A stretch of 64,000 bases of DNA from Ophelia neglecta. Its lineage: Eukaryota. A program made the position numbers and the translations under genes. Positions 1 to 64,000 of the stretch are shown here, piece by piece; position 1 is the first letter of the stretch, and the number at the start of each line of letters is the position of its first letter. The notes beneath the pieces were generated by a model. That model saw nothing but the letters and a program-made list of their open reading frames with translations. It ran no database searches and was not told the DNA's origin. The stretch covers positions 48,608,001 through 48,672,000 of the forward strand of contig OZ260664.1 in the NCBI GenBank assembly GCA_965285935.1. Reading direction: 5' to 3'.

Positions 1-695
1 AAAGGGAAAAAAATAAAGTCACCTAACAGACACGAACCATCGTATCCCATTAACATTTACACAACTGCACACGTTTTGTGAATACATTAAGAACACAAAC
101 TGCATTTGTTTATAATTATGGATCTGAAAATCCTGAAAGTTCGGAAAATTGATCTATGTTGTCAATTTGGTACTCTCGCATCTTGAATAGCAACAAATAA
201 ATTACATTATAGACCTCGTGCAAATTTACAAACCACCTGATTTCTGGTCTAAATTTGAAGCTTGGCAATCAAAATATTGTTCTTCCTCAGATTACTTGAA
301 TTGAGACAATGGAGGGTATATGTACGCATAATTAGTGCATTTAAAATATCATGTCGCCAAGATGTTGCATAGGCTATTCAGATTTAAAGTGCACCTTGCA
401 AGCTTAACATAAGATAATATACATGTTTCACTGTATGTTAGTTATACATATACTGCATTGTCACGCACTGCCGGTGGCAGGTGGGGATAGTACAAAACAT
501 GTACAGGCTTAACCCAACCATATAGAAAGGATGGCTTTCTACATAGCCCCTGTACCAGATACATATTTTCAAAGGCAGTAGGCTTAAGTTTTGAAATTGC
601 CATTGTGCTTTCCTATTTACTGTCAGGCCAATATGTGAACCATGTGTTAAATTGAATATTAAACAAGGTAAATAGTGAATGCTGAGTTAAAATAC

Positions 696-764
696 CTTTT
701 CGAGGACGATTGTGCCGTCTATCCTTGTTTTGCGGAAGTTCTGGCTATTTTTGTCATATTGTTC
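696..764 (-). CDS. Coding exon 2 of the CACHD1/alpha2delta-like gene (gene continues beyond the left edge)
   Basis: Acceptor ATCAATTTCAG|, 69 bp, phase 0-0, EQYDKNSQNFRKTRIDGTIVLEK, donor AAG|GTATTT; resembles the segment after 'MQ' in CACHD1/alpha2delta proteins (..Y/F D.....F.....DG...V). Confidence 0.7.
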
Positions 765-2036
765 CTGAAATTGATAATAAATTCTAACGTTTTTGCTTTA
801 ATACATATCAATAATCTGATTCAAACATATACGCCTAATCATGGTGTTTCTTAAAGAAAGGTTGTTTTAAGTGAAAGACAGCTGTGTAAACACCTTTAGG
901 TTCAGATTTCCATTGAAGGGGGTCGAGTTGGTTAATTGGCTTACCGTTGAATTGAGCCCAAAAAAGTATCTGTTGCTGAGTCAGGACGATCTAAAACCGA
1001 TACATGGGCCAGGATATGAAGTCATTGTATTGGATTAAAACCAATTCATAACAAAAATATGCGAAGAGTAGGCCTGATGTCAAACGGCAGGCAGTATATT
1101 TCGGACATTGCTATTGCAGACGACAGCTTCCAGTATCAGAAGTGTACGTGTGTGTGTGTATGTTCGGCCGAACTAGTTAACAGTGAATGATTTTCAAGTG
1201 AAAATATTCTCATTAACATGGCACATCTATGCATTAGCGCATAATTCATTTTGTTTTTCCATGATTCGGAAAAACTGTGCAATGGCGTCTCTGAAATTCT
1301 CTCATTCCCATCCGGCGGGTGATTAATTTATTAAGTTATTTTTATTTTATCTGTCTATTGAATTTCATTACCCTGGGTTGTTGACATTTTCGCCAACTAA
1401 TAGTAGATTATTTATCCTTAATCAAATTCCAACGTCGAGTTATGCTCTAACAACAATGAAATAATGGTACATTCAGTTGTGTCAAACACCTTAATTTTCA
1501 CTTAACTATATAATAGTTAATATTAAATCATTCTCAGCGTTCAATTGTTTAAGTGCCTTTTTAAACTGGTTCAGGGTATCAAAATTACGTACGTCCTAAA
1601 GGCTATACATATAAAGTATGGATGCATACATTGTGTTTACGTTAAAAAGTATTGTTTCAATGAATCTAACATAAGTAATCTTAAATAACTCTCTGGACAA
1701 TAGGGGTATTTTCATTTTTTTTTTAAATCTTAAGGTACTGAGATCATATAACATATATATGCAAAGAGCCATGTTAAATTACTTTGCCCCTCAAAAGTTG
1801 GCCGAACACGTTGATCGAGCATTTGCTATTAGCTATTGCGTTTTGCCATTCTATTGGGTAACACTCTCCTTGTCGGTGATGTGAATATTGCTTACAATTA
1901 TGTATAGCGGTTGGCTATATGTAAAGATGCTATTAAACAGTATTTATTATGTTTACCTCCTTAATGTTTAAAAACAAAAGTATTTATATTAACAATTAAA
2001 AAATGCACGATCTGATGAATAACATTTAATAAATAC

Positions 2037-2183
2037 CTGTAAATATGAGTGCCCTAGGCCCTCGTCTTGGATAAGGGAATCCAATAGGTTTGCAAACCTC
2101 TGGCCATTTATCATGCCATTTGTGTTTTTAAGCAAGCTTACAAACAACAACACGGTCAGCGCTATGGAGGAAGAAAGAAACAT
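2037..2183 (-). CDS. Coding exon 1 of a VWA/Cache-domain (CACHD1 / alpha2delta-like) gene
   Basis: ATG at 2183; MFLSSSIALTVLLFVSLLKNTNG (signal-peptide-like) then MINGQRFANLLDSLIQDEGLGHSYLQ, resembling the CACHD1 N-terminus (..LA..EELGV..MQ); phase-0 donor CAG|GTATTT after 2037; 147 bp = 49 codons. Confidence 0.7.
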
Positions 2184-2762
2184 CCTTGTTATTCACCCAC
2201 CGCAGACCATAAGAATATATGTTGCTCTGTTGATATTGTTCACCTCTGTTTTGTGGTCAGCAAGTTTTTGGTAAATTAGTCTGACTTCCTCATCAAATGT
2301 ATACCACTACTGTGAAAACACCCGGAAGGAAATCACTGTTTTGCTGAAACAGGCTTAGAATGGAGTCCACAGGTCTAATATGCCGACCAGAAAGTTAAAA
2401 AGGAAGAAAGCCTTTAAGGTCAAGATATTGATTGCTGAAGGCGCTGAAACTTGAGTATAAATTGTCTCAAAAACGAACGATGAAATAGTATATATAACAC
2501 TGTTAATTTCAACAAAAATTTGATCGAAATCACTAGGGCGTATCAAGCGTCGAGGAAAGCAGGATGTAGTACAAATAACACATATTATAAGGAAGCCAGT
2601 TGACTACAGACCTTTTTAAAATAACAAATGGGTCTATAGAGCATTCATTAAATGACATTTACCCTTAAGTTAAGCTATCGAAATTGGCAGAAGAGAACAT
2701 GCAAAAAAGAATAACCTTGGTTTGTGGGTCAAATTCTTGAGGTAAAACGCTTCGAAGTAACA

Positions 2763-2843
2763 CAGGTACGCGAGTTTCCGCTGTTACCTATGTAGAATTA
2801 GTTATGTATATAGGAAGTAACGGACAGACGTCTCGCTTACCTG
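2763..2843. mobile_element. Short imperfect fold-back / MITE-like element
   Basis: Left arm CAGGTACGCGAG..GTTACCTAT; right arm ATAGGAAGTAAC..CTCGCTTACCTG followed by TA; the arms are imperfect reverse complements. Confidence 0.4.
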
Positions 2844-5800
2844 TACCGCGATATGTCTAATTCGCATGAAATAAATGTTATCTTCTGTTTTAGTTTGAAA
2901 GACCAGGAGCGTTAGACGAGCTGGACAATAAATATTAACGCGTATGAAAGTATATAGTGTGTGACTAATCATCCAACCTCAACTGTTACCCCCTCCCCCC
3001 CCCCTCCCCCAACACACACCCCTCCGTATTTGGAGTTTTAACGCATTTAAAGATTATACTACCACGTCATAGTGTTTCAATAAAAATATCATTTTTAATT
3101 GGTTGTATTTTTTACAGGTAAAATGTAAACAAATTTTTACTTAATCATTGTATAGTCCTTTTGGTAGTTCCCTTTGATGTTGTATTATACAAGTTCAGCA
3201 CGTTAGCTAAAATCACCGATATGGAAAGATAAATAACCTGGAAAGCCGCGGTATTTCACAATGTTTTGACGTAGGTACACATGGCTTTATTCGACATCTG
3301 TATATTTTGAGGGTTTTTCCAGTGGGATTTTAGAGAAATGGGGTGGCGGTTGGGCGGGAGGATGGGGCGGGGGGGGGGGGGTGTTAGTCTATTGGTTGTT
3401 TTAGGCCTATGTTTATATAATGCTGCATATTTTGTAGTCATACACGGGTCAAAGAGAAACTATTACAAAGCTTAAACCATGAATACATTGTCCGGGACTC
3501 GGGGAGGTATCAAAGGCACATGTGAAATTTCTATAAACACTTTTTTACAGTTTCTGATCTATGAGCCAATAACATTCTTTTTTTTCTTGCGCACATTAAA
3601 CGCCTTTGAAAATGACAAGACGTTAGAAGTTTGGTGTTCCATCAGAATACGCAGGTATACTACAACCATTTTCCTTGTCAACAGTAGTATTCCGGTATGC
3701 CTGTATAGATATGTCTCTTTCTGGTAAAGACAGTTCGCCCATAGTGACAATAAAGCTACTACTAGGGTTAAAGTTCCACTTACAAAGTACTTTTCCCACA
3801 ATAACACATGTCTGAATATATAAGTTTATCACATCACGCCTGTTAAATATGATAATTTGATCACTCCGGTTATGTCTGGCGGTTCTTAAAATGTGATGCC
3901 TTGATTAAGATTCACGATCATTATGCGCAGCTCTGAAGCAGGTGTCTCAAATGTAGATAGGCAATCTTCATTTGTTTCTCATTTTAAACTACAAAAATCC
4001 CACATCAAAAATGGTAATACATTACACTGAATTACTAAATTAGCTATATATATTTTTATAGCTGAGCCTGACTCACTGCGCTAAGGTAGAAGCTTGTTTG
4101 CAATGATTTGACAAACCAATAAGGGATTTGAATTAAAAAAAGGTCATTAACAGTTTATTTTTTGCAATGACAATTATTATACATAACATAAATATCAGAG
4201 CTGGCTCCTAGCTGACACCATAACATATATAAAGATCATTAAGCTTATTCTATTAAACATTAATCCCAAGGAGCCAACCAACAATTATTTACATAACAAT
4301 TTACTACTATAGTAAAGATAATTTTAAGAACTTAAAGGCAAACATTGCAAAGGTGGGGTGAACACCATCCACATATAAATAAATACATATAGATAGGGCC
4401 TATCTGTCCGGGATCCCTGTTCTCCCAGCTTGCTGCGGCTGTAGGATTCGATCTACTGAGCTAACCCCAAACCATTTTATATTCTAACATTATACTCCAT
4501 CGCAGTATTGTCGCTCTATAAACCATACAATCTCGGATGGGTTTGCTGGAAGTTCCCCAATTTTTGAGAACAACTAAAGATTTCCGACTTAAACATAAGC
4601 ACCAGCTGCCATGGATTCGCGCACAATAATCCATACCGGACGTCACCTATTAAGCCCTTTCAGACATAGCGAAAGTTTTAGGATTATTATAATGTATACC
4701 ATGGGTGTACTTATAAAGATGATGGCCATCAATAATGATCAATTCAAGTATGTACGTTAGAGTTAATGATTTGTTCTCGAAATCAATTGAAATTCGGAAG
4801 CACTGGGAAAACCTTTCGGTAAAACGAAACCGTTGATATTCACCTGAAAAACTAAGGGGATATAGTACTGGAGATGATTAGCAGTCTTAAGTTATATACA
4901 AGATTGTTTATTAAGACCAAGCCCAAACTAACTAAAAACTGCAATTTCATCCAAATTGTGAACTTTAAAAAGTTATCTCAAAGGGTTTAGGGATAAAACC
5001 AAAATACTCTTCTTGAAATAACTATATCAGCTTCCTTTCAAAATGGGCAGATAAACTTACGTTTGTCTCTACTTTTATATCAGCAGTATATTCAAATGCC
5101 CTATTTTAAGCCTTAATAGGTTATAAACTCTTCATCGTATTTAACGTCAAAATTTTAATTTGCCAAGAAGTACCTGATGTGTTCTTCTCATAATTTCAAG
5201 TTTATCTCACATATAACCTGCAAAATTGCTCGTGAGAGAAACATCTTCATAAAAATAAACTATTCAAATTAATGATAAGACTGGCAACAAGAATGATGAC
5301 TTGCTTAAAATTATTACGTGCTAACTAACTTTATTTAGTGCGTGAATTTTGTAAAGGTAAACTCGCCCATTGTATTCCTTATAATTGGCAGCTCTTCTGT
5401 ATGAAATATGTTTTCACAGCAGCTCGTTATGAAATTCGTCCGCCTTCTCGTTTACATACAATCGCATATCATTTATTCGTATGTCGTTGGAAATGCTGAA
5501 CACATCACTAGGATCACTACTATTGTTCTAAGCACACATACCTGCGGAAAATACTCTAGTTTATGGTTGTTTTCGGAAAAGACTAGAATTTTTTATTCAA
5601 TGAAAAATCGATGATTTCGAAAGATTTGCACTGTTAAAGGAACAATGATTTTGAGCTTCAGCGTCTCGTAAAACTAACGTTACTTCTGTAAGAATCGTGG
5701 AGTTTCAGTAGGGTATATCTTTCGTAACCAATCCTTGAAAGGGTTCTATCCATATCTATGACCTAGCCAGCTCATTTCAGCTGGCTTATTATTCTAACTA

Positions 5801-8800
5801 TAATTATCTCATATTGAACGATTATTGCATCGTTTTATTTTGTTAAATGCTGTGGAGGTATGTTGCACTTTCTGTGCTGTATAGTGCAACATACACAATA
5901 AAAAGAGCCTGTACTTTACATTATACAAGTCTGTGTTCAATCGACTGTTCTGTGTTAGCATGCAAGCTTACCCCGGCCACATGTGTTCTCATGTAAACGT
6001 ATTGAAATGGGCTCTTGTCCAATGACACCTCAGGGAGGAACGCACACTCTCAGATGAGATATGACATTGTTAGGGAAAAACTCTTGTTAGAAGAGTTTCT
6101 AGCTTTTGTCTATCCGCGAATGCTTAGAAATATCATCAATCGTTCAAAGCTTGTCAAAATAAAACTAAAAAATTCCGCTCTTTGATGTGATGAACAGTCG
6201 TGCCCCCATGTATTCCTATATAGCCTTAATGAGCAACATCCTCGAAATAAAAATTCATTGCTGATATTAATCAACTTGAAGGAAGTATGTTAACAATAAA
6301 GGGGATGGATATGAATCACTCCATTTATTAGGAATAAGAACTTGTGTTCTTGTTGAGTGAGGTTAATAGTGTCAGAAAGTGTAATTTCCGTTTTCAGCAA
6401 GACGATTTTCAAAGAGAAGGTACTATATCTTAGATCCACAGGAACGCCTTTTTTGTAAATTAGAATATTCTCTTCTGCATAATGTAGAGTGTTACAAGTG
6501 AAGTATATTCTTAATGTCCAATGAGTAATAGTTACCCACACTAAAATGCTAAACGACCGGGAAGGGATGACAGGGAGCGGAATATTATAGATGTTTATGA
6601 TTTAGAATAAGTCCGACGATGGGATCCATGTACGTAGTTAATTAGTCAGCAAAATTCTAATGATAATAATTCGCGTGACGTACACAAGGCGAGTTTGGAT
6701 TAGTTACTTCGAAAAAGGAAGCAATAACAAATGAAAAGCAAATCGACTTGACGGTACGAAACTTCCACCATATTTTAATGACCAGGTGGAGAAGATAACC
6801 TCGCTGAACTGAACATTGTTACCATGAGCGGATATAAGAAATCGGCAATTTATTATCTAGTTATGCTTTCCTCGAGTCACACGAACCAACCGATGTCCTG
6901 ATCAGCGTATGAACCTCAACATATCAAGAGGGAAGTCAGCTGAATCTTTTTTCTCTACATTTTTTGCCTTTAAGACTAGTTGCACCACTTATATCCATGG
7001 TGCATGATTACTTAAAATCAGACATTTGCGCGTTTCGGTGTGAGATATAGTGGGAAAATAATAAATTTCGCGTTTTAATGAAGGGTCTGTGCCGGCGGAT
7101 CAATGTACTTTCCGGCAGACAAAATCCCCTGATTGCGCCACTGATTAATGGCATGTTCTATTTTCAAGATTTTAAATCATCTATTTAAAGATTGAATGTG
7201 CAAACACAAAACAATATATATAAATATTTGCCCCAGTTAGGTGCTGCCATCTTCTGTGGCGGTTTCATTGTATTTAACCTTCGGGTAATTATAGCTGCAT
7301 TTATATTGGGAACCTTTTAGCCAAATTTGTTATATGCTGTAATGTTCACCCGCTTGACCAAAAGGCTGCAAATTTCTAGAAATTGCTTTCACTTCCCTTA
7401 TAGTCAAAACCTGCTAGGGAATGGACATGAGTATCTTGATCTTCCAGTCGGATGCGACCCGTGAACCCCTCGAAGCATGTGCTGCATAAATAAGCTCCTG
7501 CGTGGACAACATTTGCTGATTGCTATTTATCTCAAAAACCAACTCTTTATTTCCTAGTGTTCGATTTTCTGTTCATATCTTTAAACCGGTTAGGTGTACC
7601 AGAATTTTTTTTTTTTTTTTTTTATCAATATTGTTGCATTTGTTGAAGATTATTAAAAGCTGTCACTGAAAGTGCTGAAATCAGTTTAGATAAAGTCTAT
7701 CTGAAAGTATGTTCTTAAGTACATTATTCTTTATATGTTATGAAACCAACGATTTTGAACGATATCCTGCTAAATAGAATATGCTATATCCATTGTTTTA
7801 CCTAGCGCGCATACCTAACCTTTATTAGTCTCTAATATTATTGCAGTATTTAATTGTTTGCGGGCAGGATTAGTTATTCTAAAAATGTTAACTATGTAGT
7901 TTCCCTAACTCTCCTTATTAGGAGAGCGTGAAGTATGTAAAAAGTATCTTCTAAATATGCTGTAGTGTTTAAAACCGGGTTTCAGACAAAGCTGTTCGTT
8001 GATTCTTCCCTTCACCATTTCACCATATCTTGTACGTATGATATGTCAAAATGATACGAAGGGGTCCACTAACAGGCTTTAGTAAATTAATCCTATGGGA
8101 GAACTAGGGTTTTTTTTATCTTGTGGTGATAATTTGCAATGCAATTTAATTTAGGCAAATTAATAAATATCACGTTGCTACCCGCAAGGTAAATCTTATG
8201 ATTAAAATAAAAATGCAAAGTAGAAACTTATGCCTGGCATAGCCACCACCTGACGAAGTACGTTTATTATGGTGTCAGAGTTGGCAGTGGGCGTCCTTCA
8301 GGGCAAGGCTTGTGACGCAAAAAGTACATAAAAGTTGAAATGCTAAGGTAATAAACTGTAATGGGTTCCGGGTGGTGATAACTGTGGTAAATGGTCCTAA
8401 CTCGGCGGATGCCAGAGCTGTGAGTGGCAGACTGATATGGAGTCAGACACGGGTTAGGTGTTCCCGACTCATGTGGTGAGTACAAATTAAGGTGCTGCTT
8501 GTGGTGGTTTGACGAGGGATTCGGTGGGCTGGGATAGTGTCCTAGTGGGGTACTACATTGTTGTTGATTGTGCAATTTCATGTACAAGGCATTTGCGCTC
8601 AATTCCTGCGTGATTTTATTAAATTAATAGCATAGTTTTGCTGAGCTAAGAAAAAAAAACAAAGGACCGTGGTTAACTGTTTATTTTTTATCAATAACTA
8701 GGGCACATTCGGATAAAAAAGGAAAAGGCATTTTACGCTAAGGCCTTAACGCTAAATATACATTTTTCTTAGGTTAACAAAAATAAGAGGGACGCAAGTG

Positions 8801-9837
8801 TGAGATGATGGTAGAGGCCGTATAGGGCTATTGACACAACGAATGCGGGTCTATTGAGGCCTATACACTTAATCTTATTAGCGCATAGCAAGTTTCGTTA
8901 TAGGTCAATGTAAGGAGTTTTTGGCAAATAATAACAACAGAAATTACGAGGCCGGGGTGGGATGGTAATTTATCAGCCATTTTTCCATGTGAGTGTATCT
9001 TTCTTGCTGTATGGCGAAATGGGTCTCTGCACAAGCACAAAAAGGTATAACCTCAATCATACCCTACCCTATAGCTATCCAAGCAAACGCACCACAGTTC
9101 TTTGGCGTTTAAATAGGCCAAGAACGCGTTACGGGAATGCCACTGTTCAAGGAAAGCCACTGCCAATCTCTTATTAAGTGAAGTCAGGTCCAAAGTGATT
9201 TCTGATTTCTATCTCCAAACAGATTTTGTTGTTTTTGCTATTCTTCACGTGACGAATTTTTGGTTAATTCGAAATGTGTGACATGGTCTAGTATTTGACA
9301 TATGTGACAATCGTAGTGCGGCTGGATGGACTAAGCTTGAGCCCCATTCATGTTAAATGCGCGGAAACAAATTTAGAACTAGAACTGTTTAAACGGGACA
9401 TAGGCCCAAGGCATTGTTTTCGCTTGATATGTTTGAAAATATCAGTGGATTTGATATGAAGGCAGCGGACTATATAGGGTGAATGACGTAGCATACTCAA
9501 CATTGATTGTCACCTTTAAGTTTGCTTATCAACCGTGAGTGGTAACAGCCTTCCAAGCACTTACACCTCTCGGCCTTTTCCATGGGCACCTCTATGAGGT
9601 TGTAGAAAAATAAATTGTGCATGGGGTCTCACATTTATTGAGTGCGTCATAATTGTCACAGAAGCACTCTATGTGCTCAGATTTTCAACTGGCGACTCCA
9701 TAGTTTCAAGTGTCTAAAACACGTAATACGTAATACAATGACCGTTCTTACCTTTCTGTTAGACGTGCATTCATTTGAATACAGTTTCTCTTCGAAAAGG
9801 ACCTACCATTATAAACTGAATTTGCCCAATTTGAAAA

Positions 9838-9898
9838 ATGATTAGCCAATATTTAATATTGCTGCTGTCCACACTCACAATAACCGTGGCTGGTGGAG
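9838..9898 (+). CDS. CTLD gene exon 1 (signal peptide)
   Basis: AAAAATG start, MISQYLILLLSTLTITVAGG, consensus donor G|GTAAGT, phase 1. Confidence 0.75.
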
Positions 9899-12800
9899 GT
9901 AAGTAATTGGTCAGTTTTCTTCTTCATTATATAGGAATGCTTTCATCTTGAAAAGAACATTACAAACTTATATAGTACCTATATAATTCCTATATCGAAT
10001 TGCTAACTATAAATATCCAGGTAGAGCACCAGCGTTCTTGGACTTGTTACATTCACATCCTTGAATCAGGGCATTGAGCCACTCGGAATCATAATAAACT
10101 AGACGACACCTCGTCTTTATTCATTTCGATTTGTTACAAAGCCGTGATTAAACTTAATGGTAAAAACATTTAGGCCAGTTCGTCAAATACCTACTGCCCA
10201 GATATAACCTTTTACAAATAATATATATTGTGAGGGCAGTCTTATTATACCTGTTTAAAAATACAACAAGCCTATCATAAATATATAGCTATTTGCTAGC
10301 CAATACATTCATACTCATTTCGCAGCAACATGTCGATTATATGAGAATGATTCAAACGAAGTGTAAACATATAACCTCATGCCTGCAAATAGTGAACCTT
10401 CTATATAGTCGCTTAGTAAACTTACTGTTCACTGAGAGTGATGATATCCTCTTGAAATAAATCTACTAAAGTTAAACAATGATCACTATAACTATACATC
10501 TCGATAACTTTCTTTTGGGCATTCCATGTCCAGGTTCACTTTAGCCATTACTTTTACATTTTTCAGTTAAACAAATGTTTTAAGTAGTTAATTCTGTTTC
10601 TTTTTGGCTCTGTCTTTGCGTCATACTAATGCATCGTTGCAGGTAACAGTCACAAACTGAAGTCACAATAAAAGCGTATATGGTTCGTTTTAAGAGGTTT
10701 TATTGCAATGTTGGTGATAACAAAAACATGCCTCCATTTTTTACTACATGCCAGTCACTTATTTCCTGGTGCGAATCACACAAGGAAAACATGATCACTG
10801 AGTTCTTCTACTTGCACGAGATATTATATTGTAGTGATCAATGATGTTAATGTTTTTACGTTAAACTAACTAAAAGTTATGGGGCTGATTTTTATTTGAC
10901 TTCCGATAAATTGTATCTGATGAATTGGAATCGAATTTAATACACAATAGTTAATTACCGAATCTGGTTTGTCTGCAGAATATCCATTGCTGTTTTTTTA
11001 TCATTTGTATGTAGCCTGCGAACATTTCTTGTTCAAAGGAATAACTCCGCCCTTACAAGCCAGCAACTTACACGAGCGAAGTAATATCACTGACACGCAT
11101 AGTATGGGGATTTGGTGAAGTGTTTCGGATACAAGCTTCCTTTAGCTTTATTTTCATTTCCTTGACCATGGTTATTTGCCAAATTAGTGTCTCCCTGTTG
11201 CAAACAATCCTGACCCGTAACTTCTGTTATAACCATGCTATTGTTATGGTATTTTACGTCATGCATTGGTCACATTTAACTACTTTTCAGCTTTTGGAGT
11301 TTTGTTTTCGTCCTTCCTCTGTCGGTGTCAGTGAAAAACCCGCTGAAAATAATTGCCTTTTTGCTTGCATACTGTAATATGGTTTCAACTACGTTGGCCT
11401 GTGTATGCACTGTGGCTCACCTAGGCCAATGCCGACTTATCACACCAGTTATAAACTCAATTCATTGTGTACTTTGTAGCATACCAACCAGTAACTATAA
11501 TGATTACCTGCTTTATCACATCCTCTGTGTATCTGTACTTCATTCAAGTATCTTGCTTCTCATCATTACGATGATAATCTTATAATTTCTGATTGGCACC
11601 TTTATTAGAATCGTTCTGCCATCACAGACTACACCAGCCACCTCTAATTATTTGTTTTGTTGCCTCCCCCATCTTGTTGACTATAGCTTCTTTGGCAGAC
11701 TCTAACCACACACTTTAAATCCAGGGGATTGATGTATCTGGGCATGTGGGCCTGTGATCGCTGAATCATAATGATTTCTGGGAATTATAATGAGCTTTCC
11801 GTAATTAATGATTTGCTTGGTTACCGGGTTATCGACTCCGATTTTTAGTGGAAAGAAAAAACCTTCTTGCTTACTTTCTCATTTTGCTCTGCTCCAAGTC
11901 GCTTGGTCCTTACACTCTAGTCACTATTCACTGACCAAATACTTCCACAACTCAAAGTAAAAGTGAAAACTAACGCAGATCATTCATAGAATTGATTCGA
12001 ATTTTGCCCTGCCTACCAAGTATTTCTTGTAGTCGACGTGATCCTAAAATCAATTCGGTGCTTTCACTGCATTATAGCCTGCTTTTTTTTAGCTTCGAAA
12101 TGTCAACTTTAATCAATTCTAGTTAAATGGCCTGGCAGCCTTAATGTATTATGCAAACACCGATCAGTTTTCAAATAAAAATCAACACTGTCTAATTTCT
12201 ACTTAATTCACTAACCGAGTCTTCTCATAGAACGATCTTAATGGAACGGCATAGTGTCAATCTGCATTGCATTGTCAATACATCCACTTTATATTTATGC
12301 AAATGAAGTTTCGTCTAATCAAAGATGTACATATTCTTGTGCATTTTCCTACTGACATTTGAAAGTGTACACATTATGTTTTCAGTAAAATGGGATTTCA
12401 ATATAGTTTTTATATTAGCTAGGCTCCACCAATAAAAAAAAGCTAAATGTTTATCCATTCTGCCTTATTTCAGTTCAGAGTGTTTACAGCCTTTATTGTA
12501 TTTTTTTAGGATTCACTTCGACCTCGATCATTATGTACTACATAGTTTGGAGTGGGTGTTATAAACGGATTTACGTACATGTACGTCAATGTATTTAGAC
12601 CGCTACGTTACCAGACAACAATGGTCTCCAGGGCTACCGCCCCTCAGATCAGTAATAACGGTTAATGTAGTGTTCCTCGAGCATTATCTTATATGTTATC
12701 AGTTAAGGCTAGTGTCCGTATAGCGGTGGCACATTTTGTGGGCATACATGGGCAGAAATTCATCCTTTTAAAAGTGTTACTCAGACCATTTCTGCTTCAG

Positions 12801-14577
12801 CCTGTTGAAGTACCCCTATTCATAAGTAAACTATACAAAAAGGAACCCACAATGCCATTCAAACCTGCAGAAAATACTTGTGATATTTTTGCCTGAATCA
12901 TTTATGGATAAAGCAAAGTGAACATTTAATACGTTTTTCTACTTGTAACTATAAACCGCAAATCTTATATCAAAAAACCCTAATTTCGCCATCTTAACCC
13001 TTTTTCGTGGAGACAAAAAACACGTCAATTTGAAACCTTTCTCCTACGTTGCCCAGGTTCAACATGACGAAATGGTACTGCCTTGCCAAATTGATGATAT
13101 GAACAATTTTTCCGACAATTGTGCGATGGTTAAGGGTTACTTCACCAATATTCTCTATGTTCATGGTAATAAAATTAACTACTTATTATGATTGTGTTTT
13201 TTTCTTTCCTATTTCTGTTTACATTTTCGAGGATTGCGCTACCTTGAAATTATGCGGTAGAGCTATGAAAAATGAGAAGAAAAATGAATTCATAACAATA
13301 TTATACACACGTTCGTATGTTCTTATGCCCAGGTTTTTCAAACATTATACTTAATAACCAACAAAAACACTGTTTTACTGTACATCATATAGTCGGCCTC
13401 ACCTAATGGCATCTCTCATTTACCACTTACACGGTTATATGTTTTCACTTTTTACATTTGATTAAATTGACCGAGATAGAGGTGTTTGTTCCTGACCACC
13501 GAGGTGATATAATAGATATACTAGGAATCCAATTTGGCGTGAATCAACATGTCCTATAACCATTGACAATAAAGATACTAAACCAATAACTCGGGCAGAG
13601 CGAGTAGATATCTTAACGAGTATTGTTGTCCTTAAACAGGTCAGAGATGCTTTCAAAATTATCAAGAAAATACGTACACCTGTCTAGAGTATCTCAGTCA
13701 CGTGACATACACCTGGGAAGAAGGGGTGAAGGATTGCCACTCTCGTAGTGGCGAGCTGCTGTCGCAAGAAGAACGAGGCAGATACTTACACCGAATAGAA
13801 GCGGTCATTGACTCGAATCAGTGCGAGTTTTGGGTTGATGGTGAGTGATATATCGTTATCATATGTCTTATTGAAAAGGTCCTATCCCACTACATTTATT
13901 TACATGAAGGTACTGACAACACCTTTCTTTCAGGCTCAGAGGAGCAGAGAAGAATCAACTCATCTTGTTCCTATGCTCGTTGTCCTGATCTCACCTTGAC
14001 CATAAGTGACAATTGTGACATAAAAAAGCCAGTCGTTTGTCTACGTACTGAATATGACAGTGATTTTTTTCTGGAGTTCAGCAGTCATAGTTAGTATCCA
14101 ACTTTATTTCGAAACTCGGGTATAGTGTGCTTCCATAAGGTGCCGTAGATCCTGTTATTTTATTATTATGGCGAACTATCTTAAGGCGCCATCTTTGGGA
14201 CCGAAAGTAAAATTAGGCATATTACTGTTAGTCAGTAGAGGTGGCAAATTGCCAATCAATGAACCAGCTTAGCACTCATGTTTCCCTAAAATAGAACAAA
14301 TTGAATCTGATCATAATTTGCACAGTTATTGAACCTTCATTAATGAGGCAAAGCATGCGTGCTTCGAATATAAACACCAAGAAAAGTCATGATTTAAAAA
14401 TATAAAAAAAGTTTATTAATGCTGTGTTTTATCTTTGCAGAGGGACCAGTAATTACCTTGCTGGTCATTTTATCAACCTTCACTATAGTACTGACGATCT
14501 TTGTCGCTCGAAAATGGGTTCAAAAAGTTAACAACCGACAGCGGGTTGCCCCGTTGTATATTCCTGTGCCAAACTGA
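9838..14577 (+). CDS. Four-exon gene for a 169-aa single-pass membrane C-type-lectin-like protein: join(9838..9898,13640..13840,13934..14044,14441..14577)
   Basis: All three introns are GT-AG and phase 1; the 510 bp frame is open. Protein: MISQYLILLLSTLTITVAGGGQRCFQNYQENTYTCLEYLSHVTYTWEEGVKDCHSRSGELLSQEERGRYLHRIEAVIDSNQCEFWVDGSEEQRRINSSCSYARCPDLTLTISDNCDIKKPVVCLQGPVITLLVILSTFTIVLTIFVARKWVQKVNNRQRVAPLYIPVPN*. CTLD hallmarks: C-x10-C, TWEE.V..C....G.L, FWVDG (WIGL-like), C...D.C..KKP.VC. Confidence 0.85.
13640..13840 (+). CDS. CTLD gene exon 2 (N-half of lectin domain)
   Basis: Acceptor CCTTAAACAG|, donor G|GTGAGT, 201 bp, phase 1-1; QRCF..TCL..TYTWEEGVKDCHSRSGELL..CEFWVD. Confidence 0.87.
13934..14044 (+). 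CDS. CTLD gene exon 3 (C-half of lectin domain)
   Basis: Acceptor CTTTCTTTCAG|, donor C|GTACTG, 111 bp, phase 1-1; ..SSCSYARCPD..SDNCDIKKPVVCL. Confidence 0.85.
14441..14577 (+). CDS. CTLD gene exon 4 (TM helix and short cytoplasmic tail)
   Basis: Acceptor TTTTATCTTTGCAG|; VITLLVILSTFTIVLTIFVA followed by RK stop-transfer residues; TGA at 14575-14577. Confidence 0.85.
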
Positions 14578-15165
14578 GACACACAAGTATCAATGTAACT
14601 CCCAATCTTGTTGTTAGACTTTTAAAACTAAGCTGAATGCACCGCAATCAAATTAACGACACTTTGGTGGCATTTGTTTGATTTTTTTGGGATTGTTTGT
14701 TGTTCTATTGCCAGAACATTTCATAGACTGTAGTGTTAATTATTTACAACATTGCTGATGAGATTAATATCCAATAGATGTTAAGTAGTTAACCATTGTT
14801 TATTACGGTTTATTGTTGTGAAGTCATCTAAGGTCTTCAGTTCGAACAAGCATGCAGATGTATCTTCTTATACAAAATATGAAAGAAATGTTTGGTTTTA
14901 TTATCTGTTCAGCCCTAATATTGCCTTAAACCTGTGCGTCAAACCGGAAGTTACACATCTGTTACATCAACAGAGCAGTTTAAACAAACATCTGCAGTAA
15001 CAAGAACAACCGACTGCATTAACAATATTAGAATGAAACCATACGTTAAATAGCGGGAATATACACCCTGAAGACAAAGCACACTCGTTAATCAAGAATA
15101 TTCTATTAAATCGACGCGAAATCATTAGTAACTCCTAGCTGCGGGTCACAATTAAATGCCTTCAT

Positions 15166-15175
15166 AATAAATAAA
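15166..15175 (+). terminator. Candidate poly(A) signal(s) of the CTLD gene
   Basis: Overlapping AATAAATAAA about 590 bp after the stop codon. Confidence 0.35.
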
Positions 15176-15951
15176 AAATACCTTTCTTCGCATAATCGTT
15201 ATATATCCGACTTTCGGCGATTTATGTTGAACCGGCCGAAAGCCAGACGATGCTCGTATGCTCATCGTACAACTGCGAAATAAAGAACGATCTATATACA
15301 TACAGGCATGATTGACCGTGATGATTCAATTAAGTTGAATTTCAAAGTCAACAAATAATCAGGTTCATGGATAGTCCTTGACAAATGGTCAAGTTAAAGT
15401 TATGTGAAGCAGTTAGTTTTGTGTTCGTAAAGTATCAAAATCAATGTTTGTAGGTCATGGACCGATATACATCTAACGATTCCTGTTAAGGCTTGGACGC
15501 AATCTGATAACGCCTTTAACTTCATGCTTAGAAATTACTCAAGTAATATGTATTTAGTTGAGTTGACCTTGAAGATGAAGACTTAATACTAATTGAATTT
15601 CATTAAAAGATGCACTCCTAACGACCTCGTGTGATTTCATAGGCATTCCAAATTCATTTTTAGTACGATTAAGACACCAGGAGATGTCATAGTTAAATGA
15701 TATTATTTTGGTGTGATCTACAAACATTTGTATAAGACATAATTGAAAATTTCATTGGTTCAGTTACACAATTTAGGCGCAACAGTCTAGATTTGTAACA
15801 TGTGTAGCATGTTCTTTATTCTTATATCAAAACATTCTCTTAACATGTAATTGCATCTTGTAGTATAATTCCAAAAATCAAAGTTATGGCAGCATTTATT
15901 TATACAGAACAATGAGGTGCTCTGGTATTTGCTCTATACAATTGCCCTATT

Positions 15952-15988
15952 CCCCCTCCCCCTCCCCCTCCCCCCCCCCCCCTCCCCC
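15952..15988. repeat. (CCCCCT)n / poly-C tract
   Basis: Directly visible; similar C/G tracts at about 2988-3010, 3364-3382, 18324-18339, 35041-35052 and 36424-36436. Confidence 0.85.
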
Positions 15989-16399
15989 GTAACCATAATT
16001 ACAGTAACCTAATCACTCGTAAAGTTTGAACTATGCTGAAAACATGTCTTCCTCATCGTTCTTTTTAGTTTTATATTCTCACTCTTGTAAACAGGAAACA
16101 ATGCATATCCATTATTTACAATTTCCTATTAGGTTTACCAAGGACTATATATGGGAGTCCTTCCTTATTGGTTGTCATAACGAAAAAGAAAGGGAAAAAC
16201 TTCGGTCAGTTTTGTGAATGTGTATATGCGCAAGAAACAGCTCCTACCACATAATTTTCGTTTTTAAATATCACCTATCTAATCTACCGTTATCATAAAA
16301 CAGTTCATTGTGAGAACTGATGGGTTTCATAAAACTCCTCTAACACCCTTCATATGGCATCTTCGCGAATGCCACGACCCAGAGCCCGGTTATGGGGCA

Positions 16400-17250
16400 T
16401 AGCTGTCTTGCATATGCTTGTCACGTTACTTCAATAGTGGGCGACATATACCCAAATGGTGTCGGTCATAATTCTCCGCCTGCGAGACGTACTGCAAAAA
16501 TCAAACAAAACGGCTTGGATGTGTACAGGAGACCGGGTCCATTGGGATACGAAAACCAATGGAACATTCTCTTTTTATCAAGGGCTTTCGGACAGTGTGA
16601 TACTCCATCTTTTTACACCTCAGTTTTATGAAGAAGAATTACATGGCATGGAAAACACTGGTATCGAATTTGTCTTTTGGCTTTTTAAATAGTTTGATGC
16701 TTTCCTTATGGAGTATTTTCGTTCGGTACAAAATACTTATATCTGTTCCAAGAAGGTTACAAGAAATCAAGGATATGTATATTCCCTCTCAATTAATGAA
16801 AAATGACATTTTTCCTTAGCATAGTTTTAACATCATAAAGAGAATAGCACGGTAGACACATTGGGACACGCTGTATGGGTCTAATTTGGACAATACTCGA
16901 GTTTGCTACAAATAACATTTATAATGTTAGGAGTCTCCTTGGGTGAATTGCCAAAATTTACAATGATCCGAAGTTAAAAGCATTATTCCCTAAACTTGGG
17001 CAAAGAAAAAGGTACTAATGCAAAATGTAACATGAATTCTAAAGTCAGAGCACTCTAAAGAATGGAGACTATTGTGGTTTGGTTTTCACTGGTTTTGCTG
17101 GTCATGTTGATCTTGAATCATGAGGTTTATCCTTAAAAATCAATGTTCTGTGGACCGAAATATGAATTTATAGCCCCAATGGTCCCCGTCTCCCTTATGT
17201 TGTCCAACGCATATTCTAAAGCGTGGGATTGCACTTAATGTGAATATATA
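16400..17250 (+). mobile_element. Decayed Academ-like (XPG/H3TH + Cys-rich) DNA transposon coding fossil
   Basis: Collinear remnants across frameshifts: VSVIIL...AWMCTG; ILFLSRAFGQCDTPSF (~LFxHAxxGCDTxSxF); KKNYMAWKTL (~GKxxAWK); LYGSNLDNTR; ELP; late Cys remnants near 17150-17240. Confidence 0.45.
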
Positions 17251-19854
17251 TTTATACACATGTGCTCAGGCTTCTTTAGCTATAAAGTTGGACGTAATAC
17301 ACAGAACAAGCTCTCCCTGCTATACTAAAACAAAGATAAAAGTATATGATTTTGGCCATTTTATCAGAAAAGAAGACAATGGCAGATCCCTGACATGATA
17401 GCATCTACACCTCCGCCGATTTGTATGAATACGATATAATTAAATCTGGCAATTAAAAATGAACGTTCTCCTCTCCCCTTATATTTGTTTATTCCAAAAC
17501 GGGCTCTCCTTTTTGGTTGCAAATTAATACTTCATGCAAATAACTGGTATATTTTGAAATGCAAGTTGAGTAATTAAACAAGAAACACTACAAAACAGTG
17601 TTTGTCATCAACATCTCATATCCTGAAAACGGCAATTTACATTCATAGTTCAATCACAAATGCCAAGGTGTTCTTATCCTCGCATTTATTAAGCCAATCA
17701 TTTTGCGTACTCCAAACAGTTAGATTGAGTATAGATGTCCAAATTTAAAAATAACCCTTGGTGTCGCGGAAAATAAGCCCCTCAGAGCGCTAGTTGTCAA
17801 TGCGGACTTAGAAGGAGTAATGTGTAGTACATTTTTAGTCTCTTTCGGTATAAAAGAGTCCGCCTACGGACGGACGGGTTGTATCTTTTGTCAAAGTGGT
17901 TGTCAACCTGCACAATTATCGGCATAGGGAGCCGAAGCACCAACCTCCTATATTAACAAAGCCGCCATATAGCTTAATTCATTGGGGGTCGACATTGACA
18001 GTTTAAACAGCCACTTTGTTCATCAAAAGTGCGCCCCTACTTTATGAGCTAATAAGATTATAAAGTACCATCTTGATACACTTGATATTTTTGACAAGCA
18101 TGAAAATTCATGAAAACTTATACCATGGCAGAGGAGAGGGCATGCAGGGAATGTATTAATGTGTTTATAGAGAGTGTATGCGGGCGCAAACTAGCAACGT
18201 CTGCTAAGTCACTGCCTATAGTATTTGCGAAATGAAATACTAAGATGAAACAAAATGTATTTAAAAGCTTCTTTCACATTCGGACGTAGCCGCTCCCAGG
18301 TACGAATACAGAACTATGGGGATGGGGGGGGGGGGGGGGAGGTGGTGTCAGAACTGTTTTGAATATCTGTAGGTTAAGAAGAAATAATGACTCTCACAAG
18401 TAGATATCGAATCACATAAATAACGAGCCTAGATACTTGGCTTTAAATCGCCTCATATCATTGCTTACTAAATCTTCTGCCATCAATTGATCAGTTTTGT
18501 GCCCGTTATAAATCTAATTTCTTCTTATTAAAGATTTCTGTAGCTCCTTTCCAATAGATGCCACACTATGGTTTCACGAATTACCTAATCTCATTATGTG
18601 CGTGACGGCTGCCTGCAATTAATGCCCTTGCTGCTCACATGCAACATACAACATTACAATTAAGCTCAGCTGAATTCTCGACTTTTAAACATGAAAATGT
18701 GTCTAGTTATAGTCATTAAAGATCTGCCATTGCCAATCAAGCTGACATTTTGAGTTCAATTTATAATTCATAATTACTTACTGTGTCTTATTTGATTGAC
18801 AGAAACATTACCCCATTAATTCTCAAAACATATTGCGTGGAAGGCTGCCTGCATATCTATTAAATCTAGGGCGCCAAGTACGGGAGGATACGGGTAGGGT
18901 TTATTGTACATTAGTACATTATAGGCCTACGAGCCAAACGTTACCTCAACGTCATGGAAATAAAAACACATGTATCAAGTAAAAAGAACCTCAAAGTTAT
19001 GATCATTAAATTGCACTATCATCTTTTTCTGTTAGTTTTTTGTTCTTCTTACATGTATTTGACTTTTATATGATAACATTACTCGGGAAAATGCTCCTCT
19101 TGTCTAAAAACAGTTAAATTTTCATAAAACTACTAGAAAGCTGTTTCATAATGTTTGTCTTACAATAAATGATATTAGAGAATGTTTTGCTAAAGTGATC
19201 TAATCAATTTCCCTACTTAAATAAAATAACGAAATTGACTTTGATTTGTAATACTGTGAACTATTTAATAAATTGATTAATAAATATTTTCTTTTTTCGC
19301 TTTTGACTGGACATTTCCGAGAAGTGTTCTTTTACCTGATGTTACTGGTGTATCGTTCGCCCCCATATTCCCGAGACAATATCGTTCATTTACTTTTCCT
19401 TCTGAGCCTTGTGCTCAGGTATTAATTATCACTTTTTCTTATGCATCGCTTCAAAAACAGATATTTTGAGCACGTGCCAGACGACAATTCTCACTTCATC
19501 TGCCCCTCTTAAAGTTATCCATCGCAAAGGCTTCGATATGCGGTTTATAGAAAACGTGCCTAGCTTAGCAACTTACCCGGTGCGTAGCTTTAGATGTAAT
19601 TTGTCGCAAAAGTTCTTACTCTACAATACGATAATAACTAGTTAATTGAATATATTTAAGTTACTGGTAATTGGCCAATTTATCATCGCCCTTGTGCAGC
19701 AGACGTCCGAACTAGTAGACATGCTGGAAAACACTGCAGTGCTTCGCCGTTGAACAACAGCTAGGATGTAATCACGGTGAAGCAGCTTTTAAATTGAAGG
19801 TAAAAAAAAAATTGCCGGACTTGATCAATTTGTGTTCCAAGCAAACCTTCGTAT

Positions 19855-19868
19855 GTTGCTATGGTAAC
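19855..19868. promoter_or_regulatory. RFX X-box
   Basis: GTTGCTATGGTAAC fits the palindromic RFX consensus GTTNCYATRGNAAC. Confidence 0.45.
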
Positions 19869-22800
19869 GAGCCATAAACTAAAATCAGCTTTACCTTAGA
19901 CTGCTTTTTCTTCTTCTTGTTGCCTGGCGGGGTCAACTGAATTACTAATGTCAAATCTGCATATTAAAATAGAGGGGAATAAGCCTTCATTAGTTAGAAG
20001 ACAACGGATTACAATTTTAATGGCCTCATATTTCAATCCAATTTCTTTCTACACACACCATTAAAAAAGGATAAGTCAGTTTGGTGGCAATGGAAACCAT
20101 TGAAATATTGTTTATTGGTACATTTTTTTTCTTCATACAAACAAATATGCATACTGTAGGTGGGCATACCATGATTCAATCGTCATTGTGTTATTTTCCT
20201 ACTTTTTGGAGGACAATCATTTGACATTCAAAATGATGAGGGCAAATTCTGATTGAAAAGCCACTATACAGATGTATAACTGCACTTATGAACCGTTCCA
20301 TACTGCCATACATGTGTATTTAGAGATAACTGGGACGACTACTTCAAGCTACAGGACTATAACTAAATTAATAAGATAAATGAACTCGACCACCAATTAA
20401 AGAATACCAAACCGCAGTCATTTTAAGTATTAACAATTAATATCATCATGGTATCAGCGAAAAGATGGCAACCTTTGCCACTGTGAGGCAGGTGTCATAT
20501 GCTTCCTCTTACAAATATTCATTGGATGTTTTGTTTGAAAATATGTGATATTGTTTTAATGATATCAAGATTTGGATTGGCATTTTTGGGGATTAAGATA
20601 ACTAGTACTGAAAGTGATTATATGCAGGCTCACATTAGAAATTCTGATCTGTGCATGATGTAAAACTTTAGTGCGGCGACATAAATTAAGACAAAATTGA
20701 CGGCCGACCATGAGTGCCAATAGCCCTCTCCGGAAGTAACGGAAAGAAAACTTAACACGCTACGAAAGACCCGCTGTCAGCCGACAAGACAAAGAGCATG
20801 CATCAACCTGGAGGGAGAAACAGAAACATGTGAGCAAAATACCCTATATCCAGCAATCGATTGGACGAAACAGAGAACGGTCCGTGTGAACTCTGTGAGT
20901 TACAAGTTGAAAGTACCGTCACCACATATCTCTTTTATCTTCTATCTCCATCTGATGCAGGCCTGATCATTGATTTTTATGCACGTCATCCAAAATATTT
21001 AAATTTAATAAGGGTAAAATCTTTTTGTATCAACCTTGTTGGTGAAACACAAGGATATCATTACCCTGGGGGCCATACCTCCAAATATATATTTTCTAAA
21101 TGAGCCCATTCAGGGAATTTAATGGTACTGGATAGGCAAAGACTCTCGCAGACGTGTTTTTTGTATCTGGCAGAGAAAAACAGTTAAAGCTGATCAAGAC
21201 TTTTTAGCTATACTATTGGATAAAAAACATTTTGCCGTGTTAATGCAACCATTTATAATCAAAATGATTGCATTAATTAATGGGATTCTTTGACTACTTC
21301 CGGTAGTGTTTAAAGGCCGGTTCAGACTTAGCGTATTGCGCTGCGTTTTTGTTTTAAACTTTCCTCATTGTCGAAGGTTTGATCACCGATGTTGCCCATA
21401 GAAGAATGATTGCCTAATGTTGATAAAGAAAAATGGCCGAAATTTCGGCCCCATTACTATTGGAGACGCTCGTATGCTGCGTTTTCTTACGAATTCGCTG
21501 AAGAAACTCAGTCTAAACTTTGTCTTTGTATATCATTTCCTTTTACTTAAGCGATCTGGCGATGTCATGTATCGGTTAAAGATCCATCACTGGAATAACG
21601 ATCATTCCTTGTCAGGCATTAGTAGGCGATCTTTGCTCAAAATAGAAGCCGATCCGTACATATTTTTAAGACTATACTTGTTGGGATAGGTTTTGTTTTG
21701 AAGACACTGCATAGTAAAATAGCAGATTGACACATGTGTAGCGCAAGATAAAAGAAGTCCCTTATTCTAGAATGTTTGCTCCTGGGAGCCGGCTCGGTAC
21801 TGGACAGGAAACGCTGCTAAAAAAACAACTCGGCCCCGTTACTGTTTGGAATCGTCCCATAAGTCAAGTATGAGCAATTTCCTAACATGCAATGGTGTGT
21901 CTTAGACTACGAAAATATAATGCCAGCTTGGCTCCCATGAATGCAGAAAGCTCAGTCTTTAGTTTGCTCCACAGGATGGAGGCCTTGCAGCCATGCATGA
22001 TGTTAAACCTATGTCGATGGATTGCAGGTGCCTATCGGTCGCGCACTGTCGTTATATACTCTGTATAATATCCTAAATTCGTGTAACTAGGAACTTTCAG
22101 CGGCGAAGCAATTATGGACGCTTACTAAATAAAACAAGCGCCTGCAGTCACAGTCGGGAACCGTGCCCCAGAGGAGTGTGTCGTCCTTAGCACAGCCAAG
22201 GAGATTTGCCAGAGGGACACGGAGACTGTTGGAAGCAAGTCCAACATTCGCTAAGTGGCGGACGATATTTTTGATCACTTTCGTTTAATAGCTTACTTGT
22301 TTATCAATGTGATGCAAATGACATTATCATACAAATGCCATTAGATTATTATGGCCATTTCTGGTGAATATTTAAGTTTATTTCGGCTTTCTTTTTCTTA
22401 TCTTTGAAGGAACAAGAAGTAGATAAGTGCAGGTGCGGAAAGTGGTAAACGCTACCAGTGACTATTGTTGACATTCACGTGGAGAGAAAAATTCTTCTAA
22501 TGCCATTCAAAAACAAACATATATAATAAAATAGAAAGCATTCCATGTTTATACGTAATCATATCAGGTTAAGGAACGTTACGAGTCCGACATTATTAAT
22601 ACAGAAAAACATCTTGTCCTACATTTTTCATGTTGGGCTGATCGTCGGAGTTCTGCATGCGCCGTAAATATCAAAGCCAGATAAGCCATATTGACTTCGC
22701 AAAGTGCGTTGTTTTTAAACATACACAGACCAGGATAATGAGTAATACACATTTATATATGTATTCCATATAAACGATTATAATAATTGCATATTGAGAT

Positions 22801-25800
22801 CTCACTGCATAATATATCTATATATACATTAAATCTAAATGAGTGCATAAGCATATAAGAGACATTTTAATTTATATGCACGATATACCATGTAGAAGAG
22901 GGAGCACCATTCTGCTAGAGGTACTGTGATCCATGGAAACCTCGTGAAATTTTGCTTCAGAAAAAGGAAAGGATCTACTTCATTTTTGCTAGTCCTAAGA
23001 TGATTTCGTTCTTCTTGTGCATAATTATTTGCAAGCCATGAAGTAAATGTCGTGCAGCCTATGAGCTCCTTTTTATGATGTGCTTCACCTGCCTTTTACT
23101 GTTATCGTTTATCACTTTCAAATGGCCAGGGTGAACCTTTGTGCATATGTTTTTATTTTCTCTCTCGAAGCCTGACTTGGGGATGGGAAAGCCAGATATC
23201 GGGGCTTTCGTATCCCTTGTTTTTGTCCGGCATCGGCCTATGTCCATCGATTTCAAAATATCCTACACGTTCTACATAGTGGTACTTACAGCATACATCT
23301 TCTCCTTCATATTCCGTCATAATAACTTCGTCGGTCATGTCTAGGTTTGATATTTCCATCAAGAGCAATGAAATCCATCTGAACGCGAACATTTAAGATT
23401 CCTATTAACGGCAATGAATTAATATCAGTATGAAATAAACAAAGGTGGACACTTTAAAACAGAGATACATATAAAGGGCCTTGTTGCAAATATCCGTGAC
23501 ATTGCTCAGAACGTCAGAGTCCTTACAGGGGCTAGTGCGTAAGGAAATGTCATTATTTGTTTTCGTCCTGGCCTGCTATAGACGCACCCGGACAAGTGTC
23601 GTGTGATTAGACACTGAATATACATTGGCATCCCTAGCGGGTATTACAATGTACAAAACAAAGGGTAACAACCGACTCAATAAAATGTGTCACGTTTTAC
23701 ACTTTGTTGTACAAATGAATACATATAAATATGCATAATGCGTGGGTTGTTGAGTGTTGTTTTGTTTCTTCGAGGCTGTATCTGACTGACTTTTAGGGCA
23801 TATAGTGCAAAATACCTTTTTTAATTTCATCCTTAAAGGGCGGATGTAATGCTTTCCTTGCTTCATCTTTGCAGCTATAGTTATTTGCCACTTCTGATTT
23901 GCCTTAGCAGTTTCTAAATTTCAGCTACAAATCGGTTGCTGCCGTGAGAGCCGTTAATATGGTCTGTATTGTACTGTGTAATTAATGAAGGGCAGGGAGA
24001 GGTAATGTTGAGGGATCATGCATCATTTATATAATGAGCCGGTAAACTCAAGATTGTGGCCAAATTGACTGAAGTGATTGTCCTTGTGATTTAATATTTT
24101 TGGCCTAAATTAAGAATAATTCCATGTTAAATTAATAAGCTTTTTTGTTGTAATACGGAATAAGAGGAGCATAGTGCTTCCATTTTTTTGGAATCAAATG
24201 ACAATGGGAGAAAGATGAAACTATAGTTTTCAATATTTTAATGCTACACGAAGGTTGCCTTAATTACCAGTTATAACTAATGATTTAAAATTTCTAATGG
24301 GCATGTTCTTCTCCTAGGTTCTTTTAACCTATAGGACTATGAGATTGCCCATGTTGTTAAATTAACATAATATATAAGGATTAATTGTAATAGAATATAC
24401 AAATGCTTTACCAATAAGAGTACCGCAACGTGAAATCTGCGGATCCGACTTCCGGTTATCCTAGCGAGAGCACATCGCAACGTACTATCAACACTGGTGA
24501 GAGCAGAGAGGTCATTATTTGTCATTATCTTGTTATTACAGTATTAACGTGCTAGTTGTCAGATGGGAAATATTAGGAAAATTAATAATTGGACAATCAA
24601 ATGTTATTGAAATACAGCCCCTCCCCCTCTATCCATCCTTCAAAATACATAAGAGAAAACACACACGACAGAAACGCAAGAATACGTTCTCACTAAAACA
24701 CTTCCCTCCCCCTCGCCAATCACTAGGCCTATAGGCCTACTGACTTCTTTTTATTTTTATTTTATTTACAGGCTTCAAAATGAACTCCATGGACTAATGT
24801 GACTATTGCCCAAGTGAATGGTCCTTCAAGGGATCAGTTCTTATACGTCAAATACGATTGAAATCTAATGAAGCCAATATTCCCCAACACAAAAGGCGGG
24901 GGATAATTTTACCCGACGAAAAAGAATACTGAAAAGTATTTTCATATAGTTCATTATGAAAAAGAAGTAAATCACCTGTCAGTAGAATCCTCATAAATAA
25001 TTGGGATTATAGAGAAACAGTAATTTTAGGTATAATTTGTTCCATTGTATAGGCCTATCACAGATAGACCAGTTGGCAGATATCATATAGCATAATATGT
25101 AAATCGATACAAAAAACAAAATATCTTAGACAATCCGCTTTGTGTATTAGTAAAGGATTTTGAATTGCTCATTTTAGTAGCCGCAGTAAAGTATTATATC
25201 CTTCATATGTCAGCCTTAGATGATAAACCATTGCGCAAGTAAATATGATTTCTTTGGAAAATAAACCATGTGGAAAAAATCAAACTTATAGAAAATACAA
25301 ACATGATTTTCACTCAACGTGGCGGTTGAAAGGTAACACCCAGCATTGCCGAGATATGCTGTATTTCTTCGACCCACTTGCGGTCTGTTTTCCTTTTTTT
25401 TTAAACAAACACCTAAATTTATACTTGTTTGAAGTCTATACAGAGTCCCTGGTCCGTTTCTTGGCAATATTAGCCTGGAGAGATAAAGGAGGTGGAAACA
25501 ATCATAATAAACCCATGTGTAAACCATTCGGATTCATTTCCCAAAATTAGTGTGCAAAGTCAGGATATCTATGCCGAGTTTGGAAGTTACATTTCGCACA
25601 TTGGAATACTTAAGTCGTCTTCATACTTGCTGCCCCGTGTGCTGCTGCTATGAGAATGTGGTCTTTCAGGATGCATTGACCGAAGTTATACTGTTGGCGA
25701 GTAAATGTACCCCTTTGCCTCTGCCAGTTGTTCAGAGCCAGCGCTCATACTCTAAGACATTTTGGGTCATCAGCAGTCGTCTGGGTCATTGCGTCATCCT

Positions 25801-27561
25801 CAAATATTATGTTGAGGCTGGAAAACCTATCTTAAGGGGCTATATTGTGACTTGAAATTGACAAATAATTGCAACTAAATGGGAAATTGTCGGAGCGGAT
25901 TATAAAAGAAACGCAAATAAATGAGCTTATATCGAAGGTAAGTTCTATAGGAATCAAAATGAGACCAGCTTAATCGCATTTGAATGGCTGTTAACCTCAA
26001 AAGAGGATTTAAAATGGTCCTGTGCAGTGTTTTTACTTGTTAGCTTCCTCCAGTGAGCTCATCTTTTCTTTTATAGGATTCGTTTTATGGAGATCTCAAA
26101 AGCCTTCAGATGAAATGTCAAATGCGATAACAAACAGTGGGAATTATGTCGATTCTGGGTTTGTAACTAGGTTGTTGTAAGTCACCATTGAGCACTAGCG
26201 GACTGAAATTATAGAAACATATATTTCATATTTCATATATAGAAATCTAAATGTTGGCTACTTAACAGTTCTATATTTCCGAGTCTGATTATAGTCTTTG
26301 CCATAGGCCTAGTGAGCACTACGTATTCTGACCTTCACAGTGGAAAACTGGTGGCTATACTTCTAATTGCAAGTGATAGCAATTTTATGTTTACATTTTG
26401 TATAAATTGTATTAGTTTAAAGTTTATTACTGTTTGGGAGCTGGAGATTGTCGTATTGATGTTTTCATGTGGGTGGGCCTGGACTGTTCTAGATTAAAGA
26501 TTTCGTTGTGTCTGCCGGGTATCCACTTTCGGTTCTTGAAGTTAACGTACATTCATGTAATGAGTTTAGATAAAACATTAAATTCAATAGAATAATATAG
26601 ATCTAGTGAACACTACAGGTTCACCAGGGTTTCTTGGCATTGCTAGTAAGAGGGGGTCAATTACTACTTTTACCCATTGGGGGGGGGGAGTCACTTAAAT
26701 TTGATATTCAGTATTTGAACCCTTATTGAACGTCTCATTAAAATCATTATGCTCCATTTTCAGTTATAAGTTCTGAGCGCAAATAACAAATGGAATTATC
26801 TAAAAAGCCTACTCAGAGAAGGGGTGGGAGGGGGAAGTCCGACTCATAAAAGTTGGTCAATATTTTTAAGTTTGCTAAGGTTGGCTACTTGTCGCTCTCT
26901 GTTCCCGCACCCCCACCCCCTCTGACAATCAGAAATTTACGCCCACTTATGATTGTCAATACATCTGTACTGGTTTTTTTGTCAGTTTGCTTATTTTACT
27001 CGTCTGTGACTAGATCTATTATTTCTTATGTTTCGGGATTTGTGGTGAAATTACTCTTATTTACCGTAATACTTAATGCGACTCCCTCCCCCCTCACAAA
27101 AACTACTTGAGGCTCTTTTTTTACTGTGCCTAGAAAATAATGAACGCGGGGTGGTGACGGTATATGATTAAAGAACGAAGTGGCATCTTGACTTGCAATA
27201 TTCGTTTTTACTCACTTATATTTTTATGTGGATATAACTATAATGACGACATTGAACATAGAACTCAAATAGAATATCATTATTAAATAATGATATATCA
27301 TTAATAATAAAATGACATTAAGTCTAAGGGCCATCCAAGCAAGTCTAAGGGGCATCCAAAATTAAGGAAACTGCTTCAACTGAGTAGGCATGATATGCGA
27401 TAGGATTCGTGTTGCCGTTCTATTTGCTGGAAAAAAACAGTGACAATGGAATGATTAATGTAAGGAAAAGCAGACAGCCTTAATCCAAGCTTGCTACACG
27501 GGCTTTAAGGCATCCTCTGGTCGAAAACACCAAAAGACGATAATAATTGAATTAAACCCGG

Positions 27562-27615
27562 GTCTCCATGTTGACTGATGAGGCCCAATGGAAACCAAGG
27601 CTGTCCCACAGAGAC
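27562..27615 (+). ncRNA. Degenerate type-I hammerhead ribozyme motif
   Basis: GTCTC-CA-TGTTGA / CTGATGA (27575-81) / GGCCCAATG / GAAAC (27591-95) / ..GTC (27603-05) / CCACA-GAGAC; the stem I arms are complementary; the 3' arm of stem II appears deleted. Confidence 0.5.
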
Positions 27616-28091
27616 TGAAGTCGGGCTCACACTTACTCCTAGTGCGAATTGGACACTTTATATAAATAATTTTCGTTTATTTGCATGCATGATAAGAGAA
27701 TTATTTCCGTTTTGTCCTTAACGAACGTTGCTAGTTAAAAATCACATAAGATATCATCCACGACATGACGCCTGCTACACACTCCTAGTTGTTAATAATT
27801 ACTGAAGCATTGAGAGTAGGTCCTGATTTCAGCAGAGTCCGGTGTTCAAACCCCTTTGGCGACAGAATCTTTCGGTGAAAATTAAAATGGAAATATATCA
27901 GTTGTTGATGGTTCGATTGCAAAAAGAAAGAAACCGGATTAGGCTTTTAGATATACAGTCACTTCATTCATTAAATAAAGGAAAAAGGTATATGATAGGG
28001 CAACGGTTAACGGAACCGAGTAGTTGCTCATTTCATATCTGATGGTAGCAAAACAAGATTTACACCTTACAACTACCATCTGTTACTTACC

Positions 28092-28560
28092 GATTTGATT
28101 TGATTTCTTTATTCCTCCGTAGGAGAGTTACAAATGAACAAAATTAATACGTTACTATGAACAATAGTTCACACATGACACAAAATAAAAGACAATTAAA
28201 TTAAAGTATATTGTTGTACATTCGACACCGTTTATACATGTACAACCCATTTATCACATATCACATATTGAAGGCCCATCACACTCAATTTGTACCCTAA
28301 ACTACTGCCAATGTCTTATGCACTGACAACTGATAATAGCTTTCAACTCTGAGCCTTAATAGATTAGTCTATAGGCGGTTGGTGTAGTAATGAAAAGAAC
28401 TCTTTGAGCTCATTGTTACATGATTTAGTCAAAGAAACAAGTCTACGGGAAAAGTCTGTATAAATAACTCATTCTCTTTAGTTTAGGGCTAATAGGGCCT
28501 TCTTTTTCGCTTTATTTCGTATGCGCTCAACGCTCATCGTTGTTTTTTGCAATGCTTCCG
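28092..28560 (-). mobile_element. Probable 3' remnant of a LINE/SINE
   Basis: Minus strand reads AATAAAGAAATCAAATCAAATC, a poly(A) signal plus (ATCAA)n tail typical of L2/CR1 ends; the inner boundary is uncertain. Confidence 0.3.
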
Positions 28561-28917
28561 ATGAGCTTAGGTTCCCGAAATAGACCAACCCAAGTAATTG
28601 GACTCGATTAGCGAGCTGGCAGGATCTCGGGCGCCTCGGCTTATAAAGGCAAATAGAAAGGAGAAGAATTGTCCTAAAAGAAGAATTATTCTTGTCTGTC
28701 TAATGCTTCCACGTAGAAAGGGTCGGTACAGTATGGCGGAGCACAGAAACAAGCCAACCTTTTTTTTATAAATGAAAACAGAGGCACCCAAACATTTCCC
28801 TGGACCCCAACACACTTTGCTTGTTGTATACTAATATGTTGCCATGATCTAGATCTATACATAAATTATCGTAAACATAATGTTTGATCTTGTGATTTTT
28901 GAAGACTTATATTTATA

Positions 28918-29092
28918 CAGTGAAACCTGTAAATTAAGACCTAAGGGACTGAAGAATACTGGTTTGATATTGGAGGTGGTCAGTTTAGACAGGCTATTTA
29001 ACATTGAAAGTATACAGCAACATCCTCATATTGGTGGTCTGAAATGACAGGTGGTCTGATTATAGAGGTGGTCTTTAAGGCAGGTTTCACTG
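28918..29092. mobile_element. Tc1/mariner-pogo type MITE (175 bp)
   Basis: Perfect 12-bp TIRs CAGTGAAACCTG/CAGGTTTCACTG, TA on both sides; clearly homologous to the copies at 55532-55890. Confidence 0.9.
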
Positions 29093-29413
29093 TATATTTT
29101 AATATGCCTATTCAGAAACTTAAAACTGAACGCTAGACTATTACGGGTTGAGATAGAACATCATATTATCACATTAGAGATGTAATCAATTTATTAAAGC
29201 ACTCGCTTATTTACAAATATATGCCTACTATGTATGTGATAATTTAGAAATGTTTTGTTTACACAAAAACATCCAGTGTCAGTAAAGCCTATGAGACCTT
29301 ATCAGAAAAAGCACGCAATGATAACTTCATGTATTGTGTCTGGTGGTTTCACCAACAAGACTTTTCTTCCTAGATTTTAGGATGAAATGAATAACGATGC
29401 AAAGTAAATCAGT

Positions 29414-29419
29414 TTTATT
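29414..29419 (-). terminator. Candidate poly(A) signal of DCST2
   Basis: AATAAA on the minus strand about 95 bp after the stop; an alternative lies at 29190-29195. Confidence 0.4.
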
Positions 29420-29511
29420 TAAGTTTCATTAAATTTAAATGCATTTTCAAATTATGAAATGTACATCTAGTGCGGCTATATGCACGCCCATGCCATAACC
29501 GATTCAACCTC

Positions 29512-30545
29512 TCAGGATTCGTCCTCACTTTCTGAGATGGAACTTCCGGTGTCATCATTGCGCAGGTCGTCGACAGATGCCAGATTTTTAATTTTTTTCC
29601 TATGTCCTGTCCCTCGACCTTGTTCTTCGTCCTCGTCCTCGTCCGATGACGAGTCCGACAAGGGATCAGTCACTATTTGATATTGGTAGGTATAGTCAAG
29701 ATCGTTTTCAGGGATTTTTGCAGTTTCATCATCGCTTGAATCCCTCTCTTCAGAAAAGTCAGAGAAATCGCCGTAGTCGATGGGCTTCATACACACGGTG
29801 CATAGGTTGTTGATATCGGTGAAGCAGTCCTGACAATAAGTGGCTTTGCAGCCAGTATTTGCGCAGTTCACAAACGATTCTTTGTCGGCTTTCTCTGCGA
29901 TTTTTCCACATGCCAGGCAATGAGTCATCTTGTGGCCGAAGAGCCGCAAAACTTTTGCTGCGAACTTTGATCTTGCTGCTAAACGGTGTGTCAGGCAGAT
30001 TTCGTCTTTCTTCTGTTGAATTTCGTGGTCTTTTCTCATTTGTCGACGGAGATGCTTTAAGAACCCTCCTCTCCTACAGAGAATGTGATTATAAAGCCAA
30101 ACCGCCCGCTGTTTCTCTCTCTCGGGGTAAAACCAAGAACACACCACGTGACGGAGTCGCAGCCCGTAGTTCTGAACTAACACCAATACAAAACATGTCC
30201 CAAAAATAGCACCAATCGTCTTGTACATGAAGTAATTGGGGACGCTTGGGTTTGGCAAACAGGGGGCGGTGTCCAGACTCAACTGTTTTCTTGTTTGAGG
30301 ATCGAATTGATTGATTAATGTTCTATAAATGTCTGCCAGAATTCCATCACCCTGTACATGAATTTTAATTGCGGAGGGCAAGCTTTCGTTTATGTCCACT
30401 CGTCCATGGTGACGAATCATACTCATCAACCAATACAGACCGTAGTCACAGACTATGTAAAAAGCGGCATGCAAAAACGTGGCCATGAAAAGGACAACTC
30501 CTGTGATGAGCTTCCTTCGCTCACTCTTGGCTAACCTGATAGAAT
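29512..30545 (-). CDS. DCST2: DCST2 exon 7 (DC-STAMP domain, Cys8 RING-like domain, acidic tail)
   Basis: CTGCTTCACAG|AT SIRLAKSERRK..; lies within the 354-aa track ORF; stop at 29512. Confidence 0.92.
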
Positions 30546-33500
30546 CTGTGAAGCAGAAAAAAATCCCAATTACCATTATACCACTCCACGATGCACAAAT
30601 AAGTAGTTTGAATTTTAGATGTCAAGTGGAAAAAAATCCTTAAATAATACTGTGTACTTCGAAGACTTATCACGCTGGCCAAGCTTTATCAACATTGCAT
30701 TATGTGAGCTTTCTAAGCAATTGGGCCACTTGAGTGACCATGTTGAGAGTAATCGGTAAGGCGTGTACTCGTTTTGATATACCGGCCGTCTTCTTTCCAG
30801 TTCAGCGGCAGGATGGTTTCCTTTTCCCGCTCATGTCTTTTTTCATCGATATCGTTGATGTGATCAGTGATATAATGATTGTCAAAGCCGTCTTTTGTGA
30901 GGTATTTACGTCGGTAGAGAACAGCCCTGTAAAATAGGATTCCAACGTGTGTTTCACTACAAAACTACCCATTGGCTATATATACTTGATTATTAAATCG
31001 TTCATTTCTTGAAAACTTTGTTCATTAATCTGCCGATATTATAAAGCTCTGGTCATGATTAAAATTTCTTAAGTGTCTAAAGTTAATTCTTGCCACAAAA
31101 CTGTGTTATTTGTTTTCTTGGGTACCGGTCGGTTGTCATTATTGAAATGTCCGAGCACATTTCTATAGGTTATGGCTGTTTTATGATGAGGTTATGGCAT
31201 ACGGACTGGCTGGCTATTTGTAAAAGACCAAGCTGAGGAAATGTGTCATGCACGATTCTTTAGAAGCGAGACCATTTTGCTTTTACAAATATTTGCATGT
31301 CTATAAATCCGTGCACACGAATCTACTTCACGAACGATGGTGTAACGACGCCAAACCCTTTAAAATTGACTACCTGACAGAGGGACATCTTAAAATTTCC
31401 AAACGATGTCCTATAATGATTGGCTTCCATGTACACCTGCTTAAGACATATTGTGGTTTTGTACGTTCAACCGATTGTCGTCTGGAAAGTGGACCATTAA
31501 TTCAAATACTCCTTCGTAGCTTAATATACTCCATAAGACTTACAAGTATTAGAAACTAGTTACGCTTTGTGACAGCGCTTCAATATTTTTTGCCATGGAT
31601 TTCGTTTAATGCTGATTTTAAAACGTAATTTCTCTCGAATTAGCTATATTAGATCTGTATATTTTACTATTAGGCTTATGCTTGCCCCTTAATACCAATG
31701 TTTTCTCGTTGAAAATGGTGTGCACATTCACTCTGTTAATCAGTTTAACCCTTTTTATGCGTAATAACAGATTTTTCACCGAGTAAGCCAGATAAAAAAA
31801 GATAGCAATAAAAAATACTCGCGCTCGCATCAGTTCTACGAAAGTCTAACTGTACCAGAAACTAAAATCTTCTTATTAAGTGTTTGTTTTTTGCCTTACG
31901 CATGGTGACAAGTTGTCCCGGGGATATAAGAACTTTTTACTGAAGATAATATGCTTGATTTAACTCGAATGGATGAACACTTTAGCATCCTCTGGATAAC
32001 AAAAGGGAAACACCGTATGCCTTGGGGCCGCCTTAATCCGATTAAAAAATGGTATTAAATTGCTTAATCGGTATTAGCTAGTTAAGTTAGTTTTTGTAAA
32101 GTGTATTAGGTATTAAATATTGGTGATTTGGTATTAGATCTTAATCCTGGTCTGAAGGTGGATTAAGTTCCCTAATACCGATTAAGAATCAAACATCAAG
32201 ATGGCAGCGAATGGCAGACGCCACCATCGCCGGCGACTTTCTACAGTGGGTAAAGAACTTTTTTCCTAATTCTCAGCGTGTGTGTCCTCAATCCACATGT
32301 GTAATGACTGATAGTGGTAGGTAGCTCGTCAAATGGTAGATCCATTTGTTTATCATTAAGTTAAATGTCGAGGGAATCGGTGGTGAAGTTAATTTACAAC
32401 AGAAAGGGACAAATAACTATTATAGTATATCAAAGAGTATAAAACACAGCCCTGATAGAACATTCGGTTCCCCCCGCATCTTGTTTTTGATTTTTGTTGT
32501 TACTCCCATGCTGTGAGGTCCTTCCAGAGTTGACCGTCTTTCAACATAGGCCCTGACGAGGACCTCCTCCTCCCGTGCACTCTAATTTTTGGAGCGTGAA
32601 CTGGGCTCGGACTCGTCGTCTGCTGGAGAGTAGGGATCCATTTTGCTTTTCTCGGGGTCTCTGACAACAGGGTGACGCATGCGCGTAGGTAGTAAATAGC
32701 GGAAAGGCCCCTCCATATGTGTATTTGCAGTTTGGTCGCGCCTTTCGATTTAATCCAATTGAGTATTTGCTAATAGGAATAACTAATCGGGCCTTAAAAC
32801 CGCTTCCAGAAACCTAGATTAACGATGGTATCAGCTAATCGGTAATAGCTTGATCCAATACCGAAAGTTAATACCGCTACCAGAAACCGGCCCCTGGAAG
32901 TGTATTGGAGAGTTTTAATATGCAGGTCCTGGCCATTAATTGTAGATCGCGAAAACCTTGCTTATCATGGCTGAACTCTTTTAGAGGCACTTACAACCAG
33001 TTCTGCCATGGATAATAAAGTTTACAAAAGGAAAAAATCCGTGAAATAGAATTGGAGGCTTTAACAAGGGCTGCTGATTTTCGGTCATTTCAAAGCAGAC
33101 AAAAAGAGTGAGCAGACTGAAGAAAAAAAAGGTTACCATATCAGTGACAAATATGCAAGTGCTGGGCTTCTAAATTAAAGCTCTTGATAATGTTTGAAAA
33201 CGCATATTTTCTTTACCATTGTATAATTTCCGGCACGAAAGAATGCGAATGTATAAATATCAATAATACCACGTGACATGACGTATATACATCTAATAAA
33301 ATTATTTGCCGAACGGCTATTCATTAAAAAATAATTACCATTAGTTTGGATTATTTTCAGATTCTCTGAAAAATATTATGATTAGTTGCATCTTCATAAC
33401 GAGGGACAAGAGAGTCGCAAGCGAAGTATACATCAATAGTTTAAACAGTGGAAGGGCCTCGCTTAAAATGTGTGCTGCTGTATCTCTTCGACGCTAGGCC

Positions 33501-36500
33501 ATATATGTACGGTAATTAATTCACCAAGCCGGCCGATGCTTTTTTTTTTAATTCTTATGTATTAATATTCATTTATTTAACTAACCATTCAACCCAATGA
33601 AAATGTGTACTTTGAAAGACCAAATGTGTGCTATAATGGTCCTATCCATTTAAAAGCTTTGTCTGAAACTTTGTCTGAAACTTGTCTAATAGGCCTACTG
33701 TTACAGTAGGCCTACTGTTACCGTAGGCCACTGTTTTAAAACTTGACGTCAATTTTTTTTAGAAGCCAACTAACCTTCTCAATGCAATGTTGAGAGAACA
33801 CATGGATTTACTTGCAAAAATAATTTCATTAATAATGAACCAATCTTACTTGAGAATCAGCATCACCATCATGAACATTAAGCCAATGTTGGAGAAAGTG
33901 CCAAACATTTGAATTGGCTGCAAGCGTCTGTCAATTTCATTCATTATGTCCTTCCGTACCTATAAAATATAAATCTAAGAAAGGTAAAGTGGTAAATATT
34001 GGATAGAAATATAGACAAGCTAGGCTTCAATAGACTCGTACATATTAGACGTCCAATTGAAAACAAGGAACAATTAAATTATTCAGGAGGATATTTTAAT
34101 CAAGGTATACGCGGTTTATGTTTGATCACAGCCGCCGGGTAGTATGGCTGTACCTCACCTCTTTGTAGGATTTCGACTGCTCCATGGTTACGTTGTAGTG
34201 GTACTCTAAGGTCACATTGAAGTAGAACATTTCATACATGTCTGTTATAGCTTCTGTGACTTTCAAATTGATTTTTGACACAACAAAGTTTTTAATGCTT
34301 TCCGTAATGAGGCACAGGAGTTCTCCTATTCTAGCAATGTGACAAATGTGGCTGACTGCATCTACGATGCCGCAAAGAAACTTGACAATGCCTAATTTTG
34401 ACCTACATTTGGCAGCCGCTTCCACGAATGGCGTTCGACATTTCTGATACGGCGCTCCCATCTTGTCATTGCATACATTGACCTATCAGAGGAAAAATAA
34501 GATTATTTTCATTGACTTCCGACAAAACTCCTTTATATGTAAATTGTCATGTTATTTTAGAATAGCGATGTACTGACCGTTCAATAACTATTTGTGGAAG
34601 GAACTGATTTTCATACAGACCAAGTACCAAAACATCTGAAATCGACCCTATTCTTCTAACACAATATTAGTCTCAATAAACTTGATTTTGCTCTACTCGG
34701 CTCTTTGGTCAATGTTTGCAAATATCCGAACACTGACAGGGCTATGAAAATTTGACTTGTACTCGAACGTACATAATTGTGTTTGCAGCTTATAATGAAA
34801 TATGTTTATGTTTAAGGTATATACATATAACTACCCAGATCCCAGTCATGTATATACATAAGCTATATTTAACAATTATCCTCGGTAAAACAAAGCGAAA
34901 TAGGGGATAATTGCTTTGTACAATACCGAAGTAGATCTGCTCGTTCAATTCAATTCACGCCTGAAGGTCGACCAAAGCCACGCAAATCCCCACCCCCGAC
35001 GGTCATTCTAGCATTCGGTCCACGTCAAATAGCACCGCCTCCCCCCCCCCCCAAAAAAAAAAAAACAACAACATATATATATAAAATTGTCACCGGTACA
35101 TAAAATTTAATACAATGCAATGTAAAAAATGTATATAATAAACTCTCTTTAAATGTCCACTACCGACAAAGACAATCCAACAAACGTGTTGTTATCAATA
35201 TGGTTAAAAATTACCCTATGTTAAAACACATAAAAACCCCAAACAACCCCTATGTTAAACCTATTGAATAATCTACGAAAGAATAATTGTACAACAATCA
35301 CAATCCCTGCATGTTCTATACTAATTATCCCAATCTAAGTCACGGACACCGAGTACGTTGTTCGTTCTGTCAGTGGGCTCATGCGGAAGAATTAATTCAA
35401 CGGCGCCTCCTTTTTTTACATCAAATTAATCAATAAAAAAATTGTCATGAGTTACTCAAGCGCAAAACAAGATTGATAGAATTTGATGGAAATGTCCAAC
35501 GATAACAATAATTAAAATCCTTTACCATTGATGAGACATAGGAAAACCTTATCGACAGGGAATCAAGCTGGTTATACAATCTAAATGGGAAAACTCCAAA
35601 GTCCACTGTTTGCCTCAAAAGCAATTTGCGGTGCTCTCATTGAAAATTAGTTTGACTAGGACGGATTTTAATTAAACTGGAGTGATGTATTCGCGAGTTT
35701 AATTCTAATTCTGTGATATGTAGTGCATACGTTCTAATCAAGAACAAATCATGTTGACACAGAGAAAGGAGCCTATTCCTGTCTATATGGTGTTTCCGCG
35801 CTGTTTTTCCTGTGGGATGTCTTACTATAATCGGGACAAGTCCGTGAGTGGAATTTCCACTCCAAGTGCAGGGGGCGGTTTCAGGAATAATACCGGGGAG
35901 GAAGGGAGGGGGAATGGAGGGGTTCCTCTCAGGAATGGAAATAAGTACCAATAAATCAGTAGTCAGCCGGGCTTTTAACACGGGGATAGCCCTGACTATA
36001 TTTAGGTAGCCAATAAAAAACCTGGAAAATCGGTCAAATCCTATAGGCGTAAAACGTGTTTTTGGAATGCTCAACTAGGCACATTTGTGTTATTTTACCC
36101 TTTCTTTGAGCATTGTGATACCTTAAGTTGCCTTGGATCATTACTTATAGGTGAAAACTGCATACGCCAATTTTCACCACTAATATAAGTTACATTTTAT
36201 TGGTAATGATTTGTCAACTGATTGTACCCATCAGAGCTAAAAGTATTGGCATAGTGTATTGACCCGACCCTAAAGTTATTAGTAAATGGTGAACGGGCAA
36301 CTGCTAATTTCGTTCCCCGTTCATAACTCTATTAGTTGATTAAGGGATAGCGTAAATTAGGTGTTACGTCTCACCAGCTCAGCCGGGTTGGTAGCTTTAT
36401 CCCTGCCACAATGTCGGGAGGATCCCCCCCCCCCCCATCATTGATGCTTCTCCGGCAAAATAATCTGCCGCATTCACTTGCTTACGTATGCTCTATGGTG

Positions 36501-38580
36501 CAAGGCGGAGACAGAACGGAGCACTAACCCCCTGAAAACGCTCCGAATCCGCCGCTGAAATAAATCAGAAGCGAAAGACTCTTACCATGTTTCCGAGCCA
36601 GCTAAAAGCCATCTTTATGCTTTCTGTTACTTCTTTAAAGAGCCTTTTCAGCTCCAAAAAAGCTCTGCGCAGTCGCTTGGCGAATTGTACCAGTGTGTTT
36701 ATCAGCTGACGTATATCATCCAAAATGGCTGAAAGGGAAAGAGTAATTGGAACCTTAGAGTCGACCACGTCGAAGAAAAGGAGAATTGATAATTACCTGA
36801 GATTTGGGGGGGTTATTCTAATGGAATCGACATGGCTAATAATTTCAAAATATGCTGAGGATAAAAGTATCGCCTATAAGCTTGTAAAATGCCAATTTGC
36901 TTAACGCACAAGCGACGGGTGCCATTGCAGTGTCGACGATTTCCTTGGTGGTATTATAGGCTAGCTGTTGACCACATGTAGCACTGTCTGACATCACATT
37001 CACGTTGTGACGGAAGTTCTGCATCGGGTGCTGCAGAACGAGGACAAAAGCATAACCCAACAGAACAGTCCTGCCTTTACTTGAAAACAATGTAGGCAAG
37101 GTCAAAAGTACCTGTAAAGGATTGAACAACACATTGCAGGCATGGCATGCTATTATATATGTATATATATTTAAGAAGGTAGTTTATTAAACAATACGAG
37201 ACACAAGTTTTTCCATGATTGCTCATGCAAGAAGTATATTGTAAAATATTTGAAAATTTTAATCAGGACAAAGGGGTAGCCCAACATGCGTGTGGGATAA
37301 ATGGTTCTTAACTGGGACTTTAGTGAGCTAGACTGCAACCAATCAAAAACATCGAATAGTTTATAGGTGATTCGGAAAATAAAGATAAGGCGAAAGCATA
37401 AAAAAAATTGTCAACGAATAAGCTTTCAGCAAAAATTGAAGAAAGGATCATTTTTTGTCACCGCCAATTTTCTTTGGCCATTCTTCTTTGCATGGAAGCC
37501 AATCATTTTCTGCCGCGACCGCAAAGTAATCTTGGCATTAGGCCTACTAGCATGTGGTTTATCATGATTTTCACAATAAAAGCTTTTTCAATTGCTATTT
37601 CAGCGCAGTGTTGATATTGATGTTCATTGTGGAGAGATCACCCCGTTTATCTTCATTAACACACAGCGGCTGTTGTCACCACAATGATACTCTGAGTAGT
37701 GGACATTCATTGTCCATCACATTGACGTTAGCATGACTTTAAGTCACAATCGTGCTCTCCAACCCTCTATCGGCGATATGGTAAATGCAAAAAGAGAGTT
37801 TATGTTAGTTATGGGCTCGTTTATGACTCAACTTATATTCCCTATTGAGTTGCCGATATTGGGTTAACTGATGCATTACCACAGCACTTGACATAGTCAA
37901 CATATATACAGGCCTATATAGCGACTTAAATGGTCAAACCGCTAAAACATCGACCTTCCGGCAGGTCTCCGACAATACTGACACTATTCGGACTCTGCCT
38001 TAGGCCTATAAGAAAAATAGCATTGCTGGCTATGACAGACCTGCATGAAGGACACGCCTGGCAGGCTGGAGAAGAATATTAAAAGTGTGAATTCTAAAGG
38101 TCCGCCGTCACACATTACATAAGGGACGTTCTTAGTTAATAAAGCTGTACACACCATACACCTGACTCCGGAGGTGAACGCCATTCCTAGGCTGAGTAGA
38201 GTGCCCAGTATAACGCACGTGATCATAGCTGTTGGCGGTGGATATCGGAGCTGGTACACCATCAACAAGAACCACAGGAAAGAGAGAAGAGCCCCGCCGA
38301 AGAACGCCACAAAACTCCTTAATATATCATTAGGATAAGTCCCGCCATGACAAACTTTCACTCCGGGACATAGCACCCTATCCTTGTAACAGCATGGAGA
38401 TATTTTCGCCAGAATCTTTGTCCGAATGCAGGTTAGAATCTTAATCTTTAGCTCTTCTGTCCATGGAATGATGGGAGGAAGGCCCATCTGTTCCCGTTGA
38501 GCATTAATTTTTGCTCTTTGCAAGTTGTCCAGCCCCTCCTTAATTTCACATATATGTGCTAATTTGGCAAAGAATGCCAT
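29512..38580 (-). CDS. DCST2: DC-STAMP domain-containing protein 2 (SPE-42 orthologue-like), 7 exons, 798 aa: complement(join(29512..30545,30769..30926,33850..33959,34159..34482,36586..36728,36910..37111,38155..38580))
   Basis: All six introns are GT-AG with matching phases (0,1,0,0,2,1); 2397 bp. Motifs LSLGMAFT..VRCMVLLTLPTLFSSKGR, CGQQLAYN, WL..M.NVCN..MG.PY.KC, FDNHYIT...ILPL, C.P.P..P, FYPERE..R..WLY, C-terminal Cys8 RING-like domain and acidic DSSDDE tail match DCST2 rather than DCST1. Confidence 0.92.
30769..30926 (-). CDS. DCST2: DCST2 exon 6
   Basis: TATTTTACAG|G AVLYRRKYLTKDGFDNHYIT..ETILPLNWKEDGRYIKT A|GTACAC; 158 bp; the weak donor was chosen on phase and homology. Confidence 0.82.
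32024..32894. mobile_element. Non-autonomous PIF/Harbinger-like element in DCST2 intron 5
   Basis: Ends GGGGCCG..CGGCCCC, possible TTG/CTG target; inverted subterminal blocks with repeated GGTATTA/TAATACC motifs. Confidence 0.5.
33690..33733. repeat. 17-bp palindromic tandem repeat
   Basis: TAGGCCTACTGTTACAG TAGGCCTACTGTTACCG TAGGCCACTG. Confidence 0.8.
33850..33959 (-). CDS. DCST2: DCST2 exon 5
   Basis: TTTTATAG|VRKDIMNEIDRRLQPIQMFGTFSNIGLMFMMVMLIL AA|GTAAGA; 110 bp; absent from the ORF track. Confidence 0.88.
34159..34482 (-). CDS. DCST2: DCST2 exon 4
   Basis: TCTGATAG|VNVCNDKMGAPYQKC..SYKE|GTGAGG; 324 bp; Cys-rich extracellular loop. Confidence 0.9.
36586..36728 (-). CDS. DCST2: DCST2 exon 3
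   Basis: TTTCCCTTTCAG|..ILDDIRQL..WLGNM|GTAAGA; 143 bp. Confidence 0.9.
36910..37111 (-). CDS. DCST2: DCST2 exon 2
   Basis: CCTTTACAG|VLLTLPTLFSSKGR..APVA T|GTGCGT; 202 bp. Confidence 0.9.
38155..38580 (-). CDS. DCST2: DCST2 exon 1
   Basis: ATG at 38580 to ..GVRCM|GTGTGT; 426 bp; two TM-like segments. Confidence 0.88.
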
Positions 38581-38622
38581 CTTAGTATATTCGGTATTTC
38601 CACACTATATATAAATAAATGC

Positions 38623-38749
38623 TTTATATGACGCTCGAGTGAATTTTATGTTCCAGTAGCTTCCCACGTAGGCTATGTTAGCCTTTTAAAACTTTTTACG
38701 TTTCTTCATGCTACGTCACTTCCTTCTTGATATCAGTAATGACGTCATT
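38623..38749 (-). promoter_or_regulatory. DCST2 proximal promoter: TATA box plus CRE cluster
   Basis: TATAAA (minus, 38623-38628); half-CREs at 38629-38633 and 38714-38718; full CRE TGACGTCA at 38740-38747 inside the 12-bp palindrome AATGACGTCATT. Confidence 0.55.
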
Positions 38750-38769
38750 CGTGCAATATAAAGCTGCAG

Positions 38770-40388
38770 ACACTCATCATTTAAGAACAGATCATTAACT
38801 CAATCAACTGCACCGGCGTGCCACAGGGATTAAGTTCTGTCCCCTCTGTTTTTTTTACTTATTTACTTCAATGACATAGTTTAAAACACTCGCTGCGACG
38901 TGAATTTATTTGCTGACGGTGCATCACTGTTTTCAAGGGTCGAAACGGGTAACATGGCGGAGGCACGAAACCTTCTCAACCATGACCTTGGTCCGATTAT
39001 TAAATGGTTCCAACCTGGCACTTTGGACTTAATGTAGCTAAAACCAAATGTATCCATATTAGTAAAAAGAGTCCATCGCCGGCTAATTATACATTATTAT
39101 TAAACGATTCGAAAGTTAAATTCTCACAATGCATGATCATATAGCTGGTTATATTAAAACGCCGCCATACGCCTATATCTACTTCGTCTTCTCAAATATA
39201 AATGTTCTCGGAGAGGTAAGAATGTGCATACAAATCATTTTTGAGACCTGTCCTCGGCAAGTAAATATTATTTTTGACATTTGTGGGAACTACTTATGTA
39301 ACGACCTGGAATCTTTAAAGTTGTCTGCAGCAAGACTTGTCTCCGGTGCCCGTTGTGTTATTACATATCAGGATTTGCTCTCTGATGTGGGTTGGACTTC
39401 ACTCGCCGAAAGCCGTGCTCACTCCAAATTAATAAAGCTGCACAATATTTACTGTCACAGTGCACCCCATTATCTGATTACTCTTCTGCTAACCAAAATT
39501 AATCATGGTGCCAACTCACGTTCCACCACCTCAGTGAAAATTTCCCAGTTTAATTTATTATAGTCGGTTTTTTCCCTAATACAATTTCAATTTGGAAAAA
39601 AATGCCTGTGAAATAACAATCTCCTATTATACTCTCAACGCGTTTAAACGTAATCCTGCTCCTCCACCACGCAGTTACTTCCGCCTGGGTTCACGACCTA
39701 TTAATATCTATTTGTCCCAAATGAGACTAGGATGCAACGCTTAAAAATTTACATCCGATTAATTATCACTGCATTAATAGCCCATTGTGCCTTTGTGGTG
39801 AGGATTATGAGGCACCTTGTCGTTACTTTTTTCACATCAGTCGCTGTGGGGCCTCCATGGGCGCCATGCTCGACTTCTTTCAGACAAACGATATACACGC
39901 CTCGGATGTCCCTTTACTATCTGGTTCCAACGATAAAACCATAAACTCGATTTTGATTTATGTTCTAGAATCGTATATAGGCGGAACCGGGTGGTTTTAG
40001 TGTCGGCACATCGAAAGCAAGGGACAGAACTCGTAAATATATTTTTTCCGCATAGGCCTAGTTTCAAAACTTTATATAAAAACCTCACCAAACCATATGT
40101 ATATGTTGATATTATTTATCCGCTTCCACCTTTTATGTTTTATGTAATGCAAGCCAGTCAAGAGACTGGAAAAAACTGACCCCATTATGAAAGTGACCTT
40201 ACTAGACAGGTCAGTTAAGGCAAACATAAGTAGTGATCGGGGTATTATTCAATGACTTAAGTGGGAATGTGACCTTATTACACAGGTGACCACAAACATA
40301 GGATTCTCAGTAGTAGGAACTGAGGAAGGGGCCACTCGATTAGCCCTGCGCTACATGGTTAATACCAATAAAAATAGGTTTAAACCAA
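38770..40388 (+). mobile_element. 5'-truncated, decayed CR1-type LINE (RT C-half to 3' tail)
   Basis: GVPQG..SPLFF..YFNDI..VNLFADG; LNVAKTKC; AARLVSGA..L..VGWTSL..R..KL; LSQMRLGC; C.CG..E zinc-knuckle remnant; YI..TGWF*; 3' tail with hairpin and AATAAA at 40322-40388. Confidence 0.85.
40150..40312. mobile_element. Degraded Tc1/pogo-like MITE nested in the CR1 3' UTR
   Basis: Repeated GTGACC / AGACAGGT / CACAGGTGACC motifs and a right end resembling the 28918 family; the left TIR is eroded. Confidence 0.35.
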
Positions 40389-43300
40389 CTCCATCAGCTC
40401 TCATATTGTTGAGGTGCCCCTTTGTTTAAATCTTTTTGTTTCATTATTTTAATAGAGATTTATAATTTATCTTATTCGCCCTTTTTATTAATATGCATAT
40501 TTCACTTTAAAATTCCTAAATGAACAGGCATCCTACATAAAGGCTACATAATACTAAGTTGGAAAGTACTTGACGGAGGCCAGCTCAATTTTGGGTGATA
40601 GTTAGACCCAAATTCCACAAATGAGGGGTTTTCAAAACAGCTTTGTTAACCTGATTTCATATGCCGACAACTTTCTGCACTGTCATCTGGTTTATTGGCA
40701 AAAAGACACTTTTATGGCTGTTATAAAGTAGTAAATTTATCCCTATTAAAGAAACCTAGTAAGTACATGTGTGAGAAGAGCACAATATAATTATCAGGTA
40801 GATCTAACATTACTTCTACGGCGATGAAGAAATCAAATAGCTGAACCCAACAATCAGCAGCGTTGGAGTAGAGCCTATAAATTTCAAAGAGACGATTCTA
40901 TTGATGGTGATAACACAGTATGCAGAGGTTGGTCCGAGGTTTTCTTTTATTACCATCTCAAGTAGTGAGGGTTTGTCACGGACTTAGTGGGATTCATGTG
41001 ATAGGTGATGCGTGGTTCTTTACAAATGGTGGCCTTAATCTAATTTAAAGTAAACACTTTAACCTGGAATTTGAAATCAAGAACAATAAGCTTTTTTCCC
41101 ATTGTACACGAAGGGGTACCAGAACCGAAGCTTAAGACTACAGTTGGGTACACGTTCTTTTGCATGAGTTTTATTGAACTGTTGCATCTAATGTGCCTTT
41201 TGTTCTTCAAAGAAGTCAAATCAAAGACTCCAAGGACTCGGGCATTTGATCAACGTGTGTTAAGTCCAAGGTAAAAGAAGCCAGGAGCTGTACATCAAAG
41301 GTCCATTAGCTCATTAGCTAATTACCACACAATTCATCACGGGTGTATTTTATAGACCGGTATTTATAAACATGTAACCTGACAAAGGGCGCCGCGGCTC
41401 ATGCGAAGACACGTGCAACCTTGTAGCATCAAACCGTGTGGCGGCTATTACAGGTTGCAGTCAACTAACTAGCAAAGCAGAGATGCCCCCTGGACGGGGT
41501 TGTAAAGCGTTTAGGGCAATAATAAAGCTGGCCAAGCTGGCCTGTGATTGGCCAAAAAAGGCTTAAAACATATCCGGATTGTATGGATTTGTGTTAATAA
41601 TAAAATTTAGATGGTATGCTTATGAATAGTCAACAGTTTGTTAAACGGGATGGTTTGTTTTGGACTTAAGGGATTATGAAAGATACATGTGGATATTTAT
41701 GTGTTCATCTGTGCGATTTCGCCTCCACATTTAAAAAAAAACCAAGTAAAATCACCACTTTTTATTTCAGAAGCCTCTAGCAACAATTTTTCATACATCT
41801 TTTCCTATGCTGATTTTTTGATATTTTTCCTTATAACATAAACCTCATAAGGCATAACTGGTCGCTCTTTGCCGATGAAAGAGATAGGAGAGATATTTAG
41901 CTCGCTGCAATCTGCAGTTTTGACGTTTTTATCTTCCCAAGTCCGGAACCAGTATGGTGCAACCGGAAATAGGCCAGTTAACAAACTCGTGAAAAGCCTC
42001 TGTGAAACCTCGAAACTCGGGTCTGAGACAATGGTCTCAGCTACGCGCGATCAGCTCTCCTGTTGTAATTAATTGTTATTGCTACCCTAGATCCGAGGCT
42101 CTGCCTTTATGATATTGGTATACGGGTCTATAGATGATTTGCCAGCTTTGCTTGATGTTCCATAGTCTATTAAATTGCAAATACATGTCGGTAAGAGCCT
42201 CGCTCCGTGAGGGTGGACCCACCCTAGAGCTACGCTTGATAGATATATTCCCGTCTTTTAACGTTTCCCAGGTCATCTTCAACTCCCAATGGCGTTCAAC
42301 ATCCAATTACTCATCCAACACAGGAGTTAATTTTGTAGAGTTGCTTTAAGTTCATCCCTGATGACGAATTCTTTTTTAGCACGGAATCTGCATGACTTGT
42401 GATTGATTTGGCTAATTGGCGTGGTCATCTGGATTTTCCAACCACCTAACTGCCTTGATTGTGTATATTATAACGGCTGCCTGCCTCGGCATTATCCTTT
42501 TTTCGTATGTCCTGGAAAGGAAATGACCGTTGCATTCGTATGTTTATTGCCCCAGGCAGGTCTGACTGACAGTGTCTCAGTTGTTCAGGTGTCGGTGTGG
42601 TATTTTTTTCTGACGGCTTCTGACGAGTGTCGTCTCCTGTACTTTACAAATAATGAGCAATGCGAGAACCTCATCTTAGCATTCCATAACCTCTTTCCAT
42701 AAATTGGTTTCTCGCAAAAAATATTGTGATCAAACGTACATGTGTTTTGCATTCGGTCTAATTAGTCAAATATCTGAAGTATAATGGAGTTACAATATAT
42801 ATATAGTTGTATCACTTGTTCTTTGCAGAAAAGGATATCGCTCCTTACAACCTAGCTCCAGTCATTTGTGGGTCAATGATACACATATAGTTGAATTAGC
42901 AATTAATGGGCGAAATTAGGAAAAACATCCAACAAACTTTTTTTTATTGCAATGAGCATGAAAATAATGTCAAAATTGCCTGAAACCATACGAGATTTTG
43001 AGATCGCCAAAATACATATGCCATTTTTAGTTCGGTTGGGCGAAATTATCCGGTGGGCGAAATTTGCCCCCTCCCCCATCATAACTGTAAGACCAACTGT
43101 TCACGACTACACACTCGGGCAGAACTGGCGCTTTATATCCGTATCCAAAACCTCTTCTTACAGCCAAGGTCGTATTTATATCCTCTCTATCTTCTTTTCA
43201 AGAATTTCTTGCTAAAATTATGCTAATTAACACGTCATGTTATGACAGTATAAAAATATCGGTAAATGCGTCAAGGTGTGCATCTGTCCATTCACAGTTA

Positions 43301-43960
43301 ATTGACTATTTTAAAAACAGAGTGGAAATATCTGACCTTGGCCGGAAGGAACCATTTGGGACGCGCAGTTGGCGCAGCAGTTATTCCCAATGCAATAAGT
43401 ATGCAGCGAAAACAAGTTAAACGTTATGCGGGGAGAAAAAGCAAACGGAAACATAATGTGCTCATGAGAATTTGAGGCACTTTCGACACTATAAAATTGG
43501 TTATATGGGGTTATTTTTTTGTACAGACGGGTTTTGTTTTTTAAAACGAGGCGTGGTAGAGTTTTTCTTGTCATTGCAAGGGACCAAAATGCCATGATTT
43601 GACAAGGTGTTATCCTCCCCGACTACTGATTATGTTCAACATCTAACATTCTATTATTGCCACTGTGAGCAGGGTATAAACTACATTTCTCGAGTACATT
43701 CAAACTTGAAAGGGCAGTCTGTTCTGACCCCTTTAAAAAGAACCAAGTTACTTGGACATTCAAACAGGGAAACTGTTAAAAATCGAATGACAGTGTCTTC
43801 TGAACCCTCCAGGAAATAATTAGATAATATAATAAACGCCTACGGTCGAGAACACAAACACTTCCTGTGATGGCACAAAACCGGAAACGGCAGCAGGTCA
43901 GGAGTTGACCTAAAAACGGAAAATTGTCTAAGAACTGACAATATTCTAATGAAGTAACCG

Positions 43961-44103
43961 NNNNNNNNNNNNNNNNNNNNNNNNNNNNNNNNNNNNNNNN
44001 NNNNNNNNNNNNNNNNNNNNNNNNNNNNNNNNNNNNNNNNNNNNNNNNNNNNNNNNNNNNNNNNNNNNNNNNNNNNNNNNNNNNNNNNNNNNNNNNNNNN
44101 NNN
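43961..44103. other. Assembly gap (143 N)
   Basis: Run of N. Confidence 1.
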
Positions 44104-45331
44104 CTAATCTAGGTACAAAAACCAATGTATGCAGGTCAGTAATATCACCCTAGTTCCAGTTATAAAACAAGAACCCATTACTTTCCGTCTGCGAGGCTAA
44201 AGCATTATATATGGTAAAACCGTTCTAACAAAGGGCCTGATGCCCGAATGATTTACAAGCAAAGCTAAGCAGACCTGTCGGGCCTCCCACATGCTTTAAG
44301 CAAAACTCTGCTATGACGCAACGTTTTGCTAAGACTAGTTAATTGTTTCATTCTTTTTCCTAACTCCAATGGCATGCGGCACGCGCGTTTGCTCCATTTA
44401 TGGAGAGTATAGATTTACGGAGGCCGGCCGCTAGTCCTATCCTTGCGTGTGTCGATTTATCATCGACAAGTGATATTGACAAGAGCTATAGCAACCGGAA
44501 GGCAAACATTTCCCAAGGTATTATTAGAATTCATGCTTGAAAATATGTGTAACTGCCATTAATTTGAAACATTCTATTTGGACATTGATAGTCATGTAGA
44601 ACGCTCTCCAACAGCATTGGTAATGCATTTTTAGGGGTAATTTGTCCCACGACAAAAACTACTTTTGAGGGAAATTTGACAAGGGAAAGGCTACTCTCAA
44701 AATAAATAAATTAACTATTTCAGAGGAACCCAGTTTCCTTTGGTGATAGGCAAACTCAGGTACTCAGGGTGTGCAACCAAATTCCAGAGTAAAAATTCTA
44801 CAGTAAAGTGGTGCTGCACATTTATAATTGCGGCATTAATAGATATGGGCCTATAAATGGTAAAATAATATAGACCTTCTATCCCTTAATTCCTTCCCCC
44901 CCCCCTTCCCCCTGCTTAGATAGATCCAGCACACAAAAAAAGCTGCATCAAGAAGAATTAATTCTTTGCCCGTCTCCCCAGAGGCCAATTGTTTTAAACA
45001 ACTAACTGTAGATTCTAAAGGCCACAAGGGTGAGACCATTCAACCCGGAGGTGGTGGTGGTAAGGGTGGGGGTGGGAGGGGTATGATATATACATATGGA
45101 TAATGGGCAAAAATCCATAATCGTGATCTGACTGTTGCTGATGCTATTAACTTTTTAATGGTACATGATGCGCCAATGCAAACTACCGAGAATGGTTCCG
45201 GCCCCCGGGGATTGGAGGGGGATAAGTTTATTTTAGGGTGGGGGTATTTCCCATAGCTTTAAATACGGGGCCATGCCTTGTAAACGCTGTAAATAACTAT
45301 AATATGAGTTAAAAGAAAGAAAAGATTGATA

Positions 45332-45410
45332 GCAAGAAGAGGATCGAACCCGAGAGGTCAAAAGCAGTGTGCAGATTGTCTATGCTCTAGCGACTGAGCA
45401 ACTGATTCCG
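45332..45410 (-). mobile_element. tRNA-derived Pol III (SINE-head-like) sequence
   Basis: Minus strand A-box TTGCTCAGTCG (45391-45401) and B-box GGTTCGATCC (45341-45350) at tRNA-like spacing; no intact cloverleaf. Confidence 0.55.
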
Positions 45411-46527
45411 CTCGGTTGAGTAAGGTATTTAGAAGGTTGTTTTCAGCCCTCTCCTGGCGCGGATGCGACGATGCGGCGTAAAGCACGGACAGCCTAGCCA
45501 GTCAAACAGAGGCGTCGGACACCGTGACAAATTATTAATTGCTTTTTTCCCTAGCGTCTCGATTTTTTAACTCGCTTCTGGACTTTCCATCTCGCCCCTC
45601 GCTTTTTCAAATCGCTCCTCGCTTAACAAATTTTTTAAATTCCTTTTTGGAAAAAGTCGTGTAAAAGATGCCCTTTAAAACCTAGCTCCCCTGGTTACAT
45701 ACAGGAGAACCGCAGTCGGGGGAAAAACCACGGTGTTAAAGATTGATTCCATGTATGTGTTAATGCGCATCTTTTCTACGCTGCAAACAATGTCACTGCA
45801 CTTCTTTAAATTGGCCAAATGAGAAGAGTTACCTCAGGGACTAAACGTTCCGTCAACTGATAGTAAGATCAAACTGCTGCGTCTTCATTTCGTGAAAATA
45901 TCTCCTAGTTCCCCTCGGAGATTGCATTTAACATGACATGCCAATGGGTCCCCAAAATTTTGTCTGTTTTCCTCTTTTATTTTCAAATATTCCAATGGTT
46001 TTGACTTCTGCAAGGACCTTTTACACCACTCCCTAGTCTTATGTTTATTGAGACAAGCTCATAAGCAGCTTCTAAAATTATGTGCGAACTTGCCCCATCA
46101 TAGTCATTCCAGGGGCATATTTCATTGCTGTCCTACGTTGGCCGCTAACTTGTGTGTTTTTACTGTTTGGGAGCTGACGTTTGATGTATGTTAATGTGGG
46201 CCTGTGGTTGCTACCTGAGGCTGCTCGTTCCTAAAGAAATATATATTATTTATATAACGTAGTATTCGTCCATTGGACGTACATAAAACGCAAATTTAGG
46301 TAGTGAAAGGCAAACCACTGGACAACTTGTCGCTCAAACACAAACCTGACTATTGCCCTCATTTCCGGTTTTCTCCAAATGAATGGATCAATACATCTCC
46401 AGTCTTCTGAGCAGAAAACTGATAATATCTCTCATTTCCGCTTTGCCAGAAACAACAGGACATTATTCCATGTTAAAAGCTAATGATATATCGTCGAGAA
46501 AACATCATACATGTAGCTTGAATTTGG

Positions 46528-46587
46528 TGATATAAGATATAAGGAGATATAAGATATAAGGTGATAAAAGACATAAGGTGATATAAG
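46528..46587. repeat. Degenerate 17-bp minisatellite
   Basis: About 3.5 copies of GTGATATAAGATATAAG. Confidence 0.75.
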
Positions 46588-48039
46588 GATAGGATGAAGA
46601 CTTGTGTTTTTCTCCGCCAATGAACCATTTTCTCAGTTTTCATATTACCGCAAAATTATTTGATTATGCTGCTTTTCATCATGAATGTTTCCCTGATAAA
46701 AAGTAATCCAGCGATGGTTTACTATAATGATTTAGAGACAAATATCTTGACCTGTATTGGTGGCTTCTCTTTTTCATAGTAAATACTTCCATTCCTAATG
46801 GATAATATATTGAGAATGTAATAATCTACATGGATACACCCTCTAAGAGTTAGAGAAGGTATGGTTGTTTTATTTATTTATAATGGATAAAATAATGGAT
46901 AAAATAATGTAAACAACTGTTCTTTCTTTTTAAAAGTAAACACCGCCAAACGCCGTTCCTTCTCGAACGTATACACAAACCAGCTCATACAACATATCAT
47001 ATTCAATGTCACGATCCAAGTTTAAACAATATGTAATCCGGTAACTGGCTGTCCAGTTAGATAATTCGGTGAATATTGCTGGGAGCTAAACGAAAGAAAC
47101 TTAATTCATTTTATATGGTCTGGCAACATATCAATCGCTAATCTCTACATCAGATCTATCACATAACACCGCTACAAATACATGTATATATTGGCTGTAC
47201 ATGTACAAATGTCACCAATTAATAGTCAGCCTTGATAGACGTTGATCTCATACTAGCCAGCTGAAGAGAGTGAAGATTGGTCGTATCGCCAGAATCGTTC
47301 CGGGCGAAGAATGACAAAAAACGTTACATGCAAACGTTACAGCCTTTCCCTTCTCTAATGAAAGTGACTTAATAAGTTGGACATGTTTTCCATGAATTGT
47401 ATTCGGGCAGTTTGTCAAGATTCCTCATTAGCGGACTTGCTCTAAGCCCTCAATATGGAATCACAAACGTGACTTGGGCGAGATTTGCCTCAGCAGCTAT
47501 GACATATTAACCCGATACCATTTGTAAGGTCATCAAAAGGAAAAAGGAGTGGTCAGGAGCATTCCAGGACACCGTTAGATACTAAATCTAGGTTTCTCAT
47601 CAGCATTAGAAATACTCAACAAACCATAAGCACCAGAATTTAGTTTATCTTGCCGTTTTAATATGGCAAAACGAAAACCGTTTCCATTTGGGTGGTACAT
47701 TATGCATAATGTTACCTCTCAATTGCATAGATGTACGTGGGCAAATATCCTTGCCTATGTAAATATACACACATTGCCCCCATGGTGACAATAAATGTAT
47801 CAAGTGTTATACTGGCAGAAACAAATCTTAATTAAATCTTTTATATTCACCATAGCTTTAAAAGTCATAATACCTGCCGGAGGCATGCGTCTACATCTTA
47901 GTCGACTTAGTCTAGGCCATTTTCAAACTATAACCAGTATGAAGTCATCACCCCAATCAACCTCTGAAGATGGTAGTCTGAAAACGACTAAGGCACCTTA
48001 AGCATAAATTTGTTGTTCGGAGTCTGCCCTTGGTGGCAT

Positions 48040-48350
48040 TATTCAAAAGTGGGTGTTGATCAATAATATCTTAATATTAGATTGATGTTTTTGTCTTGAC
48101 CTAAGATGTTTGATGCGTATTTTAGTATGCTCCGGCTTGATGTGTGGGCTCGTGACTGCTGGGTCCGGATGATTACATACCGATATAATGGGCTTTGTGA
48201 TAAATGATGTTGTTGTGGCTAGCGGGTATCCGTTTTTCCTCTGTATAACATATCTAACGACACGGGTAGATATATTATTTGTTTTGTTTTTTCGTGGAAA
48301 GGGTCACACTGAGCTATCACCAGGACTGTGGCTTTATGAATGACAGAGTA
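48040..48350 (-). mobile_element. Possible Penelope-like element fossil
   Basis: Minus strand RKNGYP...FI.K then SPHIK..TKIR, resembling the PLE thumb/linker (NGYP..FI; LPYI..SEKI); heavily decayed. Confidence 0.25.
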
Positions 48351-51306
48351 GGACTTACTTTAAAGGTTAGATATTCAGGCCGTGGACCCGGAGCAGCCGA
48401 ATCTTAGACCATGTTTGTTTGGGGCTATTGATTAATACTATGTGACCACAGGGGATATTTCTCAGGTTATAGACACTCCTATTGGCCGGTAATTACAATC
48501 TATACCACAGCCTTTGAAAATGTGTTTTTATTAAACATCATGCAGAGGAAGAATAGAGGAATACAACAAGTAACTCAATAAGGCATATTCTCAGGGTTCA
48601 GTGAAAATCATATAACAAATATAATGATAACCTTACTTGAGGGGGTGTTCTGAAACTAAAGAAGTAGAACGGGTAAACATTTGAACTGAGTATGTGCAAA
48701 TAATGATAAATATATGATAAATAAATAGAAAATAGACATCTGGTAGTTGTGGGCACGGTCTTGACAATAAGAGCGCGAAACACGCATGCTATTTGTGTTA
48801 AGTAAAACCCTGAGCAGTTAAACAATAATTAAATATCAGCTCTACTTAAAGTAACTGTAAACCTTGTGAATCTTCGTAAAAGTACAGCAATGAATATTTG
48901 TCACTGGCAATTTATGTTGAGTTCATCCGGTCAATATAAAAATCTCGGGTGGTTTGAAGTGAAAATCATTGATAACGTGAGGGTTTGTAACCCACCTTCA
49001 TTTTCATTTCCAATGACATTACAGGGAAAGGAATTACAAACCTTATTAATCAAGTAATAAAATCTCCAGTCATGATCTGAGACAAATGCACACTTCTAAG
49101 CACATGATCGGTGCGTACATTATGGGACCCGCTGTAGGCGTTATTGCGAATTATTATGGAAGCATTGCCAAGTAGATATTTGGGCATAGTCTTCGCAGTA
49201 GATTAATTCAAGTGAAGAAGTCTACTCGTACCACCAATGCCGTCAACAGCGCCGCTCGAAATCATTAAAAAACAATTGCTCGCAATCATTAAGCATTTTT
49301 TTTGCTTCAGGGGTCATTTTTGTCTAATTTTGTATACTCTTGTTGTTATTAATAAAAAAAAACTATTAAATTGGTCACAGATCACCATTGAGTTTGGTAA
49401 ACAGCTAAGCTGTGCTTTTTCCAAGCGTGACCATTAACCAATGACTGGTCATTGGCTTGAGAGTATCCCATCGTTCATCTCTGCGTTTTTTAAAAGTCAC
49501 GTGATCCAAGTTAAATTTTACCGATAAATGTCACACACCACATAGTGATGAATTTTCGGTGGTATAGATTCGATCTGCACAAACGTTGGATTGGTGTAAC
49601 TTACACACATATATTGTATTTACTGTTTTAATATAACTGCCATTGTCAATTGGATATCTGTTCATTTATTTATTAGATCTGATAGGATTATATAGGCAAT
49701 CAATACAAGAACAATAGCAATTACTGACATGAAATATCAACTCGATGGCACTAACATTAAACACTCGGTATTGCTTATTGTCAATTGCAATTTCACAAAC
49801 AACCTTTTGCCCGGTTTCAATCAGCAGGAACTGTTCACCTCGTCTCCTAAGTCAATAAACAGCGAGGACAGAACTATGCCTCACATAGTTATTGCTAATT
49901 TCCAGAAGTCCGACGACATTATTATGATTATCTGACAAAGGGTATGTACTGTGTCTGTCGTTTTTGTTCTAGGTTTCATATATCATGTCTAAGGCACTCG
50001 GTAGTATTATAAACAGTGCATGCTTTCTGGGAGCATCTTCGACAGTACAAAAAAAAACTCTCGAAAGCATTCAACACGTGATCGCCAAATTATGTCCTAT
50101 GCACATTATCGTTTGGGCCTTACCTTCTTCACTTTGTTTAGTCTTTCGGTATTCAAAATAAGGTTTTGGTCATTTGCCGCTGGATGATTTAATGTGTTCA
50201 TATTGCACATGTCTATAGACGGTCCACAGCTGATTTAGATATAGAACATGGAACCGGCATAAATGAGACATCACTGTCGAATGACGAATGCCACCAGGTG
50301 TCCAATATTAAACTCGTCGAACGACAGACATGCTATGATGAAAATATCAACACTTCGGGCACATATTTCTATGTGTTGATTTAATTTGTATGTCGTAGTT
50401 TCACTTTTATTTTGCACATCGTGCAATTTAGACAAAACAATCGTGCATGACAGCTCCGGAAGAAACCTGAAGGTCAGACTTTCATCGGTGTTAAAGTAGT
50501 CATCTGGTAGAACGAAGTCCTTTAGAAACGTCTAGATTAGCTTCATTGTGGGAATAATCAAATTAGAAAGGTTGCGTTGTATCAGTTAGAAGCTTACCTT
50601 ATGGGTTATATCAACCTGTGTACACAGTGTACTAAGCCAATGACAATAATGTATTCTTTGAAAACCACCTTTAAAAAAACATATCAAAATATATTCAAAC
50701 TGGTCTTCATAGGCTAAATATATATGTATATAAACCAATAACCATGGCATATATGTACCGTTGTTAAAGCTAATAATATGAGAAATATGAGAAGGCGATG
50801 ACATATGCTATCACTGAAAATAAACCATTTGTCTACGACCAATATCATCCCGAAGTCTGAAGCAAATTATACCTTGCGCAAAAATTCCAAAATATCAGCG
50901 AAGAGACATTTTATTCAAGAAGACAGAGAAGTAGAAGTATGCTCAATCATTTTTGATAGCCACCTGAGCCCTCAGCAGACGATTCCGTTAAAAGAGAACG
51001 TTTTATTGTTGTGAAGTCAGTCCTATTCTCCTATGCATAGGCCAATTTATTGCCCGTAGGTACCACCAAGTGCATCAAATTCAAATCCAGACTTTGATTA
51101 AATTGATAATTAATATCGTACTACTTTGATATAATGTTTCCGTCATATTATTGGTCTATTTTTCCATATAAATTGGAAACCGTTTATATTCCTCGAGATT
51201 TCCTACGCTAATTCATGCAGTCTGCCAGTTTAACCCAATATGGAGAACCGAACAGTTCTCCTCCGTTGTTCTATTCCTTCAATATAGTTTGAAGGAACCT
51301 TCAAAT

Positions 51307-51343
51307 GTCTCGCGAGACGAGACGTTGAAGCGCAGACTTCCGG
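51307..51343. promoter_or_regulatory. Candidate CpG-type core promoter motifs
   Basis: Palindrome GTCTCGCGAGAC (BANP/ZBTB33 'CGCG' motif) at 51307-51318 and ETS site ACTTCCGG at 51336-51343. Confidence 0.4.
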
Positions 51344-51539
51344 ACATTTATTCATATAATTTTCCAATATGTTACCAATATGGCAATGTTAGTCAGTTAT
51401 TCACTATAGTATTGTGTGGTTTATTGTGGAATTGTGATGATTGAGTGCGCTATAATTCAGATACAATAAGAGTAAATGTCTAATTTGAGCCTTATTTATG
51501 TTTATATTTATTCAAGTAACCATGTTTTGTGGTTGTTTT

Positions 51540-51800
51540 GGATCACCTTTTGGGGATTCCTACTTCACCATACTATCAAGTACATAAACTGAAACATCGA
51601 GATGCTGAAGGTGTGTTTAAACAATTTTACACATTTGATAAAGTAATCAGCTACAAATTCATATTAAAGAGAAACGTTAAACTTTACTATGTTACCTTAT
51701 TATATATGTCATTTAATATTAATCTGTATTGTTATTGAGGAGAGACCGCTCGATTAGCCTAGCGCTACTCGGTCAATCCAAATAAATATGTTTAAACCAA
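51540..51800 (+). mobile_element. Short 3' fragment of a CR1-type LINE
   Basis: Tail GAGGAGAGACCGCTCGATTAGCCTAGCGCTACTCGGTC..AATAAATATGTTTAAACCAA is homologous to 40322-40388. Confidence 0.6.
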
Positions 51801-54199
51801 AGAGATATCCCAACGAATGTTTTTATCTTTTTACTCTGCATGAGCCTATGGTGGCCGCTTATGACAAAATTCATGCCATGATTTAGACACAACACAAAAA
51901 CTTGTGACTTTTGTCCGTGTCCTGTTACAAATTGAAATTATCTATAAAAACAGGGCATTTAGGAATGCAATTTATCCACCTATAGCAAGAGATAGCAAAC
52001 ACGTCTGTCTGACAGTCTACTCGGAACAAAGTCTAAATTAAATAACAAACATATCTAGGAAGAGTTTCATCTAAACCCATTTGCTATGTCCATAAATGAA
52101 GGAAAGAAAAAAAGTAAATCTTTTGATTTATGTTAGGTTAGACCGCCCACCTGCATGTTCCCCAGATCTATGGATTGCTGTGATATTTATCAATTATTTT
52201 TATAGTAATGGTACGCATCATAGCTTCATTTGCGGTAACATTTCCTTCTTTCATGTAGTAAAACTTGCACATGAACAATGGCAGCGGAAAGAAAAGCTTC
52301 GAGCGGCTGCTCTACCTTTGTGAGGTTAGAAGACGCATTGGCTCGCAACCAAACCCGAACTGAATCTGCATTTATTTTCATTTACGTGTATATACATATA
52401 CATATACCGCCATATATTACAGTTATAACAAAACAGTTTGGACTTGGCTATATTGCAAATACCGCAAAGGAGAACATATGGCAAAATTAATGTCCTTTCT
52501 GCACGCAGTTGGAGAGCTTCTACATTATATTGTTTCATCTGGTGATATTACGTTATATCCATTTCTCATTCAGACAGCTAGATTTGATGAAATAAACCAT
52601 CGATTTGCACCACACTATAACTATAACAATTTTTTTGCAAATTTCAACAATGCCAAAACATGTCTGCGAACATCGGCACAATTTTAGGCTGCTATTCTCT
52701 AAATTTAATATTCACCTTTTTCACAAACAAGAATAAGAATGTAAGAAGCAATGCATTTATCGTTATTATATAACATTATGCGCGACAAATTTACAATACA
52801 AAGGCTGAATGACCTATAACAATATAATACGAAAATAAATTCAGTAAATTTGTACTATTTTCTGAGCGGAAAATACATGAAAATGGCCCTAAAACGTACC
52901 CCGAGCTCCAAAATAGGTCTTACCAAGTCCTCTTGGTATTCTGTTCTCGCTGTTAATGGCTGTCAAACATGCACAATATCACCCCTACGAGGGCTATTAC
53001 TTATCACCGCGATAGATACTACCTACCTTCTTTAAACTGTATATATATATAGAGAGAGATTAAGCTAATAAAAATAGTATCATTTTTGTACGAAAGAAAT
53101 CTGTAAATTATGATCCAAGTATGTTTTCCCGGGGTATGTTTTTTTAAATAACTTAACCAGGACCTATAAGCATGTGGATATGTCTCACAGACAAATTCGT
53201 ATTTGAAACTACAGCCATCCTTTTGTGTCTATGCCTAAATATATTCCAAATTAATAAAGCTGCCTATGTCACAGTTGCTTGTCGTTCAGTGTGTTATCTT
53301 TAATATAAGTTCTCATGGATCGTGTGCATGGGCCTCCATTATAGTTTGCAGGGAACTAAATAAATCTCCTATCTGTTTCATGTAAAATCAAGGCTAGTCG
53401 ACGTATTTTTCACACATTCGTAACAAAATTATATTCGTACAGCGACTAGTTCTGTCTAGGGGCCGTTGTATTGAGTAAAATATATCAAAAGTTCAGCATA
53501 ACTCATGTAAATCATTTTGCTAGAGGCTCGAGATGAAAATTTGGACATAATATTTGTTTTTGTCACTTCTGAGAGCCATACCGCGCAGATGATGCTTGCC
53601 ATAAATAAAAAAAAGAAATTTATGGAAAGAATGGCCCGTTGTGGCCATCTTGGTGTTATCAATTAGGATCAGTCCGGCTTCTTTTAATATGCAATGCACT
53701 AGCTCACGGTAGTTCTTCTCCCTTGGGTATCCAATACGCTCCCCGGTTCCTAGTTGGAGCCATCTACTTTAGCCAATTGTCGACCCATATCTGAGTTTCG
53801 CATCGATTCGTCGAAAGCGTCAGTTGCGACACCCTCGTTGCTAATATGTGAGCTTAATTTGAACTCCCACCTAACTCATAAGTATTAAAAGCATTGCCAA
53901 ATATGCACCACGCTTCTGCTTGTCTGTTTAGGCATTTGCCTAAGCTATAGCATGGCAGGTTTGCATAGTAAGGCATTTGCTCTCCGTTTATTTTACCTTT
54001 TAATGCTTTTTTTGCCACAAGAATTTTACCAAAGAGCACATGACAGTTAAATAATATCTATGGAAGAGTATGGACATGTCTTCCAGAGAAATTCCGTACA
54101 TTCTGGTCGTTATGGAGGAAAGAAACTTTGGCCTATGCAGATTTTTGCAGTATGAAATAGGCAGGTAAAAAGGCAACCATGCGGAACAGCCGCCTGAAC

Positions 54200-56930
54200 A
54201 TTGACGCTGAATAGGAACCGGTGGTCATACAAACATTTCCTATCATCGCTCATGTGCGCAGGAGATATTGAACTAATCCAAGGCCCTGGTGTTTCAGGAT
54301 TGCTTTTGTGTAATGAACGTCCTTGCCATGACCAGCCCACAGTAAATTGGTTGGACGTTCAGCAACCGGAGGCCCTTGTTCAGCTGATTTCTGCTGCAGC
54401 CGAGGACAACTTTGAGGTCTTCAAAGAGAAAGGTTTGTACTTCCTACATCTTTATGCTAGAATCATTATTAATATAATTGAGGACCGTAAATCTGTTTGA
54501 ATTGATCTACTTCTGCCAAAAACTAAACCCATTTTAGTGGGTACTATTTATAAGCCACCTAAGGACAACACTTTTTATGAAAATCTTGAATTGTCTTTGG
54601 TGAGCTCAGATTCTTATATCAAGCAAGAGACTGCCATAATGGGTGACTTTAACACAAATGTTTCTGGTGTGTCATTGAAAGCTTTATGTGGGAATTCGAG
54701 AGATTTTATGAATTGTTTTGACTTTAAATTATTCAAATTATAAATGAACCAACAAGGGTAACTCCTTCTACTAGCAGTATAATTGATCTCATTATTGTGT
54801 CTGATGACTCCAAGGTGGCTCATCACGGTGTAATCACATATGGTTTGAGTGACCACTATTTAACTTATTGCACACGCAAAGTAACACGCGGGCAGGGAAC
54901 CAAGCATAATACAGTGCCCATAAGGTCCATGAAGAATCATACTATAGATTATTTTGTAGAGGTTTTAAATAACATCTCTTGGGGCAGTGTTTTAAATGAC
55001 CAGTGTATAAATAATGCAAGGTACCTGTTACCTGGGTACTCATGTCTGTTGTAGATAAGATCGCACCAGTTGAACAGGTCCGACTGAAGCAAAGATCAAA
55101 GCCATGGTTCAGTGGTGAAATTTTCGATGCAATCCAAATAAGGGACTTGGCTCTCAATAAGTTCAGAAAAAGTGGGCTTACAGAATGGTATGGCAGATAT
55201 AAAGAGGTTAGAAATTTTGCTCAGAGGCAGGTTAGGAAAGCCAAACAAATGTATATAGCTGATCAGATAGAAGCAAAGTGTCATGACTCTAAAAAACTTA
55301 GGAAGTGTATTAAGATGATTGGTTTGCCCAGCAATAAGTCTAGTGGCTCCACAAATATAGGTCTCAAATCTGACTGTGGAGATGAAATTGTGTTTGTTAA
55401 ACAACAGGTTGCAAACCGTTTTGACACATATGTTTTTTAGTATAGCAGAGAAACTTGCCTACTCTTGGTCATGGTGTTTTCTCTGACTATAGTGATTTTC
55501 TTCGAACTACTATAGGAATGTAAATCATATACAGTGAAACCTGTGAATTAAGACCACCCAGTGGACCTGAAAAATGCTGGTCTGATTTTGGAGGTGGTTG
55601 GTTTAGACAGGTTATTTAACATTGAAAGTATACAGCATGGTCCTTACTTTAGTGGTCTGGATTGACAGGTGGTCTGATTATAGAGGTGGTCTTTAAGGAA
55701 GTTTCCACTGTACAGTGACACCTGTGAATTGAGATCACCCAAGGGACTGGAAAATGCTGATCTGATTTTGGAGGTGGTTACTTTAGACAGGTTATTTAAC
55801 ATTGAAAGTATACAGCATGGTCCTTACTTTAGTGGTCTGAATTGACTGGTGGTCTGATTATAGAGGGGGTCTTTAAGGCAGTTTCCACTGTAGATTAATT
55901 TACTCTATGTATAGTGGATGAGAATGTTGTTCTCAATCAGCTCAGCTTGTTGAATGCTGGCAAATCAACTGGTTTGGATGGTATACCTGCGAGGTTTTTA
56001 AAGGAGGGTGCTCCTGCTATTTTAAAACCGGTAGCTTTTATATTTAATATTTCATTGAACACTTGTATAGTTCCTGACAATTTCAAACAGGCAAGAGTAG
56101 TGCCATTGTATAAAAAAATATACAAAAAAATATAACATCGCATCATTGAGCATTTCATGTGATGTAATCCTCATAAACTGAAAAAAAAAACGGTTCGGTA
56201 TTTGGGAGCTGCCCTGGAACAAACTATCAGTGGTGAAGTGATGGGAAAACATGCAGTTAAAAAGGTAAACTCCAAAATAAAATTCTTTTATAGGATTTCT
56301 AGGTTTATTCCATGTGGCGTTCGAAAATTATTGTGCATGTCACTTCTTCAGTCACATTTTGACTATGGTGCTAAATTTTTGGTGTTTTTGGTTTGACGAA
56401 GTACACTAAAGATAGAATGCAGGGGGCTCTGATCAAAATTGTTAGATTCATATCTAACCTTGAATATAGGGCACATTTTGGTAATCCTCTTTTTTTTAAG
56501 GATCTATCTATTTTGCCAATATCTCTAAGAAGTCACTATATGACATGTGTTCTGATGTATTTATGCTTAAATAATATGGCTCCGAAATAAATGAATAATT
56601 TTGTGAGAGTTAGAGATGTTCATAACCATTGAACTAGAGGTAGGCTGTTTAAAGTGGGATTGCCTAAGGCTCATGGGAATGTTGGAAGAGGTGCCTTTAT
56701 GTATTAGGGTGCTATGACTTGGAACAATCTTTCCAGCCATGTAAGTTCAGCTGTTAATATTGAAACTTTTAAGTGTACAAGTGAAGCTTATTTTCTTGGC
56801 CTGTTGACCTAATAATTGACACAGGTTTGTTGTATGGCGATGGTAGTGTATTATGTTTATTATGTAGGTGCTTAATATGGTTTTGGTAGAATTGATACAT
56901 GCATACCCCTGGGACCACCATAAGAATTGA
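54200..56930 (+). mobile_element. Decayed L2/Crack-type LINE (2A-like motif, APE endonuclease, RT with internal deletion)
   Basis: KGLYFLHL, ILVGTIYKPP, IMGDFN, INEPTRVT..IDL, GLSDH; GKSTGLDGIPARFLK..P..FK.ARVVPLYKK; jumps to YLGA.L..(RT domain 7), so the RT core is missing; multiple frameshifts and stops. Confidence 0.9.
55532..55890. mobile_element. Head-to-tail MITE dimer (55532-55710 and 55713-55890) nested in the LINE
   Basis: TA-CAGTG..CACTG-TA-CAGTG..CACTG-TA; both units are homologous to 28918-29092. Confidence 0.92.
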
Positions 56931-57069
56931 TACTGTATCATATATACGGACTCGGCAAGTTGCTTTAGCCCTTCTGGTAGTGTGTTGAAGCCATGATTTT
57001 AATCTTTCTCCGATCGTCAAAACAGACCTATATCTGACACTCACCCACGCCAGAACAAGAGTCTTTCTA

Positions 57070-57360
57070 TAGTCCGAACATCCTTTTCTCAAAAGGTTTC
57101 ATGGTCCGAAAGCATATTATTCCGTAGGTTTCCTGTCATAAGTTTTTGGGCCCTAAAGGAGTTTGGTCCGCAAAGGCCTTAAACTAATAACTTAAAGGTT
57201 CTTTGGGCCGAAAACTGTTTGCTCCGGCCTTTTTAATCAATGGTCACTTGGTTCGACAGCCAGATAGTCCGAAAGCCCTGCTTTATTAGACTAGCCTTAA
57301 GTTGGAATATCCTATGAATCAAAGGTTGATTGGTCCAAGTGTAATAGGATCCGAAGGTTC
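57070..57360. repeat. Degenerate tandem array with (G/T)GTCCGAA cores
   Basis: Recurrent ATAGTCCGAA / TGGTCCG / GGGCCGAA / GGATCCGAA units. Confidence 0.45.
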
Positions 57361-57864
57361 GGGCGTTAAAAAAACATCGCATACATTAATCGTCCACATA
57401 TGTTCAGTTTAAACCAGGAAAAGCAAATATAAATTAAATTTTAAATACACTTATAATCTCTGAAGTATATTAGTAGCATTAATTATAACTGGATGATGTG
57501 ATCGAAAGTTTAAAACATAAACATTTGCTTAAATTGTGAAGGAAATGGGCTCCGTCTAGTGTAATATTTTCAGACAACGATAACTGACTAAAGCTAGTTC
57601 AGTCCTAAGAATATTTGATATTGATATACATGTATATATGGTATTCTGTGGCAGAGCAATCGAGGCACGTTATATTGCCTATAAATCCTCCTAAGCTTAC
57701 CCAGAGGTGTTATCGGTATCCAATGAACCTGGCTTGCGTATTGACTAGATCAGTAACACCTACCAACACACTCACTTTTTCCCACCGTGAGAACTATATC
57801 ATGAAAATTGTCAGCCTCCATATAAATAGAATAGAAAAGAAACACTCGAAATTAGAATGCCTAT

Positions 57865-57908
57865 TCTACGTAACGCTGCAGACAATCATGTCAAATGATT
57901 GCCTTATA
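57865..57908. repeat. 44-bp direct repeat (putative TSD), copy 1; copy 2 at 61470-61513
   Basis: TCTACGTAACGCTGCAGA(C/A)AATCATGTCAAATGATTGCCTTATA, 43/44 identical. Confidence 0.9.
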
Positions 57909-60900
57909 TATATATGCTTTATTGCCTCCAGGTATAATTAGGAGAGTATATATAAATACAAATGTTTTAGGTGCATATGCTAATAATTACGTTGCATGTT
58001 AGGTTCTGATGATATAGGGTAAAGCTAAGTAAATTTTTAATCGTTTGAGACTGATTGAAAATCTATGACTTGCACAGTATCTTAAATATGCCTAGTTTAT
58101 CGGCTAGACGCCCGAATACTTGCGCAGGCGAGTAAGCCTTCGCTATTACCGTCAAGTTCTTTGCCAATCATATACTCGGCCTGTATTTCATTTTCACTGT
58201 TATGATTGATTGATTGATTGATTGATGATTGAGAGTCCAGGACATTCCGTCAGTATATGGGTTAGAAAGTCCTCGCAAATAGAATCACATATTTCGCAGT
58301 ACCTACCAAACGAGCATATTGCTAGCAGGCGAGCCAGAGAAGCCAGTTGTCTTTTATTAGTCACACACTCTGGTTTTAAGCCTAACTGCCAAATCAAGTG
58401 TGGACAGTCGGGCGTCATGTTTAATCGGCCAACTACGCTCAAATTCCTATCGCTTTGTAAAGTTCGCTCGTTCTGAGATCTTTCATATTCCCACACAGCG
58501 TTCTTCACTATTATTTGCCATTCCGCTTTGATGGCCGGCTACCGTCCGCCACAACCTGATCTAGGTAGGTAGTTTCTATGCCTAGATCTTCCATCAGATT
58601 TATTATTTCATTTGCAAAACCAAATCCGGCCTTACCATCTCGAGTCATAGAGTGTGCTAGTCTTGTCCTGAGGAGAGATTTTGCTTGAAGATCGTCGTCT
58701 GACCGGCACAAGCGTCCAAGAAACAAGAGTTTTTTCATCTTGATGAATGCAGAAAGGGAATGACACCCCAACATGCCTTGAGCAACAAGGCTTCGGCTTC
58801 TCGAAGGCAAGTTTTGAATCCGTTTGCAACAGAAATGATGCGCTGTTTCTAAGGATGTCATTTCACTCTGTTTCATTTCACACCACAGTTCACACCCGAA
58901 GGTGGCTCTTGGTAGTACGACGCTCCTATACAGTAGAGATGATGTTATCGGGCTCAGAGCACCCACGTGAGCGCCGATGGCTTACAGTGAGATAAGGCAT
59001 CCCTTAAGCTTATTACATGCCATCTGAGTACGAAGCGTGGAAGTCGAAGATTTGTCAAAGAGAATTCCTAAGTGAGTTTCCTCCTTGACTGTTTCGAGTA
59101 CATCGCCGTCAAGGGTGAATCTGCAATCTATATTTTTCCGTTTAGGTTCAATTACCATTATTTTGCTTTTTGTAGAGTTAAATTCAAACCTCCATTTATG
59201 ACTGTAGTCTACGCATATGTCAATCATTCGCTGTAGGCGAGATGGAGAGAGTGCCAGAAGGGCGACATCGTCAGCGTGCATGGGCGAGCCGCAGTATACG
59301 TCTCCAACTTGTAGACCAAGTCCTGAAGCCTTAAGTTGCAGTCCAAGATCGTAGTTGCAACATATATACATCCAGGCTCCTAGGATGGAGCCTTGCCTAG
59401 TTGATTGTTTAACAGCAATCTTGTCTGACTTTTTACCATTTAAAACCACTTGGGCGGTCATGTTCCTGTAGCTTTCCCTAAGCACTCTCCATGTCTTACC
59501 ATGCAGTGAAGCCTTTGCCATGTAGCTTGGTGAAGAGGCCGGGGTCCCAAACACTATCGAACGCGGTGGCAGCGTCAAGGTAACAGGCGTATAGAGTGGA
59601 TTGCCTCTCTCGGCAGAAGGCTGCCGCCTCCACAATCGTCAGTGATGTCATAAGGCTGCATTTGCCTTTTGGTAAGCATTCTGAATATTGCCAGGGAAAT
59701 CGTGATTATTTTTATGAAGCCCCATCTGATGTCTGTTTAAGATAAGCCGCTCCAATACCTTGCAGAGCACTGGTAGGAGCGTGATACCACGAAAGTTCGT
59801 ACACCAGTGAGTCATCTCCGCCAGCCTTTCCGTTTTTCAGCCTTTTTAGAATTTCAAAAACTTCTTGTCTGGAGAATCCGCTTAGCACCAAAATTTCTTC
59901 TTCTTTACTAGTTTTTTCTTCCAAGTTTTTCAATTTCTCTTTTATTTCCCTTTTCAGTGTAATATCATATACTTCGGCATGTCCTTGGGAGTATAAAGTT
60001 CTGTAAAGTATTCGTTCCAGCTTTGTAGTATCTGCTCCGGTGCTGAAATTACAGTCCCGTTTATATCAAGGGCGGCCACCCCTCTAGCTTGGGAGGCTTT
60101 ATTGCTGTTTACAGACCTCCACAGAAGCTCCTGGTCGGTATCCGCAGATATATCCAGTTTATGAAATCTGGCTCTGTCTGTCTCTTTCTCAAGTATTCTC
60201 ATCTGGAGCCTATACATTCTCTTTTTGTCCTTGTAATCTTGGTACGATTTAAATTCTTTTCCTCTCGGTTTTCCTACATTTTTCCATATCTGCCACTTCG
60301 CCATCATTTCTTTATGAAGTTCTGGCATTCCTCCAGGCTTCCAGAACGACTTTAATTGACCTCTCTTCTTAGATTTAGGGATAGCGTACAAAGCGGCTGC
60401 TTTAATTTCATCCACCAACGTGGCATAAGTTTTGTCAAGATCTGTCGCGGAATTTACTGTCTCAAAATTAATGTCTCTAGTGTTTATTTTCAACTGGAGA
60501 CGATATGCCTCAAATACCTCAGGGCAGTCTGCTTTTCTCCAGTTAGGCCTACCTTCGGTTGCTGTGTTCTCTCCATAGATTTCAGCTACGTCACTTTCCG
60601 ACCAGGCAGGTAAGTGATCCGACATGTTACCATCATCGTCTAGTATACCGAATGCCCTGTATCTGTATAACTGGTGTGTTTGCACTAGGATATGATCTAT
60701 AATGGAATGTGAGCCGTTTTTGCTTAAAAAAGTATATCGTGGTCCAGAACAGTTGTCGTGATTCATGACGGAGGCCATTGAGCATCTCTCAATCATTTGG
60801 CTTAATCTTAATGATCTAGGGTTATACCTGTGAGATTGAGTTGATTCGTAGACTATGTGCCCCTTCTGCACATTGCAGCAATTTATGACAGACCATAGCT

Positions 60901-61469
60901 AGTTTCATGCAAAGTGACAAGCCCCCTTTATACTTCTTTTTTGTCCTTTGGATTAGGGTCCAGTTTTTACATTCGTCTCGTGGTGTAATAAGAAGCACGT
61001 TCTTAAATAAAGTATTTCTCATTTCATTTAACTCTATGTCATTATTTGATGTTAGATGAACAGCAGTTTCGATGAAGTCTTTTTGAGTTTTATTCAACAA
61101 TGTCGGTGCATATTTATTCCATACATTGTTAGTTTGATTGGGACTGGCAGCTTCGGCTAGATAAGGTCCATTTGAGGTCACCTGGCTGTTAGCGTCTGGA
61201 GAATGCAGAGCGTAACTCTGATTGTCGCTCTGACGTGACGGTACTTCCATAACCTGGGAGTAAAATTCATTGTTCTCACAAAGTGTCAGTGCAAGCCGTA
61301 CCTCATTGGCAAGTACATGTATGTCCATAATTGTTTCACGGTTGACTTCACTGTCTCGCCCGTGAAGCACGGCGACGAGGATGTTTCAGCCCCCACGAAC
61401 AGCTGAAGCTGGCTTTCCCAGCTTTCGTCGGCTGGCAAAGAGAACAAAGCAGAGTAATGCACAGCCTCA
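57909..61469 (-). mobile_element. RTE/RTEX-like LINE, 5'-truncated, internally deleted and frameshifted
   Basis: ORF1-like remnant (60822-61469); APE end YTF..SIIDHI..SDHLP; LKNGKAGG.D; QNAYQ; YLDA..AFDSVW; RQGSIL; MHADD; YLG-like HLG; C..C...HIL.EC; 3' AATAAA and (TA)n near 57909-57923. Confidence 0.9.
58203..58230. repeat. (TGAT)n microsatellite inside the LINE ORF
   Basis: TGATTGATTGATTGATTGATTGATGATT. Confidence 0.9.
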
Positions 61470-61513
61470 TCTACGTAACGCTGCAGAAAATCATGTCAAA
61501 TGATTGCCTTATA
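61470..61513. repeat. 44-bp direct repeat (putative TSD), copy 2
   Basis: Matches 57865-57908 with one mismatch. Confidence 0.9.
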
Positions 61514-62517
61514 ACGAAGACTTGAATTACTAAATTCCAATGCCGTCTCCTGTCGCCTGTTTTGTACGATTTCTCATAATAGCAATAAAAATCTAAATTA
61601 CAAATGTTACACAGACTAAGGAAGGCTCCAAATGTCATGTAATATATGGCTCATTATCGCTGATTTACAACAAATATATAATGATACCCTGCATGTGATT
61701 AACAGACCTTTTTACCAAACAATTGGTCTATAAATCATTTGAGATCAGCATAGCTTGACACTTGTTCGTCCCTACTTGATATTCGCTGTTGAACATAGAG
61801 GCGTGTGGTAAGCCATCCCTTCATTGTAGTGCTTTCGAGAGGACCCTAGTGTGTTTATTCATCTGGTCATAAAATGTGTCAACTGCTTGTATTTCTGTAG
61901 CTGGAGCCAATAGAGACATACAATTGGGCGATTGATTAAATTGGTTCATTTTCGTAAAAAAGGCAATTGTTTTGTTTTCTTCTTTAAAGGATAATGAAGT
62001 ATTAAGTGGTATCTCGTTATAAATTCCAATAAAAAAGTGTGTATAAAACAAAAACAAAAAGATTAAACAAAAGGTACTGAATATCTCCATATTCCAATAT
62101 ATTTCTGCCCGTTACACAGTTCTTCCTCGGGGAATGACTACAGTCTTCTCTCAACTATCTTCTTTTCCAGCTCATTTCTAGTTCCAAGTTCCTCTACCCT
62201 ATGGCCTTCGTCAAATCGAGAAAAAAGTAAATTAATGTGGATGAACCTATTGTGGGTTTGTGTGACACACAGGAGGGGGTACCATTTAAACGCCACTTAT
62301 TGAGTGAAAGATTGGAAAAGGACAACACATCAAAATATTTTGAAATCAAAGGCTGCCCCTTTTTCCAGCCACATCGATGAGAGAGGGTTTGTGCCATTTT
62401 ACCCATAAAACACATGGAGCTTGTCACCGCTGGACGATAATAAATTATGGTTGAAAGCGTAGTAATTAACATATATCAAGTTAAACGCAGAGCACCCAGG
62501 TATCTTTGTAAGTAACG

Positions 62518-62800
62518 AAATATATCCGTCTTATTTCACCACGTCCACGGTTGACATTTTGGCAGAAAATTTGCTTCAAGTTAACTTCTTTATGACAAAA
62601 GAGATTATTGGTTTCCCTATGGTACTTTTCTTATCCCCTGATAGCAATATCCCGCTTTCCCCAGCATAAAGGGCCCTTATTTTGAGACTTGGGGCCTTTG
62701 TAAACTCACGAGCTTTCCTTGCTGATGTTTACAATTGACTTGCTCTGTTGACCAAATTACTGGCCCAAGGTTTAGAAACCCGCAAATTAAAACGGTTAAG
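62518..62800 (+). mobile_element. Penelope-like element RT-thumb fragment
   Basis: EIYP..; LYDKRD / GFPMVLF..SNIP.SPA*...LLTKLLAQG...KLKR matches the PLE motif LYDKRDDF.F.IVNFP..SNIP..PAY..LT.KLL.QG; contains stops and a frameshift. Confidence 0.7.
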
Positions 62801-64000
62801 CAGTTCCGATAATTTATTCACCAAATTATTACATGTGCCTTGACTACTTGTGGAATACAAGGAAAACCTCGATCTTGGTTAAGGAAAGTCAATATATAAT
62901 CGATTTCCCTGTTTTAGACTGTTCATATATTGGTTCTAGTGTCCACAGTTTGAGCTCATACGTCTTAAAAGATTGCTATAGATTTAATTGACATGTTCCT
63001 CTAGGCTAGGGTCAATGTGCATCGTCGCATCTTGAAGATGTGCGTAGTACGTCACAATAAAAGCATCACTGTTTCACTTGACATAGTTAACATTTTATTG
63101 TTTAATAGTGCATAGTATTATAATAAAGTTTTCCTCTTTAGAAGGCATGGAACTGTTACTTCCTTCTCATGTGTCATGTGTTTATTTATGACCAATCCAT
63201 GACAAGTCCAAGACTTATGAGAGGGACCAGTCCACCGTTGACTCTCCTAGGCAGGTGACATCTGTCTCCTCTGTTGAACACTGACTCCGTTGCATTGGGC
63301 TCTAACTCTCATCATGAAAAAATGTTGACTACTTCCCAATGTTAGAATGACATGGGTTTACTATGCACCATAGATTGGCTCATAATTATTTTAAGTGTCA
63401 TCTGTGACATTTATTATAATTGCTTTGCACTAAATGCTTCAATCTTCCCATTTAATCGCTGAAGCCAATGTTGAAATCGTTAAGGTGGCCACCAAAGTGG
63501 TAGTAAGTCGGCGATCTCCTGCTGGCACACGCAAAGGGGATGAAAATATTGACTGATTGGTGATATTGCTCTCACCAGATAAAAATTTTACTTCCCACCG
63601 AGAAAAGCTTATTATTACCTCGGCAGATGAAAGCCCCAGAATACAATTCGTTGGAGGTGCCTTGTGTCGCTATAAATCACCCAAAAATTCTTCATTCAGT
63701 CGCGCTTCCTTCTATGGGTCGATTTAAAAAATATATTCCGTTTAATTTGTATTTGCTCCAGCCGCACGAACCTTTCCTACGAGATATATGCGTTACCTCA
63801 TCCCTTTAAACTTTTTAAGTCTGTTTTACGACCATATGTCTTGGGTGAGAGTTTGGTTTATTTCATGTCCCCCTCCCAACACACACAATCGCACACACAC
63901 ACACACAATATTAATATATTAATTTTTGTCTTTACTTTAAGTGTAAAAGATGGGAAAAAGGGTACTGCTGGACCTGCCTATTACACCGCCATATGCTGAA

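What the first reader, a model, noticed from the sequence alone, without database searches (positions are those of the whole stretch)
9838..14577. Hidden 169-aa stalkless membrane receptor with a compact 8-cysteine C-type-lectin-like domain
Seen: four short exons, none in the ORF track, splice in phase 1 into signal peptide + CTLD + TM + ~24-aa tail. Only about 10 residues separate the WIGL-like motif (FWVDG) from the next Cys, so the long loop is essentially absent. EPN/QPD and WND motifs are missing. Two extra Cys (NQC, ARC) occur beyond the six canonical long-form Cys. The domain ends 3 residues before the TM, and the tail carries YIPV (YxxPhi). Knowledge: Ca2+/sugar binding in CTLDs uses the long loop and EPN/QPD+WND; compact CTLDs bind other ligands. 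Inference: a Ca-independent, protein-binding, possibly endocytic surface receptor with a fourth disulfide, perhaps from an undescribed lineage-specific family.
Basis: partly seen in the sequence, partly recalled or inferred. Interest (0 to 1): 0.78.

Follow-up and report, generated by a model that had tools for sequence, protein, structure and literature searches.

The report
Small receptor with shortened lectin domain
This invertebrate genome carries an unannotated single-copy gene for a small surface membrane protein whose outer part is a shortened C-type-lectin fold lacking the usual sugar- and calcium-binding loop. A second, distant species keeps the same gene exon for exon, so it is real, but what it does is unknown.

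Summary
The four-exon, phase-1 model is in the sequence as described, and all splice sites are GT/AG. It is more than chance. A contig from another organism (L002, no DNA similarity) carries collinear homologues of all four exons. They share 36-43% protein identity, the same intron phases and the same eight cysteines with nearly identical spacing. They also share an invariant IFVARKW after the membrane span and a YxP[V/L] motif in the tail. Exon 2 matches the N-terminal half of solved C-type lectin-like domains (NKR-P1A, E 3e-4). A profile of this genome's own canonical lectin domains aligns up to the WIGL position and again from Cys2 to Cys4. About 13 residues stand where about 37 long-loop positions would be. 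EPN, QPD and WND are absent.

One correction. The window keeps the frame open to an in-phase donor at 14089. The protein is therefore more likely 184 aa with a short linker, not "stalkless".

The gene is single-copy here, and one relative was found among 1.8 billion cluster representatives of about 15 billion proteins. Verdict: a real gene and a new compact variant of the lectin-like fold. The ligand and the endocytic role are inferred only.

The parts
9838..9898 (+). Exon 1: ATG plus a 20-residue hydrophobic signal-peptide-like segment. Donor GAG|GTAAGT, phase 1.
   Evidence: It is the only ATG-started, phase-1, hydrophobic, good-donor candidate in 5000-13639. The orthologous contig has exactly one such exon too (L002 651-717).
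9899..13639 (+). Intron 1 (3.7 kb).
   Evidence: No ORF here is similar to the model or to L002. Polymorphism and indels in genomic contigs are dense here.
13640..13840 (+). Exon 2 (201 nt): N-terminal half of the lectin-like domain. It holds the Cys hairpin pair (C24, C35), TWEEG...C53 (helix 1), the extra C82 and FWVD(G) at the WIGL position.
   Evidence: - Searches give the sequence and translation.
- PDB CTLD hits.
- Atlas Lectin_C clusters.
- P0001 orthologous exon, E 6e-13.
- 41% identity with all 4 Cys invariant.
- The one coding SNP seen, 13689 G>A, is synonymous.
13841..13933 (+). Intron 2 (93 nt). It is too short to hide an exon that could supply a long loop.
   Evidence: There is a stop in frame after 2 codons. 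Its position and phase are conserved in L002 (2316-2561).
13934..14089 (+). Exon 3: C-terminal half of the domain (C99, C104, C115, C123; pattern C-4-C-10-C-7-C) plus a probable 15-residue juxtamembrane linker. In-phase alternatives lie at 14059 and 14089, and 14089 is preferred.
   Evidence: -.
- L002 exon 3 (2562-2714) has the same Cys spacing and ends after FFSH.
- tblastn E 1e-4.
- The local CTLD profile aligns Cys2, Cys3 and Cys4 here.
14441..14577 (+). Exon 4: membrane span, invariant IFVARKW, basic tail with R[VI]AP and YIPV, then stop TGA at 14575-14577.
   Evidence: -.
- 43% identity to L002 3058-3206.
- SNP 14542 C>A is synonymous.
- Single copy in the genome.

Best explanation
**What it is**
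This is a real, single-copy, evolutionarily conserved gene that gene callers missed because its four exons are short. It encodes a small type I membrane protein.

**Layout**
- A signal peptide.
- One compact domain of the C-type lectin-like superfamily in the 'long form', meaning it has an N-terminal Cys hairpin.
- A short linker and one membrane span.
- A conserved IFVARKW stop-transfer segment.
- A tail of about 24 residues with a conserved Y-x-P-[VL] motif.

**The domain**
It keeps the fold-defining features: Cys1 to Cys4, the W of WxxA-like TWEEG, and the W of WIGL. It has lost almost the whole long loop region and with it the EPN/QPD and WND calcium/sugar site. It has gained two conserved Cys (C82 and C104) that probably form a fourth disulfide holding the shortened top of the domain.

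**Inferred mechanism (not shown)**
The domain binds a non-sugar ligand, probably a protein, without calcium. The tail tyrosine motif sorts the receptor through clathrin adaptors.
For: **Gene model**
- It is open, with GT/AG borders and phase 1 throughout.
- Each locus has a unique signal-exon candidate.

**Conservation**
- L002 carries all four exons in the same order, strand and phase.
- Identity is 41%, 36% and 43% for exons 2, 3 and 4.
- There is no other similarity between the 12-kb contig and the 64-kb window.
- pS is 0.85, which is saturated, against pN 0.41.
- Cys spacing is identical apart from the residual loop.
- Both coding polymorphisms seen are synonymous.

**CTLD homology**
- PDB NKR-P1A at E 0.0045 rising to 2.9e-4 with the profile, followed by DEC-205, mannose receptor and IgY receptor CTLDs.
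- P0004, a protein with three Lectin_C domains, at E 2.5e-4 library-wide.
- Lectin_C is the only Pfam family for L002 exon 2, at E 0.059.
- Atlas Lectin_C clusters score 0.94.
- The own-genome CTLD profile gives 21.6 bits (window) and 12.7 bits (L002), while the best of 500 shuffles reach 8.5 and 10.5. It aligns profile positions 7-57 and 94-120 and skips the long loop.

**Single copy**
-.
Against: - No transcript evidence exists. The only public runs holding the locus are genomic.
- Pfam Lectin_C is below its cut-off on every exon.
- The joined protein was not scanned or folded.
- The only fold attempt, on exon 2 alone, was low-confidence with pLDDT 50.6.
- Disulfide pairing, ligand, calcium independence and endocytosis are all inferred.
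- The choice among the donors at 14044, 14059 and 14089 rests on a generic donor matrix recalled from memory and on a single orthologue.
- The organism behind L002 is unknown.
Confidence: 0.72

Rival explanations
1. It is the same gene, but the reader's exact 169-aa stalkless form is the main product. Exon 3 would end at 14044, and the last Cys would sit 3 residues from the membrane span.
For: The junction 14044/14441 is in phase and GT/AG. The linker is the least conserved part between the two species.
Against: The donor TAC|GTACTG scores -5.8 bits, against -0.9 for 14089 and -1.2 for 14059. The orthologue cannot make a stalkless form. Its only good in-phase donor lies 19 residues after the last Cys, behind FFSH, which matches window FSSH.
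Confidence: 0.2
2. The protein is not a ligand-binding endocytic receptor. It is a small auxiliary or chaperone subunit of a membrane complex such as a channel or receptor. The conserved membrane span and IFVARKW would make the contact, and the compact lectin-like domain would act as a structural cap.
For: The membrane/juxtamembrane exon is as conserved as the ectodomain, at 43% with seven invariant consecutive residues. The gene is single-copy, unlike the expanded recognition-receptor families.
Against: No partner is known. A conserved stop-transfer segment is also seen in ordinary receptors. The tail keeps a YxxPhi-type motif in both species.
Confidence: 0.2
3. It is a Link-module-like glycosaminoglycan receptor, a protostome counterpart of CD44/LYVE-1. 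The architecture would match: signal peptide, compact CTLD, short stalk, membrane span, tail.
For: The domain is compact. It has a Cys three residues before the conserved W, as Link modules have (own knowledge, not tested here). The overall architecture is similar.
Against: There is no Xlink (PF00193) signal on any exon at E up to 10, and none in the whole genome. PDB hits are canonical CTLDs, and no Link protein appears at E up to 1. The N-terminal Cys hairpin is a long-form CTLD feature. Link domains are reported from vertebrates only (PMC9630629).
Confidence: 0.07
4. The domain is not a lectin-like domain at all. It would be an unrelated small cysteine-rich fold whose first half resembles CTLDs by chance.
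For: All CTLD scores are modest. Pfam is below threshold. Exon 3 alone finds nothing in PDB. Two bacterial repeat proteins also passed E 1e-3 in the big search.
Against: Independent searches all converge on CTLDs, with the landmark residues in register: Cys0, Cys0', W, Cys1 and the WIGL W. The C-terminal Cys2, Cys3 and Cys4 also align with canonical spacing. No shuffle out of 500 reaches the observed score.
Confidence: 0.08

Closest known systems
Long-form canonical C-type lectin-like domains (Pfam Lectin_C PF00059), e.g. NK-receptor CTLDs such as NKR-P1A
   Same: - An N-terminal Cys hairpin.
- TW-E-x-x-x-C in helix 1.
- A W at the WIGL position.
- Cys2, Cys3 and Cys4 with canonical spacing, including 7 residues between Cys3 and Cys4.
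- These are the best sequence hits in PDB.
   Different: - About 24 fewer residues lie between the WIGL strand and Cys2.
- There is no EPN/QPD or WND.
- Two extra conserved Cys are present.
- The topology is type I rather than type II.
- Every exon scores below the Pfam cut-off.
Compact CTLDs: Link/PTR modules (CD44, LYVE-1, TSG-6)
   Same: The long loop region is absent and the domain size is similar. The CD44-like layout is a single compact domain, short stalk, membrane span and short tail. The compact class is described in PMC9630629 and PMC7673688.
   Different: - There is no Xlink profile signal.
- It has four disulfides rather than two.
- It keeps the long-form N-terminal hairpin.
- It occurs in an invertebrate, whereas Link domains are reported as vertebrate-only.
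- This would be an independent loss of the loop.
CD302 / layilin-type receptors (type I, one CTLD, short tail)
   Same: The architecture is a signal peptide, a single CTLD, a short spacer, a membrane span and a short cytoplasmic tail with sorting motifs.
   Different: CD302 has a canonical CTLD with a long loop region (PMC7673688). No sequence relationship beyond the superfamily was detected.

Membership tests
C-type lectin-like domain superfamily (Pfam Lectin_C, PF00059) | Profile match at or above the curated cut-off (22.6 bits) | tested here: not met
   Exon by exon only. The window exons give no hit at E up to 10. L002 exon 2 gives 14.5 bits, E 0.059, on profile positions 2-44. The joined protein was not scanned.
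C-type lectin-like domain superfamily (Pfam Lectin_C, PF00059) | Significant sequence similarity to solved or annotated CTLDs | tested here: met
   - NKR-P1A at E 2.9e-4 with the two-species profile, and other CTLDs next.
- P0004 (three Lectin_C domains) at E 2.5e-4 in 1.84 billion proteins.
- The own-genome CTLD profile gives 21.6 bits (window) and 12.7 bits (L002), and 0 of 500 shuffles reach either score.
C-type lectin-like domain superfamily (Pfam Lectin_C, PF00059) | Four core cysteines (Cys1 in helix 1 with Cys4 in the last strand; Cys2 with Cys3) and the long-form pair Cys0-Cys0' | tested here: met
   Positions align as follows: C24 and C35 with Cys0 and Cys0', C53 with Cys1, and C99, C115 and C123 with Cys2, Cys3 and Cys4. 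All are conserved in L002. The pairing itself is not testable here.
C-type lectin-like domain superfamily (Pfam Lectin_C, PF00059) | WIGL hydrophobic-core motif | tested here: met
   FWVDG (window) and FWING (L002) align with the WIGL strand of NKR-P1 and of the own-genome CTLDs. Only the W and the following aliphatic residue are kept.
Canonical (sugar-binding) C-type lectins | Long loop region with EPN/QPD and WND calcium/sugar site | tested here: not met
   None of the motifs is present in either species. 13 residues (window) or 9 (L002) lie between the W and Cys2, where the profile has about 37 positions. Intron 2 is 93 nt, so no hidden exon can supply the loop.
C-type lectin-like domain superfamily (Pfam Lectin_C, PF00059) | CTLD three-dimensional fold | tested here: inconclusive
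   Only exon 2 could be folded by reference. It gave pLDDT 50.6 with secondary structure strand-strand-helix-helix, which is compatible but not usable. The joined model was not folded.
Link module (Pfam Xlink, PF00193) | Profile match to Xlink | tested here: not met
   There is no hit on any exon at E up to 10 and no Xlink match anywhere in the genome (the tool's control genomes did not ring either). No Link protein appears among PDB hits at E up to 1.
Endocytic receptors with tyrosine-based sorting signal | YxxPhi motif in the cytoplasmic tail, functional in AP-2 binding | not testable with these tools
   The motif is present and positionally conserved, as YIPV in the window and YSPL in L002. 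Its function is untested.

The most novel reading that the evidence does not exclude
The gene founds an old, so far unannotated protostome family. In it, a long-form C-type lectin-like domain lost its long loop independently of the vertebrate Link module and replaced it with an extra disulfide. That would make an invertebrate 'CD44-style' compact-lectin receptor with its own, non-sugar or glycosaminoglycan-type ligand.
Probability: 0.15. Interest if true: 0.65.

Novelty: new variant of a known kind. Interest (0 to 1): 0.4.

Why it matters
Reviews divide lectin-like domains into canonical ones, which have the long loop, and compact ones. The compact class comprises vertebrate Link modules and bacterial intimin/invasin domains. 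A conserved animal membrane protein whose long-form domain has lost the loop outside vertebrates would be a second, independent route to a compact domain. It would also be a minimal scaffold for asking what the core fold can bind without the loop.

The case also shows that short-exon genes of this kind escape annotation. No full-length protein of this family was found among the 1.8 billion cluster representatives (of about 15 billion proteins) that were searched.

The practical importance is modest until expression and a ligand are shown.

Tried and rejected
**RNA support**
- The run search returned only three genomic-type runs from one sample. Laying them showed continuous coverage of the introns and no joints. 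The junctions therefore remain untested.

**More relatives, all blank beyond P0001/L002**
- Word-based protein searches with exon 2, with the exon-2 alignment and with the exon-4 alignment.
- Locus scans of viral contigs, metagenome contigs (twice) and prokaryote genome contigs.
- Own-genome searches with exon 2, exon 4 and the exon-2 profile, which found only the locus itself.

**Searches that gave nothing or could not be trusted**
- Exon 3 alone, and as a two-species profile, finds nothing in PDB.
- P0002 and P0003 from the big search are bacterial repeat proteins matched by many short stretches. I rejected them as spurious.
- The AlphaFold model of exon 2 alone was too poor to send to a fold search, so no fold search was run.
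- dN/dS proper cannot be computed because synonymous sites are saturated.
- TATA and poly(A) hexamers near the gene are uninformative in this AT-rich DNA.

It was built only inside scripts, for counting, local alignment and a local profile comparison.
Full report
**1. The observation**

The window is AT-rich eukaryotic DNA with 36-41% G+C. It comes from a 762-Mb, 223-contig genome at C7:48608001-48672000. Earlier notes of this scan call it an invertebrate, probably a mollusc or annelid (untested by me).

| Exon | Coordinates | Border or end |
|---|---|---|
| 1 | 9838-9898 | donor GAG\|GTAAGT |
| 2 | 13640-13840 | donor ATG\|GTGAGT |
| 3 | 13934-14044 | donor TAC\|GTACTG |
| 4 | 14441-14577 | TGA stop |

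- All acceptors are pyrimidine tract plus AG, and all junctions are in phase 1.
- The total is 510 nt, which is 169 aa.
- Kyte-Doolittle windows give an N-terminal hydrophobic segment at residues 1-20 and a membrane span at about 126-148. The span is followed by ARKW and a basic tail.
- Cys lie at 24, 35, 53, 82, 99, 104, 115 and 123.
- EPN, QPD and WND are absent. There is one N-x-S sequon (NSS, residue 96), and YIPV is in the tail.

**2. Is it more than chance?**

Yes.

- A full HMMER search of 1.84 billion cluster representatives with exon 2 found P0001 at E 6e-13 and 42% identity. P0001 is a 74-aa ORF fragment.
- It lies on a 26-kb contig of an ENA metagenome assembly, fetched as L002.
- L002 has homologues of exons 2, 3 and 4 in the same order and strand.
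- Read by eye, L002 gives a complete four-exon gene of 194 aa, with every junction in phase 1 and introns at the same aligned places. Its exons are 651-717, 2100-2315, 2562-2714 and 3058-3206.
- Protein identity is 41%, 36% and 43% for exons 2, 3 and 4.
- The eight Cys are all kept. Successive distances are 11, 18, 29, then 17 in the window against 13 in L002, then 5, 11 and 8.
- tblastx between L002 and the whole window finds only these three exons, and blastn finds nothing.
- Synonymous sites are saturated at pS 0.85, while pN is 0.41. The two genes are therefore anciently diverged and under purifying selection.
- In each locus, a scan for ATG-started, phase-1, hydrophobic exons with a positive donor score upstream of exon 2 returns exactly one candidate.
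- The public runs that hold the locus are genomic. They cover the introns continuously and show no joints. The two coding differences they show are both synonymous: 13689 GAG>GAA and 14542 CGG>AGG.
- No RNA run exists for this organism in the index, so no junction has been seen in RNA.

**3. One correction: the end of exon 3**

It scores -5.8 bits on a generic metazoan donor matrix. The matrix frequencies are recalled from memory.
- The frame stays open for 15 more codons, to ATA|GTTAGT at 14089 (-0.9 bits), and a TAG follows at 14092-14094.
- A third in-phase donor lies at 14059 (-1.2 bits).
- In L002 there is no in-phase donor near the last Cys. Exon 3 runs on for 19 residues and ends ...FFSH|GTGCGT (+2.8 bits). 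That matches window ...FSSH|GTTAGT.
- The likelier product is therefore 184 aa, with a linker of about 16 residues between the last Cys and the membrane exon.
- 'Stalkless' is a doubtful detail, and only RNA can settle it.

**4. What the domain is**

Evidence for the N-terminal half (exon 2):
- Exon 2 alone hits solved NK-receptor CTLDs, with NKR-P1A at E 0.0045. Almost the entire list is CTLDs: CD72, DEC-205 and the PLA2R-like IgY receptor.
- As a two-species profile, the E-value improves to 2.9e-4.
- The alignments put C24 and C35 on the long-form hairpin cysteines. They put TWEEG...C53 on the W and Cys1 of helix 1, and FW on the WIGL strand.
- The library-wide search also returned P0004, a protein with three Lectin_C domains, at E 2.5e-4.
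- Lectin_C is the only Pfam family seen for L002 exon 2. At 14.5 bits it is sub-threshold, and it covers profile positions 2-44.
- The window exons give no Pfam hit.
- The protein-language-model atlas places exon 2 among Lectin_C clusters at 0.94. It places exon 3 weakly among C-type-lectin fragments at 0.90, below the recognition bar.

Evidence for the whole domain:
- I looked at the whole domain without sending a joined sequence to any search tool. I built a local profile from seven single-exon canonical CTLDs of this same genome plus one domain of P0004.
- The joined ectodomains exist only in the script's scratch folder. They score 21.6 bits (window) and 12.7 bits (L002). The best of 500 shuffles reach 8.5 and 10.5.
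- The alignment covers profile positions 7-57, up to the WIGL W. It then covers 94-120, with Cys2 = C99, Cys3 = C115 and Cys4 = C123.
- The roughly 37 profile positions between them, the long loop region, face only about 13 residues.
- Intron 2 is 93 nt in the window, so no hidden exon can supply a loop.
- The residual loop is the only length-variable part, at 10 against 6 residues after the Gly. It carries the single N-glycosylation sequon in both species, NSS in the window and NGT in L002. That fits an exposed turn.

Conclusion on the domain:
- It is a member of the CTLD superfamily by sequence, of the long form, and has become compact.
- The two non-canonical cysteines (C82, three residues before the W, and C104, five after Cys2) are conserved. 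They presumably pair, but I could not test this.
- The only fold obtainable by reference was exon 2 alone. It gave pLDDT 50.6 with strand-strand-helix-helix. That is compatible but too poor for a fold search.

**5. Not a Link module by sequence**

- No exon gives an Xlink signal.
- The genome has no Xlink match.
- No Link protein is among the PDB hits.
- The literature I could read divides CTLDs into canonical ones and compact ones (Link/PTR and bacterial). It states that Link domains are vertebrate-only and arose by deletion of the loop (PMC9630629; PMC7673688 gives CD44 as the compact example and CD302 as canonical).
- I found no paper describing an invertebrate long-form compact CTLD receptor. 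That is a limited search, not proof of absence.

**6. How it most likely works**

Shown:
- The gene structure, its conservation and the superfamily relationship.
- The loss of the loop and of the calcium/sugar motifs.
- The conserved extra Cys.
- The conserved IFVARKW at the cytosolic face.
- The conserved R[VI]AP...Y-x-P-[VL] in the tail.

Inferred:
- The protein is inserted type I, from the signal peptide and the positive-inside tail.
- The domain cannot bind sugar through the classical Ca2+ site 2, so it binds something else, most likely a protein, as NK-type and other loop-less CTLDs do.
- The tyrosine motif is a YxxPhi sorting or endocytosis signal.

The equal conservation of the membrane/juxtamembrane exon leaves room for a rival. 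The protein could be an accessory subunit of a membrane complex.

Single-copy status contrasts with the hundreds of canonical CTLD candidates in this genome (581 first-look candidates). This argues for a housekeeping or developmental role rather than a diversified immune-recognition role.

**7. Novelty and score**

- The fold family is known, so this is a new variant of it: invertebrate, long-form, loop-less, with four disulfides and type I topology.
- It has only one relative in very large databases.
- There is no expression or functional evidence.
- Interest is moderate, at 0.4.

**8. Step left out**

The joined sequence was not given to Pfam, PDB, homology, atlas or structure tools.

Noticed in passing
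window 29512-30576 (-), with further exons up to about 38580 (-): A DC-STAMP-like gene lies 15 kb downstream on the opposite strand. Its 354-aa terminal ORF hits Pfam DC_STAMP at E 6.6e-46 and ends in a Cys-rich, RING-like tail followed by an acidic Ser/Asp/Glu-rich end.
   Followed up: partly
window 58511-61370 (-) and 55042-55440 (+): These are remnants of a non-LTR retroelement. One ORF hits reverse transcriptase RVT_1 at E 3e-7, and neighbouring ORFs have no Pfam hit.
   Followed up: no
window 15947-15990: A C-rich simple repeat of the form (CCCCT)n runs into a poly-C tract about 1.4 kb downstream of the gene.
   Followed up: no
window 43961-44103: A run of 143 N, either an assembly gap or a masked stretch. 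It was left untouched.
   Followed up: no
window 9899-13639 (intron 1), e.g. 10350-10356: The genomic contigs of the three public runs differ from the window at many intron-1 sites, with SNPs, small indels and a 24-letter replacement at 10350-10356. Exons 2-4 and their short introns differ at only 3 sites in 984 bases in one contig. This indicates a heterozygous or polymorphic sample with a quieter coding part.
   Followed up: partly
G000 genome-wide (loci L006-L035): Many canonical Lectin_C matches in this genome begin at profile position 35-41. This suggests a common intron just before the WIGL strand, whereas a subset on C1 and C12 encodes the whole domain in one exon. In the gene studied here, the intron lies just after the WIGL-like FWVDG.
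   Followed up: no
L002 4446-5084 (-): The orthologue-bearing contig carries a MULE-type transposase ORF 1.2 kb downstream of the gene. The organism of this ENA metagenome contig (ERZ25069296) is unknown.
   Followed up: no
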